Assembly (NCBI GenBank): GCA_039025855.1 | Contig: JBCCNL010000001.1 | Span: 106,988-170,987, forward strand | Source of the DNA: Planctomycetota bacterium | GTDB taxonomy: Bacteria > Planctomycetota > Phycisphaerae > Phycisphaerales > Phycisphaeraceae | Reading direction: 5' to 3' | DNA length: 64,000 nucleotides | Shown: piece by piece, positions 1 to 64,000 of the stretch | How positions within the stretch are numbered: the stretch's first letter is position 1 | Layout of the letters: every line of letters begins with the position of its first letter | Made by a program: the position numbers and the translations under genes | Notes under the pieces: generated by a model | Databases searched by the model: none | Told to the model about the DNA's origin: nothing | Seen by the model: only the letters and a program-made list of their open reading frames with translations

Positions 1-722
1 GAGCCGGACTGCCCGAAGGAAGGCAGGGCCGAGGGTGCAGAGGGCGTCGCGGCATCGACGCCCGGGGCCGCCTCGATGAGGCTGGTAAAGGCTTGACCCG
101 CTGTCGTCTCATTAGGCTGATCGAAACGTGCCAAGCGGTCGTTGTAGTTGGCAAAGTAGGCGCGGAGCACGGCGTTGAGGATTAGCGCGGCCTCGTCCGG
201 ATCGGGGGCCTTGAAGCTGAGGATGACCGTCTCGTCTTCGTCATCGCCGCGGATATCCAGGCCTTCGCGGAGGAAGGTCAAGCGATCGTCGACATCGGCA
301 AACGTGACCGCGGAGGCGAGAGCGGGTTCGGCCAACGCACGGGTGAGCACGGCGGTCGACTTGAGCACGGAGGCCTGCGTTACGGGGTTCGCGGCGGCGA
401 CGCCGTCGTTCTTCAACCGGCCCGGGTCGTTGGTCGTGGACGGCCGGTCGATGTACACCACAGCCGAGCTTTCGTAGACACGCGGTGCCAGGAAGAAGTG
501 CATCAATCCCAATAGCAGTCCGACGCATGTCGCGAGGATCAGGAGCCTTCGGCCCCGCCAAGCGATCTCCACCGCCGATCGTTCCCACGACCCGGAGGCC
601 GTCGCGGCGTCTGCTTCTGTAACGCAGATATCCCGCAGCGCGTCGGCGGCCGACGGGAGGGTCGAAGCGGACTGTTCCTGGTTCTCAATGGTGATGATTT
701 TCTCCCTGCGGCGCGACTCCAA
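1..722 (-). CDS. Polysaccharide chain-length determinant (Wzz/GumC-like) protein, N-terminal part; gene runs off the left edge
   Basis: Not in the supplied ORF track because it is open to the window edge. My own minus-strand translation reads ...SAVEIAWRGRRLLILATCVGLLLGLMHFFLAPRVYESSAVVYIDRPS...VLKSTAVLTRAL...VILSFKAPDPDEAALILNAVLRAYFANYN... This is a basic stretch, one TM helix, then a Wzz-type periplasmic pattern. The start is uncertain: there is no ATG upstream of the TM helix, and candidates are TTG at 722 or GTG at 572. Confidence 0.5.
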   Translation of the reverse strand, partial: MESRRREKIITIENQEQSASTLPSAADALRDICVTEADAATASGSWERSAVEIAWRGRRLLILATCVGLLLGLMHFFLAPRVYESSAVVYIDRPSTTNDPGRLKNDGVAAANPVTQASVLKSTAVLTRALAEPALASAVTFADVDDRLTFLREGLDIRGDDEDETVILSFKAPDPDEAALILNAVLRAYFANYNDRLARFDQPNETTAGQAFTSLIEAAPGVDAATPSAPSALPSFGQSG

Positions 723-960
723 GGACGAACTCGCTCCGATCTTTCCAGCGGCCTATCTCTTGCCCCTCGGGCGACGCTACTTCACATTCTGTCGCCCTTG
801 CCCGAGTCTATGCCACGCGTGCTGTGCTCGGATCATGCGCAGTGCAAATGGCGATAAGCAGGCCCATACCAAAAGTAACCGCTAGCCAAGCACTGTCAAG
901 GGATTAAATCGTTCGTTTTCGTGGCTGGACCGACACGCCGTTGTTTGGGAGAGGTTTGGA

Positions 961-2268
961 TCAGGCGGTGGGTTGCGCTCCGTTTGGGCCGACCGCTTGG
1001 GGTCGAGCCACGGGAGCGCGGTCCAGGCCCACGACGGCGAGGATGACGCCGGCCGCGAGGGCCTGTGTGGCGTGAGCGATCAAGACGGCCAGAGCCATAC
1101 CCGGCAAGCCCAGCCAAGCGGTCAGGGGCAGGCCGACGGCGATCAGCACAAGCGCCCCCATAACGGCACAGGGCAGGACCCGATCGGGGCGTTCAGCGGC
1201 CTTGAAGGCGGCGTGCAGCGTGCTGTGGGCCGCCACCGCCACGGGCACCCCCGCGAGAAGCCAGAGCAGCCCCGCATCCTCCACGTATTTATCCCCGTAC
1301 AGCAACCCGGTCAGGGCACCCCCGGTGAGCCCGAGCAGCGGCCAGGCCAGCAGCGGCATCGCCGTGAGCAGGCCACCCACCATCACCAGCAACCGATAGA
1401 AGCCCGGCTCGCGCAGCCGGCGGACCAGCACGGGCTGGGCCAACGCCGAGACGGAATATGTCGCCATGATGAAGGGCATGGTCAGGTTGTTCAGAGCTTT
1501 GTAGGCGCCACCGTCGGCATAGCTCAGCATCAAGGGCAGCACCAGAAACGGGAACTGCTCCGGCACGAAACGGATCAGGTTGGTCGGGCCCGCCCAGAGC
1601 CCGTAGCGGACGTGACGGCTCTGCACGGCCCGGCGCTGGATCGCGGTGTGACCAGTCCGGCGCGGGATCGCCAACCGGACGGTCAGAAACGAGCCGGCCG
1701 TCAGGGCAGCACACCCCATGACACCGATCGCAGCCGGGATCGTCGCCGCCCCGGTACCCCACAGCACAGCAAGCCCCACCCCGATCACCGCGGCGTAAAG
1801 CATGCCCGACATGGCCGCCGTCTTCGGGTCCGCCCGTACGTAGCACGCATCCCGCAGCAACCAGGGCAGAAGCATGACCGGCTGTGCAAGGGCAAACGCG
1901 AGCAGGGCCGTGGCAAAGGTGTACTGCCCGAGCGCCCAGAAGACCGCAGCGGTGACCGCAAGACCAAGCGCCGCTATGCCCGTCAGCCGAAGGTGCGACC
2001 CCATCAGCACACGGAGGTACCGGGCAAACCGGCCTTGGTATCGCCCCGAACCAAAGACCACCATCGGCTCGGTCAGGAACGCGGTATGGGCCGCACCAAC
2101 GATCAGAAACACCGCAAAGCCCGCCGCAAACGCCCCGTAGTCGGACTCGGGCAGCAGCCGGGCCAGCACGAGGTGCACCGCGAAGTTCGCGCCGGCAAAG
2201 AAGACCTGGTCCAACATCGCCCACGCCCCCCGGCCCAGCCAACGACGCTTTGCTGTTCCACTGCTCAT
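961..2268 (-). CDS. Wzx-like polysaccharide flippase / polysaccharide biosynthesis membrane protein (MOP superfamily)
   Basis: Track ORF 961..2310. The protein is polytopic and hydrophobic, and its N-terminus (KRRWLGRGAWAMLDQVFFAGANFAVHLVLARLLPESDYGAFA) is typical of O-antigen/EPS flippases. I prefer the ATG at 2268 (MSSGTAKRRW). Confidence 0.7.
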   Translation of the reverse strand: MSSGTAKRRWLGRGAWAMLDQVFFAGANFAVHLVLARLLPESDYGAFAAGFAVFLIVGAAHTAFLTEPMVVFGSGRYQGRFARYLRVLMGSHLRLTGIAALGLAVTAAVFWALGQYTFATALLAFALAQPVMLLPWLLRDACYVRADPKTAAMSGMLYAAVIGVGLAVLWGTGAATIPAAIGVMGCAALTAGSFLTVRLAIPRRTGHTAIQRRAVQSRHVRYGLWAGPTNLIRFVPEQFPFLVLPLMLSYADGGAYKALNNLTMPFIMATYSVSALAQPVLVRRLREPGFYRLLVMVGGLLTAMPLLAWPLLGLTGGALTGLLYGDKYVEDAGLLWLLAGVPVAVAAHSTLHAAFKAAERPDRVLPCAVMGALVLIAVGLPLTAWLGLPGMALAVLIAHATQALAAGVILAVVGLDRAPVARPQAVGPNGAQPTA

Positions 2269-2540
2269 CAGACCGCCAGACTCCTCAACCACCGAACCAC
2301 ACCACCGCATCGGCCCCGATGTACCGCCTTAATCGCGTGTGCCGACCCTCCAACCGCACAAAAGCCGCCCCACCCAGAAGCTGACACACTCACAGACATC
2401 CGACTCTCTCCGCCTCTCTTCGAGGGCCACCGTTCAAGCCCAATGGGGCTGATCCCACTGGGACGCGATGTCCCTCCCGCGGTGCGAGTATCGCACACCG
2501 ATGCGCCACCATCAACAAATGGTCGTCCGCCCACCGCATC

Positions 2541-2560
2541 GCAGGAAGCATGCTTCCCGC
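2541..2560 (-). terminator. Near-perfect 20-bp palindrome (core GGAAGCATGCTTCC) 30-50 nt downstream of the beta-helix gene stop; possible terminator or operator
   Basis: Read directly: gcaGGAAGCATGCTTCCcgc. A second small hairpin, GTGCGA-gta-TCGCAC, lies at 2482-2496. No U-tract follows, so this is not a canonical intrinsic terminator. Confidence 0.25.
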
Positions 2561-2589
2561 TCCATGGCCATGGCCCCCCGCCTACCCGA

Positions 2590-4269
2590 TCAGGCGCGAT
2601 GCATTGATCGCCGACGCCCCCGCCCAACGACAGCCCATGCCAGCAAGCCGCCCACACCGACCAGGCCCAGCGCCCCCGGCTCCGGGATGACGGTGATCGT
2701 CCGCGTGTCGTACGCCACCCCGGCATCGCCATAAGCCAGCACGGTCACCGTGTACTCATCCGCCTTCGGGAACACCACCTCCACGCTCGACCCGAGCACC
2801 GGCACCCCATAACCCAGGTCCCACAAGACCGTCTGCGGCGCGAAGCCTGCCCCAGCAGTGACGCTCAAACGGATCGGCTGCCCCGCCACCACGTCTCCGA
2901 TCGCATCCAGACTCAGCTCGGGCACCCCGCTCGCAAACCCCTGAGACACGGGCTGGGCATCCGACCCGTTGTCCGCCACATCGTTCCCCAGCCACTGCAG
3001 GTCCGCCGGCAGACCGGAGACCTGCACCGGGTCGAACGCGTCCTTCTGGTTCTCGTGCACCGTGTTGCCCACAAACCGCAGCCGCTCGTTGTCCCCGGTC
3101 AGCGTGATCCCTCGGCCGGCATGGCCCGTCAGCTTGTTGCCAACCGCCAGCAGGTCCTGCACGTTGTCGTTCACCCGCAGCCCGTCCCCGAACCCCGACC
3201 CGACAAAACCATCCCCGCCGACCGCGTCGCTCAACGTGTTCTGCAACAACAACACCCCACGCAAGGCCCCGTCGCCATCGTCGCCGTCGTCACCCTGCAG
3301 CTGCGCCGAGAACGAGTTCGCCCCCCCAACCTGATTACGCGCAACGATCACCGACTCCGTCACGCCCTGCCCCGATAGCGACAGCCCCACATCCGCGTTG
3401 CCGTCCACGCGGTTGTCCGCCAGCACCACCCGATTCACGTCCACCAACTCCAGGCCCGCAAACTTGAACCCGGCACCCGGCACGCCGCCAATCACATTCC
3501 GCCTCACCGCCACCCGGTCCGAACCATCCACGCTCAGCCAGCTGTCCACCCGGTTGTCTTCCACCACCGACCCGTCCACCCCGGTGTGCAGCTCGATGCC
3601 CAAGCCTTGCGACCTCAGCCCCGACCCCGTCACCGTGTTGCCTCGGACCACCGCCTGACCCGAGTCATCATTGAAAAAAATCCCGCCGCGCCCCGTGTTC
3701 TTCACCTTGTTCCCCACCACCGTGTTCCGCACCGAGCCGTGAGCGATCCGTATCCCGCCGCCAAAGGTCGAGTCGACCCCGATCTCCGAGAACCGGCTCC
3801 CGGTAATCACCGAATCGGTCACCCCGCTCGAGAAGTACACCCCCAGCGGCCCAAACGCCGTCCCGCTCAGCCGGGTCACCTCGACCCGCTCCAGCCGATG
3901 CCCGCCCCCGTTCGACGCGACCACGCCATACGACAGCCCCGAACCCACCCCATCCATCGTGAACCCCCGCAGCGTCACATCACGCGTCCCCGCCAGATCA
4001 AAAAACCGGTCATGCCCCCCCGCCGCCCGCAGCACCGTCTGACCCATCCCCGCCCCCTCGATCGCCACCCCCGACTTCGCCCGCAACGGCCCATCCAGCA
4101 CGTAGTCCAGGTGCCCCGGCAGCTCCACCGTATCCCCCGCCGACGACGCATCGATCGCCGTCTGGATCGCCGCCCGCGTCCCCACCGCCACCGTCCGCGT
4201 CGTCCCCCCAGCCGCCGGCCAAGCCAGCAGCAACACGACCCACCCCGCGAACCAACCACGCTTGGTCAT
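2590..4269 (-). CDS. Secreted right-handed parallel beta-helix repeat protein with PKD-like domain and C-terminal PEP-CTERM sorting signal
   Basis: Signal peptide MTKRGWFAGWVVLLLAWPAAGG. Repetitive beta-helix turns (NTVVGNKVKNTGRGGIFFNDDSGQAVVRGNTVTGSG, NRVDGNADVGLSLSG...). A PKD-like segment precedes the C-terminus. The C-terminus VIPEPGALGLVGVGGLLAWAVVGRGRRR has the PEP motif, a TM helix and a basic tail. The track start is 4293; the ATG at 4269 gives a better signal peptide. Confidence 0.8.
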   Translation of the reverse strand: MTKRGWFAGWVVLLLAWPAAGGTTRTVAVGTRAAIQTAIDASSAGDTVELPGHLDYVLDGPLRAKSGVAIEGAGMGQTVLRAAGGHDRFFDLAGTRDVTLRGFTMDGVGSGLSYGVVASNGGGHRLERVEVTRLSGTAFGPLGVYFSSGVTDSVITGSRFSEIGVDSTFGGGIRIAHGSVRNTVVGNKVKNTGRGGIFFNDDSGQAVVRGNTVTGSGLRSQGLGIELHTGVDGSVVEDNRVDSWLSVDGSDRVAVRRNVIGGVPGAGFKFAGLELVDVNRVVLADNRVDGNADVGLSLSGQGVTESVIVARNQVGGANSFSAQLQGDDGDDGDGALRGVLLLQNTLSDAVGGDGFVGSGFGDGLRVNDNVQDLLAVGNKLTGHAGRGITLTGDNERLRFVGNTVHENQKDAFDPVQVSGLPADLQWLGNDVADNGSDAQPVSQGFASGVPELSLDAIGDVVAGQPIRLSVTAGAGFAPQTVLWDLGYGVPVLGSSVEVVFPKADEYTVTVLAYGDAGVAYDTRTITVIPEPGALGLVGVGGLLAWAVVGRGRRRSMHRA

Positions 4270-4400
4270 AGGGCTCACACATCCCATCGTCACCAGACTC
4301 CGCTCTGTTCCGTCAGGCCGCCGACCGTCTCACTCTATCAAGTCTCACCCCAGCCCCCCTACCCGTCCCCGTGATCGCCCCACCCCTTAGCCCCTAAAGC

Positions 4401-5744
4401 CTACCCCGCCCGCACCACCAGCCGCCGGTAGGCGTACGCCCGCACCGCCGTCCCCACGATCGACCCCGCCAGGACGATGTAGGCCGCCGACTCCACACCC
4501 AGACCCGCGCCCTGCCAACCCATGAACAGCCCCATCAAACCAGCCACCACCGCCAACTCCGCCACCCCCGCCGTAAACCCCCACGCCGGCCGACCCACCG
4601 CCACGATCCCGCTGTTCCAACCCATCCGCACCGCACGCACCGCCAACGCCACACCCAACACCGCCACCGCATGCCCCAGCCCCGCGTACGCCGAATCCCC
4701 CAACACCCACAGCAGCACCGGACCACCCACCAGACCCGCCACCGCCGCATACCCCACCATCACCAACGCCACCCCCCACGTCACCCGCCCCACCATCTGC
4801 CGCAGCGCCAACCCGCCGCCCTGCTTCCACGCCGCCGCCGTCCGCGGCGCCACCACCCCCCCCAGACCCAGCAACAACGGGTTCGCCGCCACCACCACCA
4901 GCCCCGCCGCCGCGAAACGCCCCGCCTCCCCAGAACCCGCCGCCGCCGCCAGGCCCCACGTCACCACCATCAACGTCACCGCCCGAGCCTGCTGACTCCC
5001 CAGCAACCAACGCCCGAACCGCCACGACCGCACCAGCCAAGTCCCCACCGCACGCCGGTCCCCGCCCACCCAATGCCGGTGAAACCAACACCACACCACA
5101 CCCCCCACCAGACCGGCCCCCCCCAACACCCCGATCGCCGCTTCCGCCGTCAGCCACCCCATCACACCCAGCCACACCACCAGCCCAACCTGCATCCCGC
5201 TCACCACCACATCCAACGCCAACGCCGACCCCGGCTCATCGTGAGCGTACGCCACACGCCGCGCCACCCCATGCACCATCACCCCCGGCCACGCCAACGC
5301 CAACACCAGCAACAACCGCCCCTCAGGCCCGCTCCCCACCATCCCCCAGGCTCCGCCCACCACCCCCAGCCCCGCGACCGCCACGCCCACCAGCACCCCC
5401 CAAACCACCAGCATGCTCCCCAACGCACGCCGCCGACGAAACGCCGACACCTGATTCCCCAGCACCGTGTAAGGCGTCAGCAACAACGACTCCTGCACCA
5501 CCATCCCGATCACCACCACCGCAAAACCCATCGCATACAGCCCCAACTCGTCCGCACCCGCCAGCCGACCGATCAACACCGTCAACGCAAACCGCCCCGC
5601 ACTCACCACCGCCTGGTCCAACACCGCCGCCCCCCCCCACCGCGCCGCCGACACCATCACCCCCGCACCACCACGCCACCACGTCCGCAGCCCCCCTTCC
5701 AAACGCCCAGCCCCCGCGACCACCCGCGCCGAACCCTTACTCAT
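4401..5744 (-). CDS. Second Wzx-like polysaccharide flippase / polysaccharide biosynthesis membrane protein
   Basis: The track ORF 4401..6044 is over-extended through a G-rich leader. The ATG at 5744 (MSKGSARVVAG...) overlaps the stop of the upstream ATP-grasp gene (ATGA). The body is polytopic: AAVLDQAVVSAGRFALTVLIGRLAGADELGLYAMGFAVVVIGMVVQESLLLTPY. Confidence 0.65.
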   Translation of the reverse strand: MSKGSARVVAGAGRLEGGLRTWWRGGAGVMVSAARWGGAAVLDQAVVSAGRFALTVLIGRLAGADELGLYAMGFAVVVIGMVVQESLLLTPYTVLGNQVSAFRRRRALGSMLVVWGVLVGVAVAGLGVVGGAWGMVGSGPEGRLLLVLALAWPGVMVHGVARRVAYAHDEPGSALALDVVVSGMQVGLVVWLGVMGWLTAEAAIGVLGGAGLVGGVVWCWFHRHWVGGDRRAVGTWLVRSWRFGRWLLGSQQARAVTLMVVTWGLAAAAGSGEAGRFAAAGLVVVAANPLLLGLGGVVAPRTAAAWKQGGGLALRQMVGRVTWGVALVMVGYAAVAGLVGGPVLLWVLGDSAYAGLGHAVAVLGVALAVRAVRMGWNSGIVAVGRPAWGFTAGVAELAVVAGLMGLFMGWQGAGLGVESAAYIVLAGSIVGTAVRAYAYRRLVVRAG

Positions 5745-7072
5745 CGTGCCCCCCCCACTGCCGCCCCGGAGGCCTCCGATGGACTCAACCGCCCCGCCGC
5801 CGTCGGCTTCGGGTCCACCGCCGCCGCCCGCGTCGCTCGCCGCCGAAGCGGCCGTGACATCTCCAGCAACGACGGCAGCGGGTCCCGCCAAGACCACGTG
5901 ATGTGCACCCCGCCCCGCAGCCCCGGCCACGCCGCACGCACACCCGCCCACCCCGCACGCCCCATCAACCGCGCTGCCCGACCCCAACCAATCACCCCCT
6001 GACGCCGCTCGAACCGGCACCCCGCCCACGCCCCGAACGTCCACGCAAACCGCAGCCCCCGCCGATACGCCAACGCATCCGCCGGCACCTCCAACCGCTC
6101 ACCCCCCGCCAGCCGCACCGCCAGCTCCGGCAGCCGAAGCCCCGCCCGATACACCACCGCGAAGTTCGCCCCCAGCCGCGGATTCAGCTCCAGAAAACAC
6201 CGCGACGACTCCTCCCCCTCGTACAGAAACTGCGCACACCCCACCCCGCGATAACCCAACGCCCCGACCAACGCCTCCGTGTCCGCGATCAACGCCGGCG
6301 TCGGCTCCACCGTCCGCCCCGACACCGCCAGACCCGTCCCGTCCACCCGGTCAGTCCGATCGATCCGCACCTCCACCGCCCCCACCAGCCGCCCCCCGTC
6401 CGCCGCGAAATACACGTTATGCCTCGGCCCCGCCGCATACCCCTGCACCATCAGCCGCCGCCCCGCCATCGCCCCGTCCCCCGCCAACGCCTCCGCCTCG
6501 CCCGCCTCCCGCACAATCTCCGCCTTCACCCCAAACCGCAGCGTCTCGTGGTCCATCGGCTTCACCACGCACGGCAGACCGACCCGCTCCATCGCGCCAC
6601 CCAGTTCATCTCCACCCACCACCTCGTAACCCGCGTGCGGCACCCCCGCCGACCGACACGCCTCCAGCATCCGCCCCTTGTCCAGACACGTCTCGACCGC
6701 TCCGGGATTCGCCACCGCCAACCCCACCCGCTCCCCGAACCTCGCCCCCATCTCCCCCCGCAGCCCATCCACCCGCCGCACCGCCGATTCATCCACCGGG
6801 AACACCACCCGTACCCAAGGCCGCGCCTCCAGAAACCGCATCAACTGCCCATCAAACGCCGACGGGTCGCCCTTCCACGACGCATGCCGCCACACCTCCG
6901 CCACACCCCGCGACCGGTACGCGTGGTAGTCCCGATCGTCTGCCTCATCCCGCCCAACCACGACCGCCCAGCCGTCCGACCGCAGCGCCCGGATCACCGT
7001 CAGGCTCTGCCGCCGGTTGCCCAGCAGGAGCACCCCACTCCGCCCGTCGGTACCCGCGCCGCTGCCGCTCAA
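5741..7072 (-). CDS. ATP-grasp domain carboxylate-amine ligase
   Basis: ATP-grasp pattern: VLLLGNRRQSLTVIRALR...DKGRMLEACRSAGVPHAGYEVV...GLPCVVKPMD...GVGCAQFLYEGEESSRCFLELNPRLG. The track start at 7072 is a TTG overlapping the upstream stop; GTG at 7036 is an alternative. Confidence 0.8.
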   Translation of the reverse strand: MSGSGAGTDGRSGVLLLGNRRQSLTVIRALRSDGWAVVVGRDEADDRDYHAYRSRGVAEVWRHASWKGDPSAFDGQLMRFLEARPWVRVVFPVDESAVRRVDGLRGEMGARFGERVGLAVANPGAVETCLDKGRMLEACRSAGVPHAGYEVVGGDELGGAMERVGLPCVVKPMDHETLRFGVKAEIVREAGEAEALAGDGAMAGRRLMVQGYAAGPRHNVYFAADGGRLVGAVEVRIDRTDRVDGTGLAVSGRTVEPTPALIADTEALVGALGYRGVGCAQFLYEGEESSRCFLELNPRLGANFAVVYRAGLRLPELAVRLAGGERLEVPADALAYRRGLRFAWTFGAWAGCRFERRQGVIGWGRAARLMGRAGWAGVRAAWPGLRGGVHITWSWRDPLPSLLEMSRPLRRRATRAAAVDPKPTAAGRLSPSEASGAAVGGAR

Positions 7073-8439
7073 GACCCCACCCCTTCAAGCACGTTCGCCT
7101 CCGCCGGTGTCGCCACCGCCCGACGCCCCAGAGCCGACACCACCGTCCGGTGCTTGCCCCCCGGCCGCGCCGGCAGCACATCCACCTCCCGAACCACCAA
7201 GCCAAAGCCCGGCACCAACGCCGCCAGCCTCCGCTCAATCGCGACCCGCAACCCCTCACCTAGCGTTTCGTGACACTCCAGCCAAACCGTCACCGCCCCC
7301 GACTCGTCCTGCTCCGCCCGCCAACGCCGCACCCCGTCGTACTTGTCCACCACGTCCTCAAACGCCTGGCCGTGCACCGCATCCCCCGCCGCATCCATCA
7401 CCAGATCGAAGTCACGCCCCCGCACCGCCGGCAACACCGCAAACCCCACCGCCGACCGATCAATCGGGCCGTCGCACACATCACCCAACCGATACCGCAG
7501 CAGCGGGAAATCGCCGTTGCCCAGCACCGACACCACCACGTCGTACGCCCCGTCCTCCCGCGGCAGCGTTTCGACAAACACCAAATCGTCCCGCACCCGA
7601 AGCCGACGGTCCCCGTCGTGCCCCGCCAGGAACTCGCACTCCGTGCAGCCATACTCCGCCACCGCCGGCACCCCGAGCGCCCGCTCCACCACCGCCACCG
7701 TCGCCGGACGCACCGGCTCGGCCGTCAACACCACCAGCCGCAGCGACGGGCACTGCCACCCCATCCGCTCCGCCTCTTCCGCCAACAGGTGAGCCGCCAT
7801 GCTGTGAGAATAAATCGCCCTCGGCTTGAACCGTGCGATCCGCTCCAGATACCCCCGCAGCGTCGACGCCCGCAGGTCATACGGCGACAGCCGCAACCGA
7901 CCCCGTGCCCAATCCATCACCGGCCCCCGGACCCGCTCCTTCAACCCCTGAATCCCCGGCGCCAACGCCCCCGCATTCCCCCACACAAACACCCACCGAT
8001 CGTAGAAGTCCACCCCCCAGGACTGATAGAACCGGTACTTCGCCCGCAGCGTCTCCCGATGCGCCGTCGCACCGTAATAAATCGACGTCCGCGACCCGCT
8101 CGACCCGCTGGTCCGGTGCCACTCCCCGCCCCCGTCCCGCCCCGCCCGGATCGAGCAGAACCGCTCCGGCGCATCCCGAACAGCACCCTTCTCCAACACG
8201 GGCATCAGGCGCGTAAACGCCTCCAACGACTCAAACCGCACCGGCAAGCCCAGCCGATCCCGCAACGCCCGGTAGTGCGTGGTCTCTTCAAAAGCCCGCT
8301 CCCAGACCGCGTTGAGACGCTCCAACTGGTACGCCTCCATCCGCTCGCGATGCCAGCCCTCACGCGCCGCCAGCTCCCGCATCGCCAGACGCGCGGCACG
8401 AAACCGCGGCAGATGTTTAAAGAGCCTTCTCATCGTCAA
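7069..8439 (-). CDS. Phenylacetate-CoA ligase-like adenylate-forming enzyme (CapK/PaaK/F390-synthetase family)
   Basis: N-terminal ...YQLERLNAVWERAFEETTHYRAL... is typical of the CapK family. The AMP-binding-like P-loop is HRTSGSSGSRTSIYYG. Located in an EPS context next to the ATP-grasp gene. Confidence 0.75.
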   Translation of the reverse strand: MTMRRLFKHLPRFRAARLAMRELAAREGWHRERMEAYQLERLNAVWERAFEETTHYRALRDRLGLPVRFESLEAFTRLMPVLEKGAVRDAPERFCSIRAGRDGGGEWHRTSGSSGSRTSIYYGATAHRETLRAKYRFYQSWGVDFYDRWVFVWGNAGALAPGIQGLKERVRGPVMDWARGRLRLSPYDLRASTLRGYLERIARFKPRAIYSHSMAAHLLAEEAERMGWQCPSLRLVVLTAEPVRPATVAVVERALGVPAVAEYGCTECEFLAGHDGDRRLRVRDDLVFVETLPREDGAYDVVVSVLGNGDFPLLRYRLGDVCDGPIDRSAVGFAVLPAVRGRDFDLVMDAAGDAVHGQAFEDVVDKYDGVRRWRAEQDESGAVTVWLECHETLGEGLRVAIERRLAALVPGFGLVVREVDVLPARPGGKHRTVVSALGRRAVATPAEANVLEGVGS

Positions 8440-8514
8440 CCTTCTCCCGACGCCTGTTCAGGATGTCACATCAACCCCTCCCAAGCAACCCGTAATCCCA
8501 AACAAACCGTCACG

Positions 8515-9702
8515 TCAGCCGCTGCCCCCGTCCTGCCCTCGCCTCACCCGGATCGCACGCTCGTAGAGCTCGATCAGCATCTGGTAGTTCCGCTCCGGCG
8601 TAAACGCCTCGGCATACCGCCGCCGCGCCGCCTCCCCCAGCCGGCGAGCCCGCGTGGGATCCGCAAACAGCCCCGCCGCGTGCGCCGCCAAACCCGCCGC
8701 GTCGTGCGGCTCATACAGCAGCCCCGTCCGGCCGTGGTCCACCAGCTCCGGCAGCGCCCCAATCCGCGCCGCAATCACCGGCGTGCCCCCCGCAAACGCC
8801 TCCACCACCGTCCGACCAAACACCTCGTACCACACCGACGGCACCACCACGAACGCTGCCCCCGCCATCAACTCCAACGCCCGCTCACGCTCGCACCGCC
8901 CCCACCACTCCACCCGCGCATCGCCCGTCTCCGCCTCCAGCCGCTCCCGCGCTGGACCATCACCCACAATCAGAAGCCGACCCAGCGACGGATCACGCGC
9001 CCACGCCTTGCACAGCACCTCCACACCCTTCTCTTCCGACACCCGCCCCACATACAACGCGTAATCCCGCGACGCCTCACGCGGCATAGGCGGCGCCTGC
9101 GTGAAGTTCGGCTTCACCACAATCCGCCGCGGATCAAAGCCCCCGTCCGCATACGCGTCACGCGTGAACTGCGACGGCGTCACGAACAGGTCCACCCCAC
9201 CACGCTTAACCGCCTGCCGCCGAACCGACAGCTGCGACAACGCCACCACCGCGCTCGACGCCCGGCTCCCCCGGTAGCAGGCGTGACGGACACCCGCGTG
9301 CGCAACCGCCGAACCCTGACACTTCGTGCAGACCCGGCCCTCCCGCAGGAACAACCCATTCACACACAAACCGCGGTAATTCCGCAGCGCCTGCACCACC
9401 GCCACGCCCCGTGAGCCGGCCTCCCGGTAAATCGATGGCGAGATCAGCGGGAAGATGTTGTTCGCGTGCAGCACGTCCGGGCGGTGCCGATCCAGCAGCG
9501 CCCCGACCGCCCGCGCCGAGCCCCGACTCCAGATCGTCTCCGCCGCGATGCCCAGCCGCGAGCGGTCCGCGATCTCATCGTTATGCCGGGTGTACCGGAT
9601 GACCGTGTGCCCCTGAGACTCAAGCACCGCCGCCTCAGCCTCGAAAGACTCATCCTCACCCCCACGCTGCCGGTAATAGGTATGGCACAGCAGAACCTTC
9701 AT
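8515..9702 (-). CDS. Glycosyltransferase family 4 (GT-B, GT1/RfaB-like)
   Basis: MKVLLCHTYYRQRGGEDESF...; C-terminal E-x7-E region YEVFGRTVVEAFAGGTPVIAARIGALPELVDHGRTGLLYEP. Confidence 0.85.
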   Translation of the reverse strand: MKVLLCHTYYRQRGGEDESFEAEAAVLESQGHTVIRYTRHNDEIADRSRLGIAAETIWSRGSARAVGALLDRHRPDVLHANNIFPLISPSIYREAGSRGVAVVQALRNYRGLCVNGLFLREGRVCTKCQGSAVAHAGVRHACYRGSRASSAVVALSQLSVRRQAVKRGGVDLFVTPSQFTRDAYADGGFDPRRIVVKPNFTQAPPMPREASRDYALYVGRVSEEKGVEVLCKAWARDPSLGRLLIVGDGPARERLEAETGDARVEWWGRCERERALELMAGAAFVVVPSVWYEVFGRTVVEAFAGGTPVIAARIGALPELVDHGRTGLLYEPHDAAGLAAHAAGLFADPTRARRLGEAARRRYAEAFTPERNYQMLIELYERAIRVRRGQDGGSG

Positions 9703-9854
9703 CGCTCAGTCTTACGCTCAACTCCCCAAGGTCCGCCGAAGTCTACCCGCGCCCACCGCTAAACCAAGCCGCACCCCTCAGGCCCGCCACCCAGCTGCCC
9801 CAAGCTCACCCGCAAAGTCAAGTCGCCTCTATTGCCTAATCTTCCCAATCGACT

Positions 9855-12800
9855 ATGTTGCGGGCTAGACATCCCACGAAGCGGTTCAACGCTCAGCCGA
9901 GGAGAGAAGGCCCCATGTCGTCGCCCCCCAAACGCCACGCCCTCACGCCACCCGTAAACGCGCCGCTCATCGAATCCCTGGAGCCCAGGGTCCTCCTCTC
10001 GGCGACCCCGTCGGGAGCCACCCCCGCCTTCACCGACAACCTCCCCTGGGCCGAGACCTTCGAGTCGCTGCCCAACGGCACCGACGTCGACACCGGCGAC
10101 ACCGCCTGGTCCATCGATCGTTCCAACGCCCGACCGACCGCGCTCATCGCCGTCAGCAACGGCGCCTTCCGCGCCCAAGGCACCGGCGGCGAAGCCGTCT
10201 GGTGTTCGGATACCCTCGACATCTCGCAGCGCACCGGCGTCGACCTCTCACTCGATCTCGACGGCGCCGGCACCCTCGAAAACGCCGGTGATTTCCTCGA
10301 CTACCTCCGCGTCTACGCCGTCATCGACGGCGGCCCCGAACAGCTACTCGCCGAACGCGTCGGTAACATCAACAACGGCCAACCCGAAACCCTCACCGTT
10401 AACGGCCTCGCAGGCTCCACCCTCCAGATCGTCATCCGCACCCTTACCACAGGCGCCACCGAAGCGTACCTCTGGGACAACCTCACCCTCACACCCAACC
10501 CAGACGACCCGCCACCGCCGCCGCCACCCCCGACCGGCGACGAACTGCCGTGGACCGAGACCTTTGGCGGGCTGCCCAACGGCACCACCACAGACACCGG
10601 TACCACGGCATGGACCACCGACGGGTCGAACCTCGGCGGATCAGCACAAGTCGGCGTCAGCAACGGCACCTTCCGTGCCCAAGGCACCGGCGGCGAAGCC
10701 GTCTGGCTTTCTGAAACCCTCGACATCTCGCAGCGCACCGGCGTCGATCTCTCCCTCGACCTCGACGGTGCCGGCACCCTCGAAAACGCAGGCGATTTCC
10801 TCGACTACCTCCGCGTCTACGCCATTATCGACGGCGGCCCCGAACAGCTCCTCGCCGAACGCCTCGGCAACGTCAACAACGGCCAACCCGAAACCCTCAC
10901 CGTCAACGACCTCGCGGGCTCCACCCTCCAGATCGTCATCCGCACCCTCACCACAGGCTCCACTGAAGCCTACCTCTGGGACAACCTCACCCTCACACCC
11001 AACCCGGACGACCCGCCGCCGCCACCACCCAACAACGACCCGATCGCCAACAACGACTCGGCCACCGTCAACGAAAACGGCTCCATCCTCATCCCCGTCC
11101 TCAGCAACGACACCGACCCCGACAACGACACCCTCGCCATCACCGGCGTCACCGTCGACCCCACCCAGGGCCAGGCCACCGTCGAGGGCAATGCGATCCG
11201 CTACACCCCAGACACCGACACCAACGGCAGCGACACCTTCACCTACGCCATCAGCGACGGTAATGGCGGCAACGCCTCCGCCACGGTCGCCCTCACCATC
11301 ACACCTGCACCGCCACCGCCGCCGCCACCGCCACCCAGCGGCCTGCCGTGGAGCGAAACCTTCGCCGGGCTCCCCAACGGCACCACTACCGACACCGGCG
11401 ACACCGCCTGGTCCGTCGACGATTCGCAGGCCGGCGGCGGCGCCACCATCGGCGTCGATGGCGGCTGGTTCGCCGTCCGCAACACCGATGGCTTGGTGAC
11501 CTGGAGCAGCGAGGTCATCGACTTCGGCGGCGCCGCCACCGTCGACCTCACCTTGGACATCCAAGGCCTCGGCGGCCTCGATAGCTCCGGCCGATTCGCC
11601 GACGCGCTCCGCGTCTACACCCGCGTCGACGGCGGCCCCGAAACGCTCATCGCCGAACGCCTCGGCCGATTCAACAGCAGCAACCCGCAGACCCTCACCG
11701 TCGACGGCATCACCGGCTCCAGCCTGCAGGTCATCGTCCGCGCTTCCAACACCGCCAACAACGAGACCTACCGCTGGGACAACCTCACCGTCACCACCGT
11801 CGTCCCGCCGCCCCCGCCCGACCCACAGCCGGGCACCCTCGCCCTGGCCAGCAGCCAGTTCGCGGTCAATGAAGACGCCGGCGTCGTCACCATCGGCGTG
11901 ACCCGCACCGGCGGCAGCGACGGCGTGGTCTCCATCGACTACCTCACCGCCGAGGGCTCCGCCACCGCCGGCGACGACTTCACCCCTGTCAGCGGCACCC
12001 TCGTCTTCGCCGACGGCCAGACCTTCGCCAGCTTCGACGTGCCCATCCTGCAGGACACCGACTTCGAGACCGAAGAGACCTTCGCCGTCTCGCTCAACCG
12101 CGTCGGCGGCGAGGCCAACCTCGCCCAGCCCCGCACCGCCACCGTCACCCTCGCCGACGACGACACCGACACACCCACCCCCGGCACCGGCGACGGGCTC
12201 GCCGCCGTCTACTTCGATCAGCTCGGGTTCGCCGGCCCGTCCGTCACCCGTATCGATCCCGACGTCAACTTCGACTGGGCCTCCGGCTCACCCGACCCCG
12301 CGATCGGCAACAACACCTTCTCCGCCCGCTGGACCGGCCAGATCGAAGCCCTCTACTCCGAACGCTACACCTTCACCACCACGGCCGACGACGGCATCCG
12401 CCTCTGGGTCGACGACCAGCTCATCATCGACCGCTGGAACGACCAGACGGCCACCAGCTTCACCGGCACCATCGACCTCACCGCAGGCCAACGCGTCAAC
12501 CTCCGCCTCGAGTACTACGAGAACGGCGGCGCCGCCGTCGCCCAACTCGCCTGGCAGAGCGCCTCCCAAGCCTTCGAAATCGTCCCCACAAGCCAGCTCT
12601 ACAGCACCGGCTACACCGGCGATGTCGATCCGCCCACCAGCCTCAACCTCTCCGCCGAAACCATCATCACCGGGCTCAACCAGCCCACCGCCCTCTCCTT
12701 CCTCCCCAACGGCACCGCCCTCGTCGCCCAGAAGAACGGCGTCGTCCGGGCCTACCAGAACGGCCAACTCCTCAGCACCCCCTTCATCGACCTCAGCGAA

Positions 12801-13886
12801 GAGGTCAACGGCGTCCGTGACCGCGGCCTGCTCGGGCTCGCCGTCCACCCCGACTTCGACAACAACCCCTACGTCTACCTCCTCTACACCTACGACCCGC
12901 CCGAAACCCAAGGCCAGGCCGGCTTCGCCGGGCCCGACGGCCGCGGCTCCCGTGTCTCCCGGCTCCTCCGCGTCACCGCCGACCCCGCCACCGACTTCGC
13001 CACCGCCATCGCCAACTCCGGCGTCGTCATCCTCGGCACCAACAGCACCTACGAGAACATCGGCGCGCCCGACCGCGGCCAGTCCATCAACAACCCCTAC
13101 GGTGGCCTCGACGAAAACGGCAACTACATCCAGGACGTCCTGCCCATCGACTCGGAGTCCCACACCATCGGCGGACTCGCCTTCCTCCCCGACGGCTCGC
13201 TCATCGTCTCCAGCGGCGACGGCACCTCCTACGGCGCGGTCGACCCTCAGTCCTCACGCGTCCAGGACCTCGACTCGCTCAACGGCAAGATCCTCCGCAT
13301 CGACCCCATCACCGGCGACGGGCTGGCCGACAACCCCTTCTACACCGGCGACCCCGACGCCAACGCCTCCAAGGTCTGGGCCCTGGGCTTCCGCAACCCC
13401 TTCCGCATCGCCGTCAACCCCACCAACGGCAAGCTCTACGTCGGCGACGTCGGCTGGACCCGATGGGAAGAGGTCAACGAGGTCGTCCGCGGCGGCAACT
13501 ACGGCTGGCCCTGGTTCGAGGGCGGCAACGGTGCCCCGATCCAGACCAACGGCTACCGCGACCTCCAGGACGCCCAGGACTTCTACGCCGCCGGCACCCC
13601 CGTCGAGCCCTCGCTCTTCGCCCGCTCTCATTCCGACGGCGGCGTGGCCGTCGTCGTCGGCGATGTCTACACCGGCACCGTCTACGACAGCAGCTACGAC
13701 AACGCCCTGTTCTTCACCGACTACGGCACAGGTGCGATCGAAGCCCTGGTCTTCGACGATGCCGGCGGACTCGTCGGCGTCAACACCGTCACCGACCGCA
13801 TCGGCGTCGTCGTCGAAATGACCATGGGCCCCGACGGCACCATGTGGTACGTCGACATCACCGGCAGCGTCGGTCGGCTCGTGTAA
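9855..13886 (+). CDS. Large secreted multidomain protein: three copies of an unassigned ~165-aa module, a cadherin-like/VCBS-type segment, Calx-beta, PA14, and a PQQ-type glucose/sorbosone dehydrogenase beta-propeller
   Basis: N-terminal LIESLEPRVLLSA motif. Modules follow LPW.ETF..LPNGT..DTG.TAW...YLWDNLT, separated by poly-Pro linkers. Cadherin-like segment: NNDSATVNENGSILIPVLSNDTDPDNDTL. Calx-beta: VVSIDYLTAEGSATAGDDFTPVSGTLVFADGQT. PA14: FSARWTGQIEALYSERYTFTTTADDGIRLWVDDQLIIDRW. SGDH: LNQPTALSFLPNGTALVAQKNGVVRAY...RGLLGLAVHPDF. An alternative start is the ATG at 9915. Confidence 0.85.
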   Translation: MLRARHPTKRFNAQPRREGPMSSPPKRHALTPPVNAPLIESLEPRVLLSATPSGATPAFTDNLPWAETFESLPNGTDVDTGDTAWSIDRSNARPTALIAVSNGAFRAQGTGGEAVWCSDTLDISQRTGVDLSLDLDGAGTLENAGDFLDYLRVYAVIDGGPEQLLAERVGNINNGQPETLTVNGLAGSTLQIVIRTLTTGATEAYLWDNLTLTPNPDDPPPPPPPPTGDELPWTETFGGLPNGTTTDTGTTAWTTDGSNLGGSAQVGVSNGTFRAQGTGGEAVWLSETLDISQRTGVDLSLDLDGAGTLENAGDFLDYLRVYAIIDGGPEQLLAERLGNVNNGQPETLTVNDLAGSTLQIVIRTLTTGSTEAYLWDNLTLTPNPDDPPPPPPNNDPIANNDSATVNENGSILIPVLSNDTDPDNDTLAITGVTVDPTQGQATVEGNAIRYTPDTDTNGSDTFTYAISDGNGGNASATVALTITPAPPPPPPPPPSGLPWSETFAGLPNGTTTDTGDTAWSVDDSQAGGGATIGVDGGWFAVRNTDGLVTWSSEVIDFGGAATVDLTLDIQGLGGLDSSGRFADALRVYTRVDGGPETLIAERLGRFNSSNPQTLTVDGITGSSLQVIVRASNTANNETYRWDNLTVTTVVPPPPPDPQPGTLALASSQFAVNEDAGVVTIGVTRTGGSDGVVSIDYLTAEGSATAGDDFTPVSGTLVFADGQTFASFDVPILQDTDFETEETFAVSLNRVGGEANLAQPRTATVTLADDDTDTPTPGTGDGLAAVYFDQLGFAGPSVTRIDPDVNFDWASGSPDPAIGNNTFSARWTGQIEALYSERYTFTTTADDGIRLWVDDQLIIDRWNDQTATSFTGTIDLTAGQRVNLRLEYYENGGAAVAQLAWQSASQAFEIVPTSQLYSTGYTGDVDPPTSLNLSAETIITGLNQPTALSFLPNGTALVAQKNGVVRAYQNGQLLSTPFIDLSEEVNGVRDRGLLGLAVHPDFDNNPYVYLLYTYDPPETQGQAGFAGPDGRGSRVSRLLRVTADPATDFATAIANSGVVILGTNSTYENIGAPDRGQSINNPYGGLDENGNYIQDVLPIDSESHTIGGLAFLPDGSLIVSSGDGTSYGAVDPQSSRVQDLDSLNGKILRIDPITGDGLADNPFYTGDPDANASKVWALGFRNPFRIAVNPTNGKLYVGDVGWTRWEEVNEVVRGGNYGWPWFEGGNGAPIQTNGYRDLQDAQDFYAAGTPVEPSLFARSHSDGGVAVVVGDVYTGTVYDSSYDNALFFTDYGTGAIEALVFDDAGGLVGVNTVTDRIGVVVEMTMGPDGTMWYVDITGSVGRLV
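10041..11030 (+). repeat. Intragenic tandem duplication, period 504 bp (168 codons), two highly similar copies; a third divergent copy starts at about 11343
   Basis: Copy 1 starts at ctcccctgggccgagacc (10041) and copy 2 at ctgccgtggaccgagacc (10545). Long stretches are identical between copies, for example ggcaccggcggcgaagccgtctgg...ctcgacatctcgcagcgcaccggcgtcga...gatttcctcgactacctccgcgtctacgcc. Confidence 0.85.
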
Positions 13887-14197
13887 GACCCGGTGGGTCC
13901 AAAGCCCACTGCGGAGCGCGTTGGCGGACAACCGCTGGCCCAACCCGCCGCCGAAGTCACACGCGCTAGCGTCCCTGCTCTTATGTTTGGCCACTATCGC
14001 CATAGCATCACATCACATCAACCCGCTGAACACCCGCCAGACCCAACGGCTCTGATCCAGCACCGCGTCGGCCCTACAGGGACCCCATAAAAACACACCA
14101 CCGCTTCTGCACTTGCGCATTAATCCTGCTTGCCTCACTCGGTGCGGCAGCCGACGACCGATGAAGCAATGGTCGACACCACGCCGGTTAAGTCGGG

Positions 14198-15544
14198 TCA
14201 GTTGTGAAGGGGGTAGCGGTGACCGATCGCGTGCAGGTAGGCACAGGCCGCGTCGCGTGTGGTCTGCTGGTTCTCGAGGATGCTCCAGCCGTCTCGGCCC
14301 GGGATCATGTTGCCCTTGGACTTCTGCCGCGCATGGAAGAAGTCGAGCAGCTTGAGCCGCCAACGCATGCTCAGCGGGATGTCGTCGAAGCGTCCGGACA
14401 AGACGGCGATGAGTGCCCGGTGGACGCCGAGCGGCCCTTTGCCCTGAAGCAGCAGTTCGCGGAACGGGTGGCTGTAGAAGAGATTGATGTAGTGCAACAT
14501 CAATCCTCGGCGTGCGGCGCCGCGCTCGAGGAAGTGCTGCTTTGCCCGTTGCGGGTTGTCGTTGCTCAGGACCTGGTCGGCGGCGTGGGCGGCGTCCAGC
14601 GCGCTGGCGATCGCGAGGCGCACGCCGGAGGAAAACACGGGGTCCAGGAAGGCCTCGGCATCGCCGACCATCAGGTAGCCGTCGCCGGCACCGGGTGAAC
14701 AGGTGTAGGAGAAGTCGGCCACCGACCACGTGGTCTCGGGGAAGGTCGCGTTGGCGGTGCGCTTGGCGAGCAGCGGGGTGCGTGCGATGGACCAGGCGAG
14801 TTCTTCGCCGGGCTTGACCCCCTGCTTGCGCATCGCGGTGCTGGCGGACTTATCGACGACCAGGCCGATGGAGGTGCGCTGGTCGTCGATGGGGATCACC
14901 CAGTACCAGGCCTCGTTGGCCATGACGACCGAGATGAAGCCCTCGGCGTCGCCGGCGAGGCGCTCGACGCCGGTGAAGTGCCCGACGAACGCGACCTTGC
15001 GGTGGTTCTCGAGAACCTTCTTCGTGCCGAGGTGTTTGCCGAGCACGGTGGCCTGTCCGGAACAGTCGATCACCATCCGGGCGTGCATCGGGCCAGCGGA
15101 CGTCTGCAGAGCGCAGTCGCCCTGGCTGAGCCTCTCGATGGACTGAACGCCGACACCTTGATGCAGCGTCACGCCCGGTTGCTCGGCCGCGAAGTCGAGC
15201 ACGGCCTTGTCGAAGACGCAGCGCTCGATGTTGAACGTCTCGGTCTGCCCCCACCGCTTGCCCGATTCGAAGTAGAGCATCGCGCCCTGGTCTTCTTGAC
15301 CGGCCGAGACGATCTCGGCGCCGCGCTTCGTGATCCTGGGCAGCTTCTGCAGCGTCTCGGTCAGGCCCAGGCTGTCGAGCATCGGGTTAACGCTCGGCAG
15401 CAAAGACTCGCCGACGTGGAAACGAGGGAAGTGCTCCCGCTCGATGATGTCGACGGTGTAGCCGCGGCGCGACAACGCGATCGCGGTGCACGCCCCCGCG
15501 GGCCCACCTCCAATGATCAATGCGTCGGCTGGCTTCTGTTTCAC
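14198..15544 (-). CDS. Flavin-dependent halogenase (tryptophan-halogenase-like FAD enzyme)
   Basis: FAD-binding ALIIGGGPAGACTA, plus the halogenase signature WxWxIP present as EAWYWVIPIDD. The GTG start overlaps the stop of the upstream gene (GTGA). Confidence 0.7.
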   Translation of the reverse strand: MKQKPADALIIGGGPAGACTAIALSRRGYTVDIIEREHFPRFHVGESLLPSVNPMLDSLGLTETLQKLPRITKRGAEIVSAGQEDQGAMLYFESGKRWGQTETFNIERCVFDKAVLDFAAEQPGVTLHQGVGVQSIERLSQGDCALQTSAGPMHARMVIDCSGQATVLGKHLGTKKVLENHRKVAFVGHFTGVERLAGDAEGFISVVMANEAWYWVIPIDDQRTSIGLVVDKSASTAMRKQGVKPGEELAWSIARTPLLAKRTANATFPETTWSVADFSYTCSPGAGDGYLMVGDAEAFLDPVFSSGVRLAIASALDAAHAADQVLSNDNPQRAKQHFLERGAARRGLMLHYINLFYSHPFRELLLQGKGPLGVHRALIAVLSGRFDDIPLSMRWRLKLLDFFHARQKSKGNMIPGRDGWSILENQQTTRDAACAYLHAIGHRYPLHN

Positions 15545-16455
15545 GAGGCGGCCTCGATCTCAAGACAGAGGTTGTTGCGGCAGATGTCCGATCGCATCAG
15601 TTCGATCGACACCCGCGAAGGGTAGGCCGATTCAATCCCCCGGGCTAACGCGGGCAGGTCTTCGGCATCGGTCGCGTAGATCCGGAAGTGACGCAGCCGA
15701 TCGTCCGGCTCACCGATGCCGGCCATCACCGCCCGCAGGTTGGCGAGGGTTTCGTCGAACTGGGCCTGCAGCTGGTTGGGGTGTTGGCTCTCTTCACCGA
15801 CGATGCTCGCGGTGCCGGAGACAAAGAGGTGCTGCCCGAAGCGCATGGCCCGGACGAAGACGGGCGGGCTCGGCCCGAAGCGCGGCGAGTAGCGGTAGGC
15901 CGGGGTTTGACGCGGGTTCTCCAGGGCCTCGCCGGGCTGCTCGCTGGCCAGGAGGTGGACCTGCAGGTGCTCGCCGAGGTGCCCAACGGCGGTCGCGGCC
16001 GGCGTGCGATGGGGCAGTTGGTCCTCGCCGAAGCGTTGGACGAACGCGGCGGTGCGCCCGGCGTTGAAGGCCATGTAGCGATCGAACGGCTCGTGTTCGG
16101 GGGCTTGAGATTCCCAGTCCGCGAGCTGGTCGGCGGGGGCGGTGATGGGCTGGACGATGCCGGGCAGCCCGTTCCAGAGGCGGAGCAGGTGGGGGTGCCC
16201 GGTCTGGTCGAGCAGGTCGAAGAGCCGGGTGTAGAGGTCCTCGACGGTGTCTTCGAGCTGACGGGCGTCCATGGTGCTGGCGTGGGGGAGCGCGGCGTGG
16301 ACCCGGAGCATGCCGTTCTGTGCGGCGTGGTTCAGGGTGGCATCGCCCGACGGCGCAGCGGGCGGCGGGCAGAGCGCGTCGAGCCAGGACGGGGCGAGCA
16401 GCTCGTCGTCGGGCAGCTGTCGGATGCGGGGCGTGTCAGTCGTCGGTGGGTGCAT
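15541..16455 (-). CDS. FkbO/Hyg5/XanB2-type chorismatase (hydroxybenzoate synthase), RidA/YjgF-like fold
   Basis: The C-terminal half, HLFVSGTASIVGEESQHPNQLQAQFDETLANLRAVM...LCLEIEAAS, fits the SGTASI-type chorismatase/RidA pattern. The gene sits between a KS and a halogenase, as in xanthomonadin clusters. Confidence 0.6.
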   Translation of the reverse strand: MHPPTTDTPRIRQLPDDELLAPSWLDALCPPPAAPSGDATLNHAAQNGMLRVHAALPHASTMDARQLEDTVEDLYTRLFDLLDQTGHPHLLRLWNGLPGIVQPITAPADQLADWESQAPEHEPFDRYMAFNAGRTAAFVQRFGEDQLPHRTPAATAVGHLGEHLQVHLLASEQPGEALENPRQTPAYRYSPRFGPSPPVFVRAMRFGQHLFVSGTASIVGEESQHPNQLQAQFDETLANLRAVMAGIGEPDDRLRHFRIYATDAEDLPALARGIESAYPSRVSIELMRSDICRNNLCLEIEAAS

Positions 16456-18640
16456 CGGGTCTGGATACGATAATGCTGCTGCGGAGTCCGGAGGGGCAGG
16501 CGGACGCGAGATTTGTAGACGGCGGACCTAGCTGGGCCAGGGTGTGGAGCAGCGCGAGGCCGGTGCCGAGGGCGAACCAGGGCCCGTGGGGGAAGGGCTG
16601 GTGCCCGGCGGTGCGGAGCGGTTGCTCTTGCCGCAGATCGGTCGGGCAGAACGCGGGGCTCGGGCGGCCCTGCGTGAAGAGCTCGGCCAAGGCTTCGGTC
16701 GGGTCGTGGTATGAAACGAGGCTCGGGTCGCTCAGGACGGCCACAGGCTTGCTGCTCGCGTCCAAACGCTGGAGCACCAGCGCGATCGCGCCTTCGTGTG
16801 GGGCCGCATCGGGTGCGATGTGGCCAAAGTCCGCGACGATCTGCCGCACCAACGGGTGATCCTCCTCGGCGATACAGACGATCGCGGTGGTCCACCGCCC
16901 CGAAGCGATCCGGGCGGTCGCTAAGGCGAGGGCGTCGAGGCCGCTGGTGTGCGTGCCGATGATGCTCTGGCTTGGGCCGTGCAGCTTGTAGACCATCGAG
17001 AGGTGCGCCGCCGGTGCGTTGGGCACACCCTCGGCGAAGAGCAGCGGGTTGGCGGCCTGATAGCCCTCTTCGATCAGCGGCTTGTAGTAGTCGAGCGCGT
17101 AGCTCGCGGACCCGTTGGCGGAGGCGACCAGGCAGGCGGGCCGGGCTTCGGCGGGCGCATCGAGCCCGGGCAGGTCGGCCGGGTCGATCCCCGCGCGGTG
17201 CAGGGCGAGGTCGGTGGCCTTGAGGGCCAGACGGGTCAGCGGGCTGAGCCTCCGGGTCTTGGCCCGGGGCATGCCGGTGTTGAGGTCTGCCGGTGCGATG
17301 GTGCCGGTCGCCCACAGCAAGTCTTGATCCGGTACGCCTTCGCAGACGATGCCCGGCAGCACCACGCCAACGCCCGTGATCGCGACGCCTTGTTGGTCTT
17401 GGCTGCCTTGGTGATCCGAATGGTGAACGGACTGGGGATCCGAGCCGGGCGCGGACTGGATCATGCCGACGTTGGCCCCGCCGAAGCCAAGCGAGCTGGA
17501 GAGGAAGTGCGGGATCGGCGTGGCCAGCTCGGGCGGCGTCCCGGTGGCGAGTTGGACGGGCTCGCCGACCTGCTCGGGCGTGACGCTGGCGGTGGTGGGG
17601 AGTCGCCCGGCATCGAGGCAGGCACGGGCGATACCCGCTTCGAGTGCGCCGCAAGCGCCGAGGGTGTGACCGATCCGGCTCTTGAGGGCCGCGACCCGCG
17701 GGCCTTGGTCGCCGAAGACCTGGTGCAGGGCTTTGGCTTCCGCGGCGTCGTTGTCGCGGGTTCCGGTCGCGTGTGCCATCGCCAGGCCGATCGATGCTGT
17801 GTTGAGCTGAGCGTCACGCACAGCGTCGGCCATCGCGGCCGCAGCCCCCCTGCCGTCGGGGTGGGGCTGGGTGAGGTGGTGAGCGTCGGAGGACTCGCCG
17901 ATCCCGCGGATCAAGGCCTGCACGCCTTGGCCACGCTGCTCAGCATGCCCAGCGCGTTCGAGCACGAACACGGCGTAACCCTCGGAGACCTGCATGCCCT
18001 GGCGGTCGGCGGCGAACGGGCGCAGCCGGTCCATCGTGACCACGCGGAGCGAGTGGAACCCCGCGACGGCGTACTCGCTCACCGGGTCGTACCCGCCACA
18101 CAGGACGATGTCTGCGTCGCCGGACTCGAGGAGTGCGCGGGCGTGGCCGACCGACGAGAACGCCGATGCACACGCTGATGAGCAGGTCACGCGTGCTCCG
18201 CCGACGGGCAGGCCCTCGAGTGCGTGCTGCATGACGTGACCGGCCTGGAACCACGCGAAGACCGCGGTCGGCGATCCGCGCAGCCACGCCCCCGCGGCGT
18301 TCATGCCGTGGAGGCTGGTCCCGAGCACGGCACTGATCCGCTCCGGCGGACAGGGTGGGGCGTCGGCGTCGATGCCCGCCGCTTCGATCGCTTCGCGGGC
18401 CGCGATCGCCAGCCCGCGCGCGGCGCGTTCGTGGATCGGCAGGCCGGCGAGGCTGGCGCACTCGCCCCCGCGGATGCCCTCGTCGGCGACCTGCTCCGCC
18501 AGCTCCATGTCGCGGTAGGGGCCGAGCCCGACGCCGTCCCGGCACAGTGCCTCGACCTGCGCAGCGACGCCCGCGCCCAGCGGGCTGATGCAGCCGAACC
18601 CGGTGATCACGGGCGTGTTGCTTGGGTCTGCCTGACTCAT
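16436..18640 (-). CDS. Fused beta-ketoacyl synthase plus chain-length-factor-like (KS-CLF) protein
   Basis: The N-terminal half carries the KS triad context: VTCSSACASAFS (Cys), MAHATGTRDNDAAE (His), SRIGHTLGACGALE (His). The C-terminal half is KS-fold but lacks the Cys (ACLVASANGSASY). I prefer the ATG at 18640 (MSQADPSNTPVITGFGCISPLG), which overlaps the upstream stop (ATGA). Confidence 0.8.
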   Translation of the reverse strand: MSQADPSNTPVITGFGCISPLGAGVAAQVEALCRDGVGLGPYRDMELAEQVADEGIRGGECASLAGLPIHERAARGLAIAAREAIEAAGIDADAPPCPPERISAVLGTSLHGMNAAGAWLRGSPTAVFAWFQAGHVMQHALEGLPVGGARVTCSSACASAFSSVGHARALLESGDADIVLCGGYDPVSEYAVAGFHSLRVVTMDRLRPFAADRQGMQVSEGYAVFVLERAGHAEQRGQGVQALIRGIGESSDAHHLTQPHPDGRGAAAAMADAVRDAQLNTASIGLAMAHATGTRDNDAAEAKALHQVFGDQGPRVAALKSRIGHTLGACGALEAGIARACLDAGRLPTTASVTPEQVGEPVQLATGTPPELATPIPHFLSSSLGFGGANVGMIQSAPGSDPQSVHHSDHQGSQDQQGVAITGVGVVLPGIVCEGVPDQDLLWATGTIAPADLNTGMPRAKTRRLSPLTRLALKATDLALHRAGIDPADLPGLDAPAEARPACLVASANGSASYALDYYKPLIEEGYQAANPLLFAEGVPNAPAAHLSMVYKLHGPSQSIIGTHTSGLDALALATARIASGRWTTAIVCIAEEDHPLVRQIVADFGHIAPDAAPHEGAIALVLQRLDASSKPVAVLSDPSLVSYHDPTEALAELFTQGRPSPAFCPTDLRQEQPLRTAGHQPFPHGPWFALGTGLALLHTLAQLGPPSTNLASACPSGLRSSIIVSRPDAPTDD

Positions 18641-19539
18641 GAAGGCGCGGGGTCTTTCAGTTCGTGCTGGTTCTCGATAAAGGCCCGTTGGAGCGTGTGC
18701 CATTGGCCGGGTTGACGGGCGATGATCCCGGAGAAGAACGCGGCGAGCCGGTGTCGGATCGAGTCCTTGTCGGGGTGTGGGTCGGCCTCGCTTGGACCGA
18801 TGGGCCGGTCGATATGGAGCAGGACGCGGCCGTCGGGCTGAACGCTACAGGCAATCGGGAGGATGGGGGCACCGGTGATCTGTGCGAGCTTGGCGGGGCC
18901 GTCGGGCATCTGCATGTGGCCGTGCAGGAAGGGGGTGGGCGTACCGGGCTGGCCGGGCATGCAGCGGTCGGCCTGGATCAGGACGGCGGCGCCACGGCAC
19001 AGCGCGTCGCGGAGCTGCATCCATGTCTCCAATCCGCCCTCGACCCGCGCTTCGGTCAGACGCAGCCGCCGGTGCAGCTCGCTACGCATCCGGTCAAACC
19101 CGCTGTCCTCGTCGCTCTGGAACAGGATGTGTGTCTCCGGCACCCGCTCGGCGACGGCCACGGCACCCACCTCGAAGTTGCCCACGTGGCAGGTCGCGAT
19201 GATCAGGCCACGCTCCATCTGGAGCGCCGCCTCGAAGTGGTCTCGGCCCTCGATGTCCGCGACGCGGCCGAGCATCTGAGCGGGGTCCATGACCCGGGCC
19301 TGTGCGAGATCGCCAACGAACCGCAGAAACTCGCAGACCACGGACCGCCCGTAGCGCGCGAGTGCCGCGTCGTCGGCGTCCGGCCCGAGCACCCAGCGCC
19401 CGTTGCTCTTGCAGACACGCCTGAGGTAGCCGGAGCCGAACCAGGCGATCGCCGCTAAGGCGTCGCGGTGCCGGACCAGCCAGCCCGGCCGAAGCGCGAC
19501 GGCACTGAACAGGAGCTTGAGAGTAAGGCGGTGAAGCAT
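18637..19539 (-). CDS. LpxL/HtrB-type lysophospholipid (lipid A-type) acyltransferase
   Basis: ...GLIIATCHVGNFEVGAVAVA... (H-x-G-N-x-E motif of the LPLAT/LpxL family), ...AVLIQADR...; the size and position match ApeD-like acyltransferases. Confidence 0.7.
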   Translation of the reverse strand: MLHRLTLKLLFSAVALRPGWLVRHRDALAAIAWFGSGYLRRVCKSNGRWVLGPDADDAALARYGRSVVCEFLRFVGDLAQARVMDPAQMLGRVADIEGRDHFEAALQMERGLIIATCHVGNFEVGAVAVAERVPETHILFQSDEDSGFDRMRSELHRRLRLTEARVEGGLETWMQLRDALCRGAAVLIQADRCMPGQPGTPTPFLHGHMQMPDGPAKLAQITGAPILPIACSVQPDGRVLLHIDRPIGPSEADPHPDKDSIRHRLAAFFSGIIARQPGQWHTLQRAFIENQHELKDPAPS

Positions 19540-19554
19540 GGTGCGGTCTGTCGT

Positions 19555-20295
19555 TCAGCGGCGGTTGTCCTGCTCGGAGTTCCCCTCCGGGTACTCGACG
19601 CGTGCATCGTCCGGCACGTCCAACGCGATCTCAGTGTCCGCCACCGTCTGGTTGATACGCACCTGCGAGAACTCCATATCGGTCCGGTCACCCGCCGCAT
19701 CGGTGGACGAGGCGCTGACGATCAGTCCCAGCATCGGGTCGAATCCCAGCGTGAGCGACTGCATGTGTTCGCGGACCGACTCACGGGGCTCGAGCGCGAG
19801 CGTGACCCGGCCGCTGCGTGGATCGGTCGACAGATCGGCAAGCCGGAAGTCCCTGGCGAGCGCTTCGGGGTCGGGTCGGCCCGTGGTCATCGCCATGCCG
19901 TTGGGGGGGATGCGGTAGACCTCGAGCACGTTGTCATCGGGGTAGTAGATGTGCATCTGCGTGGCGTTGAAATGCATCTCGACGGGCGACGGCGTGGTGA
20001 GCGACAAGCGTGCGGCCTCGCCCTTGGCGACGAAGCGGCCTCGCGAGACGACCGGCTCATCGAGCAGCAGGCTGGTGCGCTTCTGCGTGAACACGGCGCG
20101 GACCGACTCGGGCTTCGGCGACTGATCCAGCAACTGGCCGAGCTGCTTCCAACGCTCGGCCTCGGATGTTTCGTCGGGCTGGCTGGCGGACTCGGCGACG
20201 GCCGGCGCGGGGCAAGCGAGGATGACCGCCAGCATCAGGCAGCACCGGGCGGCCAGCGAGGTGACATATGTCCAGACTGAGACGGAGCAACGCAC
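19555..20295 (-). CDS. LolA-like outer-membrane lipoprotein-carrier family protein
   Basis: Signal peptide ...CCLMLAVILACPAPAVAES. The body, VRAVFTQKRTSLLLDEPVVSRGRFVAKGEAARLSLTTPSPVEMHFNATQMHIYYPDDNVLEVY, fits the LolA pattern, and the context is an aryl-polyene cluster. Confidence 0.6.
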   Translation of the reverse strand: MRCSVSVWTYVTSLAARCCLMLAVILACPAPAVAESASQPDETSEAERWKQLGQLLDQSPKPESVRAVFTQKRTSLLLDEPVVSRGRFVAKGEAARLSLTTPSPVEMHFNATQMHIYYPDDNVLEVYRIPPNGMAMTTGRPDPEALARDFRLADLSTDPRSGRVTLALEPRESVREHMQSLTLGFDPMLGLIVSASSTDAAGDRTDMEFSQVRINQTVADTEIALDVPDDARVEYPEGNSEQDNRR

Positions 20296-20302
20296 GGCCG
20301 AT

Positions 20303-20764
20303 TCAACCCTTGAGCACGTTGGTGAGGAGGATCTCGCCGCGGGCGATCAGCCGACCATCGACGTGTGCGGCGACGAGAAACGTGGTGATGCCGGCCGTGT
20401 CGCCTTGGGTCTCGGAGGACAAGTCGATCCGGGCGGGCGGGACGACCGGTCGCTTGAGGACGACGTCCGCCTTGACGATCCCGGCCTGCACCGGCTCGGC
20501 ACCCGGCTCGGCGTCAAAGTGGATCAGCCCGCTGAACTGCGCGAGTGCTTCGATCAGCAGCACGCCGGGCACGATCGGTCGGCCCGGGAAGTGGTCCTTA
20601 AAGAACGGCTCGTCGCCGCGGACCCGCCAGTGGCCCTTACCGTGGGTCGTCCCGTCCGGCGTCGATCCGCACTCATCGACGGCGGTTACAAAGCGGAAGC
20701 CGTCGCCGTGCGGCAGCGACGTCGGCGTGGGCAAATCCTGAGTGTTTCGCGTCTCTCCGGGCAC
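20303..20764 (-). CDS. FabZ/FabA-like (hotdog) 3-hydroxyacyl-ACP dehydratase
   Basis: Motif [23 protein letters not shown]. Confidence 0.8.
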
Positions 20765-20876
20765 GATTTAGACTATAGCAGCAGGCGTTGTTAGACTGCC
20801 TCTGATGTCGTTTGGCCGCGGCGGTACCACCGCCGGCCGCTTTCACCTCGCACAACTTTCGCCTTGGGGATTACCT

Positions 20877-21296
20877 ATGACTCGCGTCCTTCCGCTGCTT
20901 CTGGTTGCCACGCTCTGCCTGTCTGTCGCCGCCTGCCAATCCAGCGGTGTCAAGGGCACGCCGATGATTGAGCCCGCACCCGTGGACATCACGGGCCTGG
21001 ATAAAGACAAGGTCTCGAAGGCGGTCTTCGCCGCCGTCGAATCACGCGGCTTTATCTTCGAAAGCGGCACATCGACTTCCATGCAGGTCGGCTGGGCCCG
21101 CGGCAAGTACACCGCAACCTGGGAGATCGATTTTGCGGGCGACGAGGTCATCCTCAGCTACGTCGATAGCCAGGAGCTGTCGTACAACGAAGACGCCGAG
21201 GGCAACCCGTTCATCCACCGGACCTACAACACCTGGACCACCAACCTGCGGAGCGACATCGCCCGTGAGGTCGGCAAGCTGCGGTTCAGCAGCTGA
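20877..21296 (+). CDS. Small lipoprotein of unknown function
   Basis: MTRVLPLLLVATLCLSVAAC has a lipobox with Cys. The track ORF starts at 20805, but the ATG at 20877 gives a proper signal peptide. It is the only plus-strand gene inside the pigment cluster and looks slightly less GC-rich by eye. Confidence 0.6.
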   Translation: MTRVLPLLLVATLCLSVAACQSSGVKGTPMIEPAPVDITGLDKDKVSKAVFAAVESRGFIFESGTSTSMQVGWARGKYTATWEIDFAGDEVILSYVDSQELSYNEDAEGNPFIHRTYNTWTTNLRSDIAREVGKLRFSS

Positions 21297-21326
21297 GGCA
21301 ATCACCGAGCCGTCCGGGGTTGACGG

Positions 21327-21351
21327 GCCCAAACCGTCTTAGGGTTTGGGC
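21327..21351. terminator. Perfect 9-bp stem hairpin (GCCCAAACC-gtcttag-GGTTTGGGC) between convergent genes
   Basis: Read directly. The loop contains the methyltransferase stop codon and the right arm encodes its last residues (KPKP). It lies 31 nt after the lipoprotein stop. No U-tract. Confidence 0.4.
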
Positions 21352-22136
21352 TTGGTGCCCAGGTACTCCTTGAAGACGCTGAGCGTACTGTTGCAGCGCA
21401 CGTCCTCGAAGCCGGCCTCACGCATCGCGTTCATGATGGCCTCGGAGTCGATGCAGGTCTGGATCGTGTCCCAGTAGTAGCGCCAGAGCGTGCCGACCTC
21501 TTTGCGCTCGCCGGTGAGCCGGGCCAGGAGCGGAACGACCCGCCGGATGTAGAGCCCACCGAGCCAGCCGGTCAGTCGGCCGCGCGGCTTGGTGATCTCC
21601 ATCAGGCAGACCTGGCCGCCGGGCTTGAGCACCCGCAGGTATTCGCCGAACGCCTGCTCCAGGCTGCTGAGGTGCCGCAGCGCGTACCCCATCGTGACCA
21701 GGTCGAACCGGTCGTCGTCTAGCGGGATCGACTCGGCGTAGCCCTCGATGACCTCGACGTCGAGCTTCTGCTTCGCCTCGGCGAGCATGCCCGGTGAGGG
21801 GTCGAGCCCGACAAGGACGCCGCCGGGCAGGTTCAGCTTCTGGATCTCGACCGCCACCAGCCCCGTCCCCATCGCGACATCCAGCACGTCGTCGCCGGGC
21901 TTGAGCCCCATGCGTCTGAGCACCCGCCTGCGGTACCACGGCCCGACGCCCAGCCCTGTCAACGCCTCGGCCTTGTCGTAGCCCGCCGCCCCGGCGTCGA
22001 ACATCTCACGCGTCCGGTCACGGCGCTGCGCTTCACTCTCGTAGTAGCGCTCCAGGCCCGCACCCTCCACCAGCGGGGTGTCGGCACCACCGATGGTGGA
22101 CTCGCTCGGCAGGCTCGGTGCGGTGCTCGGCATCAC
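21339..22136 (-). CDS. Class I SAM-dependent methyltransferase (UbiE/MenG-like)
   Basis: Motif I DVLDVAMGTGLVA, then LVTMGYALRHL, VLKPGG. The start (GTG 22136 or ATG 22133) overlaps the GT2 stop. Confidence 0.85.
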   Translation of the reverse strand: MMPSTAPSLPSESTIGGADTPLVEGAGLERYYESEAQRRDRTREMFDAGAAGYDKAEALTGLGVGPWYRRRVLRRMGLKPGDDVLDVAMGTGLVAVEIQKLNLPGGVLVGLDPSPGMLAEAKQKLDVEVIEGYAESIPLDDDRFDLVTMGYALRHLSSLEQAFGEYLRVLKPGGQVCLMEITKPRGRLTGWLGGLYIRRVVPLLARLTGERKEVGTLWRYYWDTIQTCIDSEAIMNAMREAGFEDVRCNSTLSVFKEYLGTKPKP

Positions 22137-23458
22137 GCCACCCCCGCGGGGCTCGTGGCTGGTCGGTGATCGACACGCGTCAGGGCCAACGCCCGGTGGT
22201 GCAGCGTGGTCTGAGCGAACAGCACCGTGACGAACGGGACCATGCCCGTCAGCGCCGCACCCGTCGGCCGCAGCAGGATGCCCATGAAGACAGCCAGAAC
22301 CGAGACGCCGGCGATCACCCAGGCGTCGCCCCGGTTCGAGGCTTCCGGCACCCGGTCGACCCCCAACAGCCAGCCCGGCCGAAACACCGCGAGCATCACA
22401 CAGACCGCAGCGACCCAGAGGTGCAGCGCGAGCTCCTGCAGCTGGCCGTAGCTGTTATGGATCAGCGGATAGAACGCGGTGCCCTGCGATAGAACGCCCA
22501 GCGAGCCCAGCAAGAGGAACATGAACGACGCGGCGGGCAGCGGCTGGTAGCCGAGTCGCAGGCGTCGCCACAGCGCGATCACGATGAGGCTGAGCGTGCC
22601 ACCGACGAGGAAGGCCGGGTGCCAGCGCGGCTCGGGCTCAAGCCCCATCCGGACCAGCCCGACGATCAGGAACACCGACAGCGGCAGGTAGAGCAGTTGG
22701 TGCCGCAGCCACTTGTTCAGGAAGACCGCGGGCCGCGGATGGTCCTTGAGAACTGCAGCGTGCATCGCCAGGCTGTGCAGCGAGTCGCGGAGCGGTTTGA
22801 AGTGGCTGATCCGCTGGGCTCTGGGCGAGTAGTGCGAGTCGATCGGCACCGTGGTCACGCCGACGCCAGCCCTCCCGGCACGGATGAGCACCTCGGTCTC
22901 GAAAGCGAACCGAGAGAACACGCAGTCCAGCTTCTCGACGACGGCGAGCGGGTAGACACGGAAGCCGGTCTGCGAATCGCTGACCCGGACGCCGGACTGC
23001 AAGGAGATCAGACGGTTCGACACACGCCGGCCCACGGTCGATCGCCACGGCGTGCCGCCCTCCGCCTTGGCAGGGCGCTCGCCCAGGATTAGGTCCCCGG
23101 GGTACCGGACCGCGGCGTCCCACAGCAGGCCGATCTGCTGTGGGTCGTGCTGGCCGTCGGCATCGAGCGTGATGGCGTGGGAGTAGCCCAGCGCCCGGGC
23201 CCGGTCGAACCCGGTCATCAACGCCGCGGCCTTGCCCCGGTTGGCCGGGTGCTTCTCCAGGTGGAGCGAGGCGTCCGGATCGTCGGCTCGCAATTGGGCC
23301 AGCGTCTGATCCGTGCCGTCGGTGCTCCCGTCGTCCACCACGATGCAGGCCCAGCCCGCGTCGAGCACCGCCCGGGCGATCGTGCAGACGGTCGAGCCGT
23401 TCTGGTAGGTCGGCACAACGATGACCGGTCGGATCGCGGTGTCAGTGGCGGGTGGCAT
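22133..23458 (-). CDS. Family 2 glycosyltransferase fused to a C-terminal polytopic membrane domain
   Basis: VIVVPTYQNGSTV...CIVVDDGSTDGT...ITLDADGQHD (DxD). The C-terminal ~180 aa are hydrophobic helices. Confidence 0.8.
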   Translation of the reverse strand: MPPATDTAIRPVIVVPTYQNGSTVCTIARAVLDAGWACIVVDDGSTDGTDQTLAQLRADDPDASLHLEKHPANRGKAAALMTGFDRARALGYSHAITLDADGQHDPQQIGLLWDAAVRYPGDLILGERPAKAEGGTPWRSTVGRRVSNRLISLQSGVRVSDSQTGFRVYPLAVVEKLDCVFSRFAFETEVLIRAGRAGVGVTTVPIDSHYSPRAQRISHFKPLRDSLHSLAMHAAVLKDHPRPAVFLNKWLRHQLLYLPLSVFLIVGLVRMGLEPEPRWHPAFLVGGTLSLIVIALWRRLRLGYQPLPAASFMFLLLGSLGVLSQGTAFYPLIHNSYGQLQELALHLWVAAVCVMLAVFRPGWLLGVDRVPEASNRGDAWVIAGVSVLAVFMGILLRPTGAALTGMVPFVTVLFAQTTLHHRALALTRVDHRPATSPAGVA

Positions 23459-23490
23459 GGGGTGGAGTTGAGGGTGGGGCGGGGTTGTAG

Positions 23491-23751
23491 TTAGGCCATC
23501 CGGGTCTGGAGATAGGTCGCCAGCGTTCGGAGGTCACGCATCGTCTCAGGCCCCATCTCGTCGGGACTGAGCTTGATGCCGTACTTCTTTTCAATGCTGG
23601 TGATAAGCATGAGGTAGTCCAGCGAGTCGAACCCGATGTCCTCGGAAGCGAACGAAGTGGTTGGGGTCAGCTCGACGTCGCCGAGCTTCAGGTCCCGCCG
23701 GATGATCTCGATCAGAGCCCCCTCCAGTTCCTCAACATTCACCACTTTCAT
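23491..23751 (-). CDS. Acyl carrier protein
   Basis: 86 aa, with the phosphopantetheine site in DIGFDSLDYLMLITSIE. Confidence 0.8.
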   Translation of the reverse strand: MKVVNVEELEGALIEIIRRDLKLGDVELTPTTSFASEDIGFDSLDYLMLITSIEKKYGIKLSPDEMGPETMRDLRTLATYLQTRMA

Positions 23752-23778
23752 GGCCTCCGACTATACCAGTGCAAGGGC

Positions 23779-24465
23779 CTACTCGCGATAGGCGTGGCGG
23801 CGTCGCGTCGCGCACTGATCCTCGGGAATCCCCATCTCCTCGAGCAGGTCCCGGTGCAGGCCGCGGATGCGGTCGGCCAGCTCGGCTTCGTACCGCCGGA
23901 GGCCCTCGGGGCCGGACCGTTTGTCCGGCGGCGGCATCGGTTCGCCAAAAGCAATCCCGTAGCGGGCCTGGTTCGGAAACCATGCGCTCCAACGTGCAAA
24001 GGTCAGCGAGTCCTCGATCGCACAGGGGATCATCGGGGCCTTGCCCAGCCGGGCGATCCCGCCGATCCCTGGCACGAGGCTCCCGCCGTGCAGCACCGAC
24101 TTGTCCTGAAAACTCAGCGCCCCCTCAGGGAAGACACCCACGCTCCGGCCCTGCTTCAGCCGCGCCACAATGTCACGCACCGTCTTCGGGTCCGGCTTCG
24201 ACTGATCCAACGGCATCGCATTACACATCCGATACAGCCAGCCCGCACGGGAGTTGATGATCTCCGTCGTCGAAACGAAGTCGATCTTGACCGGCATGTA
24301 GTACATCAGGATCGCGATGTCGTAAGGGCTCGTGTGGTTCGAGGCCACCATCAGCGGTCCCTCGAGACCCTTGAGGTGATCGAGACCCAACGCCGTCGGC
24401 TTGTGGCAGATCACGAAACCGGGCCAACAGATTCCGTAAACGACGTTGTAAAAAAGATCGGACAT
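23779..24465 (-). CDS. PlsC-type 1-acyl-sn-glycerol-3-phosphate acyltransferase family protein
   Basis: HX4D motif as NHTSPYDIAIL, plus VGVFPEGAL. Confidence 0.8.
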   Translation of the reverse strand: MSDLFYNVVYGICWPGFVICHKPTALGLDHLKGLEGPLMVASNHTSPYDIAILMYYMPVKIDFVSTTEIINSRAGWLYRMCNAMPLDQSKPDPKTVRDIVARLKQGRSVGVFPEGALSFQDKSVLHGGSLVPGIGGIARLGKAPMIPCAIEDSLTFARWSAWFPNQARYGIAFGEPMPPPDKRSGPEGLRRYEAELADRIRGLHRDLLEEMGIPEDQCATRRRHAYRE

Positions 24466-24469
24466 CGGT

Positions 24470-25237
24470 CTAGGTCTGAGCCGTGGCGTGGGGTGGGTGG
24501 AGAGCGCTACCCGCTGCGGCGTGGGGATCGACTTTAACGAGACTGGGGTCGTCCGGCTCGCCGGGGCTCAGGTCGTGGCGGTCGTCCACGCCGTCGAACT
24601 GGAGCAGCCGCTTGTACATCGCCGGGTAGGACGCGCGGAGCCGATCGCCGAGGGCTCGGCGTTGTTCACGACGCCCGCGGTGGTCGTTGTGCAGCGGTTC
24701 GGGGTGGATCGGCTCACCGACCGCGACATGGACCGCCGCGTGCCGGAACGGCCGCCAGGTCGTAGCCCGGTTCATGGCGTGTGTCCCGATGAGCGCGATC
24801 GGGATGATCGGCACCTGGCCGTGCATCGCGAGGAAGCACGCCCCCTGCTTGATCGGGCCGCCGCGCATGGCCGAGTACTGGCGACGCGACACCCCGGCCT
24901 CGGGGAACACGCCAACGCGTTCACCCTCCGCCAACAGCTCAAGCCCGCGGCGCAGCGCCGGCCGTGGGTAGCCCTGCCGATGGACCGGGAACGCCCGAAC
25001 CGCACGAAGCGCCCAGGCCAGCAGGCGGGACTTGTAGAACTCAGTCCGCGCCATCCACCGCACCTCGTCGCGTAGCAGGATGCCGAGGACCAGCGGGTCC
25101 AGGTGCGAGATGTGCGTCGGCGCGATGATGCAAGGCCCGTCGACCCCGAGGTGCTCCGGGTTCAGGATGGTCGTGGGCATCGTGCACCACGTGATCGGCT
25201 TCACCAGCCAGCGTGCGGTTTGATAAGCCAGGGTCAT
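24470..25237 (-). CDS. Second PlsC-type acyltransferase
   Basis: The track ORF 24470..25681 is over-extended. The ATG at 25237 (MTLAYQTARWLVKP) overlaps the MMPL stop (ATGA). HX4D motif as THISHLDPLVL, plus VGVFPEAGV. Confidence 0.75.
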   Translation of the reverse strand: MTLAYQTARWLVKPITWCTMPTTILNPEHLGVDGPCIIAPTHISHLDPLVLGILLRDEVRWMARTEFYKSRLLAWALRAVRAFPVHRQGYPRPALRRGLELLAEGERVGVFPEAGVSRRQYSAMRGGPIKQGACFLAMHGQVPIIPIALIGTHAMNRATTWRPFRHAAVHVAVGEPIHPEPLHNDHRGRREQRRALGDRLRASYPAMYKRLLQFDGVDDRHDLSPGEPDDPSLVKVDPHAAAGSALHPPHATAQT

Positions 25238-27702
25238 CGGTCTTGCCCTTCGACCAGTAGAGAGCCCGCGTTGCGTCGCCCGACCGAGAGCCCGAGCAGC
25301 CAGGTCGTCACGAGGACCGCGACGAGCCCGGCGGTGACCATCCACCCCAACTCGCGCACCGCCGGGATCGACGTCCACATGAGCGAGCCAAACCCGATAA
25401 AGGTCGTCACGAACGTCAGGTGGATGCCCGTCAATCGGCTTCGGATTGTAACCACACACCCCCGCGCGACGGCATCGCCCAGCAGCAGGCTCGCATCGAC
25501 CCCGATCCCCAGCAGCAGCGGCACCGCCGCCAGCGTGACCACGTTCCATTGACCCGACCCCAGCCGCTGCACGAGCAGCGCCGCGAGCAGACCCATCGCC
25601 GGCGGCAGCACCGTCACCACCACACGCCCAACCCGCCGGAGGCTCACCAGCAGCACCAGCCCGATCGGGATCACCGACCACGCGAACGCCCGCAGCAGGT
25701 CACGACGCAGCTGCTTCCGCATCTGCTCGCTGATCAGGTCGAGCCCGGTGGCTTGGAACCCGTCAAGCCCCGACAGCGCTTCACGCAGCCCGTCGAGGTC
25801 TTCACGCCGGTCCGACTCCCGCGCCCACGAACGCGTCGGTACCAGCAGCGCCACCGTGGCCGGCGCGTCGGCATCGAACGGGCTCGGGAAGAACAGCCCC
25901 CCCGCACCGGACCGGGCCAACGCCTCAAGCCCCGGCGACGGCGTCGCCAAAAACCCCGCCAAAAAATCCCCGGCCGGCTCGAACACCGCAGGCCGAAACC
26001 CGGCCTGTCCAGCCGCCTCCAGCAACAAACGCTTGACCTCGACCGGATCGATGTCAGCGAGCAACGCGCTGTTGCGCACGTCGGCCCCAGCCTCGGGCAG
26101 CAGGCTCAGCGCGCTGGCCTTCTCAAACGGGGTATCGAGCCCATGCAGCCGATCCAACCGCTCGTACAGCTGCCCCGCGTCTTCAGCCTCGATCAGCACC
26201 AGCACAGAACCCTGGCGTTGGCCGAACGACCGCTCCATCCGCTGCTGAGCCTCGAGCGTCGGGTTGGGCTGCGGGTGCAGGTTGTACAAGGTCAGTGCGC
26301 TGTCATCCCCGCGGATCAGCACGGCACTCAAGATCATCACCAGGACAAAGGCGATGCCCGCGACGCGTAGCCACGTCGAGTGCGCGAGCGCCCAAACGAG
26401 CAGACGATGAGGCGTTGCGCTGGTCCGGGGAGTCACCGTCTTGCACAGCCCAGTCAACGTGGGCAGAAGGGTCAGCGAGGCGATCGCCGCGCAGGCCAGC
26501 GCCAGACCGCCGAGCACCGCGAGCTGCTTCAGTGCGGTCGGCTCGGTGGCAAGCAGCGCCAGGAAGCCGCACGTCGTGGTGATGCACGCCGTCGCGATCG
26601 GCCGGGCCAGCGTCCGCGCCGCCGACCACGCCCGCTGCACCGGGGTCGTGCCGTCGGGCGCGGCACGCCGCACCTCCGTGAGCAGATGGATCCCGTAGTC
26701 CACGCCCAGCCCCGCGAGCATGCCGCCAGACAATGCCGCGAGCGGCGACAGCCTCATCCCGGTCAGGCCAAAAAGCCCGAACGCGGTGAACATCGCCACT
26801 AGGGTCGTCGTCAACAGCAACACGATCGGCGTCAGCCGCCGCCACACGATCAGGAACACCCCGACCAGCCCGACCGACGCGAACAGCACCGACCCCTTGA
26901 TGTCGTCCCGCACCCGGCCCGCCGCCTCGGCCGCCATCATGTGCCCCCCCACCGCCTCGAACCGCAGCGTCGGATAGTCCCGGCCCAGCGGTGCCAACAC
27001 CCCGTTCAAGGCTTCGGACAATTCAACCGAACGCGCGTGGTCACTCGGAGCAAACGGCACCGCGAGCGTGAGGGACCACGCCGTGCCGGACGCGCTAAAC
27101 CGCCCAGCCAGCGGATTGGTCGGTGCGCTCCATTCCGTCTCATCAATACCCGGCGCGGACGGCGTGTCTGCACCCAGCCGTTCCGCAAAGTCGCGCGGCA
27201 CGAGCTCGCGGAGCCCCAGCGGGTCGCGCAGCATCTGCCGTGTGACCTCCGCCGGCTGCGGCGTAGCGAGGCGTTGCTTGTGGCGCTGCAGCCTCGCCCG
27301 GATCGACTCGGGCTCCAGCCGGGCGCGCAGTTCCACCACCGCCTCTTCGCTGAGCCAGGCCCGGCCACGCGGGACCTGCTGAATCACCCAATCACGGGCC
27401 TGCAACTCGGCCACGGCCTGCGCCTCGACACCAAGCTCCTCAAGCCCCTGCGAATCACGGATCGCATCACGCAGCTGATCGATCGCTTCGATCGGGAGCG
27501 GCGTGGCATCATCACGCGAGCTGACCAAGACGTGCGCCGTACCACCGATGCGAAACCGCTCGTTGATCTGCACCATCGCATCGACCGCGGGGAAGCCCTG
27601 GCCAAGCGTGTTCTCGACCGACGGGTCGAGCTCGAGCCGCGTCCAGCCGATGCACGCCAGCACGAACAGCGCCGGCCACAGGTAGAGGGAAAGGCGTCGC
27701 AT
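25234..27702 (-). CDS. MMPL/RND-superfamily exporter
   Basis: 822 aa with two blocks of about 6 TM helices, each preceded by a large soluble loop. The position equals that of the ApeM-like exporter in aryl-polyene clusters. Confidence 0.75.
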   Translation of the reverse strand: MRRLSLYLWPALFVLACIGWTRLELDPSVENTLGQGFPAVDAMVQINERFRIGGTAHVLVSSRDDATPLPIEAIDQLRDAIRDSQGLEELGVEAQAVAELQARDWVIQQVPRGRAWLSEEAVVELRARLEPESIRARLQRHKQRLATPQPAEVTRQMLRDPLGLRELVPRDFAERLGADTPSAPGIDETEWSAPTNPLAGRFSASGTAWSLTLAVPFAPSDHARSVELSEALNGVLAPLGRDYPTLRFEAVGGHMMAAEAAGRVRDDIKGSVLFASVGLVGVFLIVWRRLTPIVLLLTTTLVAMFTAFGLFGLTGMRLSPLAALSGGMLAGLGVDYGIHLLTEVRRAAPDGTTPVQRAWSAARTLARPIATACITTTCGFLALLATEPTALKQLAVLGGLALACAAIASLTLLPTLTGLCKTVTPRTSATPHRLLVWALAHSTWLRVAGIAFVLVMILSAVLIRGDDSALTLYNLHPQPNPTLEAQQRMERSFGQRQGSVLVLIEAEDAGQLYERLDRLHGLDTPFEKASALSLLPEAGADVRNSALLADIDPVEVKRLLLEAAGQAGFRPAVFEPAGDFLAGFLATPSPGLEALARSGAGGLFFPSPFDADAPATVALLVPTRSWARESDRREDLDGLREALSGLDGFQATGLDLISEQMRKQLRRDLLRAFAWSVIPIGLVLLVSLRRVGRVVVTVLPPAMGLLAALLVQRLGSGQWNVVTLAAVPLLLGIGVDASLLLGDAVARGCVVTIRSRLTGIHLTFVTTFIGFGSLMWTSIPAVRELGWMVTAGLVAVLVTTWLLGLSVGRRNAGSLLVEGQDR

Positions 27703-27705
27703 GGG

Positions 27706-28497
27706 TCAATCGGGGCCGAACGCGAGGCTGAGCCGAGTCGCAAGACCGAGCCGGCGGCTTCCGGGCACCGGCTTGAAGTGGGCCGGCGTCAGTGATGGAT
27801 TGGGCTGGAACGCGTCAACAAGGAACTCCACAACCGGCTCCCCGCCCAGGCTCAGCCGCAGCGCGTCCACATGCGGCGCCGGCTCACCACTTCGATAACG
27901 CAGCTCGGTCGTCACCGGGCCATCGGGGCTCTGAACCAAGACCCGGTGAGTCGTCCGAGTGCTGCGGTGGACCCAGACCTCAGCGGGATGCTCGCCGATG
28001 AGGTCAGTCGTGTTGAACACTAGGTGATCGTCGGCCGACCGATCGAAGACCAGCGACTCGCTGCGGATCAATGCGAGCGGCAGTTCGATCGGTGCAGCGT
28101 CCGTCGCATCACCACCCGCGTCGTCGGCACGGCTCCGGGTCCAGACCCACGCCTCCCCGTCGGCATACACCAGGTCAATCGCGTTGCGACCGAGCTTGCT
28201 CGCGCGCAGCCGCAGGCGGGGTGATTCAGTCTCGAGCGCATCGATCAGCATGATCCCGTCCAGCCTTGTGGTTCGGCCTTCCCGCGACAGCAACACCGTG
28301 CCGACCGCCCGCCACGACGTGAGCCCCGCATCACGCTCCTGCATCGCCGCAAGCACCGCCTCGGGCGCCGCGTCTTCGTACACCGGCAGATCAACACCGG
28401 GGTGGTCGTACACACCGCCGCGCTGGAGACACCCCTGCCCGAGCACCGCGAACGCGGGCATCAACCACGCCCACGCCGAAAACACCCGGCCCGTCAC
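27706..28497 (-). CDS. Putative lipoprotein (DUF3261/LolB-like, ApeN-position)
   Basis: The track ORF extends to 28602, overlapping the ligase gene. The GTG at 28497 overlaps the ligase stop (GTGA) and gives VTGRVFSAWAWLMPAFAVLGQGC, a signal peptide with Cys. There is no diagnostic motif, so the assignment is by position and size only. Confidence 0.45.
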   Translation of the reverse strand: MTGRVFSAWAWLMPAFAVLGQGCLQRGGVYDHPGVDLPVYEDAAPEAVLAAMQERDAGLTSWRAVGTVLLSREGRTTRLDGIMLIDALETESPRLRLRASKLGRNAIDLVYADGEAWVWTRSRADDAGGDATDAAPIELPLALIRSESLVFDRSADDHLVFNTTDLIGEHPAEVWVHRSTRTTHRVLVQSPDGPVTTELRYRSGEPAPHVDALRLSLGGEPVVEFLVDAFQPNPSLTPAHFKPVPGSRRLGLATRLSLAFGPD

Positions 28498-29960
28498 GAG
28501 GGCACCGCCGACAACGCCTCGTCTGGCTGGGCGTGCCGGATCACTTTGCCCAACGCCGTGCGCGGCAGGTGTTCGCAGGCGAAGGTGCGCGGCACCTTCC
28601 ACGGCGCAAGGTGGTGCCGGCAGTGGCGTCGCAGTTCGGCCGCCGTCGGCGGGGCGTCGTCGTCGGTCGGCTCGATCACCGCGTTGAGCCGACTGATCGT
28701 GTGGTTCAGCCGCTCCTCACCGACGAGCGCTTCGCGGACGCCGGGGTGCAGCCGAAGGATGGCCTCGACCTCCATCGGGTTGACCTTGTTCGCACCGACA
28801 TCGATCAGCAGCTTCCGCCGTGCGACAAACCGGAAGTGCCCGTCGCGCCCGCGCACCCCCAGGTCGCCCGTCAGGAAACATCGCCGCCCCGCGATCTCAG
28901 TAAATGGAGGCTCGTGCTCGGCCTCGCCCAACGCGTCGATGTAGCCCGTCATCAGCGACGGGGCATCGACCGCGATCTCGCCCGTCATGCCGTCCGAGAC
29001 CGGCACCCGGCTGTCCGGATCCACGATGTGCATCGCCACCCCCGGCATCGGCCGCCCCAACCACCCGGCATCGTGCCCCGGCTCATGTGGGTCCGCCAAA
29101 CAGACCGAGCCCATCTCCGTCGCCCCGTAGTAGTTCGCCGCTTCAAGCCCGAGCTTGTCCCGGCAGGCATACCACAGCGGCTCGGGCAGCGTCGCACCCG
29201 CACAAAGCAGGCGACGCAGCGTCGGGAACGCCGGCTCACCCGGTTCGCCGCGGTGCATCTGCACGAGCATGTCGACCATGGCCGGGACCGCCGGCAGGAT
29301 CGTCGCACCGGTCTCATGGATCCGCTGCGCCAACCGGTCCGGCGTGAACGCGTTCTCCAGCTCGACACGCGACCCCGCCAACAGCGGCGCAAGCAGCCCC
29401 GCCTCCAGCCCATACGCATGGGTCAACGGCACCGCCGCAAACACGGTGTCGCCAGCCAGGTACCCCACCGACGTGCAGACCTGACACGCCACCGCGTCCA
29501 CCGCCGCCGCCTCCCGCCGCACCACCTTCGAACCGCCAGTCGTGCCCGATGACGGCAGCGCCAGCCAGCCGCGTAGTTCGACCGGTCCATCCGTCCGCTG
29601 CGTGTCCAACGAGGCCCCCTCCGCCACCGACTCCTCCACACGCACCGTCACCCCAACACCCGCCTGCTGCGCCACGCGCCGACGCTCCGCGTCCGGCAAG
29701 CGATCCGACATCGGCAACACCCCATACCCCAGATGCCACAACGCAAACAGGTGCACCACCATCCCCGGCGTCGAGCCGCCCACCAGCCCGACGGGCCGCG
29801 CCGCGTCCGGCCCGGGCAGCTCCGACGCCAACCGCTCCGCGCAGCCCAGCACCAGGCCCGGCAGCTCCCCGTAGCTCACCTCCACCTCACCCAGCCGCAG
29901 CAGAACCCCGGACGGCGACCGCTGCGCGTGCTGTTGAATCGCCTGACTGATCCCTTGCAT
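28494..29960 (-). CDS. AMP-dependent synthetase/ligase (aryl/acyl adenylating enzyme)
   Basis: Motifs LPSSGTTGGSKVV, NYYGATEMG, FLTGDLG, KLLIDVGANKVNPMEVE, PRTALGKVIR. I prefer the ATG at 29960 (MQGISQAIQQ). Confidence 0.85.
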   Translation of the reverse strand: MQGISQAIQQHAQRSPSGVLLRLGEVEVSYGELPGLVLGCAERLASELPGPDAARPVGLVGGSTPGMVVHLFALWHLGYGVLPMSDRLPDAERRRVAQQAGVGVTVRVEESVAEGASLDTQRTDGPVELRGWLALPSSGTTGGSKVVRREAAAVDAVACQVCTSVGYLAGDTVFAAVPLTHAYGLEAGLLAPLLAGSRVELENAFTPDRLAQRIHETGATILPAVPAMVDMLVQMHRGEPGEPAFPTLRRLLCAGATLPEPLWYACRDKLGLEAANYYGATEMGSVCLADPHEPGHDAGWLGRPMPGVAMHIVDPDSRVPVSDGMTGEIAVDAPSLMTGYIDALGEAEHEPPFTEIAGRRCFLTGDLGVRGRDGHFRFVARRKLLIDVGANKVNPMEVEAILRLHPGVREALVGEERLNHTISRLNAVIEPTDDDAPPTAAELRRHCRHHLAPWKVPRTFACEHLPRTALGKVIRHAQPDEALSAVPS

Positions 29961-30266
29961 AGCTCTACTGTTGAAGCGAACCGGAGGCCGCCCCCAGAAT
30001 ATGGCAGAGCAGCGTTTTCCGCCAAATCGCCATGGCCCACCCAGTACAGCACGCAAACGCCCCGCAACCCCCAGCAGGCCCCGCAAAGCCCCAGAAACGC
30101 CTGAATGACCCCTGTTCGTGTCAGACGTGCAACAGAGGGGTCTGCTAGATTGATCCGCGGCAGAGGGGGGGCCTCCCCCCAGCCGATTGACGGATGTTCA
30201 ACCCGTTCCGCGGGTTCTCAGGTCGATCACCGCGTCCCTGCCGCGCCCGCTCCGGAGAGGTGTCCC

Positions 30267-30917
30267 ATGGCCGACTTCATCACAGCCTGCACGCAGAGCC
30301 CCACCAACCTCGTGTTGTCCGTGCTCCTGGTGCTCATCATGCTGTACTGGATCGTCGTCATCATCGGGGCCGTCGGCATGGACAGCCTCGACTTCGATTT
30401 CGACTTCGACGGCGATGTCGACCTCGCCCTCGACGGCCACACCAGCCTCTTCGGCGCAGGCATCGGCCTCTCGTTCCTCCGGTTCTTCCACGTCGGCACC
30501 GTGCCGCTGCTCATCCTGGTCTCCGTCTTCGTCCTCATGATGTGGGCCATCGGCGTGATCAGCTACCCGCTCATTGGCAACTGGGGCATCCTCCTCCAAC
30601 TGCTCATGCTGGTCCCCTTCGCGATCGGCGCAATCCTCCTGACCAAAGTCCTCACGCTGCCGCTTCGTGTCTTCTTCGACAAGCTCAAAGCCCAGGAAGC
30701 CGCCGAGCAAAGCGTCAACCTCATCGGCCAACGCTGCGAAGTCGTCTCCCTCACCGCCACCCACCGGCACGGGCAGGTCAAGGTCGCCACCGACGGCTCC
30801 CCCCTGCTGCTTAACGTCGTAACCCCCGACGAATCGATCACCCTGAACAAGGGCGACGAAGCCGTATTGATCTCCCAGGACGCCGACTCAAGCGTCTTCA
30901 CCATCCAGGGGTTTTAA
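30267..30917 (+). CDS. YqiJ/NfeD-like membrane protein (TM helices, acidic loop, C-terminal OB-like domain)
   Basis: MADFITACTQSPTNLVLSVLLVLIMLYWIVVIIGAVGMDSLDFDFDFDGDVDLALDGH..., then three more TM helices. The C-terminus, LIGQRCEVVSLTATHRHGQVKVATDGSPLLLNVV, resembles an NfeD-type OB fold. The gene lies immediately upstream of a flotillin gene. The track start is 30105; I prefer the ATG at 30267. Confidence 0.6.
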   Translation: MADFITACTQSPTNLVLSVLLVLIMLYWIVVIIGAVGMDSLDFDFDFDGDVDLALDGHTSLFGAGIGLSFLRFFHVGTVPLLILVSVFVLMMWAIGVISYPLIGNWGILLQLLMLVPFAIGAILLTKVLTLPLRVFFDKLKAQEAAEQSVNLIGQRCEVVSLTATHRHGQVKVATDGSPLLLNVVTPDESITLNKGDEAVLISQDADSSVFTIQGF

Positions 30918-30941
30918 ACCCCCGCTCCGGAGCACACTGCC

Positions 30942-33059
30942 ATGCTGCAACTCCTACCAACCCTCGGCCTCGCCACGCAGACGATGTTCGTCCTCGTTGT
31001 GGCCGGCATCGTCGGCTTCATCCTCGTCGTCGCGATCGTCGCCACCGTCGCCAAGTTCTACGTCAAGGTCGAGCCCGGGACCGCACTGGTCCGCCGCGGC
31101 CAGGGCGGCGGCCAGGTGTCCTTCAACGGCAAGCTGGTCATCCCCATCGCCCACCGCGCCGACATCATGGACATCTCCGTCCGGCGTATCGAGATCTACC
31201 GGCACGGCTCAGAGGGCCTGATCTGTAAAGACAACGTCCGCGCCGACATCAAGGTCGCCTTCTTCGTCCGCGTCAACAACGTCGACAAAGACGTCCTCCA
31301 GGTCGCCGACTCCATCGGCGTCAAGCGTGCGTCCCAGCTCGACGCCCTCGTCGAGCTCTTCGACGCCAAGTTCTCCGAAGCCCTGAAAACCGTCGGTAAG
31401 AAGTTCGACTTCACCGAGCTCTACACCGAACGCGAACGCTTCAAAGACGCCATCCTCGAACACCTCGGCACCGACCTCAACGGCTACGTCCTAGACGACG
31501 CCGCGATCGACTACCTCGAACAGACCGAACTCGGCAAGCTCGACCCCAAGAACATCCTCGACGCCGAGGGCATCAAGAAGATCACCGACCTCACGGCACG
31601 CGAAGCGATCCTTGCCAACGACATCTCCCGCGAGAAAGAAAAGACGATCACCAAGCAGGACGTCGAGGCCCGCGAGGCGATCCTCGAGCTCGAGCGCCAG
31701 CAGGCCGAGGCCGAGGCCAAGCAGGCCCGCGAGATCGCCACCGTCCAGGCCCGCGAGCAGGCCGAGTCCCAGAAAGTCGAAGAGGAGGAGCGGTACAAGT
31801 CGGAGAAGGCCCGCATCGCAACCGAAGAAGAGCTCGGTATCGCCGAAGAAAACAAGCTGCGGCAGATCCTCGTCGCCCAGCGGGCCAAGGAACGCACCGA
31901 CGCGGTCGAGACCGAGCGTGTCCAGCGTGAGCAGGGCCTCGAGATGACCGAACGCGAGCGCGTCGTGGAACTGGCCCGGATCGAGAAGGAGACCGCCCTT
32001 GAGGTCGAACGCAAGAAGATCCAGGACGTCATCCGCGAACGCGTGGTGGTCGAGCGGGCGGTGGTCGAGGAAGAGCAGAAGATCAAGGACACCGAAGAGA
32101 TCATGACTGCCGAGCGGGCCAAGAGCGTGCAGGTCACCACGGCCACGGCACAGGCGGAAGAAGAGAAGATCAAGGAAGTGAAGAAGGCCGAGGCCGCGAA
32201 GCTGGCGAGCCAGTTCGAGGCCGACGAGATCCTGATCGAGGCCGAGGCCAAGCGGGCCGCGGCTGAGAAGGAAGCGCTGGCCAAGATGAAGCTGGCCGAG
32301 GCCCGTCAGGCCGAAGCCGCCGCGGACGGCCTCGCCGAGGCCGAGGTCATGGACGCCAAGGCCGGGGCCGTTGAGAAGTACGGCACCGCCGAGGCCGAGG
32401 TCGTCCAACGCAAGCTCGAAGCCGAGGCCAAGGGCGACTTCGCCAAGGCCGAGGCCATCAAGGCCAAGGGCAGCGCCGAGGCCGACGTCATGCAGGCCAA
32501 GTACGCCGCCGAGGCCGACGGTGTCGCCGGCAAGGCCGAGGCCATGAAGAAGCTCGACGGTGTCGGCAAAGAACACGAAGAGTTCAAGCTCAACCTCGAC
32601 AAACAGCTCCAGGTCGAGCTCAAGCAGATCGACATCCACAAGGACATCGCGGCCGAACAGGCCAAGGTGCTCGGCGAAGCGCTCAAGTCCGCCAACATCG
32701 ACATCGTCGGCGGCGAGTCCGAGTTCTTCGACACCATCATCCACGCGATCACCAAGGGCAAACAGGTCGACCGGCTCGTCGACAACTCCGACCACCTCGC
32801 CCGGCTGTCCGACTCGCTCCTGTCCAGCAACGGCGACGGCACCACCCTCGCCGACCGTATCGGCGACTTCGTCTCCCGCTCCGGTATCGACAGCGACGAC
32901 GTCAAGAACCTCTCGATCGCCGCGCTCATCGGCAAGATGATCGCCGACTCCAGCGACCAGGGCGTCGTCAACGAGCTCAAGAACCTGCTGAGCCTGTCCA
33001 AAGCCGCCGGGTATGCCGACCAGAAACTCGCCAGCCTCGGCGTCAAGGCCCGCGCCTGA
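30942..33059 (+). CDS. Flotillin-like SPFH/Band-7 protein (YqiK-like) with long Glu/Ala-rich coiled coil
   Basis: N-terminal TM helix, then an SPFH pattern: KFYVKVEPGTALVRRGQGGGQVSFNGKLVIPIAHRADIMDISVRRIEIYRHGSEGLICKDNVRADIKVAFFVRV. The EA-rich flotillin-type coiled coil spans about 31.6-32.55 kb. Confidence 0.85.
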   Translation: MLQLLPTLGLATQTMFVLVVAGIVGFILVVAIVATVAKFYVKVEPGTALVRRGQGGGQVSFNGKLVIPIAHRADIMDISVRRIEIYRHGSEGLICKDNVRADIKVAFFVRVNNVDKDVLQVADSIGVKRASQLDALVELFDAKFSEALKTVGKKFDFTELYTERERFKDAILEHLGTDLNGYVLDDAAIDYLEQTELGKLDPKNILDAEGIKKITDLTAREAILANDISREKEKTITKQDVEAREAILELERQQAEAEAKQAREIATVQAREQAESQKVEEEERYKSEKARIATEEELGIAEENKLRQILVAQRAKERTDAVETERVQREQGLEMTERERVVELARIEKETALEVERKKIQDVIRERVVVERAVVEEEQKIKDTEEIMTAERAKSVQVTTATAQAEEEKIKEVKKAEAAKLASQFEADEILIEAEAKRAAAEKEALAKMKLAEARQAEAAADGLAEAEVMDAKAGAVEKYGTAEAEVVQRKLEAEAKGDFAKAEAIKAKGSAEADVMQAKYAAEADGVAGKAEAMKKLDGVGKEHEEFKLNLDKQLQVELKQIDIHKDIAAEQAKVLGEALKSANIDIVGGESEFFDTIIHAITKGKQVDRLVDNSDHLARLSDSLLSSNGDGTTLADRIGDFVSRSGIDSDDVKNLSIAALIGKMIADSSDQGVVNELKNLLSLSKAAGYADQKLASLGVKARA

Positions 33060-33114
33060 CCCGGCCGTTCTTCACGCATCCGCTGAGCTGCACCCGCCGT
33101 GCCCAGAGTAATCG

Positions 33115-36100
33115 ATGGCTGAAACTCCAGAAGCCACATCCGAGGCCCTGCCGGAGGACCCCACCCCGTCCCAGGGTCCGAGCCACGACCAGATCGACCA
33201 GGGCGCCTACGAGGTCATCCGACGCCGGCTCGACACGCACGGCCGGGACCTCCGCACCCGCCTCGATCAGCTCAACGCCCGCCGCAAAGAAGTCTTCGGG
33301 TCCATCGACTTCAAGCTGATCGACAACGAGCGGATCACCACGGGCAACAACTGCGTCCCCCGCGACATCGCCGCCGTCGGCGACCGCTTCCTGATGGGCT
33401 TCAACGTCCACTTCGGGCTCAAATCCCACGTCGAGCTCGACGACGTCTTCGCGATCTACCGGTTCGACGGCAGCACCTTCCACGCCGACGACCTTTCGCT
33501 CCTCGATAACGAAGACTTCGCCAAGGACTTCACCGACCTGTTCCGTTTTTACAAGAACGCCAAGTTCGCCAAGTTCTTCCGCGAAGGCCCGCACGTCTAT
33601 ATGAAGTTCCACGTCGGGCGCGACGTCGATGACTTCAAGGCCTTCAAGTGGGCCATCGAGGGCGAGTCCCTCCGCTACATGGGCAACCGCTCCGACCACG
33701 AGGTCCGCTACCCCGAGCAACACGACTTCACCTGGACCCGCGCGACCCGCGAGATGCAGACCCAGGGCGCGTTCCCGCACTACTCGATCGAAGACATCGT
33801 CTTCGTCGAAGCGACAGGTGGCGACTTCACCATCAAGGTCGAAGACAACAGCAACACCGGCGAGGGCATCTACGTCGAGCCGGTCGAGAACGCCGACCAG
33901 TCCCTCGACGACGCCGAGATCCACTACTGCGTCGTCGGGCACATCGTCCTGCTCAAGGTTCGGCCCTATCAGGAACGCAACTTCCGGTACTACATCTTCA
34001 ACGCCAAGCTCCAGCAGGTGCACCGCGAAGACAGCCTCGGCGAGGCCTGCGTCCTCCTCCCCGAGAGCCACGGCCTAGTCTTCTCCCGCGGCTACTACCT
34101 CGCCTCCGGCAAATACCAACGCTTCCCCGGCATCCCCGACGACCTCATCTTCGAACGCAAGATCTCCGCGCCCAACGGCGAAGACTTCGCCTTCCTCTTC
34201 TATCACCGCCGGCAGGGCATCTACGTCATCCTCGCCTACAACCTGATCGACCAGTCGATCGACACCCCGCTGGTCACCAACGGCTACGCATTCTTCGGCG
34301 ACGGCCGCGTCGTGTTCTTCAAGACCCCCGAAGACGCCGAACCCCAGAAACACCACGCGATCCAGGTCTGGCAGACCCCCTTCGTCGGGCCCAACTACGT
34401 CGCGCCGCCCGGCGAGGAGTCCTACCTCTCGAAGATCGGCAACCGCGACATTGTGCGTGGCATGGCCGAGTGCGTTGAGGTCCTCGAACTGCTCTCCCGC
34501 GAAGACCTCTACTCCGACCTCTACGTCGATCTGGTCAAGACCACCTCCGACCTGCTCGACGCCTACTTCTGGCTCGACCACGACGAGTCAGCCAACCTCG
34601 CCGAGCCCCTGGGCGAGATCAAGACCGCCGCCGAAGCCGCGATCGGCGAGTACGAAAAGGTCACCCGGATCCGCCGAAACACCGAGCGGCAGATCGCTGC
34701 CGTGACCCGCGAGGCCGAAGACCTGGTCAACACCAACGCGACCCGGATCTACGACAACATCCTCGTCTACGTCGAAGCCCTCGCGTCGCTCCGAGAAGTC
34801 CGGGGCAAGACCATCGCGCTCAAGGAGCTGCGTTACGCCGACCTCAAGCACATCGACGAACTCGAAGAGCGGGTCAAGGACCAGACCGCGTCACTGTCGC
34901 AGCGCTGCGTGGACTTCCTGCTCGACGAGAAGTCGCTCACGCCCTACCAGGCCGCCGCCGAGGAGCACGACGCAAAGATCGACAGCCTGACCAAGGCGAC
35001 CGACGCGAAGGAGCTCGCCGAGCTGGTCCAGAAGAGCGCCGACGAGCTCGAGATGCTGATCGAGATCGTCGGCAACCTCCGCATCGAAGACACGACCCAC
35101 CGCACCGAGATCGTCGACAACATCTCAGCGATCTTCGGCCAGCTCAACGCCACCCGCACCCGCCTCCGCAACAAGCAGCAGGAGCTCGGCCGGGCCGAGG
35201 GCGTCTCCGAGTTCAACTCCCAGCTCAAGCTGCTGAACCAGTCTGTCGTCAACTACCTCGACCTGTCCGACGACCCGGAGAAGACCGAGCAGTACCTCAC
35301 GAAGGTGATGGTGCAGATCGAAGAGCTCGAGGGCCGGTTCGCCGAGTTCGACGAATTCGTGATCCAGCTCACCGAGAAGCGGGACGAGGTGTACACCGCG
35401 TTCGAGAACCGCAAGCTCCAGCTGGTCGAGAAGCGGAACAAGCGGGCCGACGCACTCGGCCAAGCGGCGGGCCGCATCCTCAGCAGCATCAAGTCCCGGG
35501 TCGACGGGATGGAGCAGATCAACGCGATCAACAGCTACTTCGCCAGCGACCTGATGATCGACAAGGTCCGCGACATCTGCGAACAGCTGGCCGAGCTCGA
35601 CGACACGGTCCGGGTCGACGACATCCAGTCCCGGCTCAAGGCGATCCGCGAGGACGCTGTCCGCCAGCTCAAGGACCGCCAGGACCTCCAGGCCGACGGC
35701 CGAAACACCATCCGCTTCGGGCGACACGTCTTCTCGGTCAACAACCAGGCCGTCGACCTCACCACGATCACCCGCGGCGGCGAGATGAAGCTGCACCTAA
35801 CCGGCACGCAGTTCTTCGAAGCCATCGAAGACCAGCAGCTGCTGGAAACACAAGACGTCTGGTCGCAGGAGGTCGTCTCGGAAGACACCACGGTCTACCG
35901 CGCCGAGTACCTCGCCTACCTCATGCACGAGCAGCTCACACGCGGCGAACCCGCCGAGCTGCAGGCCTTGCTAAAGGAGACCGACGACGACAGCGACCCG
36001 ATCCTCGACGCGGTGCGGTCCTTCATGGGGCCACGTTACAGCGAGGGCTACACCAAGGGCGTCCACGACGCCGACGCCGCCGTCCTCCTGCGGGCCCTGC

Positions 36101-38661
36101 TCGAGATGCACGGCTCTGTCGGCCTGCTCCGCTACCGCAGCGCCGCCCGGGCCATGGCCGGCTACTGGTGGGCCACGCTCGAAGACCGCCGGCTCCGCGA
36201 ACGCCTCACCCATCAGCTCGCCGGCTTCGGCACCGTCGGCGACGTCTTCGCCTCCGCCACCCAGCAACGCGCCTACATCGACGAGCTGTCCCAACACCTC
36301 CACCGCTTCGCCGAAGGCCTCGACCTTTTCGACGCATCGCTCTCATCAGAAGCGGGCGAGTACCTCTTCTATGAGCTGACCGAACCCAAAGACGGGCTCG
36401 TGGTCAGCCCCGAAGCGGCCGAGCTGTTCGACGCCTTCAACAACCACCTCCGCGGCAACCGCTCGCTGAAAAAGTTCCGCGACTCGATCGAAGCCCTCAA
36501 CGACGCCTGGCTCGCCCGCTTCGGCCTCATCCGCGACTGGGCCCACGCCTTCCTCAGCGAGAGCGACGACTTCCCGTCCGACATCTACCGCCACTACGCC
36601 GACGAGTTGGCCCTGCTCCTGCTGCACGGCAAGCCCCCGACCGACCGCATCCACACCGCGAGCGTCCGCCGTGAGCTCGACGGGCTCATCGGCTCACACG
36701 CCGTGATCGATCAGGGCCAATACAGCCTGGACTACAACGAGTTCCTCGCCCGCCTCCGCCACTTTGCCGGCCACACCGTCCCCCGCTTCGAGGCCTACAC
36801 CCACCTGAAACAACAGCTGCTTGATGCTGCCCGCGACGAGATGCGGCTGGACGAGTTCAAGCCCAAGGTCCTCACGTCCTTCGTCCGCAACCAGCTCATC
36901 GACAAGGTCTTCCTCCCACTGATCGGCGACAACCTCGCCAAGCAGATGGGCACCGCCGGGACGGACACCCGCACCGACCGCATGGGCCTGCTCCTGCTCA
37001 TCTCCCCGCCCGGCTACGGCAAGACCACCCTCATGGAGTACATCGCCAACCGCCTCGGCGTCATCTTCATGAAGATCAACGGCCCCGCGATCGGCCACTC
37101 CGTCACCTCCATCGACCCCGCCGAGGCCACCAACGCCGCCGCCCGCGAAGAGCTCGAAAAACTCAACCTCGCCTTCGAGATGGGCGACAACGTCGTGATC
37201 TACGTCGACGACATCCAGCACACCCACCCCGAGTTCCTGCAGAAGTTCATCAGCCTGTGTGACGCCCAGCGGCGCATCGAGGGCGTGTACAAGGGCAAGA
37301 CGCGGACCTACGACTTCCGCGGGCGGAAGGTCGCCGTGGTCATGGCGGGCAACCCGTACACCGAGTCGGGCGAGCGGTTCGCGATCCCCGACATGCTCGC
37401 CAACCGGGCCGACACCTACAACCTCGGCGACATCATCGGCGACCACGCCGAGGCCTTCAAGATGTCGTACCTCGAGAACTGCCTCACCTCAAACCCCGCG
37501 CTCAACGCCCTCGCGTCCCGCAGCCAGAAAGACGTCTATGGCGTGATCAAGATCGCGGAGACCGACAGCCGCGACGGCGTCGAGTTCGAGGGCAACTACG
37601 GCCGGGACGAGCTCGACGAAATGGTCAACGTGATGAAGAAGCTCATCACCGTCCGCGACGTCATCCTGAAGGTCAACCTGCAGTACATCGCCTCGGCCGG
37701 GCAGGAAGACGCCTACCGCACCGAACCCCCCTTCCAACTCCAGGGCTCGTACCGGAACATGAACCGCATCGCCGAGCGGGTGGTCCCCGTGATGAACGAC
37801 GCGGAACTGCAAACGCTCATCTCCTCGAGCTACGAGCAGGACGCGCAGACCCTGACAACCGGTGCCGAGGCCAACCTGCTCAAGCTCCGCGAGATGTTGG
37901 GCTGGATCACCGATGAGGAGGCCGAGCGTTGGGACGACATCAAGCGGACATTTGTCCGCAACAACTCGGTCAACGCGCTAGGCGGTGACGACAAGACGGC
38001 CGCGGTGCTGACGCAGATGGCCGGCCTCAATCAGGGCCTCGGCGACATCGGCAGCGCACTGTCGACCGGCCTCGATGCTTTGAAAGATGCGGATGCATCA
38101 ACGGATGAGGCGGAACCGATCGCGATCGATCTCGCCCCGCTCGCCGAGCAGATGGCGTCGTTCGCCCAGGGGCTCACGGGTATCCGCGAAGCCATGGCGA
38201 CTGTCGCCGAACGCGCCGCGGCGCCAGTCCCACAAGCACCCAAGCCCGTACCGCAGAACGGCCCCGTCGAAGCACGTTTCGACCAGGGCACGCTCGACGC
38301 GATCCAGGCCCTCACCCAGCAGATGGCCGAGCAGGCCCGGGCCGCGCCGCACTCGCCCGCTATCAACGGCGAAGTACCCGTCTCGAACCGCCCCACCGAC
38401 GAACCGGACGACCCCCCGCACGAGATCCGCGTGATCAACAAGATCCCCGCGACGTTCCTCTACGTGATGAAGGAGCAGTTCAAGCTGATGCAGGCCTGGA
38501 TGGAGCCGCTGACCCGGATCACCGCCGACCAGGACGACCAACTCAAGCAGATGCGGGGCTCCATCCAGCAGATCGTCTCGCGGTACGACGACATGATCCA
38601 ACGGCTCGAGAAGAAGCGGGCGTCCGCCGGAGACGAGATCGATGACGACGCCGATGCTTAG
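33115..38661 (+). CDS. 1,848-aa protein: N-terminal beta-rich domain, long coiled coil, MoxR/AAA_5-type AAA+ ATPase core, helical C-terminal region
   Basis: Walker A LLLISPPGYGKTTLMEY (about 37006-37029). Walker B VVIYVDDIQH. The MoxR-like segment is VAVVMAGNPYTESGERFAIPDMLANRADTYNLGD. Heptad-rich sequence runs about 34.6-35.7 kb. Clean codon bias throughout. Confidence 0.85.
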   Translation: MAETPEATSEALPEDPTPSQGPSHDQIDQGAYEVIRRRLDTHGRDLRTRLDQLNARRKEVFGSIDFKLIDNERITTGNNCVPRDIAAVGDRFLMGFNVHFGLKSHVELDDVFAIYRFDGSTFHADDLSLLDNEDFAKDFTDLFRFYKNAKFAKFFREGPHVYMKFHVGRDVDDFKAFKWAIEGESLRYMGNRSDHEVRYPEQHDFTWTRATREMQTQGAFPHYSIEDIVFVEATGGDFTIKVEDNSNTGEGIYVEPVENADQSLDDAEIHYCVVGHIVLLKVRPYQERNFRYYIFNAKLQQVHREDSLGEACVLLPESHGLVFSRGYYLASGKYQRFPGIPDDLIFERKISAPNGEDFAFLFYHRRQGIYVILAYNLIDQSIDTPLVTNGYAFFGDGRVVFFKTPEDAEPQKHHAIQVWQTPFVGPNYVAPPGEESYLSKIGNRDIVRGMAECVEVLELLSREDLYSDLYVDLVKTTSDLLDAYFWLDHDESANLAEPLGEIKTAAEAAIGEYEKVTRIRRNTERQIAAVTREAEDLVNTNATRIYDNILVYVEALASLREVRGKTIALKELRYADLKHIDELEERVKDQTASLSQRCVDFLLDEKSLTPYQAAAEEHDAKIDSLTKATDAKELAELVQKSADELEMLIEIVGNLRIEDTTHRTEIVDNISAIFGQLNATRTRLRNKQQELGRAEGVSEFNSQLKLLNQSVVNYLDLSDDPEKTEQYLTKVMVQIEELEGRFAEFDEFVIQLTEKRDEVYTAFENRKLQLVEKRNKRADALGQAAGRILSSIKSRVDGMEQINAINSYFASDLMIDKVRDICEQLAELDDTVRVDDIQSRLKAIREDAVRQLKDRQDLQADGRNTIRFGRHVFSVNNQAVDLTTITRGGEMKLHLTGTQFFEAIEDQQLLETQDVWSQEVVSEDTTVYRAEYLAYLMHEQLTRGEPAELQALLKETDDDSDPILDAVRSFMGPRYSEGYTKGVHDADAAVLLRALLEMHGSVGLLRYRSAARAMAGYWWATLEDRRLRERLTHQLAGFGTVGDVFASATQQRAYIDELSQHLHRFAEGLDLFDASLSSEAGEYLFYELTEPKDGLVVSPEAAELFDAFNNHLRGNRSLKKFRDSIEALNDAWLARFGLIRDWAHAFLSESDDFPSDIYRHYADELALLLLHGKPPTDRIHTASVRRELDGLIGSHAVIDQGQYSLDYNEFLARLRHFAGHTVPRFEAYTHLKQQLLDAARDEMRLDEFKPKVLTSFVRNQLIDKVFLPLIGDNLAKQMGTAGTDTRTDRMGLLLLISPPGYGKTTLMEYIANRLGVIFMKINGPAIGHSVTSIDPAEATNAAAREELEKLNLAFEMGDNVVIYVDDIQHTHPEFLQKFISLCDAQRRIEGVYKGKTRTYDFRGRKVAVVMAGNPYTESGERFAIPDMLANRADTYNLGDIIGDHAEAFKMSYLENCLTSNPALNALASRSQKDVYGVIKIAETDSRDGVEFEGNYGRDELDEMVNVMKKLITVRDVILKVNLQYIASAGQEDAYRTEPPFQLQGSYRNMNRIAERVVPVMNDAELQTLISSSYEQDAQTLTTGAEANLLKLREMLGWITDEEAERWDDIKRTFVRNNSVNALGGDDKTAAVLTQMAGLNQGLGDIGSALSTGLDALKDADASTDEAEPIAIDLAPLAEQMASFAQGLTGIREAMATVAERAAAPVPQAPKPVPQNGPVEARFDQGTLDAIQALTQQMAEQARAAPHSPAINGEVPVSNRPTDEPDDPPHEIRVINKIPATFLYVMKEQFKLMQAWMEPLTRITADQDDQLKQMRGSIQQIVSRYDDMIQRLEKKRASAGDEIDDDADA

Positions 38662-38771
38662 GCCCACCGCTGCCCGCGGGGCTGTCGGCCTCGTGCGTCC
38701 GTGCCCTGCGAGCCGATATAGAATGCGTCCGCAAAACACCCTGCGGTTGCCTTGTTGATAGGAGCTCGAAC

Positions 38772-39593
38772 ATGTTCAAAGCCATCGGCCGATACTTCCG
38801 TGCACTGGGTTACCTCGTCACCGGCCGTATCGACGCCGCCCGCAGCGCCCTGTCCACCAGCCCCCACGTGGTCAACGCGACCTACGACCAGATCATCGAC
38901 GACAAGAAGAAGTCGATCCAGCAATACAAAGACGCCATCGCCCGGCTGATCGTGCAGCACGAGGGCAAGATGTCCAAGATCAAGGACGAGAGCGACTCGC
39001 TCAACCGCCTCGAACAGATGAAGGAAGGCGCCGCCGCCAAGGCCCGCTCCGTGGTGGCCGAGATGAAGGCCACCGGCGCGACGCTCGAGCAGATCAAGGC
39101 CGGCGAGGACTACCAGAAGTGCATGCTCGCCTACCAGGACTTCTCCTCGAAGATCGAAGAGAAGACCCCGCGGATCGCTGAGCTCGAATCCGATGTGAAG
39201 GAGATGGACGCGACGATCTCGGGGCACAAGCTGCAGCTCACCGAGATGCTGCGGGAGATCGAAAACCTCCGCGGCGAGCAGGCCGAGGCGGTCGCCGAGA
39301 TCATCACCGCCAAGGAGACCGCCGAGCTGAACGACATGCTCTCGGGCATCAGCAAGGACCGCACGTCGCGTGAGCTGGCCGACATGCGTCAGCTCCGCGA
39401 GGAGATGAAGGCCAAGGCCAAGGTCTCCAAGGAGCTGGCCGGCACCGACACGAAGGTGCAGGAGGACGAGTTCGTCCGGTATGCCCAGGAGAGCAAGACC
39501 TCCGATGAGTTCGACGCGTTGATCGGGCTGGCTGAAGAAGCGGACAACGCGACCCCCGACAACCCAGAGCGCGAGCCCCGGCTGCCGGAGTAG
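38772..39593 (+). CDS. PspA/IM30-family (ESCRT-III-like) protein
   Basis: N-terminal amphipathic helix MFKAIGRYFRALGYLV followed by about 230 aa of coiled coil organised like PspA (DQIIDDKKKSIQQYKDAIARLIVQHEGKMSKIK...LQLTEMLREIENLRGEQAEAVAEIITAKE). An AGGAG Shine-Dalgarno-like sequence lies 8 nt upstream of the ATG. Confidence 0.7.
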   Translation: MFKAIGRYFRALGYLVTGRIDAARSALSTSPHVVNATYDQIIDDKKKSIQQYKDAIARLIVQHEGKMSKIKDESDSLNRLEQMKEGAAAKARSVVAEMKATGATLEQIKAGEDYQKCMLAYQDFSSKIEEKTPRIAELESDVKEMDATISGHKLQLTEMLREIENLRGEQAEAVAEIITAKETAELNDMLSGISKDRTSRELADMRQLREEMKAKAKVSKELAGTDTKVQEDEFVRYAQESKTSDEFDALIGLAEEADNATPDNPEREPRLPE

Positions 39594-39648
39594 ACCACCA
39601 CTGGTCCAACTCCAGCGGGTGACGCGTGGTGCCTTTGTCCGGTCGTCG

Positions 39649-41436
39649 ATGAATACTCCCCCGCCACAACACGCCTTCTTCAGCGACCTCGCCCGCATGC
39701 TCAACGCCGGGCAGTCGCGCAGTGTCATGCTGACCGGCGAGGTCCACGACCTGTTCTACCTTGAGGCCGCCGACCGCTACGTCCCGCTGGTCCCCTACCT
39801 CTGCCGGCGATGCTCGGTCGAGGGCGTCGTCCCCCTGGTCTACGAGCTCAACGGCCCGATCCGCTGCACCAACGCCGGCGACCGCAGAACCCTCAAAGAA
39901 GCATGGGTCCGCTGGAAGACCGGCCAATCCCTCGACCAGCTCATCCTCCAATCGCTCAACGACGAGTCGGCCCGCCAGCGCCGCGAGTCCCTCGAAGAAC
40001 AGTTCGACCGACTCACCGCCGAGGCCGCCGGCCGACCCACCGCCGCCCTCGAGATGCTTCGGCAACTCACGCTCTGCTCCCGCGCACAAGCGGCACTCGG
40101 CGGCAAGCGGTTCCGGCTGCTCATCCTGGTCGAGGCCGCCGATATGCTCCTCCCCGCGGCCGACGGCGACATCACTCGGCTCAGCGCCAGCGACCGCCAG
40201 CGCGTCGCCATCTGCCAAGACTGGTTCAGCGATCCCGCCTTCATGGAGGGCGACGACAGCGTGGTACTCCTCGCCGAGTCCCGCAGCGCCATCCACCCCC
40301 GCGTCACCCGCCTGCCCCAGATGCTCACCGTCGAGGTCCCTGCCCCCGACGAGGCCCGGCGTGCCTTCTACATCGAACGCTTCACCCGCGACCGCCCGGT
40401 CAAAATCGACATGGGCACCGACGGCCTCGCCCGCCTCTCCGCCGGGCTTTCGCTGCACGCGTTGCGTCAGCTCCTGGTCGCCTCCGCCCACACCGGCACA
40501 TCCATCACCCACCACGCGGTCATCGACCTCGTCGAGCACCACATCACCAGCGCCCTCGGCGAGGGCGTCGTCGAGTTCAGCAAACCCTCGCACACCCTCG
40601 ACGATGTCGTGGGTCACCGCCGGCTGCGCGCGTTCCTCAACGACGAGCTGATCCCCCGCATCAAGTCGACCGGCGAAGACGCCCTGCCCGGCGCCGCGAT
40701 CGCCGGCCCAATCGGCTCGGGCAAGACCTTCGTCTTCGAGGCCGTCGCGGGCGGGCTCGGCCTCCCCGTCCTCGTGCTCAAGAACATCCGCAGCCAATAC
40801 TTCGGGCAGACCGACGTCATCTTCGAGAAGCTCCGACGCGTCCTCGAAGCGCTCGGCAAGGTCATCCTGTTTGTCGACGAGGCCGACACCCAGTTCGGCG
40901 GCGTCGGCGGCGACGCCCACCCCACCGAACGCCGGCTCACCGGCAAAATCCAGGCTTTGATGAGCGACCCCAAGCTCCGCGGCCGAGTCGTCTGGCTGCT
41001 CATGACCGCACGCATCGAACGCCTCAGCCCCGACATCCGACGCCCCGGCCGAGTGGGCGACCTCATCATCCCCGTGCTCGACCCCGCCCCGGGCAGCGAC
41101 GATCGCCGCGACTTCCTCCGCTGGGTCCTCAAGGGCGTCTTCGACCACCCCGACGACGCACTCCTCAATGAACTCGACCAGCTCACCCCCGGCTACTCCG
41201 CCGCCGCCTTCGCCGCCCTCCGCTCACTGCTCAAAGCCAAGGCCGCCGCGCAAGGCCAGCTCGACGCCGCCACCATCCGTGAGGTCGTCGCCGACGTCAT
41301 CCCCGCCGACATCGGCGACCAACGCGAACGCCAGACCCTCCAGGCCCTGCTCAACTGCACCCGCCGATCACTCCTGCCCGACCCGGACATCGACGAGTCC
41401 ACCCGCGAGGCGTGGCGGCGAGCCCTCGGCCAGTGA
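39649..41436 (+). CDS. Tandem AAA+ ATPase: degenerate N-terminal module plus classical-clade C-terminal AAA module
   Basis: C-terminal module: Walker A IAGPIGSGKTFV (about 40705-40728), Walker B VILFVDEAD (about 40861-40887), and second region of homology SPDIRRPGRVGDLIIPVLDP. The N-terminal module has a Walker-B-like FRLLILVEAADML but no GKT P-loop (VMLTGEVHD). The track start GTG is at 39619; I prefer the ATG at 39649. Confidence 0.85.
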   Translation: MNTPPPQHAFFSDLARMLNAGQSRSVMLTGEVHDLFYLEAADRYVPLVPYLCRRCSVEGVVPLVYELNGPIRCTNAGDRRTLKEAWVRWKTGQSLDQLILQSLNDESARQRRESLEEQFDRLTAEAAGRPTAALEMLRQLTLCSRAQAALGGKRFRLLILVEAADMLLPAADGDITRLSASDRQRVAICQDWFSDPAFMEGDDSVVLLAESRSAIHPRVTRLPQMLTVEVPAPDEARRAFYIERFTRDRPVKIDMGTDGLARLSAGLSLHALRQLLVASAHTGTSITHHAVIDLVEHHITSALGEGVVEFSKPSHTLDDVVGHRRLRAFLNDELIPRIKSTGEDALPGAAIAGPIGSGKTFVFEAVAGGLGLPVLVLKNIRSQYFGQTDVIFEKLRRVLEALGKVILFVDEADTQFGGVGGDAHPTERRLTGKIQALMSDPKLRGRVVWLLMTARIERLSPDIRRPGRVGDLIIPVLDPAPGSDDRRDFLRWVLKGVFDHPDDALLNELDQLTPGYSAAAFAALRSLLKAKAAAQGQLDAATIREVVADVIPADIGDQRERQTLQALLNCTRRSLLPDPDIDESTREAWRRALGQ

Positions 41437-41545
41437 TCACGACCGGTTCAATCCCTCAACCGCACTTCCGCAGCGCACCGGCCACCACCCCACCGCCGGC
41501 GACAAGTCTGCCATGATGTAGCGTCCTCTCCTCAGGACTCTTCCC

Positions 41546-42712
41546 ATGAAAATCACCGATGTCAAAGTCTGGCTCGTCCGCGGCGTCAAATACAACTGGA
41601 CCCTCCTCAAGGTCTACACCGACACCGGACACACCGGCGTCGGCGAAGCCACCAACTGGCCCGGCTCACCCATCATCGAGGCCGCCGCTAAGCACGTCGG
41701 GCAGCGCGTCATCGGGCTCGACCCCATGCGCACCGACTTCATCTGGACCAAGCTCTACCGCGACCTCAACTGGATCGGGCCCTACGGCGCCAGCCTCTGC
41801 GCCATCTCCGGCCTCGACATGGCCCTGCTCGACCTCAAGGGCAAAGTCCTCGGCACCCCCTGCTACCAACTCCTCGGCGGTGCCTACCGCACCGAGCTCC
41901 TGCTCTACGCCAACTACTGGTTCGATCGCGGCGAACACACCCCCGAGGACTACGCCAAGCAGGCCCAGGCCGTGGTCGACGCCGGCTTCACCGGGCTCAA
42001 GTTCGACCCCTTCGCCCACACCAACTACCTCTACGGCGACCACCTCTCCGACAACCTCACCCTCACCCCCGCACAACAAGACCTCGCCTACAACCTCACC
42101 GCCGCCGTCCGCGAAACCGTCGGCCCCGACTTCGAGATGATGATCGAGACCCACGCCATGCTCAACGGTGACATCGCCGTCAAGATGGCCGAACGCCTCG
42201 GGCCCCTCGGCGTCACCTGGTACGAAGAACCCGCCGGCCCCGAGAGCGCCGAGACCCTCGCCGCCCTCCGAAGGCGCCTGCCCAGCAATATCCCCATCAC
42301 CGTCGGCGAACGCCACTACACCCGCCACGCCTTCCGACCCATCTTCGAGAAGCACGTCTGCGATGTCGTCATGCCCGACGTCACCCGCTGCGGCGGTCCC
42401 TCCGAACTCAAGCGCATCGCCACCATGGCTGAGGCCTACAACGTCCTCATCGCTCCGCACAACCCCAACGGCCCGCTCTGCACCCTCGCCAGCGCCCACG
42501 TCTGCGCGTCGATCCCCAACTTCTTCCGCTGCGAGTTCATGTTCATGGACGTCCCGTGGCGCGACACCGTCATCGACCACCCCCTCGACGTCCGCGACGG
42601 CAAGCTCCACCTCTCCGATCGCCCGGGCCTCGGCGTCGACCTCGTCGAAGACGAGATGGAAAAACACCCCGGCGTCCGCGACGTCAGCGAGATCCACAAC
42701 TTCTACGTCTGA
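41546..42712 (+). CDS. Enolase-superfamily enzyme (mandelate racemase/muconate lactonizing family; sugar-acid dehydratase or cycloisomerase-like)
   Basis: MKITDVKVWLV...LLKVYTDTGHTGVGEAT...ISGLDMALLDLKGKVLGTPCYQLLGG...MIETHA...WYEEP... Confidence 0.85.
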   Translation: MKITDVKVWLVRGVKYNWTLLKVYTDTGHTGVGEATNWPGSPIIEAAAKHVGQRVIGLDPMRTDFIWTKLYRDLNWIGPYGASLCAISGLDMALLDLKGKVLGTPCYQLLGGAYRTELLLYANYWFDRGEHTPEDYAKQAQAVVDAGFTGLKFDPFAHTNYLYGDHLSDNLTLTPAQQDLAYNLTAAVRETVGPDFEMMIETHAMLNGDIAVKMAERLGPLGVTWYEEPAGPESAETLAALRRRLPSNIPITVGERHYTRHAFRPIFEKHVCDVVMPDVTRCGGPSELKRIATMAEAYNVLIAPHNPNGPLCTLASAHVCASIPNFFRCEFMFMDVPWRDTVIDHPLDVRDGKLHLSDRPGLGVDLVEDEMEKHPGVRDVSEIHNFYV

Positions 42713-42715
42713 CCC

Positions 42716-44794
42716 TCAGAAACTCAACCGCTCCGCGTGCTCTTCATCGCGCACCAACACCTGCCGCCGCTGGTGCGTCGCCATGCGTCCCGCCCGACGC
42801 TGCGCCGCCCGGAACAGCCACCCCAACACCCACCCCGGTAGACGCACCGGCACCGACTTCAACAGCCGCCGACGCACCGGCGTGAACTTCACCAGCAGCG
42901 GATCGTCCAGGCTCGTGATCACCGTCGCCGTCCCCGGCTCGCCCTGCCGTGCGCTGCGACCTTCAAGCTGCCGATCTACCCGGCGTGACTCGTGACGATC
43001 CGTCGCAATCACCGCCAGCCCGCCCCGCTCGACCACGCCCTCAGGCAGCTTGATGTCCGTCCCCCGACCCGCCATGTTCGTCGCCACCGTCACCCGCCCC
43101 AGCTGCCCCGCCTCCGCGACAATCGCCGCCTCCTGCTCGTGCAGGTGCGCGTTTAGCACCGCATGCGGAACGCCCGCGCCCGTCAGCCGAACGCTCAGGC
43201 TCTGGCTGTCATCCACACTCCGCGTGCCCACCAGCACGGGCCGACCCGCAGCGTGCATTTCCCTCGTCAGCTCTGTCACCGCGTCCCACTTGGCATCCAA
43301 CGTCGGCAGCGGCCGAACAGTCTGGGTCTCGCGGCGGCATACCCGGTGCGTCGGGATCCGCACCGTCTGCATCCGATAGGTCCGCCAAAGCTCCGCCCGT
43401 TCTCCCCACGCGGTCCCGGTCATCCCGCTCAGCCGGCGGTACAGCCGGAAGAACCGCTGGAAGCTGATCGCCGCCAGCGTGTGGTTCAGGTCGCTGACCT
43501 CCAGGCCCTCCTTCGACTCGACCGCCTGGTGCAGCCCCGCCTGCCACGTGCGGTCGGGCATCAGCCGGCCCGTGCTCTCGTCCACAATCACCACCTTGCC
43601 ATCCTGCACCACGTACTGGTCGTCGCGCAGATACAGGTACTGCGCCACCAACGCCTGATACACCCGCTCTTCCAGGCGACGCACCGGGCTACGGTCCGCA
43701 TCGCCTCTCGAACCCACCAACCGCTTGATGTGTTGCCGACCCGCCTGCGTCAGGCGCAGGTCCCGGTGCCGCCGATCCAGCCGGAAGTCGCGGTCGGGCT
43801 GCAGCCGCGCCGCCAACGCCGTGGCGTCCCGATACGTGAACTCCCGGGCGTCGCCGCCCGGTGCCGTATCCGCCTTCGGCCCCGAAATAATCAACGGCGT
43901 CGTCGACTCATCAAGCAAGATCGAGTCGGCCTCGTCAATGATCGCCGCCTCACCGCGGAAGAACCGGCCCTGCGACCGCGTCGACTCACCCGTCAGGTTC
44001 CGGGCCAGAACCGAAGCGAGCGGCATCGACGCACGATCGGTCTGCGCCTGTTCCTGCAGCAGGTCACGCAGGTAGTCCGCGGCCGCCTCCTTGTGCGTCG
44101 TGTACGTGATGTCGGCCGCATACGCGCTGCCCCGATCGTGAGGCGGCGTGCCACCCGTGATGTAAGCCACGCGCAGCCCCGCGCCGCCAAACAACGGCTT
44201 GGCCCACTGGGCGTCCCGTTTAGCCAGGTAGTCGTTCACGGTGAAGACGTGACAACCCCGGCCGTGCCACCCGACCAGGCAGGCGGCCAGCGCCGCCACC
44301 AGCGTCTTGCCCTCGCCCGTCGCCATCTCCGTCATCCGGCCATCCAGCAACGCCGCGGCCGCCGCGACCTGCACGCGGTACGCATTGAGCCCCAGGGTCC
44401 GCCGCGCCGCCTCCCGGATCAGCGCGAGCGCTTCAACCCGCTGCTCGACCGTGACCGACCCTCGCCGAAACACCGCACGCTGCTCCGCCAGCCGCCCGCT
44501 CAACGCATCGATGTGCAACTCCCTGCACACCGCCTCCTGCGCGAGCACGCGGTCCGCCAAACGCAGATAACGACGCACCGAACACCGCCCCGCAACCAGG
44601 TGCGACGCGACCCACTCGTACACCGCATCGGCATGCCGACGCGGCTTCGCCGGCTGCCGGTTATGCGATCGGCTCCGCCACGCCTCCCCATCACGCCACA
44701 GCTTCGCCAGCGCCGGCGTCTGCAACTCACCCGGCCGCGCTACGCCCACGGGCTGGTTCGGGTCAGACGGGAACAGCGTGGTCAGGCTCGACAT
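42716..44794 (-). CDS. SecA-like DEAD-motor ATPase lacking the canonical SecA C-terminal scaffold, wing and CTL domains
   Basis: Colinear with the SecA NBD1-PPXD-NBD2 region: TEMATGEGKTLVAALAA (about 44298-44326), HVFTVNDYLAKRDAQW, AIIDEADSILLDESTTPLIISGP, NMAGRGTDIKL, GGLAVIATDRHESRRVDRQLEGRSARQGEPG. Only about 50 aa follow NBD2. The ATG at 44794 shares 1 nt with the upstream stop (TGATG). The track start is 44881. Confidence 0.8.
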   Translation of the reverse strand: MSSLTTLFPSDPNQPVGVARPGELQTPALAKLWRDGEAWRSRSHNRQPAKPRRHADAVYEWVASHLVAGRCSVRRYLRLADRVLAQEAVCRELHIDALSGRLAEQRAVFRRGSVTVEQRVEALALIREAARRTLGLNAYRVQVAAAAALLDGRMTEMATGEGKTLVAALAACLVGWHGRGCHVFTVNDYLAKRDAQWAKPLFGGAGLRVAYITGGTPPHDRGSAYAADITYTTHKEAAADYLRDLLQEQAQTDRASMPLASVLARNLTGESTRSQGRFFRGEAAIIDEADSILLDESTTPLIISGPKADTAPGGDAREFTYRDATALAARLQPDRDFRLDRRHRDLRLTQAGRQHIKRLVGSRGDADRSPVRRLEERVYQALVAQYLYLRDDQYVVQDGKVVIVDESTGRLMPDRTWQAGLHQAVESKEGLEVSDLNHTLAAISFQRFFRLYRRLSGMTGTAWGERAELWRTYRMQTVRIPTHRVCRRETQTVRPLPTLDAKWDAVTELTREMHAAGRPVLVGTRSVDDSQSLSVRLTGAGVPHAVLNAHLHEQEAAIVAEAGQLGRVTVATNMAGRGTDIKLPEGVVERGGLAVIATDRHESRRVDRQLEGRSARQGEPGTATVITSLDDPLLVKFTPVRRRLLKSVPVRLPGWVLGWLFRAAQRRAGRMATHQRRQVLVRDEEHAERLSF

Positions 44795-47031
44795 CAGAGA
44801 CTCAGCCCCAGCGGGGACGCGTTCGGATCGCCCGGCACCTGGAACCGCCGCTGCAACACCTGCCGCGCCGAGCGGTACCACTGCTGCAGCAGCGGCTTGT
44901 CCGGCAGGCTGAAACGCACCACCACCGTCTGCCCGTGCTGCATCGCCCAGGCGACCTGCTCCGCATCCGCCGCCTCACCCAGCTCGGGTTCGATCACGAT
45001 CTCGAAGTACGGCTCGGCCGCGGTCGTCCCCTGCGGGTCCGTCGGGTCGGTCGCGATCTGCCCCCCCGCCGCCTCCGACAACGCCGCCGAAGGCAGCCGA
45101 CGCTGACCCGCGGGCATCGCCTGCACCACCCGGCCCGAAAAACCACGGTCGGGCTGATCGGTCGGACGCACCTCCACCCGGTGATCCGCCTGCAACAAAC
45201 GCGGCCCCTCAAACTGATCCGCCGCCACCCGCACCGTCAGCCGACCCGTCTCCGCCAACACGCCAACCGGTTCACCCCGCCGCACATAGTGCCCCTGCAC
45301 ATCGTCATCCAGTGCCGGCGTCCACGTCCCCGCGAATCCCGCCGTCATCACCAGCGACGCCCGCCGCTCCCGCGCCTTCGCCAGAAGGTCCCGTGTCGCC
45401 GCCAGCTGCTCCGCAATCACCTGCCGCTGGATCGGCTCCTCCACCACCGCCCGGCGATACCGCGCTTCCAGCAACGCCTGCCGCGCCTCCAGCTCCAACA
45501 CCTCCGCGTCCAGCCGGGGGTTCGCCGCCGACACCAGCACCCCCCCCGCCGACACCTCCGCATCCGACCCCGCGATCGATTCCACAAACCCCTCCGCCTC
45601 GGCATGCACCGTCACCAGCCGTGCCGGCTCCAACACCCCCAGCGCCCTCGGCCGGTCCGGCACCGGCACCCACCCCAACACCAGCAACGGCCCGCCGATC
45701 ATCAACACCGTCGCCAGCACCGCCCGCCCACGCACCCGCGCCGGCTCCGGCGACGCGCTCAGGTAATGCACCAGCTTGATCGACGGGATCACCAGATACC
45801 CCACCAACGCCAAGATCACAAAGATCGCCCCAATGAAGAACAGCTTGTCCGCCACAAACATGATGATCACCACGCCAAGGAACAGCCGGTACGCCAACGA
45901 CGCCAGCCCGAACACCACAAACCAGAAGCGCTCCTTGAGGTTCCCACCCGCCGCCGGATTGATCAGCTGCCGCACCCCGTAGACATACCGCCGGATTAGG
46001 TACGTCATGTACTGCTGCGCACGCTGATACAGGTTCGGCGTCTCGATGACATCGGACAGGATGTAGTAACCATCAAACTTGATCAGTGGGTTCGCGTTGA
46101 ACAGGATCGTCGACACACCAGCGATGAAGATCAGGTTGTAAGCCAACGCGTGGGCCAGCGTCCCGTCCGCCGTCTGCGACCAGACCACCGCCGCCACCGC
46201 CGCCACCGCGAGCTCGGCATACATCCCCGCCGCCCCCACAAACGCCCGCTGCCATTTGCTCGGAAGCGTCCACGCACTCGTCGCATCGACATACGGCACC
46301 GGCGTCAACACCATCAGCATGATCCCCACCGTGTGCACCTCGCCCTGCCCGTGACGCCGACGCCCGAACCGCTTGCACGCAAACGCATGCCCCAACTCGT
46401 GCAGCAGCTTGATCCCCACCAGACACACGTAAAGCCAAATCAAGTTCTGCGGCGCAAGCACATTCCCCGTCTGCGCCCACAGCTCATCAAACCGCCCCAG
46501 CAACGACCACCCACCCAGCACCAGCAGCCCGGCCCACAGCACCCAGCCCACCGGCCCAAACAACCAGGCCACCGCCGGCAGCCAACGATTCAAAAACCGG
46601 TCCGGGTCCCAGATCGGCACCCGCGCAAACAACAGGTTCTTGAGATACCCACCCACCTCCTTGCGGATCCGCTTCTGCCGCCGTTCAAACATCCGCCCCG
46701 CGTCCGGTGACAGCTCGTGGTCCAACAAGTTGCTCGTGTGCAGCTGCCCGATCAGCCGCAGCGCCTCGCCCTGTGTTGGCGCCTCGTCCTCGAGCTGTTC
46801 CTGTACCGCTTCCCACGCGTCCTGGATGCTCCGACGCCCGTCGAGCAGCCCGACAAACCGATACCCCGCTGCGCTCAGCCGGAAGTGCTGGTTGTTCGAC
46901 GGGTCCATCACCACGTACCACTGCCTACCGCGATATTGCTGACGACCGCACTGCACCGTCGAGCGCAGCCTCGGCTTCGTCTCCGCAATGCGGTGCCAGG
47001 AGTCGTCGTAGGTCGGCCGTTCAAACGCCAA
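44794..47031 (-). CDS. Fusion protein: PqqD-like (RRE-like) N-terminal domain, M50 (site-2-protease-type) membrane metalloprotease, C-terminal HlyD-type adaptor
   Basis: N-terminus: FRLSAAGYRFVGLLDGRRSIQDAWEAVQEQLEDEAPTQGEALRLIGQLHTSNLL (PqqD-like pattern). HExxH in a TM helix: IKLLHELGHAFACKRFG (about 46381-46401). C-terminus: barrel-sandwich, coiled-coil hairpin and beta-barrel MFP pattern (LVTVHAEAEGFVESI...VLELEARQALLEARYRRA...). Confidence 0.75.
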   Translation of the reverse strand: MAFERPTYDDSWHRIAETKPRLRSTVQCGRQQYRGRQWYVVMDPSNNQHFRLSAAGYRFVGLLDGRRSIQDAWEAVQEQLEDEAPTQGEALRLIGQLHTSNLLDHELSPDAGRMFERRQKRIRKEVGGYLKNLLFARVPIWDPDRFLNRWLPAVAWLFGPVGWVLWAGLLVLGGWSLLGRFDELWAQTGNVLAPQNLIWLYVCLVGIKLLHELGHAFACKRFGRRRHGQGEVHTVGIMLMVLTPVPYVDATSAWTLPSKWQRAFVGAAGMYAELAVAAVAAVVWSQTADGTLAHALAYNLIFIAGVSTILFNANPLIKFDGYYILSDVIETPNLYQRAQQYMTYLIRRYVYGVRQLINPAAGGNLKERFWFVVFGLASLAYRLFLGVVIIMFVADKLFFIGAIFVILALVGYLVIPSIKLVHYLSASPEPARVRGRAVLATVLMIGGPLLVLGWVPVPDRPRALGVLEPARLVTVHAEAEGFVESIAGSDAEVSAGGVLVSAANPRLDAEVLELEARQALLEARYRRAVVEEPIQRQVIAEQLAATRDLLAKARERRASLVMTAGFAGTWTPALDDDVQGHYVRRGEPVGVLAETGRLTVRVAADQFEGPRLLQADHRVEVRPTDQPDRGFSGRVVQAMPAGQRRLPSAALSEAAGGQIATDPTDPQGTTAAEPYFEIVIEPELGEAADAEQVAWAMQHGQTVVVRFSLPDKPLLQQWYRSARQVLQRRFQVPGDPNASPLGLSL

Positions 47032-47057
47032 TGCAGAACCTCAATCGTCAATCGGCG

Positions 47058-49073
47058 TCAGAGCCAGAGCTGCATCCGCACCCAGTTCACCGCGTCCCGC
47101 GTCCACAACCAGAGGTGGCTCGACTCGCCCGCATCCAGCCGGGCCGCGCCCGTCATCCCCGGCCGAAGCCAGACCGGCTGACGGTCCAGCTCCACCTCCG
47201 CCGCGAACACGTTCCGCCCCTCGTGCACCTTCGCCTGAGGCTCGATCGACCGCACCGTGAAGCCCACCCGCTGATCCGGGTAACTCGTCGTCGCCAGCTC
47301 GCCCCGCATCCCCAGCGTCACCTCTCCCGCCCGGTCCTCCGGGATATAAAGCTCCGCCCGCAGCGCCTCCACGGGCGCGACCTCAAAGAGCGTGTCGCCC
47401 TCCGTCACCGCCTTCCCGATCTCACGCTTCAGGTCGCCCGCCATCACCATCCCGCCCAGCGACGACCGCAGTGCCGCCATCTCGATCTGCCGTTCAATCA
47501 AGCGGCGCTTCGCCGCCGTCGCCTCCGCCTCCGCCATCGACACCTGAACGCCCGACATGTCCGACTCCCGCCGCGCCGCCTCCGCCTGCTTCCGCTGCGC
47601 CGTCTCCTGCGCCCAGAGCTCCGCCGCCTGCAACCGGAGCTCCGCCGTATCCAGCTCCGCCAACACCGTCGCCCCCGCCTGCACCGCATCGCCCGGCCCA
47701 ACATGCACCGACTTCAGATACCCCGCGAACGGCGCCGTCACCAGCTGCCGCTGCGTCGCCTCAATCACAAAGCTCGACTCCACATGGTCCGTCCCCTTGC
47801 CCAGCGTCAACCACAGCACCAACGCCAAGAGCCCGACCGCTGCGACCTTCGCCCAGGTGTACTGCGTGCCCAGCGCTTTGCCGAGCACCCGTGTGCTCCC
47901 GTCCTTGAGCCGACCCCCCACCCAACGGTCACGCTGCCGCAGCGGCACCAGCAACGGCGTCGCCAACTCACCAATCAACCGCAACCGCGTCAACCGCTGC
48001 GCCGTCTCCGCGGCGTCCTTCGGCAGCTCGTTCCACTCCAGCGTCAGCACCGCCACCACCCCGCCCTCCCGTCCCTGCTCCGACTCGCCGCTCACCTCGC
48101 CCTTCGCCCCGCCCACGTGACGCAGCGGAAGCGACACCGCACACGCCGAGCCGTGCTGCTTCGTCAACGCCTGATGGTCTCGGCTCACCACCGGCACCTC
48201 GGGCGGCGCGGGCCACACCACCTCGATGTCCTGATCCAGACACTCGTGCATCGCCGACTCCAGGTCCTGCACCAGCTTCATCCGCCGGTTCAGCCGCTCG
48301 GTCCGGCTCATCGCGATCAGCTTGAGCGCCTCCCGCTGCGGCTCCACCCAACCCAGGCTCACCCGCTCCGCCCCGTGCCGCGACGCCAGCTCGTTGCACA
48401 ACCCCATGGCCGCCTCACGGAACCGCCGACAACGCCCCAGCGCCGCCAAGACATCCACCGATTCCGTCAGCCGATCGATCCCGCCCTGCTTCTGGTGCAG
48501 CTGCGCCCGCGCGTCATACGCCCCGAGCAACCCAAGCGTCAGCTCCACCTGCTGCGCCGCCCGATCCACCTCGCCCCGCGACACGCCCTGAAGCCCCAGC
48601 GCCACCATGAACCGTCCTTCCCCGCCATCCAACCCGACCGACTGCGGCAGGCCCAACAACACCAAGAACTGCTCACTCGCCGACTCCGGCGGCGCAGTCG
48701 TTGCGGTCGCATTCTCAGCCGGGACGGACTGACGGATCCCCATCACCACCGGCGTCGACCGCGCAAACACCCGCTCCGCCTGCTCCGCCGCGAACCGCAC
48801 CCAGGGCGGTGGCAACCGATCCGGGTGCGGGTTGTAGTCCGCCACCACCGCCGGCCCGGACTGCGGCATAAACCGGATCACCACCCCGTGGTCCGCGCCC
48901 GTCAGCCGGCCCTGAAGCGTCACCAACCGCTGCAGGAACTCCGGAGCCGGGCCATCGAACCGCGCCAGCATCTCCACGACCGTCGGCCGCTTCGCGTCGG
49001 CCGCCGGCTGCTGCCCCAAGCCCCCACCCGACAGCCCCGCACCACCCGAAGAAGATCGACCTGATTCATCCAT
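47058..49073 (-). CDS. HlyD-family adaptor with large cytoplasmic N-terminal region (two GAF-like modules), one TM helix and a periplasmic MFP domain
   Basis: TM helix KVAAVGLLALVLWLTLG. The MFP part reads LVTAPFAGYLKSVHVGPGDAVQAGATVLAELDTAELRLQAAELWAQE...GMTGAARLDAG. Calling the N-terminal ~330 aa GAF-like is a pattern-level, low-certainty call. Confidence 0.65.
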   Translation of the reverse strand: MDESGRSSSGGAGLSGGGLGQQPAADAKRPTVVEMLARFDGPAPEFLQRLVTLQGRLTGADHGVVIRFMPQSGPAVVADYNPHPDRLPPPWVRFAAEQAERVFARSTPVVMGIRQSVPAENATATTAPPESASEQFLVLLGLPQSVGLDGGEGRFMVALGLQGVSRGEVDRAAQQVELTLGLLGAYDARAQLHQKQGGIDRLTESVDVLAALGRCRRFREAAMGLCNELASRHGAERVSLGWVEPQREALKLIAMSRTERLNRRMKLVQDLESAMHECLDQDIEVVWPAPPEVPVVSRDHQALTKQHGSACAVSLPLRHVGGAKGEVSGESEQGREGGVVAVLTLEWNELPKDAAETAQRLTRLRLIGELATPLLVPLRQRDRWVGGRLKDGSTRVLGKALGTQYTWAKVAAVGLLALVLWLTLGKGTDHVESSFVIEATQRQLVTAPFAGYLKSVHVGPGDAVQAGATVLAELDTAELRLQAAELWAQETAQRKQAEAARRESDMSGVQVSMAEAEATAAKRRLIERQIEMAALRSSLGGMVMAGDLKREIGKAVTEGDTLFEVAPVEALRAELYIPEDRAGEVTLGMRGELATTSYPDQRVGFTVRSIEPQAKVHEGRNVFAAEVELDRQPVWLRPGMTGAARLDAGESSHLWLWTRDAVNWVRMQLWL

Positions 49074-49085
49074 CGCCGATCCTTT

Positions 49086-49952
49086 TCAATTCGCCACCGC
49101 CGTCGGCTCCGCGTCCGCTTCCTGAACCAAAGCCTCCGCCTCCCGCGGCAGCCACACCAGGAACCCAGCCGGCAGCGACAGGTCGCTGTTGTCAATCGCA
49201 AACACACACCGGAACGTCTGACTCGCCGGGTCGATCATCGGGTCCACCCACTTCAGCTCCGCCCGCAAGCCCCGCCCCACCGGTGCCCCCGCCTGCAGCT
49301 CGTACCGCTGACCCACCTCCATCTGCCCGTACCGCGCGACCGGCAAAAACAGCTCGGCCTTGAGTTCCGTCAACGACGCAAACACCGCCACCGGATCGCC
49401 CTGGTCCACCGTCGCACCCGGCTGCGCCTCCAGCTTCATCACCCGCCCATCGAACGGCGCCTTCAGTGCAAACCGTTCCAGACGCGCCTGCTCCAGATCA
49501 AACTGCAGCGCCGCCGCATCACGATCCTGCTTCGCGATCGCCAGGTCGATCTTCGAGAGCTCCAGCTGCACCCGAGCCTGACGGACCTCCCAGTCCGTCC
49601 CCGCGTCCTGCTTCACCATGTCCTTCGCCTGCTCCAGCCGGAGCTGCAACTCGTTGACCGCCTCGACCGCACGACGCACCGACAGGTCGCTCTCCGACCG
49701 CATCTGCGCCAACGCCACCGCCTCCGCCTGACCCCGATCCGCCAGCCTTGCGATCAACTCACCCGCCGACCGGGCCTCGCCCTCCGCCGCCAACTCACCC
49801 GGGATCACCTGGCCCACCGCCTCGGCCCGCAGCACCACGTACCGCGTCGGCTTCACGATGCCTTGATCCAGCATCGCGTCCTGCGCCGCCACAACACCCG
49901 CAGCACCAACGCTCACAAACGCAAAAATTGACCGTTTCAGGAGTTCTTTCAC
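49086..49952 (-). CDS. HlyD-family periplasmic adaptor (membrane fusion protein), signal-peptide form
   Basis: Signal peptide MKELLKRSIFAFVSVGAAGVVAAQD, a coiled-coil hairpin, and RFALKAPFDGRVMKLEAQPGATVDQGDPVAVF. Confidence 0.75.
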   Translation of the reverse strand: MKELLKRSIFAFVSVGAAGVVAAQDAMLDQGIVKPTRYVVLRAEAVGQVIPGELAAEGEARSAGELIARLADRGQAEAVALAQMRSESDLSVRRAVEAVNELQLRLEQAKDMVKQDAGTDWEVRQARVQLELSKIDLAIAKQDRDAAALQFDLEQARLERFALKAPFDGRVMKLEAQPGATVDQGDPVAVFASLTELKAELFLPVARYGQMEVGQRYELQAGAPVGRGLRAELKWVDPMIDPASQTFRCVFAIDNSDLSLPAGFLVWLPREAEALVQEADAEPTAVAN

Positions 49953-50056
49953 CCACTGAGACTACCGCCCGCCATCGACGTACACAAGAGATACTTCGCG
50001 CCGATTCAGGCCCGACCACGACGCCTTGTCAAGAGCACACTAAGTAATTCCGTAGA

Positions 50057-50199
50057 AACCGTTAACGAGTCTTCGAAAACCCGCCGCAGGGGCGATAAAC
50101 CACGCCCGGATCAAGGCCAGTCCCGCCCCGCTCCGACGCCCCATCAAATGGGCCGCTCGTGGTTGTTTCCGTCCCAACGGCCGATTATTGTTAACGGTT
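50057..50199. promoter_or_regulatory. 10-bp inverted repeat pair AACCGTTAAC (50057-50066) and GTTAACGGTT (50190-50199) in a divergent intergenic region
   Basis: Read directly. Both arms contain the AT-rich palindrome GTTAAC (the first is CGTTAACG), which is conspicuous in GC-rich DNA. The second arm abuts a TTGACA hexamer (50198-50203). Confidence 0.25.
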
Positions 50200-50376
50200 G
50201 ACAATCATCGCGACGATCCAGTCCCCCAAGCACGCGGCCCCTCGTTGTTTTCACCTCGTCGTGACACGGACCGCCAGGACGCACCGCTCACCCAGCGCGC
50301 CGCTCAGCCCGGCGACCAACCCCGCCATCTCCCCGCCGACTCCCCCCGCTCCTCCCGTCTCCAGAAAGCCCACGCC

Positions 50377-52053
50377 ATGAAGACCCCCACGCCGCTGCTT
50401 CTGATCCTGCTCCTGGCAATGACCAGCCTCGCCTGCACCGGCCCCAGCCCCACCGCCAAGGCCGACGGCCACAACCCGCCCGCACCCCCCAACATCATCT
50501 TCATCATCACCGATGACCAGGAGCGCCGAGAGCTCGGCTTCCTCGAAAACCAATCCCACACCCCCCACCTCGACGCCCTCGCCGCAGGCGGCACCTACTT
50601 CAGCAACTGCTACGTCAACTCCAGCGTCTGCACCCCCAGCCGCTACGGCGTCATGACCGGCCAATACGCCAGCCGAAGCGAAACCGACTTCTTCAAGCGG
50701 CACACCAGCGCAGAGGGCGTCACCCAGGTCGTCTGGAACCCCGGCCTCATGCCCGACCAGCCCACCCTCCCCTCGGTCCTCAAAGAAGCCGGCTACGCCA
50801 CCGGCTTCGTCGGCAAGTGGCACATCGGCAGCCTCAAACGCGCCCCGGGCCCCAAGCTCGAGCAAGGCGCCGACCCCGCCGACCAGGCCACCATCGCCCG
50901 CCTCAAAGCCAACCAAGCCTCCTTCGCCGAAGACCTCCGCACCAAAGGCTTCGACTTCGCCGACGCCATCTACTCCGGCAACCCCGACGACGACCAGGAA
51001 CTCAAACGCGTCGGCCTCAACGTCCACCACCAGGAGTGGGTCACCCGCGGCGGCCTCAATTTCATCGATCAGTCCGTCGCCCAGGACAAGCCCTTTTTCC
51101 TCTACTTCTCGACCACGCTCACCCACGTCCCCAAGCCGCTCGAATCCCTCAAGCTCGACCCCCGCGTCTCACCCATCGGCATGCTCGACGCACCCATCGA
51201 AGGCGTCCAACCCTCCCGCGCCGACGTCATCGCCCGCGGCCAACAACTCGGCATCCCCGAAGAACTCTGGGGCTCGATGTGGCTTGACGACGGTATCGGC
51301 GCCCTCACCGCCAAGCTCCGCGAACATGGCATCGAAGACAACACCCTCATCGTCTACTTCGTCGATCACGGCATGGAGTTCCGCAGCAAAGGCACCTCCT
51401 ATCAAGGCGGCCTCATCTCCCCAACCCTCTTCTTCTGGCCCGGCCAAGTCCCCGCGGGCAAGACCCAGGACGCCCTGATCCAGAACATCGACTTCGCCCC
51501 CACCTTCCTCGAACTCGCCGGTGCCACCCCGCCCGCAAGCATGGTGATCGACGGTAAGTCGCTCGTCGAACTCATCCGCGGCAGCGACGCCCCCGTCCGC
51601 AAGTCCGTCTTCAGCGAGCTCGGCCTCACCCGCACCGTCGTCACCGCCGACGGCTGGAAGTACCTCGCCTTCCACGTCCCGCCCAGCCTCCAACGCACGA
51701 CCGAAGAGCGTCTGGCCGACCACAAAAAGCGCCTCAGTGAGATCCACACCAAACACCCGTGGACCCGCAACAACCCGCACTACGCGCTCGACCCCGAAGC
51801 CAAGTACTTCCAGCTCGGCATGGCCGCCGGCGGCAACGTCTTCGAGCGCAACCAGCTCGCCGGCAATGTGCCTTTCCGAGCCCACTACTTCGACGCGCAT
51901 CAGCTCTTCAACCTCAACGCCGACCCGGACGAGACGACCAACCTCGCGGACGACCCGAAATACGCCGACAAGCTCGCCGAGATGCAGGCCGAGCTCACGG
52001 TCTACCTCGACAGCCTCCCCGGCACGTACGGCGACCTCAAGCCCAGCGAGTAA
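50377..52053 (+). CDS. Secreted sulfatase (formylglycine-dependent, S1 family)
   Basis: Signal/lipoprotein-like MKTPTPLLLILLLAMTSLACTG. NIIFIITDDQ. Active-site motif SSVCTPSRYGVMTG (CxPxR). The track ORF starts at 50188; I prefer the ATG at 50377. Confidence 0.85.
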   Translation: MKTPTPLLLILLLAMTSLACTGPSPTAKADGHNPPAPPNIIFIITDDQERRELGFLENQSHTPHLDALAAGGTYFSNCYVNSSVCTPSRYGVMTGQYASRSETDFFKRHTSAEGVTQVVWNPGLMPDQPTLPSVLKEAGYATGFVGKWHIGSLKRAPGPKLEQGADPADQATIARLKANQASFAEDLRTKGFDFADAIYSGNPDDDQELKRVGLNVHHQEWVTRGGLNFIDQSVAQDKPFFLYFSTTLTHVPKPLESLKLDPRVSPIGMLDAPIEGVQPSRADVIARGQQLGIPEELWGSMWLDDGIGALTAKLREHGIEDNTLIVYFVDHGMEFRSKGTSYQGGLISPTLFFWPGQVPAGKTQDALIQNIDFAPTFLELAGATPPASMVIDGKSLVELIRGSDAPVRKSVFSELGLTRTVVTADGWKYLAFHVPPSLQRTTEERLADHKKRLSEIHTKHPWTRNNPHYALDPEAKYFQLGMAAGGNVFERNQLAGNVPFRAHYFDAHQLFNLNADPDETTNLADDPKYADKLAEMQAELTVYLDSLPGTYGDLKPSE

Positions 52054-52068
52054 TCACCGAGACCTCTC

Positions 52069-52986
52069 ATGCCCATCGCCTCACGCCCTGTCACCCAAGC
52101 GGTCTGCATTTTCATTATGGCTCTAACCTCTTCCTTCACGTCCGGCTGCGCCGGCGACGGCTCGCCCACCACGGGCCCGTTCCTCTTGCCCGGAACCGAC
52201 ACCGACGCCGAGGCCCTGCGCTGGTCCCCGGTTGACAACATGTCCGACGAGTTCGACGGCAACACCGTCGACGCCACCAAGTGGCAGACCGAGCCCTTCG
52301 AGAACGGCTGGGTCTGGATCGGCCGACCTCCCGGGCTGTTCAAATCCGAAAACATCAGCGTCGCCGACGGCTCACTCAACGTCACCGTCAGCGGCCTGCC
52401 GGAAACGTTCGAGAAGAACGGCCGGACCTACGACTACCAGGGCGGCATCGTCCGCTCCCTCCACGCCGGACAGCCCGGCTGGTACTACGAGACCCGCATG
52501 AAGGCCAACGCGACCGTCATGTCCTCCACCTTCTGGCTCATGACCTCGAACCGATCGGCCAGCAAGAAGAAGCTCGAGCTCGACATCCAGGAGTGCGTCG
52601 GGCTCACCACCGACCTCACCTTCGACTGGGCCCGCACCTGGGACCAGATCTACCACTCCAACATGATCCACCGCGTCAACCAGTACAACCCAGAGCCGGT
52701 GCAGCACCAGAAATCCGTCCCCACGGAGACCAAGAACCACGAGCGCTACTACGTCTACGCCGCCTGGTGGAAGTCACCCGAAGAAGTCCGGTTCTACCTC
52801 GACGGGGCCTACGTCTACTCCATCACCCCACCGATCACCTGGGACGTCCCCGCCTTCCTCCAGATGGCCATCGAGACCTACGACTGGAACCCCGTCCCCG
52901 AGGACGGCGGGCTGATCACCACCGGCACGCTCGACCAACGCACCACCCGCTACGACTGGGTTCGCGTCTGGAAACCCGAACAGTAG
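52069..52986 (+). CDS. Glycoside hydrolase family 16 (agarase/porphyranase/carrageenase-type)
   Basis: GH16 catalytic motif ExDxxE present as KKLELDIQECVG. Lipoprotein-like signal ...IMALTSSFTSGC. Beta-jelly-roll pattern WVWIGRPPGLFKSENISVADGSLNVTV. Confidence 0.75.
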   Translation: MPIASRPVTQAVCIFIMALTSSFTSGCAGDGSPTTGPFLLPGTDTDAEALRWSPVDNMSDEFDGNTVDATKWQTEPFENGWVWIGRPPGLFKSENISVADGSLNVTVSGLPETFEKNGRTYDYQGGIVRSLHAGQPGWYYETRMKANATVMSSTFWLMTSNRSASKKKLELDIQECVGLTTDLTFDWARTWDQIYHSNMIHRVNQYNPEPVQHQKSVPTETKNHERYYVYAAWWKSPEEVRFYLDGAYVYSITPPITWDVPAFLQMAIETYDWNPVPEDGGLITTGTLDQRTTRYDWVRVWKPEQ

Positions 52987-53108
52987 ACACAGCCCGATCA
53001 CCCGCCCGACGCCGGCGGTCAACAGCGAGCCGGGGCGTGTCGCCCCGGTCCAACCAACCCGCCGCTCCCGCCCCCCACCACCCCCCACCGCCCCCACCGA
53101 GCCACCCG

Positions 53109-54500
53109 ATGCCTCAATCGACCGCCGACCGACCGGCGTCCGCCGCTACCGCCCCATTCAAAGAACACTGGACCTCGCTCCGCCAACACCGCACCCCCGA
53201 CTGGCTCGCCGACGCCAAGTTCGGCATCTACTGCCACTGGGGCATCAATACCATCTGGTACCAGCCCGAATACGCCGACCTCTCCGCCGAAGAGGCCGTT
53301 GACAAGTGGACCGCCGACGCGTTCGACCCCGACGGCTGGGCCGAACTCTTCCAACGAGCCGGCGCCCGCTTCGGCGGCCCGATCGCCCTGCACTCCGAAC
53401 CCTTCCCCTACTGGGACAGCGCCCTCACCGACTTTAACTGCGTCAAGCGCAACCCCCACACCGACATCCTCGGCCGGGTCAGCGACGCCCTCAAACGCCG
53501 TGGCCTCAAGGTCATGACCAGCTTCCACCAGTGCAACGACACCACCTGCTTCGCCCGTGCCCGGGAAGTCATCGACAAATACCTGCCCGACCTGCTCTGG
53601 TTCGACGCGAGCTTCGGCGGCACCAAGGCCGCCCACCATCAGAAGATCCTCAAGCACTCCCGCTTCCTCGGCACAACCGACCAAACGCAAGACGAACCCG
53701 ACCTCGGCGGCGGCGACCCTCAAGCCCACATCGAGCAGGTCTCCGACCGTGAACAACGCAAGCTCCTCGCCTACTACTACAACCGCGCCGCAGAGGCCGG
53801 CCGCGACGTCGAGGTCGTCTACAAGTCCCACGACCTCCCGCCCGGCGTCGCCATGCGCGACCTCGAAAACGGGCTCATGCCCGATACCGCTTACGACGTC
53901 TGGATGAGCGACATCGACATCACCGTCGTCCCCGACTGGAAGACGCACGGCTGGTTCTACCGCGAAGGCATCCCCTTCCGCTCGGCCGGCAACATCGTCC
54001 ACCTCCTCGCCGACATCACCAGCAAGAACGGCATCCTCCTGCTCAACGTCCCCCCCAAAGCCGACGGCTCCTTCACCGACGAGACCCACCGCACCCTCGG
54101 CCAAGTCGGCGACTGGCTCCAGACCCACGGCGAAGCCATCTACAGCACCGCCCCGTGGTGCTACAGCGGCGAAGGCCCCACCGAGATCGGCACCTGGACC
54201 GACGTCCTCCACCACAACGACCACTTCGGCAAGATCCGGTTCACCCCCGAAGACATCCGCTTCACTACCCGCGACGACAAGCTCTATGCCATCTGCCTCG
54301 GGCCCATCGCCAACCAAGTCCACATCCGCGCCTTCTCAACGGACCACCGCCTCATGGCCGGCCAGGCCAAGCACGTCGAACTGGTCGGCTCCGACGCCCC
54401 CCTCGACTGGCAGCACACACCCCACGGCATGACCATCACCCTCCCCGACAGCGTCACCCCCGACCCGCTCGCCAGCGTCTTCCGCGTCACCGTCGACTAA
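53109..54500 (+). CDS. Alpha-L-fucosidase (GH29-like)
   Basis: WLADAKFGIYCHWGINT (FG-I-x-HWG hallmark), ...PDLLWFD... The track ORF 52281..54500 is over-extended; I prefer the ATG at 53109. Confidence 0.7.
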   Translation: MPQSTADRPASAATAPFKEHWTSLRQHRTPDWLADAKFGIYCHWGINTIWYQPEYADLSAEEAVDKWTADAFDPDGWAELFQRAGARFGGPIALHSEPFPYWDSALTDFNCVKRNPHTDILGRVSDALKRRGLKVMTSFHQCNDTTCFARAREVIDKYLPDLLWFDASFGGTKAAHHQKILKHSRFLGTTDQTQDEPDLGGGDPQAHIEQVSDREQRKLLAYYYNRAAEAGRDVEVVYKSHDLPPGVAMRDLENGLMPDTAYDVWMSDIDITVVPDWKTHGWFYREGIPFRSAGNIVHLLADITSKNGILLLNVPPKADGSFTDETHRTLGQVGDWLQTHGEAIYSTAPWCYSGEGPTEIGTWTDVLHHNDHFGKIRFTPEDIRFTTRDDKLYAICLGPIANQVHIRAFSTDHRLMAGQAKHVELVGSDAPLDWQHTPHGMTITLPDSVTPDPLASVFRVTVD

Positions 54501-54535
54501 ACCACCCCACCCAGCACCGAACCAGGAACCGCGCC

Positions 54536-54904
54536 ATGAGCCAGCACGTCGTCATGTACAACGAACCCCACGGTGCAACCCTCGCCACGCAGCCCGCACC
54601 CATCGCCGAGGGCGTCGACTACGCCGGCTGGTCCATCATGACCACCGAGTCAGCGGGCGTCTCCGTGATCGTGCTCAAGGGCGAACCCGATGCCGTCGAG
54701 TTCCCGATGCACGCGGTCCCCGACGCCTACTTCGGCTACGTCGTTGCCGGGCAGGTCATCATCCACGCCGGCAACGCCGACGGCGAAAAGCTCGACGAAA
54801 CCACCCTCACCGCCGGCGACCTGCTCACCCTCGAACCCGACACGCAGCACGCCTGGGTTAACACCGGCGGCCCCGCCGAGATCATCTTCACCAAACCGGC
54901 CTAA
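54536..54904 (+). CDS. Cupin-domain protein
   Basis: 122 aa with a two-motif cupin-like pattern (PMHAVPDAYFGYVVAGQVIIH...GDLLTLEPDTQHAW). I prefer the ATG at 54536. Confidence 0.55.
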   Translation: MSQHVVMYNEPHGATLATQPAPIAEGVDYAGWSIMTTESAGVSVIVLKGEPDAVEFPMHAVPDAYFGYVVAGQVIIHAGNADGEKLDETTLTAGDLLTLEPDTQHAWVNTGGPAEIIFTKPA

Positions 54905-54919
54905 GCCAATCGGCCACCG

Positions 54920-57418
54920 TCACAGCGCGTTGTCGATCTCGGTCTCGACCTTCTCTTGCTCCGTCGCCTCGTCCAGCGACGCGATCCACGGCAACGGCTC
55001 GCACGCCGCCGCCCGCAGACTCAGCGTCGCGTCACGCATCCCCTCCGCACGCGCCCGCAGCACGACCTCGCCCGGCTCACGCGTCGCCTGCACCAACACC
55101 TGCGCCAGCCCGTTGAACAACCGCCGGTGGTCCGCCTTGTCCGGCTCATGGCTCGCCGGGTCGCCATTACCCACGCCCAACAACACCGCCGGCCCCGTGA
55201 CCTCGAAGTGGATCATGTCGTCCGCGACCGGCACCGGGTTGCCGTCCGCGTCCTCCGCCGACACCGTCACGACCGCCACGTCTCGGCCGTCTGCATCGAT
55301 GTGCGTTCGCTCACAACTCAGCGTCACTGCCGCAGGCGCACCCGCTGTCACATGCCGCTGCCGCAACACCTCTTTGCCGTCCGCGCTGTACCCCACCGCC
55401 TCGATCACCCCCGGCTCGAACGGCACCGCCCACTCCACATGCCGATACGTCGGCATCGCCTGACGCCCCAGCGATCTCCCGTTCAACGACAACTCCACCT
55501 CGGCACAGGCCGCATAGCACCACACATCGATCACCTCGCCATCGTGCCCGCTCCACGACCAGTGCGGGAACAGGTGCATGCCCGGCTCCTCGTTCCAGTG
55601 CACACGGTAGTAGTGATACGCGTCCTTCCCAAACCCGCACAGGTCCGTCAACCCGTAACACGTCACCACGTTCGGCCAATCCGCCGGATAGATCTCACCC
55701 CGGTAGTCCATCCCCGTCCACAAGAACGTCCCGCACATAAACGGCCGCTCCAAACAATCAATCCAAGTCTGCTCGACCGAGTAGCCCCACGGCGTACACG
55801 TCTCCCCATACGCACTCACAAACGTCTCACGCTTCGGCTCACGCATCCACGGCTTCAGATGCGTCTCGCCCGGGCTCAACGGCGCCGAGTCCTGATGCGG
55901 CAGATACAAGCCACGCGTCGACGCACTCCCCCCCGTCTCGCTCCCGAGCATCGGCCAGTCCGGGAACCGCTCGTGGAAGGCGTCGTACATCCGCCCGTCC
56001 ACCTCGTAGCCCTTGTAACAAACATAATTCCCGCCGAACACATCGAAGCGGAAGCCCTGCTCGTCATGGAACACGCTGACCCGGTCCCACCCCGCGTTCA
56101 TCGCGTACGTCACCTTCCGCGTCGGGTCGAGCTGGTGACAGCGGTGCTGCATCCGACGGAACACCCGGATGCCCACCGCGAACGGCTGCAGCTTCGCCTC
56201 CTCGTTCCCCACCGACCAAAGAAACACACACGCATGATTCCGGTCCCGAAGGATCAGGTCTTCCAACTGCCCCAGCGCCTCTTCCGACGTCCCCGGCATC
56301 CGCACCTCGTCCATCACCAGCACGCCCAGCTCGTCACACAACTCCAGCAGCTGCGGCGACGGCGGGTTGTGGCTCGTCCGGATCGCGTTGACCCCCATCG
56401 CCTTCATCACGTCCACGCGGTAACGCTCCACCGCCTCGGGGATCGCGACCCCCACCCCCGCGTGGTCCTGATGCTGGCACACACCCTTGAGCTTCACCGA
56501 TTCGCCGTTGAGATAGAACCCCGTGTCCGCATCGAAACGGAAGCTCCGCACGCCAAACGGCGTCTCCGTCTGATCGACCACCTCGCCGGCCCGGAGCACC
56601 GTCGTCCGCAGCGTGTACCGGTGCGGGTCATCGCACGACCACAGCCGCGGCTTGTCAAGCCGGCCCGTCAGCGTGCTCACCGCTTCGCCAAACGCGTCAA
56701 CCTCAAGCCCGCCTTCCAACGACAACACCACCGCGTCGCCGTTCAGCACCTCAGCCCGCACGGTGCAACGCACCGCGTCGAACGCGTCGTTCTTCACCGT
56801 CGTATCCACCACCACCCCGGCCGACGTGTGATCGTCCGAAAGCTCGGCCCGCACGAACGTGCCCCAGTGCCCGACGTGCACCGGGTCGGTCTTCACCAGC
56901 CGGACATCGCGGTAGATGCCGCCGCCCTCATAGCTCCAGAGCTCGAACAGCGTCGCGTCGGCCCGCACCGCGATCGAGTTCGCCTCGCCGTAGTTCAGCA
57001 GGTCGGTGATGTCGTAGGCGAACCCGGTGTAGCCCGAGAGATGACGACCCGCGAAGTGGCCGTTGACCCAGACCTGGCTGTCGCGGAACACGCCATCGAA
57101 CTCGAGCGACAGCCGCTTGCCCTCGTCCTCGGCCGGCACATGGAACGTCTTGCGGTACCAGCCCACACCGGTCGGCAGCGACCCATGGATGCGGTTGTGT
57201 TCCTCCCGGTAGTCGCCGGTCTCGTGGATGAAGTCGTGCGGCAGGTCGACGCGACGCCAGTCTTCATCCGGATACCCCACCATCGCAGCGCCGTTGTTCC
57301 CCGCCTTGATCCATTCGGTGACGTCGAACCGGCCGCCGTGCACCGCGTTGAAGTTCCGCTCGGCCAGGTCGCCGAAGTGGAACCGCCAGCCGTCGTTCAT
57401 CAAAAAAGTCTCACGCAT
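54920..57418 (-). CDS. Glycoside hydrolase family 2 (beta-galactosidase-like)
   Basis: MNDGWRFHFGD..., sugar-binding GWYRKTFHVPAEDEGKRLSLEFDGVFRDSQVWVNGHFAG, and acid/base region ACVFLWSVGNEE. Confidence 0.85.
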   Translation of the reverse strand: MRETFLMNDGWRFHFGDLAERNFNAVHGGRFDVTEWIKAGNNGAAMVGYPDEDWRRVDLPHDFIHETGDYREEHNRIHGSLPTGVGWYRKTFHVPAEDEGKRLSLEFDGVFRDSQVWVNGHFAGRHLSGYTGFAYDITDLLNYGEANSIAVRADATLFELWSYEGGGIYRDVRLVKTDPVHVGHWGTFVRAELSDDHTSAGVVVDTTVKNDAFDAVRCTVRAEVLNGDAVVLSLEGGLEVDAFGEAVSTLTGRLDKPRLWSCDDPHRYTLRTTVLRAGEVVDQTETPFGVRSFRFDADTGFYLNGESVKLKGVCQHQDHAGVGVAIPEAVERYRVDVMKAMGVNAIRTSHNPPSPQLLELCDELGVLVMDEVRMPGTSEEALGQLEDLILRDRNHACVFLWSVGNEEAKLQPFAVGIRVFRRMQHRCHQLDPTRKVTYAMNAGWDRVSVFHDEQGFRFDVFGGNYVCYKGYEVDGRMYDAFHERFPDWPMLGSETGGSASTRGLYLPHQDSAPLSPGETHLKPWMREPKRETFVSAYGETCTPWGYSVEQTWIDCLERPFMCGTFLWTGMDYRGEIYPADWPNVVTCYGLTDLCGFGKDAYHYYRVHWNEEPGMHLFPHWSWSGHDGEVIDVWCYAACAEVELSLNGRSLGRQAMPTYRHVEWAVPFEPGVIEAVGYSADGKEVLRQRHVTAGAPAAVTLSCERTHIDADGRDVAVVTVSAEDADGNPVPVADDMIHFEVTGPAVLLGVGNGDPASHEPDKADHRRLFNGLAQVLVQATREPGEVVLRARAEGMRDATLSLRAAACEPLPWIASLDEATEQEKVETEIDNAL

Positions 57419-57560
57419 CGTTTCTCTCGCAGGCTCGGTCGCTCGGGCACGACATCTCGAAGACGGGCATTGTAAATTGTTGGCTTTTCGGCGGCGTCAA
57501 CCCCCACACGTCTCCCACTACCCCTTACCAACCCCCACCACCTCCCCGAGACTTGCAACC

Positions 57561-59096
57561 ATGCGGATCATCTACCTCGACCTCGACGCCCTCAACCCCG
57601 ACCACCTGTCCTGCTACGGCTACGCCCGCCAAACCTCGCCCATGATCGACCAGATCGCCGCTGAGGGCCTCCGCTGCACCAACACCTACTGCTCCGACGC
57701 CCCCTGCCTCCCCTCACGCACCGCCTTCTACCAAGGCCGGTTCGGCATCCAGACCGGCGTCGTCGGGCACGGGGGCACCGCCGCCGACCCCAAACGCGAG
57801 GGCTACCGCCGCGGCTTCCGCTCCTGCTATGAAGAACAGTCACTGGCCCGCAAGCTCCAGCTCGCCGGCTACCACACCGCGATGATCTCGCCCTTCGGCC
57901 AACGCCACGCCGCCCACCACTTCTACGCCGGCTTCAACGAGATGTACAACACCGGCGACGGCGGCATGGAGTCCGCCGAGGTCGTCACGCCGGTCATCGA
58001 CAAGTGGCTCGGCGACAACGCCGAGCGCGACGACTGGTACCTCCACATCAATTTCTGGGACATCCACACGCCCTACCGCGTCCCCGCCTCATTCGGCGAC
58101 CCGTTCGCCGACACCGAGCTGCCCCTGCAGATGTCTGACGAACAGCTCGCCGACGACGTCGCCCGCTGCGGCCCGCACTCCGCCCAGGAGCTCGTCACCT
58201 ACAGCGTCAACAACACCGACCGGTTCCCCCGCCTCCCCGAGAGCATCACCGACCGCGCCTCCCTCAAGAAGTGGTTCGACGCCTACGACACCACCATCCT
58301 CTACACCGACCAAGCGATCGCCCGCATCGTCGATCAGCTCAAAGCCGCCGGCGTCTACGACGACACCGCGATCATCATCTCGGCCGACCACGGCGAAAAC
58401 CAAGCCCACCTCGGGATCTACGGCGAGCACGGCACCGCCGATCACGGCACCTGCCACATCCCCTTCATCGTCAAGTGGCCTGGCACCCCCGCCGGCCAGG
58501 TCGACGACGGCCTCCACTACAACGTCGACTGGGCGCCCACCCTCATGGACATGATCGGCAAGCCCGAGCTCACCCCCGACCTCTGGGACGGCAAGAGCTT
58601 CGCCGAAACTCTCACCTCCGGTACCCCCGCCGGGCAGGACGAGCTCATCGTCAGCCAGTGCGCCCACATCTGCCAACGCTCGGTCCGCTTCGACGAGGGC
58701 GACCACCGCTGGATCTACATCCGCACCTACCACGACGGGTTCCAGCCGTTCCCCGACCACATGCTCTTCGACCTCGCAACCGACCCGTACGAACGCCACA
58801 ACCTCGCCGAAGCCCACCCCGACGTCGTGCTCCGCGCCGCGTTCAAGCTAACCGAGTGGCACAACAACCAGATGTACAAGATGGCCAAGTACTGCAGCGA
58901 CGTGGTCGACCCGCTGTGGACCGTGATGTCCGAGGGGGGGCCGCAGCACGCCGGGCTGATGCCGTACCGGCAGCCGGGTGAGGCCGGTTTCCAGCAGTAC
59001 CTGAAACAGCTCGAAGACAGCGGCCGCAGCGAAGGCGCCGCCGCCCTGCGGGAGCAGTACGCCGACGGGCACCTCACCCGCAACCGCCGGGCGTGA
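57561..59096 (+). CDS. Sulfatase (S1 family), apparently without signal peptide
   Basis: MRIIYLDLDAL..., active-site context YCSDAPCLPSRTAFYQG (CxPxR), ...IIISADHGE... I prefer the ATG at 57561. Confidence 0.8.
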   Translation: MRIIYLDLDALNPDHLSCYGYARQTSPMIDQIAAEGLRCTNTYCSDAPCLPSRTAFYQGRFGIQTGVVGHGGTAADPKREGYRRGFRSCYEEQSLARKLQLAGYHTAMISPFGQRHAAHHFYAGFNEMYNTGDGGMESAEVVTPVIDKWLGDNAERDDWYLHINFWDIHTPYRVPASFGDPFADTELPLQMSDEQLADDVARCGPHSAQELVTYSVNNTDRFPRLPESITDRASLKKWFDAYDTTILYTDQAIARIVDQLKAAGVYDDTAIIISADHGENQAHLGIYGEHGTADHGTCHIPFIVKWPGTPAGQVDDGLHYNVDWAPTLMDMIGKPELTPDLWDGKSFAETLTSGTPAGQDELIVSQCAHICQRSVRFDEGDHRWIYIRTYHDGFQPFPDHMLFDLATDPYERHNLAEAHPDVVLRAAFKLTEWHNNQMYKMAKYCSDVVDPLWTVMSEGGPQHAGLMPYRQPGEAGFQQYLKQLEDSGRSEGAAALREQYADGHLTRNRRA

Positions 59097-59112
59097 GACC
59101 GATACGTTTCCC

Positions 59113-60585
59113 TCAGCCGTGGCTGAGATAAACCGTGCGTTTCTGCAGGTAGCCCTCGATGCCGTGCACGCCGTCCTCGCCGCCGAGGCCGCTGTGCTTG
59201 TGCCCGGTGTGGTAGCCCTGGATGTAGCCGCAGATGCCCTTGTTGACAAAGACGGTGCCGGTCTGCAGGTGCTTGGTCGCGTGCATGATCGTCTTGAAGT
59301 TCTGCGTCCACAGGTAGGCCGAGAGGCCCTCGCTGCGGGAGTTGACCATGTCGAGGGCTTCTTCGTAGCCGGAGATCTTCACGATCGGCAGCACGGGGCC
59401 GAACAGCTCCTGCTCGACCGCGGCCATGTCACGCGTGACGTTGGTCAGCACCGTCGGCTCGTACCAGTTGCCGCCGGCAAACGCGTCGCCATCCGGCCGC
59501 TTGCCGCCCAGCGCCAACTCCGCACCCTGCCCGATCGTGTCCTTCACGATGCTGTCGAACCGCTCCAGTCCAACGGCTGTCGTGTACGGCCCCATCGTCG
59601 TGCCCGCCGCCCCCGGGTCGCCCACGGTGATCTGCTTCGTCCGGGCGATGAACTTCTCGGTGAACTCGTCGACGATGCCCTCGTGCACCAACGCCATCTC
59701 GTTGCAGATGCACACTTGCCCGCAGTTGGCGTAACGCGCGATCACCGCCGCCTCGACAACCTCGTCGACGTCCACATCATCGAGCACAATGAACGGGGCC
59801 TTGCCGCCCAGCTCCAGCGACATCTGCGTGATGTTCTTCGCCCCCGCCGCGTAGATCGCTCGGCCCGCGGGGATGCTCCCCGTCACCGTCACCAGCTGCG
59901 TGACCGGGCTCTCCACCAGCGTGCTCCCGACCTCGGCCACCGACCCGGTCACCATGTTGCACACGCCCGGCGGCAGCCCCGCCTCATCCACCAACCGGCA
60001 GAACTCGCTCGCCGTCACCGGCGTCACGTCGTGCGGCTTGAGGATCATCGTGTTGCCCGTCACCAGCGCCGGTCCGAGCTTGCGCCCGATCAGCGCCAAC
60101 GGGTAGTTGAACGCGCACAGCCCGATCGTCACGCCATACGGCACCTTCGTGATCCACAGCGACTCGTTGGCCATGTCCGACGGGAAGATCTGCCCCTCCA
60201 GCCGACGCGCCGCCTCGGCCGCGTAGCTCATGTACCGCATCGTGTCCGTCACCTCGCCCCGGGCCTCGGCGATCGGCTTGCCCTGCTCCTTCACCAACAG
60301 CTCGGCGAAGAACTCCTGCTCCGCCTCCAGCCGCTTGACAATCTTCATGATGTGGTCGGCCCGCTCCTGCGCCGGCAGCGCGGCCCACCCCGGCTGCGCC
60401 CGGCTCGAAGATTCGAGCGCCTGCTCCGCCTGGCTCTTGGAACAGGCCGGCACCGTGGCCCACACCTCGCCCGTCGCCGGGTTCTCGACCTCGATGTGCT
60501 GGCCGGAATCCGAATCGATCCATTGGCCATCGATGTAACAGCGGTAGGTACTCACAGCGGGCGAGATGGTGGTCGTTGTGGTCAT
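59113..60585 (-). CDS. NAD(P)-dependent aldehyde dehydrogenase
   Basis: [24 protein letters not shown] (catalytic Cys), EEALDMVN. I prefer the ATG at 60585 ([11 protein letters not shown]). Confidence 0.9.
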
Positions 60586-60602
60586 AGCGAACCTTCTAGG
60601 GT

Positions 60603-61424
60603 CTAAGGGTTTTGGGGAGCGGTCGTCAGGTCGAGGGGGCGTTGGCCGGTGAACACCGGCGGTCGTTTTTCGGCAAACGCCTGCAGCCCCTCGGCGGCGT
60701 CCGCTGAATCGTAAAGCGCATCCACACACTCGGACTCGAGCGCGAGCGCATCATCGACAGAAAGGTCGGCCCCCCGATACAAACAACGCTTGATCGCCGC
60801 GATCGCCTCGGCCGGGCCGTGCACAAGAGCTTGGGCGTAATCGGTAGCCGATTGTTCCAGCTCACTCGGTGGCAGCAGCCGATCAAGCAGGCCAATGCGG
60901 TGAGCCTCAGCCGGACCGATCGACGCACCGGTGACCAACAGATCGAGCGCCCGGCTCATCCCCACCAGACGCGGCAACCGGACCGCCCCGCCGTTGCCGG
61001 GCATCAGGCCCAGACGCACCTCGGGCAGCCCGAGCTGGTACTCGCCCTTGGCCGCGAACCGCAGGTCGCAGCCCATCGCCAGTTCCAACCCACCGCCGAG
61101 CGCATGCCCGGCGATCACCGCGATGAAGACCTTGCCGGAGTCTTCTATCGCGGCCAGCACCGCCCGTGCATCCAAAACCAACGCACGGTTCGCATCGGTC
61201 GAGTTGCGGGCGAACGCCTTGACGTCCGCACCGCCGCTGAAGAACCGCGGCAGCGCACTGCGGATGAGCACTACGCGCACCGCCGGGTCGGCGTCGGCGG
61301 CCCTCACGGTTTCCAGCAACCGGGCCATGAACGCCGGGTCGTAGGCGTTGGCCTTCGGCCGATTCAGCGTGATCGTGCCGACGCCTTCCTTGGCTTCAAA
61401 ATGGACCTCCAAGCCGTCGCTCAT
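60603..61424 (-). CDS. Enoyl-CoA hydratase/isomerase (crotonase) family protein
   Basis: [44 protein letters not shown]. Confidence 0.85.
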
Positions 61425-61432
61425 CTCACTCC

Positions 61433-63334
61433 TTATTCAGCGTCTGCCTGTGCGACGCCGCCGGGGGTTACGCGGTCCACGCGGAGTACGACCGCGGCGA
61501 CCTTGCCGCCGGTGTCGGGGAAGGTCATCTCGACCTCGACGGTGTCGGTGAGCAGTTCGCCGGGGACATGCACTTCGATCATGCCGAAGAACGTGGGCCG
61601 GCCTACCTGCTTACTGCCGGACCAGTCGGTCGGGACTTCCAGTTCATGGCCGGCGATCTTGACGACCGGCTGAAGCGACAGGCCGGGCACACGCCCGATC
61701 GACATCCGCAGCACGCCGTCGCCCTCGCCACCGGGCACGTCTTCAAACTTGAACGTGATCGGCTTGTCGGCCTCAATGTCCTTCAGATACTCCGTGGCGT
61801 AAACGCGCGTCTCAAGGATCGTCTGCTCTGCGGGGTATTCGTGACGCAGGTCCATCATGACCAGCGCGGTCTGGCCGGGCTCGAGCGTGAGCTCTTCGGG
61901 CACGCCGAACAGCGTCTGTTCGGACAGGATCGGGACCTCGCCGTGCGTCGTGAGCGAGCGCAGGGTGACCTTGGTGATGTCCAGGTCATTGACGCCGCTG
62001 AGCTTCACCACGCGTGCCACGTCGTCCATGTTGTGCATCACCGCGGTGTGCCGGAGCCCGTCCGCAAAATAGTGGCAACGCACATCGGGATCCGTCGCGG
62101 TCATGATGCGGCGTTCGCCGTTGACACCCTTCCACAAGCGATAAAACTTGTCGAGCTCGGTCGTCACGTAGTTGTCGCCAGCCCGCCGGAACAGCAGGAA
62201 CGAGGACGGAATGTCTTCAGTGCTGCGCATGCCACCCTGCGTGTTGTAGGTCCAACTCGCCACGCCCAGGATGTACGGGACCGTCTTGATCAGCCGGTCG
62301 GGGTGGTCTATGTACATCATCAGCATACCGTTGAAAGAGCTCAGGAGACCGCCCATCCGCCGCATCCGATCGGGGACCACGCGGTTATCCGGGGACCTGT
62401 CGATCCGGCCATACTCCGTGATGGACTGCGGCTTGGCGACGCCGAACTTGATGAAGCTGTAGGCATCGATCAGATCGATGTTGGCCACGACGTTGCTGCC
62501 CGTGCGCTCGGCGTGCGTACCCTTGACGTTGATGCCGTCGTAGAGGTGGATTGAGAAGAAGTCCATCTCGTGGCCGGCCACATCCATGAACATCTTCTGC
62601 CAGCCATTCCAGTGGGAGAAGTTGCGGGCCTCGACCTCGGCCCAAGCCGCAGAGTAGCCACCGATCATGATGTCGTCGTCGGGCAGCAGCTCGCGGATCC
62701 GGCGGGCGGTGATCACGTGTTGTTCGGCCATCGCCCGGGCAGTCGTGCCCAGGTCTCTGGCTTTGATGAAGGGCTCGTTGAAGACTTCGTAATACTGCGG
62801 CCGGGATTCGTCGGTGTAGTAGTGCTTGAGGAATTGAGCGGCGAACTCGGCGGCAGCCTCGGGCGTCTTCGGCCCGAACGGGGCGAAGTCGTTGCCTTCC
62901 AGCCCCATCATCCACTCGGGGTGGGTGCACAGCACGACTTCGCGGAGCACCTCGGGGCGGAATCGCTCCGGACGCTCCGCACGCGCAGCCTGAAACGCAG
63001 CGCCCGCTCGACGCATGTGCTCCACGTCGGGCATCCCCGGGTTATCCGGGTCGGCGGGGGTCGATCGGAGCTGACCCGACTGAATCCCGCCGTCACGCCC
63101 GAAGTAGGCTTCGAGCTCTTCTTCGATGTAGCGAAACTTCGCATCATCGGTATCGCCATCGTCGGGCGACGCGTGGATCACGATGTATTTCTCACGCTCG
63201 AACGTGCTGATCCCGCCGATCGAACGGACCGTCGCGGGGTCCATGCTCACCTCGACGTGGTCGTCGGCAAGCGCCCCCGGGACGGTCAAACCAGACGCTA
63301 GACACAGGGCCAGGGTAGATAAGCGGTTTTTCAT
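61433..63334 (-). CDS. Secreted clan GH-A-type (TIM-barrel) glycoside hydrolase, family unassigned (GH86/GH50 agarase/porphyranase-like is a guess)
   Basis: Signal peptide MKNRLSTLALCLASGLTVPGALA. Candidate acid/base YYEVFNEP (Glu 187) and nucleophile SITEYG (Glu 307), spaced as in 4/7-superfamily enzymes. The C-terminal ~250 aa are beta-rich. Confidence 0.55.
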   Translation of the reverse strand: MKNRLSTLALCLASGLTVPGALADDHVEVSMDPATVRSIGGISTFEREKYIVIHASPDDGDTDDAKFRYIEEELEAYFGRDGGIQSGQLRSTPADPDNPGMPDVEHMRRAGAAFQAARAERPERFRPEVLREVVLCTHPEWMMGLEGNDFAPFGPKTPEAAAEFAAQFLKHYYTDESRPQYYEVFNEPFIKARDLGTTARAMAEQHVITARRIRELLPDDDIMIGGYSAAWAEVEARNFSHWNGWQKMFMDVAGHEMDFFSIHLYDGINVKGTHAERTGSNVVANIDLIDAYSFIKFGVAKPQSITEYGRIDRSPDNRVVPDRMRRMGGLLSSFNGMLMMYIDHPDRLIKTVPYILGVASWTYNTQGGMRSTEDIPSSFLLFRRAGDNYVTTELDKFYRLWKGVNGERRIMTATDPDVRCHYFADGLRHTAVMHNMDDVARVVKLSGVNDLDITKVTLRSLTTHGEVPILSEQTLFGVPEELTLEPGQTALVMMDLRHEYPAEQTILETRVYATEYLKDIEADKPITFKFEDVPGGEGDGVLRMSIGRVPGLSLQPVVKIAGHELEVPTDWSGSKQVGRPTFFGMIEVHVPGELLTDTVEVEMTFPDTGGKVAAVVLRVDRVTPGGVAQADAE

Positions 63335-63356
63335 TGGATTACTCCAGGTTTACAAA

Positions 63357-64000
63357 TCAGACAGAGACTTCGAGGACCGCGTCAGACGACGCGGGGATAC
63401 AGGACAACGCAACACACGCATCGGCCAGCCCTTCTGCTCGACAGAGCACGGTGGTTTCAATCTCACTAACACCCGCCTGCACGATCAGCAATGCCCGGCC
63501 CTGGTGTGTGACCAAGCGGTTGGACTGGAAGGGCTGCACGTTGTCCGCCGCGCCGTTGTCGACACCCAGAACCCGCAGGCCTTCGCCAACGTCGAAGACG
63601 ACCTCGTTTTCTTGAGCCTGTACCGGCCGGCCCTCGGCATCCACAACCTGTGCCGTGATATGCGCGACATCACCGGGGCCCAGTTCCAGTTCGGTTTCGT
63701 CCACCGACAACGCGATCGCTGCGGCCTTCCCCGGCGTGACCACGCGGTGCTTGGTGTCGCTGCCGTCGATCCGCACGCACAGCTCGCCGGGCTCGAACGG
63801 CACCAGCCACTTACAAACATGGTCGTCCTGCTCGGCGAGCACTCGGGAACCCAGGTCCTTGCCATTGAGCGTCAGCGTCGCCGAGGCGCCGTTGATGTAT
63901 GCCTCGACCACAACGGGCGTCCCCGCCTCGTAATCCCAGTGCGGGTAGAGATCGTGCCAGAACCACAGGCGGTGTTCGTGTGATCCGGGCTTCTTCTCTA
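63357..64000 (-). CDS. C-terminal part of a second GH2-like glycoside hydrolase; gene continues beyond the right edge
   Basis: The frame stays open upstream of the track start to the window end (...HEHRLWFWHDLYPHWDYEAGTPVVVEAYINGASATLTLNGKDLG...). This parallels [38 protein letters not shown] of the GH2 at 54920-57418. Confidence 0.6.
   Translation of the reverse strand, partial: EKKPGSHEHRLWFWHDLYPHWDYEAGTPVVVEAYINGASATLTLNGKDLGSRVLAEQDDHVCKWLVPFEPGELCVRIDGSDTKHRVVTPGKAAAIALSVDETELELGPGDVAHITAQVVDAEGRPVQAQENEVVFDVGEGLRVLGVDNGAADNVQPFQSNRLVTHQGRALLIVQAGVSEIETTVLCRAEGLADACVALSCIPASSDAVLEVSV

Follow-up and report, generated by a model that had tools for sequence, protein, structure and literature searches.

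The candidate operon and its genes

The window, that is, the whole 64,000-nt stretch of DNA that was analysed, carries on its plus strand a predicted PspA/IM30-like gene of the ESCRT-III superfamily (38772..39593, 273 aa product), followed after 25–55 nt by a gene for a tandem AAA+ ATPase ('AAA2'; 39619..41436). An AGGAG ribosome-binding site is located 8 nt 5' of the ATG of the PspA-like gene at 38772. The ATPase ORF encodes 605 aa from a GTG at 39619 and 595 aa from an ATG at 39649; because the NCBI entry for the identical protein begins at M11 (595 aa), the true start is probably 39649. Both ORFs lie at the positions and on the strand given in the original prediction, and all of the motifs that it quoted were found in the 605-aa ORF, namely VMLTGEVHD (aa 36–44), LLILVEAADM (aa 167–176), GPIGSGKT (aa 363–370), VDEAD (aa 419–423) and RRPGR (aa 474–478).

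This dyad appears to close a five-gene operon that also includes YqiJ-like, flotillin-like and giant DUF3686 AAA+ genes, all on the plus strand. The first gene (30267..30917) encodes a YqiJ/YuaF (NfeD-like) multi-pass membrane protein; its start is uncertain, the listed ORF beginning at 30105, and its match to Pfam YqiJ_N (E 6e-4, 20.4 bits) is slightly under the cut-off of 23. A YqiJ-like gene before a flotillin gene is also the operon order given in Table S3 of PMC11237479. The second gene (30942..33059) encodes a 705-aa SPFH/Band-7 flotillin-like protein with a long coiled coil, 70% identical to its counterpart at a related locus (L013). Searches of Pfam and PDB with the full-length ORF returned nothing, and Band_7 was matched (E 1.7e-10, aa 1–260) only when the N-terminal 260 aa were used alone. 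The third gene (33115..38661) encodes a giant 1848-aa protein with an N-terminal DUF3686 (E 3e-179), DUF7902 (E 1e-24), a coiled coil and one AAA+ P-loop module near aa 1293 (Pfam AAA, AAA_22 and AAA_5). Its counterpart in PMC11237479 is the 'beta-propeller + coiled-coil + AAA-ATPase'; a literature search on 'DUF3686' found no papers.

A scan of 29800–42000 yielded no promoter-like sites and no more terminator-like sites than shuffled sequences did, so the limits of the operon were drawn from gene spacing and strand only. The gene upstream of the operon encodes an AMP-binding enzyme on the opposite strand.

The PspA-like protein and its conserved ends

The PspA-like label is weak for the single sequence. 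The window protein alone matched PF04012 with E 0.0077 and 16.3 bits, below the Pfam cut-off of 33.9, and a PDB search with the same sequence gave nothing meaningful. At the family level, the label appears convincing. The family consensus matched PF04012 colinearly over profile positions 2–206 of 220 (E 2.7e-7; 30.9 bits, still under the gathering threshold of 33.9), and the reversed consensus, used as a control, gave no match. Within two alignments of the family, 11/26 and 12/43 members matched PF04012 at E<0.01. Additionally, a 43-sequence profile searched against PDB retrieved Vipp1/PspA as its top four matches (E 5e-7), aligned colinearly in two segments that take in the ELAGxD region, and Foldseek with the predicted model ranked Vipp1 first over ~247 aligned columns. 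NCBI and JGI annotate some of the relatives as PspA/IM30. Meanwhile, an hhalign comparison of the closer-relative alignment (A2) with one E. coli PspA sequence was negative (probability 0.3%), a low-power result that is not decisive, the template being a single, hand-entered sequence. The similarity to PspA/Vipp1 is significant, near-full-length and colinear, and coiled-coil composition does not account for it. The window protein, called PspA-like in the original prediction, is thus most probably a divergent PspA/IM30-type protein from the PspA/Vipp1 branch of the ESCRT-III superfamily.

Both ends of the protein show features that might be functional. At the N-terminus, an amphipathic basic helix, MFKAIGRYFRALGYLV (38772..38819, plus strand), is a candidate membrane-binding alpha-0: residues 1–16 have a helical hydrophobic moment of 0.68, the maximum of the protein, aa 1–27 carry a net charge of +4, and the segment is kept across the family, in agreement with an alpha-0 assignment. 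At the C-terminus, an acidic tail (39507..39590, plus strand; net charge −8) is a candidate partner-docking element. It comprises EFDxLIGL (aa 246–253) and a terminal [KR]-L-P-E (aa 270–273), joined by a variable linker, and its predicted structure is of low confidence or disordered. Residues E246, F247, L271, P272 and E273 are 86–95% conserved in an alignment without any invariant column, and [LIVM]P[ED] occurs in the last 6 aa of all 56 ATPase-linked copies. The MIM-like motif envisaged in the original prediction was not recognised here; compared by eye with the consensus sequences rather than with a formal model, neither EFDxLIGL nor the terminal Φ-P-E fits MIM1 or MIM2.

Four distant relatives with a variant tail had enough context to be judged, and none lies near this ATPase family, two being without an AAA gene and two having unrelated AAA types. 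Among three tail-bearing genes picked independently of the ATPase, one has the ATPase within 10 kb, and the other two have no AAA gene within that distance. A correlation between the Φ-P-E tail and ATPase linkage is therefore suggestive, in a sample too small and too mixed to serve as a test.

Two modules of the tandem AAA+ ATPase

The N-terminal module of the ATPase (aa ~19–322; 39673..40584, plus strand) is predicted to be a degenerate AAA module that lacks the Walker A lysine (GQSRSVMLTGEVHD). No aligned family member has a Lys at the P-loop position. The AF2 model of aa 11–322 has a pLDDT of 88.7, hhalign related aa 166–314 to the protein's own C-terminal module (probability 90%, E 1.7e-6), and the fold matches include Pex1, Pex6, NSF D2 and inactive FtsHi subunits. 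The inactive first module postulated at the outset was thus recovered. In addition, this module has an invariant ELNGPIR loop, a helical insertion at the would-be pore-loop site and a Walker-B-like LILVEAAD.

The C-terminal module (aa ~348–545; 40660..41253, plus strand) is an apparently intact classical-clade AAA module according to Pfam AAA (E 1.3e-14) and a PDB alignment to VAT. Translation confirmed the coordinates of its Walker A (40705–40728), pore loop 1 SQYFGQTD (40792–40815), Walker B VDEAD (40873–40887), 'TAR' at the sensor-1 position (41005–41013), RRPGR (41038–41052) and GYSAAAF lid motif (41191–41211), all on the plus strand. Across the ATPase family (n=233), Walker A and Walker B are each present in 233/233 members and the substrate-threading pore loop RSQ-[WY][FY]G in 231/233; the two arginine fingers are also kept.

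PDB matches of the ATPase were VAT, AFG2, Cdc48 and p97 (E 6e-23 and weaker), with the D1 of Cdc48/VAT/AFG2/p97 best, and NCBIfam matches across 18 family members were limited to CDC48, PAN, CdvC and FtsH. By score rankings and diagnostic motifs, the C-terminal module belongs to the classical AAA clade, as had been suggested. The scores stayed far from family membership, with 61.9 bits for Cdc48-type TIGR01243 (cut-off 802.65) and 18.9 bits for CdvC NF041006 (cut-off 650). The protein thus qualifies as neither Vps4 nor Cdc48, and the 'Vps4- or Cdc48-style' description in the original prediction does not hold at the family level. The MIT-like domain sought at its N-terminus was likewise not matched; the AAA fold starts at ~aa 19, and neither an MIT-like nor any other recognisable substrate-recognition domain was found.

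Analogy with the E. coli psp system, in which a PspA-family protein is also genetically coupled to an AAA+ protein, is all that speaks for an ATPase that switches on sigma54 promoters and that the PspA-like protein inhibits. PspF, however, belongs to the NtrC-type enhancer-binding proteins and carries a Fis-type HTH, and both features are absent from the window ATPase: Pfam and NCBIfam searches matched neither Sigma54_activat nor an HTH domain, the 64,000-nt window has no GAFTGA-type signature in any reading frame, and all significant matches are classical-clade. Domain content thus refutes control of this type, to which we assign next to no probability. The refuting case named in the original prediction (an NtrC/PspF-type ATPase or an HTH) did not occur, because the ATPase is of the classical clade and has no sigma54-interaction or DNA-binding domain. 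Of its preference for a mechanical over a transcriptional role, the exclusion of a PspF-like regulator stands, and the mechanical role is the best reading, which we only infer.

The sensor-1 Asn is replaced by Ala (TNR to TAR) in 233/233 family members. In other classical AAA proteins, this substitution cripples hydrolysis; the family-wide Ala therefore suggests, by analogy, that the ATPase may be slow or switch-like. A switch or assembly chaperone, which would bind the PspA-like protein in a nucleotide-dependent manner and keep it soluble or load it onto the membrane without processive threading, would fit such slow hydrolysis. It would parallel the sequestering of PspA by PspF in E. coli, here without a transcriptional output. 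The aromatic pore loop, the Walker B Glu and the two arginine fingers are under strong selection, which is hard to reconcile with a pure binding switch, and we consider this explanation unlikely, although Ravi et al. (PMC11237479) view the AAA+ proteins associated with PspA as chaperone-like.

Weak PADLOC matches to IetA and mad8 pointed to an anti-phage defence module with AAA+ ATPases at its centre. These are confined to the generic AAA core (E 1e-7 to 3e-3), running through the P-loop region; there is no effector such as a nuclease or a protease, and a chromosomal operon conserved across a phylum beside housekeeping-type membrane genes argues against defence. This very improbable reading was dropped.

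Conservation of the pair and its possible role

A pattern-based scan with one genome per species located ATPase relatives in 547 places, of which the best 80 were studied. Two of these 80 loci are from named Alienimonas isolates, and the ATPase of Planctomycetaceae strain SH139 was located by a separate look-up; when the N-module profile was used in a word-indexed search, all homologues retrieved were close planctomycete relatives. Among the 42 related loci with full flanks, 36 have the PspA-like gene within 10 kb of the ATPase gene and in the same orientation, and six lack it nearby. All 56 PspA-like copies found share the strand of the ATPase, and 34 are directly upstream of it. The direct succession of the two genes noted in the original prediction is therefore real and beyond chance, and within one phylum the predicted pair occurs widely. 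It is conserved across Planctomycetota and kept together while the neighbouring module changes, from flotillin/DUF3686 in the closest Phycisphaeraceae relatives to ABC-transporter/OmpA/VWA in other Planctomycetota. Of the best 80 loci (of 547), the 12 closest have the DUF3686 giant gene upstream of the dyad, and none of the others does.

That the two are neighbours only, through shared regulation of unrelated envelope-stress genes, would explain the six ATPase loci without the PspA-like gene and the two of three independently picked PspA-like loci without the ATPase. It is improbable given the uniform strand, the frequent adjacency and the retention of the pair through module swaps; moreover, PMC11237479 reports the same dyad in a Clostridium and in Candidatus Handelsmanbacteria.

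Ravi, Anantharaman, Aravind, Gennaro et al. (mSystems 2024, PMC11237479) described a "PspA + inactive-classical-AAA + classical-AAA" dyad, exemplified by AEY64320.1/AEY64321.1 (the Clostridium), CKH37208.1 and the OGG56892.1 operon (Candidatus Handelsmanbacteria), and proposed ATP-dependent membrane remodelling. Compared by architecture, the window ATPase has the same succession of a dead N-terminal classical AAA module and an active one, and its gene likewise adjoins a PspA-family gene on the same strand. The order is PspA then AAA in the window, whereas it is AAA then PspA in the Clostridium example. Their longer operon, with a PBP+OmpA protein, a permease, an ABC ATPase and a TM + coiled-coil (Snf7-like) protein, also occurs at related planctomycete loci; the window lacks those genes, and its pair is joined to the flotillin/YqiJ/DUF3686 module instead. 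Their flotillin/YqiJ/beta-propeller-AAA operon with CesT-PspA has the same first three genes in the same order as the window (YqiJ-like, Band-7/flotillin, giant AAA+). It includes a CesT/Tir gene, whereas none of the five ORFs of the window operon matched CesT, and the PspA partner in the window, a member of the divergent family with the conserved tail, comes with a tandem AAA+ of its own.

Accordingly, the pairing and the mechanical inference are already published in PMC11237479, and the window pair is another member. New here are the five-gene operon context, the conserved Φ-P-E tail and the family-wide sensor-1 Ala, the latter two being family features not found in the available text or supplement of that paper.

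We consider it on balance probable that the PspA-like protein and the ATPase are a working pair in which the ATPase remodels the PspA-like polymer. The PspA-like protein would attach to the cytoplasmic membrane face through its N-terminal amphipathic helix and polymerise there. The ATPase would be a dedicated classical AAA+ double-ring machine, whose dead first module may serve in assembly or substrate docking and whose second module would hydrolyse ATP and pull on the PspA-like protein via the aromatic pore loop, so that the polymer is disassembled, recycled or reshaped. The acidic C-terminal Φ-P-E tail would be the most likely handle for recruitment. The pair is presumably co-transcribed with the YqiJ-like membrane protein, the flotillin-like scaffold and the giant DUF3686 AAA+ protein, so that a tie between the remodelling and a membrane microdomain of the flotillin type is probable.

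Alternatively, the PspA-like protein might be an adaptor and not the substrate: as a membrane anchor or damage sensor it would recruit the ATPase to the membrane, where other proteins would be extracted or unfolded in the manner of Cdc48, Msp1 or FtsH quality control; possible substrates in other species are components of the linked transporter/OmpA/VWA module. The best matches of the ATPase being Cdc48/VAT/AFG2-type unfoldases rather than Vps4, its intact pore loop, which suits any threading substrate, and the placement of the pair among envelope and transport genes in most relatives are consistent with an adaptor, as are the PspA-like relatives that sit in the same transporter module without any ATPase. 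No gene other than the PspA-like gene, however, accompanies the ATPase from one module to another, and the operon encodes no protease or degradation partner; we regard an adaptor role as a minor possibility.

For the remodelling pair, the job of the ATPase would be analogous to that of Vps4 on ESCRT-III, with an architecture nearer to Pex1/Pex6-type or NSF/Cdc48-type double rings. As in ESCRT-III/Vps4 (CdvB/CdvC) of archaea and eukaryotes, the gene for an ESCRT-III-superfamily polymer protein lies beside that for a classical AAA+ protein whose pore loop is of the threading kind, short conserved motifs are found in a flexible C-terminal tail of the polymer protein, and ATP-driven subunit extraction is the job, here as a proposal only. 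Vps4/CdvC, in contrast, has an MIT domain and one AAA cassette, whereas the window ATPase has two cassettes and no MIT, and the polymer protein is of the PspA/Vipp1 rather than the Snf7 branch. The tandem classical AAA layout is common to double-ring unfoldases, among which Pex1/Pex6 has an inactive D1, NSF has a non-hydrolysing D2 and Cdc48/p97/VAT is the active-active relative. Unlike Cdc48/p97/VAT, the window ATPase lacks an N-terminal double-psi-barrel or other N domain, and its D1 has no P-loop Lys. It also differs from these unfoldases by its low identity, scores far under family cut-offs, the helical insertion in the dead module and the replaced sensor-1 Asn in the active one.

Planctomycetota are known for unusual internal membranes. 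In a broader and rather doubtful combination of proposals, they would possess a bacterial equivalent of the ESCRT-III/Vps4 cycle, with an origin separate from that of Vps4, in which a PspA-branch polymer is recycled by its own double-ring AAA+, the motor recognises the Φ-P-E tail, the pair is wired here to the flotillin scaffold and the DUF3686 giant, and the ESCRT-like pair drives membrane invagination, scission or repair.

According to a 2025 review (PMC7619361), bacteria appear to lack a Vps4-like ATPase, and recent work looks instead to a weak ATPase activity that is intrinsic to PspA. The prediction of a dedicated partner from the classical AAA+ clade has come from genome context only (PMC11237479), and our literature search found no experimental study of a PspA/tandem-AAA+ pair. 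The locus adds no new principle beyond this 2024 prediction; its tail motif, pore loop, Walker B glutamate and odd sensor-1 residue are handles for experiments. The pair is a candidate answer to how bacteria disassemble or reshape PspA/Vipp1 polymers without Vps4, and, if true, an independent bacterial ESCRT-III/Vps4-like cycle would contradict the statement of the review (PMC7619361).

The probable five-gene operon and its surroundings

The PspA-like gene and the tandem ATPase gene are the last two of five co-oriented genes, flanked by an opposite-strand AMP-ligase gene and an enolase-superfamily gene. The first encodes a YqiJ-like membrane protein (30267-30917, + strand), whose YqiJ_N match fell just under the cut-off. 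The second encodes a Band-7/flotillin-like protein (30942-33059, + strand), in which a scan restricted to the N-terminal 260 aa detected Band_7; the full-length protein gave no Pfam or PDB match, and its long coiled coil may interfere with the HMMER filters. These are followed by a gene for an 1848-aa DUF3686/DUF7902/coiled-coil/AAA+ protein (33115-38661, + strand; Pfam), the PspA-like gene (38772-39593, + strand) and the tandem AAA+ gene (39619-41436, + strand). Because promoter and terminator scans of the operon region were uninformative, co-transcription of the five genes was inferred from their spacing and strand.

The window has a G+C content of about 66%, and GC skew is strongly negative at 2001-14000 and 40001-58000, with a minimum of -0.49. 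Other genes include one for a 1343-aa surface protein with cadherin-like, Calx-beta, PA14 and GSDH domains (9855-13886, + strand). An ORF run at 22133-30086 (- strand) includes an MMPL-type transporter and an AMP-ligase and, judged by eye from the sequence only, two acyltransferase-like neighbours and one glycosyltransferase-like neighbour; this run may serve to make or export lipids. Three successive genes at 42716-49073 (- strand) encode a short SecA paralogue (721 aa), a membrane protein with PqqD and M50-peptidase domains and an HlyD-type membrane-fusion protein, and resemble a cluster dedicated to processing or exporting a peptide.

Identity and termini of the PspA-like protein

The PspA-like ORF (38772-39593, + strand) encodes 273 aa. 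As a single sequence it is marginal: PF04012 matched with an E-value of 0.0077 and 16.3 bits against a cut-off of 33.9, and a PDB sequence search found no match. The designation PspA-like, which the original prediction had used, is borne out at the family level, by consensus and profile. Among 978 homologues, some are labelled "PspA/IM30 family protein" or "phage shock protein A" by NCBI/JGI, and the only recurrent Pfam match among the relatives was PF04012 (11 of 26 and 12 of 43 members in two alignments; best E-value 3.4e-7). When 43 diverse members with 28-49% identity to the window protein were combined into a profile, its top matches were Vipp1/PspA structures (E-value 5e-7), colinear over two segments (query 39-97 with Vipp1 30-88, and query 132-249 with Vipp1 98-212). 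The coronavirus spike HR1 coiled coil reached a similar score in the same search, so a reversed-consensus control was run: the family consensus matched PF04012 with an E-value of 2.7e-7 over profile positions 2-206 of 220, and the reversed consensus did not match it.

Structural support was weaker than this family-level sequence support. The AF2 model is a long helical hairpin (pLDDT 77.6, core above 90, termini of low confidence), for which Foldseek ranked Vipp1 first, yet with an E-value of only 2.9e-3. An hhalign comparison of the closer-relative alignment with a single template, one E. coli PspA sequence, was negative. The family is compact: when 1.84 billion cluster representatives were searched exhaustively with a profile, only 587 relatives came back, and the family does not merge into canonical PspA at the HMMER level. 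We read the protein as belonging, though divergent and under Pfam's own threshold, to the PspA/IM30 branch of the ESCRT-III superfamily.

Residues 1-16 are basic, and their helical hydrophobic moment exceeds that of any other part of the protein, as expected for a candidate membrane-binding helix alpha-0. The acidic C-terminal stretch of ~30 residues (net -8) is predicted to be disordered. It is in this tail that the most conserved positions of the family sit: EFDxLIGL, a variable linker and then a terminal [KR]-L-P-E. P272 and E273 are conserved in 95% and 91% of the 43 aligned sequences, an alignment with no invariant columns.

A tandem AAA+ ATPase with a dead first module

The ATPase ORF (39619-41436, + strand; 605 aa) begins 25 nt past the PspA-like stop codon. 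An identical protein from a Planctomycetota MAG is annotated by NCBI as 595 aa; therefore, the start is likely the ATG at 39649. The motifs quoted in the original prediction were all found in the translated ORF where they had been implied, and, as that prediction had proposed, the protein has two AAA+ modules in tandem, the first of them dead. The N-terminal module, of about 310 residues, lacks the P-loop lysine (GQSRSV..G..HD) and carries a Walker-B-like IEAAD. From the Walker-B strand through the lid it can be aligned to the C-terminal module by hhalign (probability 90%, E-value 1.7e-6), and its AF2 model is confident (pLDDT 88.7, pTM 0.84), which together support an AAA fold. An invariant ELNGPIR loop (39844-39864) follows strand 2 at the place of pore loop 1, and a helical insertion of ~70 residues (about 39874-40080) precedes IEAAD; either could be a candidate substrate-docking element.

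The single Pfam match in the ATPase is the C-terminal AAA domain (aa 361-480). Against PDB, this module matched VAT, AFG2, Cdc48 and p97, with D1 best, at E-values of 6e-23 and weaker. Among 18 family members, NCBIfam models for CDC48 (18/18), PAN (18), CdvC (16) and FtsH (12) matched, and NtrC or PspF models matched none. Each of 233 family members has a Walker A motif (GxIGxGKT) and a Walker B motif ([VI]DEAD), and 231 have the pore loop RSQ-[WY][FY]G-Q; in the alignment of 18 members, the arginine-finger motif RRPGR is conserved, as is GYSAAAF, the classical lid motif. The module is thus intact and of the classical clade, in agreement with what had been predicted. Pfam and NCBIfam scans found neither a sigma54-activator domain nor an HTH in the ATPase, and a search of all reading frames of the window turned up no GAFTGA-type signature. 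The domain content excludes a PspF-type transcriptional role, which the original prediction had also disfavoured; the regulator-type features that would have spoken against that prediction were thus not seen.

At the sensor-1 site (41005-41013; aa 463-465), all 233 members have TAR instead of the classical TNR, an Asn-to-Ala change. Replacement of the sensor-1 Asn strongly reduces hydrolysis in classical AAA proteins. The enzymes of this family may therefore be slow, may rely on another residue or may work as switches. This loss favours a model in which the ATPase acts as a switch or chaperone, which we nevertheless judge quite improbable; the family with Ala at sensor-1 still keeps Walker A, Walker B, the pore loop and the arginine fingers.

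Linkage of the pair and its possible mechanism

A pattern-based scan for ATPase relatives, with one genome per species, returned 547 places. The best 80 of these 547 loci were nearly all from Planctomycetota, with a few MAGs labelled otherwise, and the closest relatives among them were Phycisphaeraceae MAGs. In the best 80 loci plus one cultured strain, the PspA-like gene was present at 56 loci, invariably co-oriented with the ATPase and directly upstream in 34; it was present at 36 of the 42 loci with full flanks. Candidate cultured carriers of the pair are Alienimonas chondri LzC2 and strain SH139. The usual module around the pair in relatives comprises an ABC ATPase, a permease, a substrate-binding protein, PBP+OmpA proteins, a VWA protein and a TM plus coiled-coil protein. 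All of these genes are absent from the window and from the closest Phycisphaeraceae relatives, where the pair follows a different module. The pair is kept while its neighbours change, and of all the contextual evidence this argues best for a direct functional link.

In each of the 56 PspA-like proteins linked to the ATPase, the last six residues include [LIVM]-P-[ED], the Φ-P-E tail. Four distant relatives with other tails had sufficient context for judging. Two of them (L082 and L087) have the module without an AAA gene. The other two (L085:2627-3793 and L089:12046-13686) share the OmpA/VWA/ABC module and encode AAA proteins of unrelated types (388 and 546 aa), with weak hhalign scores to the ATPase family profile; AAA partners of different kinds may have been recruited more than once. 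These variant-tail loci fit a tail specific to this ATPase family. Of three tail-bearing genes chosen via the PspA-like protein alone, one (L091) had the ATPase nearby; at L090 and L092 it was not found within 10 kb and could sit elsewhere in the genome. With a small sample of four variant-tail loci and three independent picks, specificity of the tail for this ATPase is offered as a hypothesis only. In L091 (10001-13315), the tandem ATPase appears as two ORFs of 319 and 311 aa, the AAA domain being in the latter, which could be a split gene, a frameshifted gene or an assembly error; a ParE-type toxin-antitoxin insertion separates it from the PspA-like gene. At L090:8187-10831 and L091:8024-10825, a GHMP kinase, FtsW/RodA/SpoVE and a 155-174-aa ORF precede the tail-bearing PspA-like gene, and these cell-wall synthesis neighbours are a third genomic context of this gene.

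A mechanical pair is the best-supported reading, and we consider it somewhat better than an even bet. Its parts are identified and linked in the genomes, and from them we infer binding, threading and polymer dynamics. The PspA-like protein would be a membrane-binding polymer and the ATPase a double-ring classical AAA+, with the dead ring serving assembly or docking and the live ring threading a polymer subunit, for which the acidic Φ-P-E tail would be the likely handle. In the window, the pair would work with a flotillin-type scaffold. Alternatively, the PspA-like protein might be an adaptor that recruits the ATPase, as an unfoldase, to other substrates, which seems unlikely to us. The proposed Vps4- or Cdc48-style partnership is borne out in part: its ATPase belongs to the classical clade, the system does not act through transcription, and the tie between the two proteins is plausibly mechanical. 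However, the ATPase belongs to neither the Vps4 nor the Cdc48 family and, because its fold begins at about residue 19, has no room for a MIT domain, as in Vps4, or a Cdc48-N domain.

A 2025 review states that a Vps4-like ATPase "appears absent in bacteria" (PMC7619361). The window pair belongs to a kind already predicted computationally: a passage of Ravi et al. 2024 proposes for the dyad an ATP-dependent membrane-remodelling role comparable to Snf7/Vps4 (PMC11237479), and our literature search found no experimental studies of it. A YqiJ/Band-7-flotillin/beta-propeller-coiled-coil-AAA operon is described in the same paper (PMC11237479); therefore, the window joins two published modules. Beyond these, the present work contributes the pair's composite flotillin/DUF3686 context, the conservation of the tail and a sensor-1 substitution shared by the whole family.

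What the first reader, a model, noticed from the sequence alone, without database searches (positions are those of the whole stretch)
42716..49952. Operon of three HlyD-type adaptors, an M50 protease and a truncated SecA-like motor: candidate non-canonical peptide processing and export system
Four tightly packed minus-strand genes have gaps of 12 bp and 26 bp, and the last junction is a 1-nt overlap. In transcription order they are:
1. A signal-peptide MFP.
2. A GAF-like, TM, MFP protein.
3. A PqqD-like, M50 protease, MFP fusion.
4. A SecA-like ATPase.

Classical MFP systems pair the adaptor with an ABC, RND or MFS transporter and a TolC-like channel. None of those is encoded here. The only energy-transducing component is a SecA-derived DEAD motor, and the only polytopic membrane core is the M50 protease. 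My inference is an envelope-spanning apparatus in which a peptide or protein substrate is recognised by the PqqD-like domain, cleaved within the membrane by the M50 module, and driven by the SecA-like ATPase. No precursor-peptide gene is evident nearby. I do not know of a characterised system with this composition.
Basis: partly seen in the sequence, partly recalled or inferred. Interest (0 to 1): 0.8.

Follow-up and report, generated by a model that had tools for sequence, protein, structure and literature searches.

The report
SecA-like, M50, triple-adaptor export operon
This four-gene operon is a real member of a widespread gene module first described by computer analysis in 2015 and still untested in the laboratory. 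It looks like an envelope-spanning exporter driven by a cut-down SecA motor, and comparison with relatives suggests its cargo is giant surface proteins that carry an N-terminal "LEPR-XLL" leader.

Summary
Four tightly packed minus-strand genes encode:
- A, a small signal-peptide adaptor (MFP).
- B, tandem GAF domains, one TM helix and an MFP domain.
- C, a PqqD/RRE domain, an M50 protease and an MFP domain.
- D, a SecA-like protein with NBD1, PPXD and NBD2 but no scaffold, wing or two-helix finger.

The module is not new. Kamneva, Poudel & Ward (PLoS One 2015, PMC4452313) described "secondary SecA_DEAD" proteins co-encoded with these same partners and proposed a type-I-like secretion role. I found no experimental follow-up.

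My comparison of 82 genome loci and 7 annotated plasmid regions shows:
- B-C-D order is conserved across about 10 phyla: D follows C in 71 of 79 testable loci, and B precedes C in 75 of 77.
- A is adjacent in at least 48 loci.
- A TolC-like gene is adjacent in 14 loci.
- A DUF3467 gene sits directly upstream of B in 22 loci.
- No ABC or RND partner is conserved.

New leads: giant (1 to 13 kaa) RTX/cadherin-type proteins with the LEPR-XLL leader (NCBIfam NF012209) abut the module in many loci, and 5 of 7 plasmid regions have one directly upstream. C's N-terminal domain has the fold of leader-binding RRE proteins.

The best model is a SecA-like-powered, TolC-dependent exporter of giant LEPR-XLL proteins that removes the leader with M50. 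The mechanism is inferred, not shown.

The parts
49086..49952 (-). Gene A: small periplasmic membrane-fusion (adaptor) protein, 288 aa, with an N-terminal signal or anchor.
   Evidence: Pfam HlyD_3 1.1e-17 and HlyD_D23 2.6e-13. NCBIfam RND_mfp 88 bits, below its cut-off of 94.9. Hydrophobic N-terminus at residues 4-22. A-like genes lie next to the module in at least 48 of 82 related loci.
47058..49073 (-). Gene B: cytoplasmic tandem GAF-like domains, one TM helix, then a periplasmic MFP domain; 671 aa.
   Evidence: HlyD_3 4.2e-15. Most homologues carry GAF family hits PF01590, PF13185 and PF13492. The AF2 model has pLDDT 86.7, with alpha/beta modules at 30-178 and 218-350, a long helix at 354-401, a TM helix at 406-424 and an alpha-hairpin at 477-532. 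Foldseek matches to MacA, EmrA and AcrA reach E 1e-14. B lies upstream of C in 75 of 77 testable loci.
44794..47031 (-). Gene C: N-terminal PqqD/RRE leader-binding domain, polytopic M50 (site-2-type) metalloprotease core, then a periplasmic MFP domain; 745 aa.
42716..44794 (-). Gene D: truncated SecA-like ATPase (NBD1, PPXD, NBD2 and only the first part of the scaffold helix); 692 aa, no TM segment.
   Evidence: SecA_DEAD 2e-83, SecA_PP_bind 2e-28, P-loop_SecA 1e-51, and no SecA_SW match. It scores below every NCBIfam SecA and SecA2 cut-off. It aligns to B. subtilis SecA residues 15-553 with the Walker A, DEAD-like and arginine-finger motifs intact. All 120 closest homologues are 608-715 aa and lack PF07516. 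D follows C in 71 of 79 testable loci.
9915..13886 (+). Tentative cargo encoded in trans: a large exoprotein with an N-terminal LEPR-XLL leader ('LIESLEPRVLLSATP'), about 29 kb from the operon.
   Evidence: NCBIfam NF012209 LEPR-8K scores 26.2 bits against a cut-off of 17. Pfam finds cadherin-like/Big_9, Calx-beta, PA14 and a GSDH propeller. The link to the operon rests only on what is seen in related loci. Nothing in this window shows it, and such proteins may be common in this genome.

Best explanation
**What it is**
The operon is a member of the 'secondary SecA_DEAD' module of Kamneva et al. 2015. It is most likely a type-I-like exporter that spans the envelope and depends on TolC. The usual ABC transporter is replaced by two proteins: C (RRE, M50 protease, MFP) and D (a SecA-derived ATPase).

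**Proposed cycle (every step inferred)**
1. The cargo is very large repetitive exoproteins. They have a short N-terminal leader: a basic stretch followed by [F/L]E-x-LE-x-R-x-LLSA, the 'LEPR-XLL' motif. They lack a Sec-type hydrophobic core.
2. The cytoplasmic RRE domain of C binds that leader.
3. D clamps the unfolded chain with its PPXD domain and feeds it N-terminus-first using ATP. Lacking the wing, two-helix finger and C-terminal tail, D presumably docks on the cytoplasmic parts of C and B rather than on SecYEG.
4. The chain crosses the inner membrane at the polytopic M50 core of C, presumably an oligomer, and the M50 site removes the leader.
5. The MFP domains of C, B and A build the periplasmic duct to a TolC-like channel, which is encoded elsewhere in this genome.
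6. The tandem GAF domains of B gate the system in response to a small ligand.
7. In many relatives a DUF3467 protein (absent from this window) acts as an accessory factor, perhaps a cargo chaperone.

**Shown versus inferred**
- Shown: the domain folds, the intact motifs, the conserved gene order, and the adjacency of giant LEPR-XLL genes and TolC in relatives.
- Inferred: every physical interaction and the direction of transport.
For: **Module identity**
- Domains, motifs and folds.
- Published description of the same module.

**Conservation in 82 genome loci**
- The loci come from Planctomycetota, Verrucomicrobiota, Lentisphaerota, Nitrospirota, Methylomirabilota/Rokubacteria, Alpha/Beta/Gammaproteobacteria, Desulfobacterota, Myxococcota, Acidobacteriota and Bacteroidota.
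- D follows C in 71 of 79 loci with room, and B precedes C in 75 of 77.
- An A-like MFP is adjacent in at least 48 loci.
- A TolC-like OEP gene is adjacent in 14 loci.
- DUF3467 is present in 23 of 64 loci with enough upstream sequence and lies directly upstream of B in 22 of them.
- No ABC or RND cluster is conserved.

**Cargo link in the genome loci**
- 19 of 51 loci with at least 4 kb upstream have a co-directional ORF of at least 700 aa, often more than 2000 aa, just upstream.
- These ORFs carry RTX, Calx-beta, cadherin, He_PIG, PKD, dockerin and Golvesin_C domains.
- The LEPR-XLL motif occurs in large ORFs in 16 loci, and its positions cluster at the module borders (KS p=3.6e-5).
- NF012209 scores above its cut-off in 7 of the 9 candidate leaders submitted to NCBIfam.

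**Independent annotated plasmids**
- Six of seven regions have a giant gene (4 to 12.9 kaa) immediately upstream and co-directional. Five of those carry LEPR-XLL.
- Methylosinus sp. C49 has the full array: giant gene, DUF3467, B, C, D, A, TolC.

**Accessory status of D**
- Among the C-bearing plasmids and chromids listed in full, 12 of 13 also carry D next to C.
- Kamneva et al. report canonical SecA in the same genomes.

**Related precedent**
- Truncated SecA domains embedded in giant Omnitrophota proteins have been proposed to serve their export.
Against: - There are no experimental data for any member. In M. extorquens only the GAF gene was seen expressed.
- This window has no TolC gene, no DUF3467 gene and no adjacent giant gene. 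Its one LEPR-XLL gene is 29 kb away.
- One LEPR-XLL gene per 64 kb suggests such genes may be common in this genome, so proximity here means little.
- M50 proteases are not known to form protein-conducting pores.
- D is missing next to C in 8 loci with room and in the Thalassospira plasmid cluster.
- The Alisedimentitalea giant shows no LEPR motif in its annotated first 100 residues.
- ORFs in the loci were called with a crude longest-ORF rule.
- Giant genes that run off the loci have unknown N-termini.
Confidence: 0.6

Rival explanations
1. RiPP-type system, the reader's own flavour: a small ribosomal precursor peptide is bound by the PqqD domain, trimmed by M50 and exported as a mature peptide.
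For: C's first roughly 420 residues resemble the daptide RiPP intramembrane protease (NCBIfam NF041824, 177 bits) and YydH/LiaK proteases. The RRE fold matches lasso-peptide B1 proteins.
Against: - The daptide model score is below its 300-bit cut-off.
- No precursor-like small ORF is found upstream in the window.
- No modifying enzymes are conserved in 82 loci.
- The only conserved small gene, DUF3467, has a conserved roughly 90-aa domain rather than a leader/core layout.
- Giant LEPR-XLL genes, not peptides, are the recurrent neighbours.
Confidence: 0.08
2. Processing or release system rather than a translocon. The giant proteins cross the inner membrane by another route. B, C and A with TolC handle only the periplasmic and outer-membrane step, or M50 cuts an N-terminal LEPR-XLL anchor to release or mature surface adhesins. 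D then acts as an unfoldase or feeder for the protease.
For: - M50 enzymes are known as intramembrane proteases, not pores (one search matches RseP, S2P and SpoIVFB).
- Kamneva et al. also note that the ATPase cannot form a pore.
- GGDEF-EAL and PAS-kinase genes recur near the module in 6-7 loci, as they do for regulated adhesin release.
Against: - LEPR-XLL leaders lack a hydrophobic stretch long enough for Sec targeting or membrane anchoring (sequences).
- No alternative exporter is conserved nearby.
- D keeps the polypeptide clamp (PPXD) of a translocation motor.
Confidence: 0.2
3. Small-molecule efflux or another non-protein transport by a tripartite MFP-TolC pump, regulated by the GAF domains.
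For: All three MFP domains resemble the drug and metal efflux adaptors MacA, MexA, AcrA and ZneB.
Against: No RND, ABC or MFS permease is present or conserved. A preprotein-binding SecA motor, a peptide-binding RRE and a protease all point to polypeptide substrates.
Confidence: 0.05
4. D is simply the housekeeping SecA of this organism, and the neighbourhood is coincidental.
For: Some databases name homologues 'preprotein translocase subunit SecA'.
Against: - D lacks the scaffold, wing and two-helix-finger regions and scores below all SecA and SecA2 cut-offs.
- The whole family is uniformly truncated.
- It sits on accessory plasmids in Alphaproteobacteria.
- Kamneva et al. found canonical SecA alongside it.
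- Gene order with B and C is conserved across phyla.
Confidence: 0.02

Closest known systems
'Secondary SecA_DEAD domain protein' module (Kamneva, Poudel & Ward 2015, PLoS One 10:e0129066; PMC4452313)
   Same: Same four protein types: a SecA_DEAD/PP_bind protein without the wing-scaffold domain, a Peptidase_M50-HlyD protein, a GAF-HlyD protein and a HlyD/biotin-lipoyl protein. An OEP gene is sometimes adjacent. The phyla overlap, and the authors proposed the same T1SS-like idea, with SecA_DEAD as the ATPase and M50 as a possible pore.
   Different: That paper does not mention the PqqD/RRE domain, DUF3467, RTX or adhesin neighbours, or the LEPR-XLL leader. The window adds a Phycisphaerae-type MAG member with gene order A-B-C-D and no adjacent TolC or cargo.
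Classical type I secretion of giant RTX adhesins (HlyB-HlyD-TolC type; established knowledge)
   Same: An MFP plus a TolC duct, with no periplasmic intermediate expected. The cargo class is alike: multi-kiloresidue RTX, cadherin and Ig-repeat proteins encoded next to the exporter.
   Different: There is no ABC transporter. There are three different MFP-domain proteins instead of one. The candidate signal is N-terminal rather than C-terminal. A SecA-derived ATPase and an M50 protease take the inner-membrane role.
Peptidase-containing ABC transporters for leader-bearing bacteriocins (C39 peptidase + ABC + MFP; established knowledge)
   Same: The logic is alike: recognise an N-terminal leader, cleave it, and export through an MFP-linked route in one machine.
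   Different: Leader recognition is by an RRE, cleavage is by an intramembrane metalloprotease, and energy comes from a SecA-like motor. The cargo is thousands of residues long rather than tens.
SecA2 accessory ATPases of Gram-positive bacteria and Actinobacteria
   Same: A second SecA paralogue dedicated to a subset of exported proteins. Kamneva et al. place the clade near actinobacterial SecA2.
   Different: SecA2 proteins keep the scaffold and wing and work with SecYEG or SecY2. D scores below the SecA2 model cut-offs and is linked to MFP and M50 partners instead.
RRE-dependent RiPP proteases (NCBIfam daptide_HExxH NF041824; YydH/LiaK NF058609)
   Same: A PqqD-like RRE fused to an M50-type HExxH membrane protease.
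   Different: Scores are below the family cut-offs. C has an added C-terminal MFP domain. There is no precursor peptide and no tailoring enzymes.
Truncated SecA domains inside giant Omnitrophota and Actinobacteria proteins (bioRxiv 10.1101/2023.11.21.568195)
   Same: SecA_DEAD and PP_bind without the scaffold-wing domain, associated with giant surface proteins and proposed to serve their export.
   Different: There the motor is embedded in the giant protein itself. Here it is a separate 692-aa protein in an operon with M50 and MFP partners.

Membership tests
Secondary SecA_DEAD / T1SS-like module (Kamneva et al. 2015) | SecA_DEAD + SecA_PP_bind protein that has lost the wing-scaffold (SecA_SW) domain | tested here: met
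   Pfam hits and no PF07516. The alignment to B. subtilis SecA stops at residue 553. All 120 homologues lack PF07516.
Secondary SecA_DEAD / T1SS-like module (Kamneva et al. 2015) | Adjacent Peptidase_M50 protein with an HlyD-type domain | tested here: met
Secondary SecA_DEAD / T1SS-like module (Kamneva et al. 2015) | Adjacent GAF + HlyD/biotin-lipoyl protein | tested here: met
   Gene B: HlyD_3, GAF families in its homologues, and two GAF-like modules in the AF2 model. GAF is not detected by Pfam in the window protein itself.
Secondary SecA_DEAD / T1SS-like module (Kamneva et al. 2015) | Separate small HlyD/biotin-lipoyl protein | tested here: met
   Gene A. A-like genes lie next to the module in at least 48 loci.
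Secondary SecA_DEAD / T1SS-like module (Kamneva et al. 2015) | A canonical full-length SecA elsewhere in the same genome | not testable with these tools
   Only 64 kb of this MAG is available. The point is supported indirectly by plasmid-borne copies and by the paper.
Classical type I secretion system | ABC transporter as the inner-membrane energiser | tested here: not met
   No ABC gene lies in or beside the operon, and none is conserved in 82 loci.
Classical type I secretion system | Membrane fusion protein | tested here: met
   There are three MFP domains, in A, B and C.
Classical type I secretion system | TolC-family outer-membrane factor | tested here: inconclusive
   None was found among the genes annotated around the operon, and the rest of the 64-kb window was not scanned for OEP genes. 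One is adjacent in 14 genome loci and in the Methylosinus and Thalassospira plasmids.
Canonical SecA / SecA2 translocase ATPase | Helical scaffold, helical wing and two-helix finger (SecA_SW), with a score above the family cut-off | tested here: not met
   No SecA_SW match. Best NCBIfam SecA score is 557 against a cut-off of 814, and SecA2 models score 395-487 against cut-offs of 725-1100.
Site-2 protease (Peptidase M50) | HExxH in a TM helix plus the NxxPxxxxDG third zinc-ligand motif, and the S2P core fold | tested here: met
RiPP biosynthetic cluster with an RRE-M50 protease (daptide / epipeptide type) | Score above the NCBIfam cut-off, plus a precursor peptide and tailoring enzymes nearby | tested here: not met
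   NF041824 scores 176.9 bits against 300, and NF058609 scores 29.6 against 225. There is no precursor ORF and no tailoring genes.
Known anti-phage defence systems (PADLOC) | Match to any PADLOC model | tested here: not met
   No hits for A, B, C or D.

The most novel reading that the evidence does not exclude
The module is a distinct secretion pathway dedicated to giant (1 to 13 kaa) exoproteins and widespread across about 10 bacterial phyla. An N-terminal LEPR-XLL leader would be read by an RRE domain and cut by an intramembrane M50 protease. The chain would be driven by a SecA-derived motor that works without SecYEG, through a three-adaptor duct to TolC. DUF3467 would act as a dedicated accessory factor. 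This would give a function to the orphan LEPR-XLL signal and to DUF3467. It would also be the first case of a SecA motor and an RRE domain recruited into a type-I-like machine.
Probability: 0.5. Interest if true: 0.85.

Novelty: new member of a known kind. Interest (0 to 1): 0.55.

Why it matters
- **Scale.** The C family alone has more than 4000 clusters at 50% identity. It occurs in cultivable rhizobia, methanotrophs and roseobacters as well as in Planctomycetes.
- **Knowledge gap.** Within the searchable library, nothing beyond the 2015 computational paper was found on it.
- **If the cargo link holds.** It would explain how bacteria export some of their largest proteins, the 8-13 kaa 'LEPR-XLL domain-containing proteins'. 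It would assign roles to DUF3467 and to the truncated SecA paralogues. It would also show a new way to energise a TolC-linked duct.
- **Annotation.** Current database names for D ('prepilin peptidase', 'DEAD/DEAH box helicase', 'SecA') and for C ('PqqD family peptide modification chaperone') are misleading.

Tried and rejected
- **DUF3467 as a SecB-like chaperone.** A profile search against PDB sequences found nothing meaningful.
- **Anti-phage defence system.** No PADLOC hits for A, B, C or D.
- **The DUF3686/AAA genes (30918-41436, + strand) that lie beyond the 3' end of D as part of the system.** They have no homologues in any related locus and only weak PADLOC hits.
- **A small precursor ORF upstream of A.** Only short, unconserved ORFs are present.
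- **Promoter and terminator definition.** No sigma-70-type promoter passed the scan, and terminator-like sites did not exceed the shuffled expectation. By eye, a TTGACA-N17-CTGAAT sits at 50032-50004 on the minus strand, but it is weak.
- **Literature.** Searches for follow-up work used combinations of SecA, M50, HlyD, PqqD, GAF, 'SecA-like' and LEPR-XLL. They returned only the 2015 paper and incidental mentions.
- **Direct check for a canonical secA in this MAG.** Not possible with 64 kb of sequence.


Full report
**1. The observation**

The window is about 67% G+C. Its proteins are identical to entries from a Planctomycetota MAG (P0001 and P0121). Four minus-strand ORFs occupy 42716-49952:
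- A: 49086-49952, 288 aa.
- B: 47058-49073, 671 aa.
- C: 44794-47031, 745 aa.
- D: 42716-44794, 692 aa.

The A/B gap is 12 nt and the B/C gap is 26 nt. The C/D junction is TGATG, a 1-nt overlap.

**2. The four proteins**

*A* is a small membrane-fusion protein (HlyD_3 1e-17) with a hydrophobic N-terminus.

*B* carries an HlyD_3 domain and one TM helix.
- Pfam does not detect GAF in the window protein itself, but most of its 120 closest homologues carry GAF family hits.
- The AF2 model (pLDDT 86.7) shows two alpha/beta modules at 30-178 and 218-350, a long helix, a TM helix at 406-424, and then lipoyl, alpha-hairpin and beta-barrel MFP domains.
- The MFP part matches MacA, EmrA and AcrA.

*C* matches PqqD and Peptidase_M50 just above their Pfam cut-offs.
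- HExxH (211-215) and NPLxxxDG (314-321) are invariant in 65 homologues.
- The third 'HlyD-type adaptor' is therefore real, although the Pfam HlyD_3 hit was sub-threshold.

*D* has SecA_DEAD, SecA_PP_bind and P-loop_SecA but no SecA_SW.
- It aligns to B. subtilis SecA residues 15-553, with the Walker A (MATGEGKT), DEAD-like (DEADS) and arginine-finger (GRSARQG) motifs intact.
- By eye, its last roughly 50 residues resemble only the start of the long scaffold helix.
- It has no TM segment.
- It scores below every NCBIfam SecA and SecA2 cut-off.

**3. Conservation**
- The C family is large: 4112 clusters at 50% identity with E<=1e-30, and the top 150 are nearly all full-length proteins of about 720 aa.
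- A scan of one genome per GTDB species found more than 560 loci. The 80 kept, plus two loci from complete genomes, span about ten phyla.
- By tblastn with the window proteins, D follows C in 71 of 79 loci with room, and B precedes C in 75 of 77.
- An A-like small MFP lies directly before B (or before DUF3467) or directly after D in at least 48 loci.
- Clustering all other ORFs found no conserved ABC, RND or MFS gene. It did find a TolC-like OEP gene in 14 loci.
- A small DUF3467 protein (PF11950) is present in 23 of 64 loci with enough sequence and lies directly upstream of B in 22 of them. The window has no DUF3467 gene.

The genes are co-conserved, and no ABC or RND partner is consistently adjacent.

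**4. Prior knowledge**

A full-text search found Kamneva, Poudel & Ward 2015 (PMC4452313).
- They described 'secondary SecA_DEAD domain proteins' that have lost the wing-scaffold domain.
- These proteins are not related to the canonical SecA of the same genomes.
- They are co-encoded with Peptidase_M50/HlyD, GAF/HlyD and HlyD/biotin-lipoyl proteins, and sometimes with OEP.
- They proposed a T1SS-like function, with SecA_DEAD as the ATPase and M50 as a possible pore.
- They found only the GAF gene expressed in M. extorquens AM1.

I found no later work on the module. The window's operon is therefore a new member of a module already described in silico. The paper does not mention PqqD, DUF3467, RTX, adhesins or cadherins.

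**5. A cargo lead from the genome loci**
- In 19 of 51 loci with at least 4 kb upstream, a co-directional ORF of at least 700 aa, often more than 2000 aa and running off the locus, ends just before DUF3467 or B.
- Pfam shows RTX repeats, Calx-beta, cadherin-like, Big_9, He_PIG, PKD, dockerin/cohesin, Golvesin_C, and calpain or M10 protease domains. This is typical giant exoprotein content.
- Where N-termini are visible, they share a basic stretch followed by [F/L]E-x-LE-x-R-x-LLSA. NCBIfam calls this NF012209, 'LEPR-XLL domain-containing protein'.
- A regular-expression scan found the motif in large ORFs in 16 of 82 loci. Most sit immediately downstream of D, immediately upstream and co-directional, or divergent from the first module gene.
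- Their positions within the flanks are strongly skewed toward the module border: median 0.15 of the flank, KS p=3.6e-5.
- These leaders have no Sec-type hydrophobic core (sequences).

**6. Independent confirmation from annotated plasmids**

A tblastn search with C against PLSDB found 22 records with near-full-length matches. I read seven regions:

| Organism | Upstream giant gene | Gene order |
|---|---|---|
| Pseudosulfitobacter sp. DSM 107133 | 38.8 kb, annotated LEPR-XLL | giant, B, C, SapC, D, A |
| Pontibrevibacter nitratireducens | 31.8 kb, annotated LEPR-XLL | giant, DUF3467, B, C, D, A |
| Methylosinus sp. C49 | 26.5 kb, N-terminus FDTLEPRVLLNAD (NF012209 30.6 bits) | giant, DUF3467, B, C, D, A, TolC |
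| Mesorhizobium ciceri R30 | 31.6 kb, N-terminus FEALEPRLLLSAD (NF012209 35.5 bits) | giant, DUF3467, A, B, C, D |
| Thalassospira marina | 12.1 kb, annotated LEPR-XLL | giant, DUF3467, B, C, A, TolC (no D in the cluster) |
| Alisedimentitalea scapharcae | 24.4 kb 'calcium-binding protein', no motif in the annotated first 100 aa | giant, B, C, D |
| Pseudohalocynthiibacter aestuariivivens | 7.6 kb upstream carries no listed gene | DUF3467, B, C, D |

The best plasmid matches to D are the same records that carry C. D is thus an accessory, often plasmid-borne paralogue and not a housekeeping SecA. A preprint on giant Omnitrophota proteins reports SecA_DEAD/PP_bind domains without scaffold-wing embedded in giant surface proteins. 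That is a parallel link between truncated SecA motors and giant cargo.

**7. The window in this light**
- The window has no adjacent giant gene, no TolC gene and no DUF3467 gene.
- It does encode one LEPR-XLL protein at about 9915-13886 on the + strand: NF012209 26.2 bits, with cadherin-like, Calx-beta, PA14 and GSDH propeller domains. This lies 29 kb from the operon.
- It is a plausible cargo encoded in trans. One such gene in 64 kb also warns that LEPR-XLL proteins may be numerous in this genome, so proximity here carries no weight.

**8. Most likely mechanism (inferred)**
1. C's cytoplasmic RRE binds the LEPR-XLL leader.
2. D clamps and pushes the unfolded chain with ATP. It probably docks on the cytoplasmic parts of C and B, because it lacks the elements canonical SecA uses with SecY, SecB and ribosomes.
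3. The chain crosses at an oligomeric M50 core, and the leader is cut.
4. The MFP domains of C, B and A connect to TolC.
5. B's tandem GAF domains regulate the system.
6. DUF3467, where present, assists.

I put about 0.6 on this overall picture and about 0.95 on membership of the 2015 module.

Rivals:
- A processing or release machine that does not itself translocate (0.2).
- A RiPP peptide exporter (0.08).
- Small-molecule efflux (0.05).
- Housekeeping SecA (0.02).

Weak points are the lack of any experiment, the untested assumption that an M50 core can conduct a polypeptide, the loci where D is absent, and my crude ORF calling.

**9. Verdict**

The module is a known, computationally described kind, and this operon is a new member of it. 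Interest is moderate to high. The system is widespread and uncharacterised, and the cargo/leader link found here makes it directly testable in cultivable bacteria.

Noticed in passing
window 9915-13886 (+): A large exoprotein with an N-terminal LEPR-XLL leader (NF012209, 26.2 bits) plus cadherin-like/Big_9, Calx-beta, PA14 and GSDH beta-propeller domains. It is a possible cargo of the operon encoded in trans.
   Followed up: partly
L004, L010, L012, L028, L048, L054, L058, L079, L082 and others (e.g. L012:1455-1838); plasmid loci L085, L086, L087, L091, L092: A small DUF3467 (PF11950) protein is encoded immediately upstream of gene B in 22 genome loci and in 5 of 7 plasmid regions. It has no solved relative, no literature and no detectable similarity to SecB. 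It is absent from this window.
   Followed up: partly
window 30918-41436 (+): A four-gene block: a 713-aa protein with no Pfam hit, an 1848-aa DUF3686 + DUF7902 + AAA protein, a 273-aa protein with no Pfam hit, and a 605-aa AAA protein. PADLOC hits are weak only (IetA-like 1e-7, LmuB/JetC-like about 1e-3). It is not conserved next to the module in relatives. It may be an uncharacterised ATPase or defence-like system.
   Followed up: partly
window 50188-57418: A polysaccharide-degradation neighbourhood of sulfatase, alpha-L-fucosidase and GH2 genes, typical of Planctomycetota and Verrucomicrobiota.
   Followed up: no
L084 (Pseudosulfitobacter plasmid) 17236-18057: A SapC family protein is inserted between C and D in this one module.
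   Followed up: no
L091 (Thalassospira marina pCSC3H3); also genome loci L015, L019, L021, L022, L027, L042, L053, L057: The modules here lack an adjacent SecA-like gene. The Thalassospira cluster otherwise runs LEPR-XLL protein, DUF3467, B, C, A, TolC. The ATPase may be encoded elsewhere, or these variants may use another motor.
   Followed up: partly
L020:344-2125, L048:17738-20032, L071:8643-11117, L039:8760-11045, L030:18596-21055 and others: REC-GGDEF-EAL and PAS histidine-kinase genes recur near the module in 6-7 loci. This hints at second-messenger control, which may be relevant to the GAF domains of B.
   Followed up: no
Database names of D homologues: The truncated SecA family is variously annotated as 'prepilin peptidase', 'DEAD/DEAH box helicase', 'helicase-related protein', 'hypothetical protein' or 'preprotein translocase subunit SecA'. 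No dedicated family model appears to exist.
   Followed up: no

Follow-up and report, generated by a model that had tools for sequence, protein, structure and literature searches.

The last gene of a four-gene operon in a Planctomycetota MAG encodes a SecA paralogue that has the full motor, the clamp and the proximal scaffold helix of SecA, and that has lost all of the elements with which canonical SecA enters SecY and controls its own activity (the distal scaffold, the wing, the finger and the linker). The best explanation of this protein, and probably the right one, is a truncated SecA paralogue that works in a four-protein, envelope-spanning, type-I-like machine for export and processing. 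The gene and its context are already known from a published, obscure comparative-genomics finding (PMC4452313), in which type-I-like secretion with the SecA-like protein as ATPase and the M50 protein as membrane component was proposed in 2015. New in the present analysis are the mapping of the C-terminal tail to the scaffold helix, the RRE (leader-recognition) domain on the protease, and the giant repeat proteins that are adjacent in four loci; neither the PqqD/RRE domain nor the scaffold-helix mapping is mentioned in the earlier paper (PMC4452313). Coordinates refer to the window, which is the whole 64,000-nucleotide (64-kb) stretch of DNA that was analysed.

Domains and motifs of the SecA-like protein

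42716..44794, minus strand: SecA-like gene, 692 aa (Pfam, NCBIfam, E. coli alignment, hhalign, AF2, Foldseek)
44579..44794, minus strand: family-specific N-terminal extension, residues 1-72 (family alignments, AF2)
44303..44326, minus strand: Walker A motif MATGEGKT, residues 157-164, with K163 invariant in the family alignment
43517..43837, minus strand: PPXD (preprotein cross-linking) domain, residues ~320-426 (Pfam SecA_PP_bind, 2e-28)
42719..42835, minus strand: C-terminal tail, residues 654-692 (E. coli alignment, family alignments, AF2, hhalign)

The product of the open reading frame is identical to NCBI protein P0001. The original prediction described it as colinear with SecA through MATGEGKT, TVNDYLAKRDA, IIDEADSILLDESTTPLIISGP, MAGRGTDIKL and HESRRVDRQLEGRSARQGEPG, and all of these were found in the 692-aa translation, as was the tail sequence LPGWVLGWLFRAAQRRAGRMATHQRR. 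Pfam searches returned SecA_DEAD (2e-83), SecA_PP_bind (above the gathering score) and P-loop_SecA (1e-51), and no match to SecA_SW. The NCBIfam SecA models are matched only to about position 550 of 762-789 (~790) and below their curated cut-offs; the models for canonical SecA, NF009538 and TIGR00963, gave scores of 556.7 against a cut-off of 814 and 533.6 against 800. NBD1, the PPXD and NBD2 are present, followed by the beginning of the scaffold helix. The ATPase motifs are intact, with the Walker A lysine, the DEAD-type Walker B and the arginine-rich motifs invariant in the family alignment. The protein is predicted to be catalytically competent, with a complete ATPase motor (NBD1 plus NBD2), and, as judged from the sequence, it has kept the polypeptide clamp (PPXD).

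The AF2 model (pLDDT 85.4, pTM 0.84) matched SecA structures in Foldseek searches. The N-terminal extension precedes the position equivalent to E. coli SecA residue 17; it has no Pfam match, is predicted by AF2 to form two helices (26-43 and 54-68), and carries three nearly invariant residues in the family alignments (W39, R40 and D56). An insertion in NBD1 is a further family-specific feature of the alignments.

End point of the protein and nature of the tail

In the BLASTP alignment with E. coli SecA, residues 72-684 correspond to E. coli residues 17-650 with 39% identity, and in the profile-profile alignment (hhalign, 66 canonical SecAs) residues 73-689 correspond to E. coli residues 18-655. 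The SecA-like protein is therefore colinear with E. coli residues 17-658 and stops at approximately residue 658 of 901, and E. coli residues ~659-901 have no counterpart in either alignment. The prediction that the protein ends about 50 residues after NBD2 is approximate, as 71 residues follow GRSARQGEPG, or about 35 follow the usual NBD2/HSD boundary. In terms of the missing domains, the distal scaffold, the helical wing, the two-helix finger and the C-terminal linker are absent as had been stated, while the proximal scaffold helix, which had been counted among the losses, is present.

The "basic, hydrophobic tail" is no new appendage: its homologue in canonical SecA is the stretch of ~35 residues that opens the scaffold helix (E. 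coli ~620-658), and the scaffold is therefore retained in part. The AF2 prediction for the tail is one long helix (654-690), and the family alignments show a shared end motif, L-[GS]-[FY]. A remnant of the two-helix finger was considered and rejected: MAFFT aligned the terminal LGF(AG.E) of the family with LRGYAQKDP, the tip of the E. coli finger, and this placement is regarded as an alignment artefact because the profile-profile alignment ends colinearly at E. coli ~655.

Natural truncation of the gene

41546..42712: convergent enolase-superfamily gene, whose stop lies 3 nt from the SecA-like stop

The sequence evidence indicates that the truncation is genuine and not an artefact. The reading in which the gene is an artefact or pseudogene, made by a frameshift in sequencing or by recent shortening of the genome's secA, has a negligible probability, and nothing more than the short length of the protein speaks for it. 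More than 120 homologues of 608-715 aa have the same end point and the conserved terminal motif, and SecA_SW is found in none of them. The stop codons of the SecA-like gene and the convergent gene are only 3 nt apart, no C-terminal SecA remnant is present in any frame of the 64-kb window, and the family has its own N-terminal extension, NBD1 insertion and clade. The frameshift or pseudogene was thus rejected on the family-wide length and end motif, the 3-nt gap and the lack of a C-terminal remnant in the window. The original prediction had also seen no frameshift and no separate ORF that could supply the missing domains, and this agrees with the tblastn searches of the 64-kb window with the C-terminal 330 aa of the 66 canonical SecAs, which found nothing convincing beyond the retained helix. 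Two weak alignments pass the stop by 14 codons at 26-27% identity and are not meaningful.

No second secA was found within the 64-kb window of the MAG, whose NCBI locus tags have the prefix AAF750. In the genomes analysed in 2015, a canonical SecA is present beside the secondary protein (PMC4452313).

Operon and partner proteins

44794..47031, minus strand: PqqD/RRE-M50-HlyD fusion, 745 aa (Pfam, NCBIfam, AF2, Foldseek, hydropathy)
47058..49073, minus strand: 671-aa adaptor (Pfam HlyD_3 and HlyD_D23; hydropathy)
49086..49952, minus strand: small periplasmic adaptor of the HlyD/RND_mfp type, 288 aa (Pfam; NCBIfam RND_mfp, 5e-25; hydropathy)

The operon spans 42716-49952 in the order small HlyD adaptor, adaptor with a cytoplasmic domain and an HlyD domain, PqqD(RRE)-M50-HlyD fusion, and SecA-like gene, which is the last. 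The start ATG of the SecA-like gene shares 1 nt with the stop of the upstream fusion gene (TGATG), and the gaps between the other operon genes are 12 and 26 nt. This arrangement indicates that the SecA-like gene is translationally coupled to the M50 fusion gene.

The fusion protein, which was modelled by AF2 with a pLDDT of 88, consists of three parts. At the N-terminus is a cytoplasmic PqqD/RRE-like domain (~27-99) that scores 27.6 bits with the Pfam PqqD model against a cut-off of 23.4 and that is modelled by AF2 as a winged-helix-like domain over residues 27-99. A polytopic M50/site-2-protease-like domain follows (~144-454), with Peptidase_M50 above the Pfam gathering score and the motifs HELGH and N..P....DG; H211, E212, H215, N312, N314, P315 and D320 are invariant in 63 sequences. 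The third part is a periplasmic HlyD/MacA-like membrane-fusion domain with an alpha-hairpin (~456-730), and Foldseek searches paired the C-terminal ~290 aa with the TolC-docking adaptors MacA, MexA and AcrA.

The 671-aa adaptor has a cytoplasmic N-terminal domain of ~405 aa, a transmembrane helix (407-428) and a periplasmic HlyD/membrane-fusion domain. In its homologues the N-terminal domain has been called GAF (PMC4452313); in the 671-aa adaptor this domain has no Pfam match and GAF was undetected even at E<=5. A faint GAF match was seen in one homologue, that of locus L003. The small adaptor, encoded by the first gene of the operon, has an N-terminal signal peptide or anchor and is kept beside the operon in six related loci (L002, L004, L006, L007, L012 and L020). 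HlyD-type domains are thus found in three of the operon proteins. Anti-phage defence was rejected as a function, because PADLOC gave no match for any of the four operon proteins.

Conservation of the locus

One genome-collection scan gave truncated and canonical loci mixed, from different genomes. At all nine truncated-type loci with flanks, among them those of Motiliproteus (Gammaproteobacteria) and Achromobacter (Betaproteobacteria), the M50-HlyD fusion gene lies directly upstream of the SecA-like gene and a second HlyD gene lies before it, while this neighbourhood was found at none of the 66 canonical secA loci. The four operon families are the only gene families conserved around the locus. 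In a neighbour-joining tree of 545 motor-domain columns, built without bootstrap, the truncated M50-associated proteins (n=9) form an exclusive clade against the 66 canonical SecAs, with Motiliproteus and Achromobacter included. The Planctomycetota MAG groups with Phycisphaerae sequences. The operon is also carried by two closed genomes, Mucisphaera calidilacus (CP036280) and Planctomycetales ZRK34 (CP050848), and by the tractable organisms Methylobacterium extorquens AM1 (META1p2399-2402) and Achromobacter piechaudii. The fusion protein is represented in 4112 representative clusters at E<=1e-30.

The original prediction held that the motor is unable to engage SecY as canonical SecA does, and that it acts with its M50/HlyD neighbours. 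Both parts are backed by the comparative genomics (nine of nine loci against none of 66, and a clade of its own), and docking of the SecA-like protein to the M50/HlyD neighbours may be inferred.

Candidate cargo and search for an outer-membrane channel

Giant proteins containing RTX, PKD or dockerin modules abut the operon in four of the eight loci with an upstream flank, and in Achromobacter it is an RTX-repeat protein gene that adjoins the operon. The large repeat-rich extracellular proteins that lie beside the operon in some genomes are candidate cargo. In the 64-kb window no cargo-like gene adjoins the operon. A co-encoded precursor peptide or conserved cargo was rejected, as no fifth family is common to the related loci either at >=50 aa or at 25-90 aa, and no conserved modification enzymes were found near the operon. 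Among the ~30 ORFs scanned in the window there was no TolC/OEP gene. In type I systems the TolC-family factor is often encoded elsewhere. In other genomes OEP genes are sometimes adjacent to the operon (PMC4452313).

Comparison with known systems

The locus corresponds to that described by Kamneva, Poudel and Ward in 2015 (PLoS One; PMC4452313). Their proteins have SecA_DEAD and PPXD with SecA_SW absent or fragmentary, their neighbours are Peptidase_M50/HlyD, GAF/HlyD and HlyD/biotin-lipoyl proteins, and their phyla are the Planctomycetes and Proteobacteria (PMC4452313). The protein of the MAG likewise has SecA_DEAD and PPXD, about 35 scaffold-helix residues with no SecA_SW match, a conserved locus and a separate clade; nothing essential differs, although GAF is undetectable in the MAG copy. 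Beyond this paper, a paper citing it and bioRxiv 10.1101/2023.11.21.568195, no experimental follow-up on the locus was found in the literature. Exponentially growing cells of Methylobacterium extorquens AM1 are reported to express most of the operon poorly or not at all (PMC4452313).

Among the structures matched by Foldseek was that of SecA-N68 (PDB 5k9t), an engineered truncation of E. coli SecA that likewise has NBD1, PPXD and NBD2 but neither the regulatory nor the SecY-engaging domains of the C-terminal region. This laboratory fragment lacks the scaffold helix altogether, whereas the natural protein keeps ~35 residues of it and has, in addition, an N-terminal extension of ~70 aa and the NBD1 insertion. 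The ATPase of N68 is reportedly de-repressed because it lacks the IRA1 domain (Karamanou et al., 1999). The SecA2 proteins of Actinobacteria and Firmicutes (PDB 4uaq and 6sxh) are second paralogues beside a housekeeping SecA and have reduced C-terminal regions, but they retain both scaffold and two-helix finger, operate together with SecYEG or SecY2, and have another genomic context. The SecA-like protein scored 439.6 against a cut-off of 930 with TIGR03714, 426.9 against 725 with TIGR04221, 487.4 against 1085 with TIGR04397, and 394.5 against 1100 with NF012136. SecA_DEAD/PPXD modules that lack the scaffold and wing also occur in giant proteins of Omnitrophota and Actinobacteria, and a role apart from the canonical Sec pathway has been proposed for them (bioRxiv 10.1101/2023.11.21.568195); those modules sit within transmembrane proteins, whereas the SecA-like protein is stand-alone, soluble and encoded in a four-gene operon.

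With type I and MacAB-TolC-type pumps the operon shares the alpha-hairpin membrane-fusion adaptors, of which there are three HlyD-type proteins with the fold of MacA, MexA and AcrA, and, in the proposed mechanism, an ATPase-driven inner-membrane component. It differs in that its ATPase is derived from SecA and that an M50 protease, fused to an adaptor, would serve as the membrane component; no ABC transporter was found in the four conserved families or in the neighbouring genes that were scanned. The fusion protein in turn resembles the RRE-site-2 proteases of RiPP systems (daptide MpaP and YydH/LiaK), in which an HExxH intramembrane protease carries a PqqD/RRE domain at its N-terminus, and it has both a PqqD score above the cut-off and invariant HELGH and N..P....DG motifs. 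It matches the NCBIfam daptide_HExxH model NF041824 at 6.6e-52, with residues 20-417 covering nearly the whole model, at a score below the cut-off (176.9 against 300), and the score with the YydH/LiaK model NF058609 was 29.6 against 225. Unlike the RiPP proteases, the fusion has an extra C-terminal adaptor domain, and neither a precursor peptide nor modification enzymes are encoded nearby. The daptide type of RRE-intramembrane protease removes RiPP leader peptides (bioRxiv 10.1101/2023.03.08.531785).

Discussion

If the SecA-like protein and its partners form the proposed export and processing machine, then the four proteins would span the envelope in a type-I-like arrangement without an ABC transporter, and the polytopic M50 fusion would be the inner-membrane component. 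The cytoplasmic RRE domain of the fusion would recognise the leader of the cargo, the clamp of the SecA-like protein would bind the unfolded cargo, and the motor would push it at the expense of ATP. The M50 active site would remove the leader, the three adaptor domains may connect the machine with a TolC-like channel in the outer membrane whose gene lies elsewhere, and the cargo gene would have no fixed position. M50/site-2 proteases are not known to act as export channels. Also against the machine are the absence of a TolC/OEP gene from the ORFs scanned in the window, the absence of a conserved cargo or precursor gene near the operon, the undetected GAF domain, and the low expression of most of the operon reported in M. 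extorquens AM1 (PMC4452313). The further claim that the operon represents a distinct class of secretion system, in which a SecA motor replaces the ABC transporter and an RRE-protease-adaptor reads and cleaves the leader of giant-repeat cargo that leaves through a TolC-type tunnel, is possible and is advanced tentatively; the RRE leader-recognition step and the giant-protein cargo are absent from the 2015 proposal.

It is also conceivable, though unlikely, that the operon serves regulated intramembrane proteolysis or quality control. The motor would then unfold a membrane or cytoplasmic substrate and feed it to the RRE-M50 protease, the output would be a cleaved signalling or bioactive peptide, and the HlyD-type domains would be periplasmic sensors or scaffolds and not a conduit. 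The invariant M50 active site is consistent with this, the RRE-site-2-protease architecture is known for leader removal and not for transport, and the operon contains neither a channel-forming transporter nor a TolC gene; a sensory GAF-type domain has moreover been reported in a partner protein (PMC4452313). What such proteolysis leaves aside is the conservation of three membrane-fusion-type periplasmic domains with the fold of the adaptors of TolC-dependent pumps, including the alpha-hairpin, which are hard to explain without an envelope-spanning conduit, and the OEP genes that at times neighbour the operon elsewhere (PMC4452313).

An accessory, SecA2-like ATPase that acts on the housekeeping SecYEG for a subset of substrates, with neighbours that are merely co-regulated, is improbable. 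It would fit the strong partial matches to NCBIfam SecA2 models (TIGR04221, 1.5e-127) and the 2015 tree, in which the clade is set beside actinobacterial SecA2 (PMC4452313). The best fit of the AF2 model is to SecA in its SecY-engaged conformation (TM 0.75-0.76; 5eul and 6itc). The conformation of the model may reflect training bias, and all of the SecA2 scores are far under the curated cut-offs. The protein has no two-helix finger, helical wing or distal scaffold, no secY2 or asp genes lie nearby, and the link with the M50-HlyD fusion is strict, with apparent translational coupling.

If the export and processing machine is real, the SecA motor would have been reused outside the Sec pathway, where it would power a tripartite machine across Planctomycetota and Proteobacteria. 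This would be a new energising principle for Gram-negative secretion, and its partner fusion spans thousands of clusters. The protein itself would be a natural "N68-like" SecA, in which the motor may be studied without the regulatory and SecY-engaging domains.

Structure of the SecA-like gene and its operon

The SecA-like gene was placed exactly by the original prediction, from its ATG to its stop codon, and closes a compact run of four genes on the minus strand.

Genes of the operon and the convergent neighbor
49952-49086, minus strand: HlyD/RND-type periplasmic adaptor, 288 aa, with a signal peptide or anchor
49073-47058, minus strand: HlyD protein, 671 aa, with a cytoplasmic domain of ~405 aa, one transmembrane helix and an HlyD domain
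47031-44794, minus strand: M50 fusion, 745 aa, in three parts (PqqD/RRE-like, polytopic M50-like and adaptor)
44794 (ATG) to 42716 (stop), minus strand: SecA-like gene, 692 aa
41546-42712, convergent with the SecA-like gene: enolase-superfamily gene, galactonate-dehydratase-like

The ATG of the SecA-like gene overlaps the upstream stop codon by a single base (CTC TGA TG), and 3 nt separate its stop codon from that of the enolase-superfamily gene. The 692-aa protein exactly matches an NCBI entry from a 238-kb contig of a Planctomycetota MAG, and all of the SecA motifs first read from the DNA were found in its translation. Pfam SecA_DEAD, SecA_PP_bind and P-loop_SecA were matched well over threshold, and SecA_SW was not found in the protein. 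The NCBIfam SecA and SecA2 models gave strong matches that reached only to about position 550 of 762-789, with all scores below the curated cut-offs. Residues of the ATPase motifs do not vary within the family (Walker A K163, DEAD-type D287/E288, R577, R613 and R616). Family alignments revealed a family-specific N-terminal extension of ~70 residues in which W39, R40 and D56 are nearly invariant; an NBD1 insertion of ~24 residues is also family-specific and has low confidence in the AlphaFold2 model. No transmembrane segment was predicted from hydropathy. Judged by its sequence, the protein is a catalytically intact SecA-type motor with a polypeptide clamp, and its identity as a SecA-type motor is close to certain.

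Truncation point and nature of the tail

BLASTP aligned residues 72-684 with residues 17-650 of E. coli K-12 SecA at 39% identity, and a profile-profile comparison of 91 family members with 66 canonical SecAs aligned residues 73-689 colinearly with E. coli 18-655 (probability 100). From these alignments, the protein therefore ends at about residue 658 of the 901 of E. coli SecA. On the usual E. coli domain boundaries, the long scaffold helix is retained for its first ~35 residues, and the missing part comprises the distal scaffold helix, the helical wing, IRA1/two-helix finger and the C-terminal linker. The absence of wing, finger and linker claimed in the original prediction thus stands, and its loss of the whole scaffold does not.

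In the AlphaFold2 model (pLDDT 85.4, pTM 0.84), residues 654-690 form a single long helix. Foldseek matches of the model were SecA structures throughout, with SecY-engaged, substrate-bound SecA giving the top superpositions (5eul, TM 0.76; 6itc, TM 0.75). The matches also included SecA-N68 (5k9t), an engineered truncation of E. coli SecA. The alignments and the model together show that the tail, which had been described as short, basic and hydrophobic, exists and is the proximal scaffold helix, so it is no new appendage.

The 120 best homologues, which come from many independent assemblies and include closed genomes (for example Mucisphaera calidilacus), were all 608-715 aa long, and none has SecA_SW. 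Alignments showed a C-terminal end motif, L-[GS]-[FY], common to the family. With tblastn queries made of the final 330 aa from each of 66 canonical SecAs, no SecA C-terminal remnant beyond the retained helix was found in the window. These 64 kb also contain no second SecA-like sequence. Family length, end motif and the negative tblastn result rule against a frameshift or a separate downstream ORF, and an artefact has a negligible probability. The feature is real, and its truncation is conserved and clearly non-canonical.

No annotation model is dedicated to the truncated SecA family, and its members are being given wrong names: the homologues P0002, P0060, P0081 and P0093 are among those called 'prepilin peptidase' in NCBI, while 'DEAD/DEAH box helicase' and 'hypothetical protein' are used for others.

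Conservation of the locus and candidate cargo

Scanning one genome per species gave 80 SecA loci. An M50-HlyD fusion immediately upstream and a second HlyD gene were present at all nine truncated-type loci with flanks, including those of Motiliproteus (Gammaproteobacteria) and Achromobacter piechaudii (Betaproteobacteria), and at none of the 66 canonical secA loci. In these nine, the stop codon follows the end of the match by 0-18 residues. Mucisphaera calidilacus and Planctomycetales ZRK34 carry the same three large genes ahead of the SecA-like gene, and all-against-all ORF clustering identified only the four operon families as conserved around the locus. The nine M50-associated proteins formed an exclusive clade in a neighbor-joining tree of motor-domain columns, built without bootstrap. 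The M50 fusion alone matched 4112 representative clusters at E<=1e-30, and the system is therefore widespread; the best 150 of these clusters were mostly full-length, at ~715-740 aa.

Another short SecA of ~650-690 aa was seen in two Planctomycetaceae MAGs (loci L046:293-2239 and L062:9662-11737, both plus strand). Its C-terminus differs from the M50-associated type (...DPY...), it branches beside the M50-associated clade, and no M50/HlyD genes were detected next to it, the upstream flank of L046 being only ~290 bp. This short SecA could be a second kind of truncated form.

A giant repeat-rich protein of extracellular type adjoins the 5' end of the operon in four of the eight loci with an upstream flank.

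Giant repeat proteins beside the operon in other genomes
L012:39-5888, plus strand: RTX-repeat protein, Achromobacter piechaudii
L007:52-5445, plus strand: PKD/beta-propeller protein, Motiliproteus
L002:1576-5823, plus strand: Golvesin_C/fn3/dockerin protein, Mucisphaera
L003:1-5307, minus strand: PKD/He_PIG/RHS protein, 7489 aa, Planctomycetales ZRK34

These four proteins are not mutually homologous, and none of them occurs in the window, where the operon's neighbor at that place is a divergent sulfatase. They may be cargo. No conserved small precursor ORFs were found near the operon.

Other features of the window

Only one large repeat protein of extracellular type was seen in the window: a 1343-aa surface-type protein (9855-13886, plus strand; cadherin-like/Big_9, Calx-beta, PA14 and glucose/sorbosone dehydrogenase domains), ~30 kb from the operon. 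A lipid or aryl-polyene-like biosynthetic cluster, mostly on the minus strand, spans 14198-30086 and includes a FAD-dependent halogenase-like enzyme, a protein with an FkbO/Hyg5-type chorismatase N-domain, a ketosynthase, a LolA-like protein, a lipid A-type acyltransferase, a UbiE-type methyltransferase, a GT2 glycosyltransferase, an acyltransferase, an MMPL transporter and an AMP-dependent ligase. The protein encoded at 33115-38661 (plus strand; 1848 aa) combines DUF3686 ('ATPase involved in DNA repair', 3e-179) and DUF7902 with an AAA domain at its C-terminus. The polysaccharide-degradation cluster at 50188-59096, with two sulfatases, an alpha-L-fucosidase and a GH2 glycosidase, is of a kind typical of marine Planctomycetota. 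Over 2001-14000 and 40001-58000 the plus strand has a strongly and persistently negative GC skew (about -0.25 to -0.49). This exceeds what gene orientation alone would suggest; for example, the plus-strand sulfatase at 50188-52053 lies within a region of -0.30.

Possible mechanism and relation to earlier work

In the M50 fusion, the PqqD/RRE-like domain scored over the Pfam gathering threshold, the HELGH and N..P....DG motifs of the M50-like domain are invariant across 63 homologues, and the C-terminal domain, with an alpha-hairpin, matches the adaptors MacA, MexA and AcrA. Residues 20-417 cover almost the whole NCBIfam model of the daptide RRE-intramembrane protease (6.6e-52, below the cut-off), a type of protease that removes RiPP leader peptides (bioRxiv 10.1101/2023.03.08.531785). 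From hydropathy, all three adaptors are predicted to be periplasmic. The GAF domain reported for homologues was not detectable in the window's 671-aa protein, and no TolC gene was found among the ORFs scanned in the window.

The SecA-like gene shares its operon with two adaptors and with an RRE-M50-adaptor chimera, to which it is translationally coupled. The chimera could serve as an inner-membrane platform whose RRE domain would bind a leader carried by the cargo; the SecA-like motor would drive the unfolded chain, the M50 site would take off the leader, and the adaptors would join to a TolC-type channel encoded elsewhere. We give this export mechanism as a whole about an even chance. Proteolysis or signaling by the same components, with no export, is rather unlikely, and a SecA2-like role at SecYEG is considerably less probable still. 

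Much of this was anticipated by Kamneva, Poudel and Ward (PLoS One 2015, PMC4452313), who described secondary SecA_DEAD proteins in which SecA_SW is wholly absent or left as a small fragment, and which form a clade apart from the canonical SecA that their genomes also encode. Their conserved locus partners were Peptidase_M50/HlyD, GAF/HlyD and HlyD/biotin-lipoyl proteins, and the SecA-like protein was proposed to be the ATPase, and the M50 protein the membrane component, of a type-I-like system, for which the authors noted that there were no experiments (PMC4452313). Since that paper gives both locus and hypothesis, the original prediction, including its suggested docking of the motor to the M50/HlyD proteins, rediscovered a published hypothesis. 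Literature searches found no experimental work on the truncated SecA system after 2015. In a 2023 preprint, SecA motor modules that lack scaffold and wing are noted as parts of giant proteins (bioRxiv 10.1101/2023.11.21.568195).

The genomic observation and the same functional hypothesis are therefore already in the literature. Added here are the predicted position of the adaptors and of the SecA-like protein relative to the membrane, the giant repeat proteins as possible cargo and the negative result for conserved small precursor ORFs. Also added are the identity of the tail as the proximal scaffold helix and, from sequence comparison, an RRE/PqqD domain in the M50 protein, which the 2015 paper does not mention (PMC4452313), together with ~400 residues of homology to RiPP leader peptidases. 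This domain and the leader-peptidase homology suggest that cargo may be recognized and cleaved in a leader-dependent manner.
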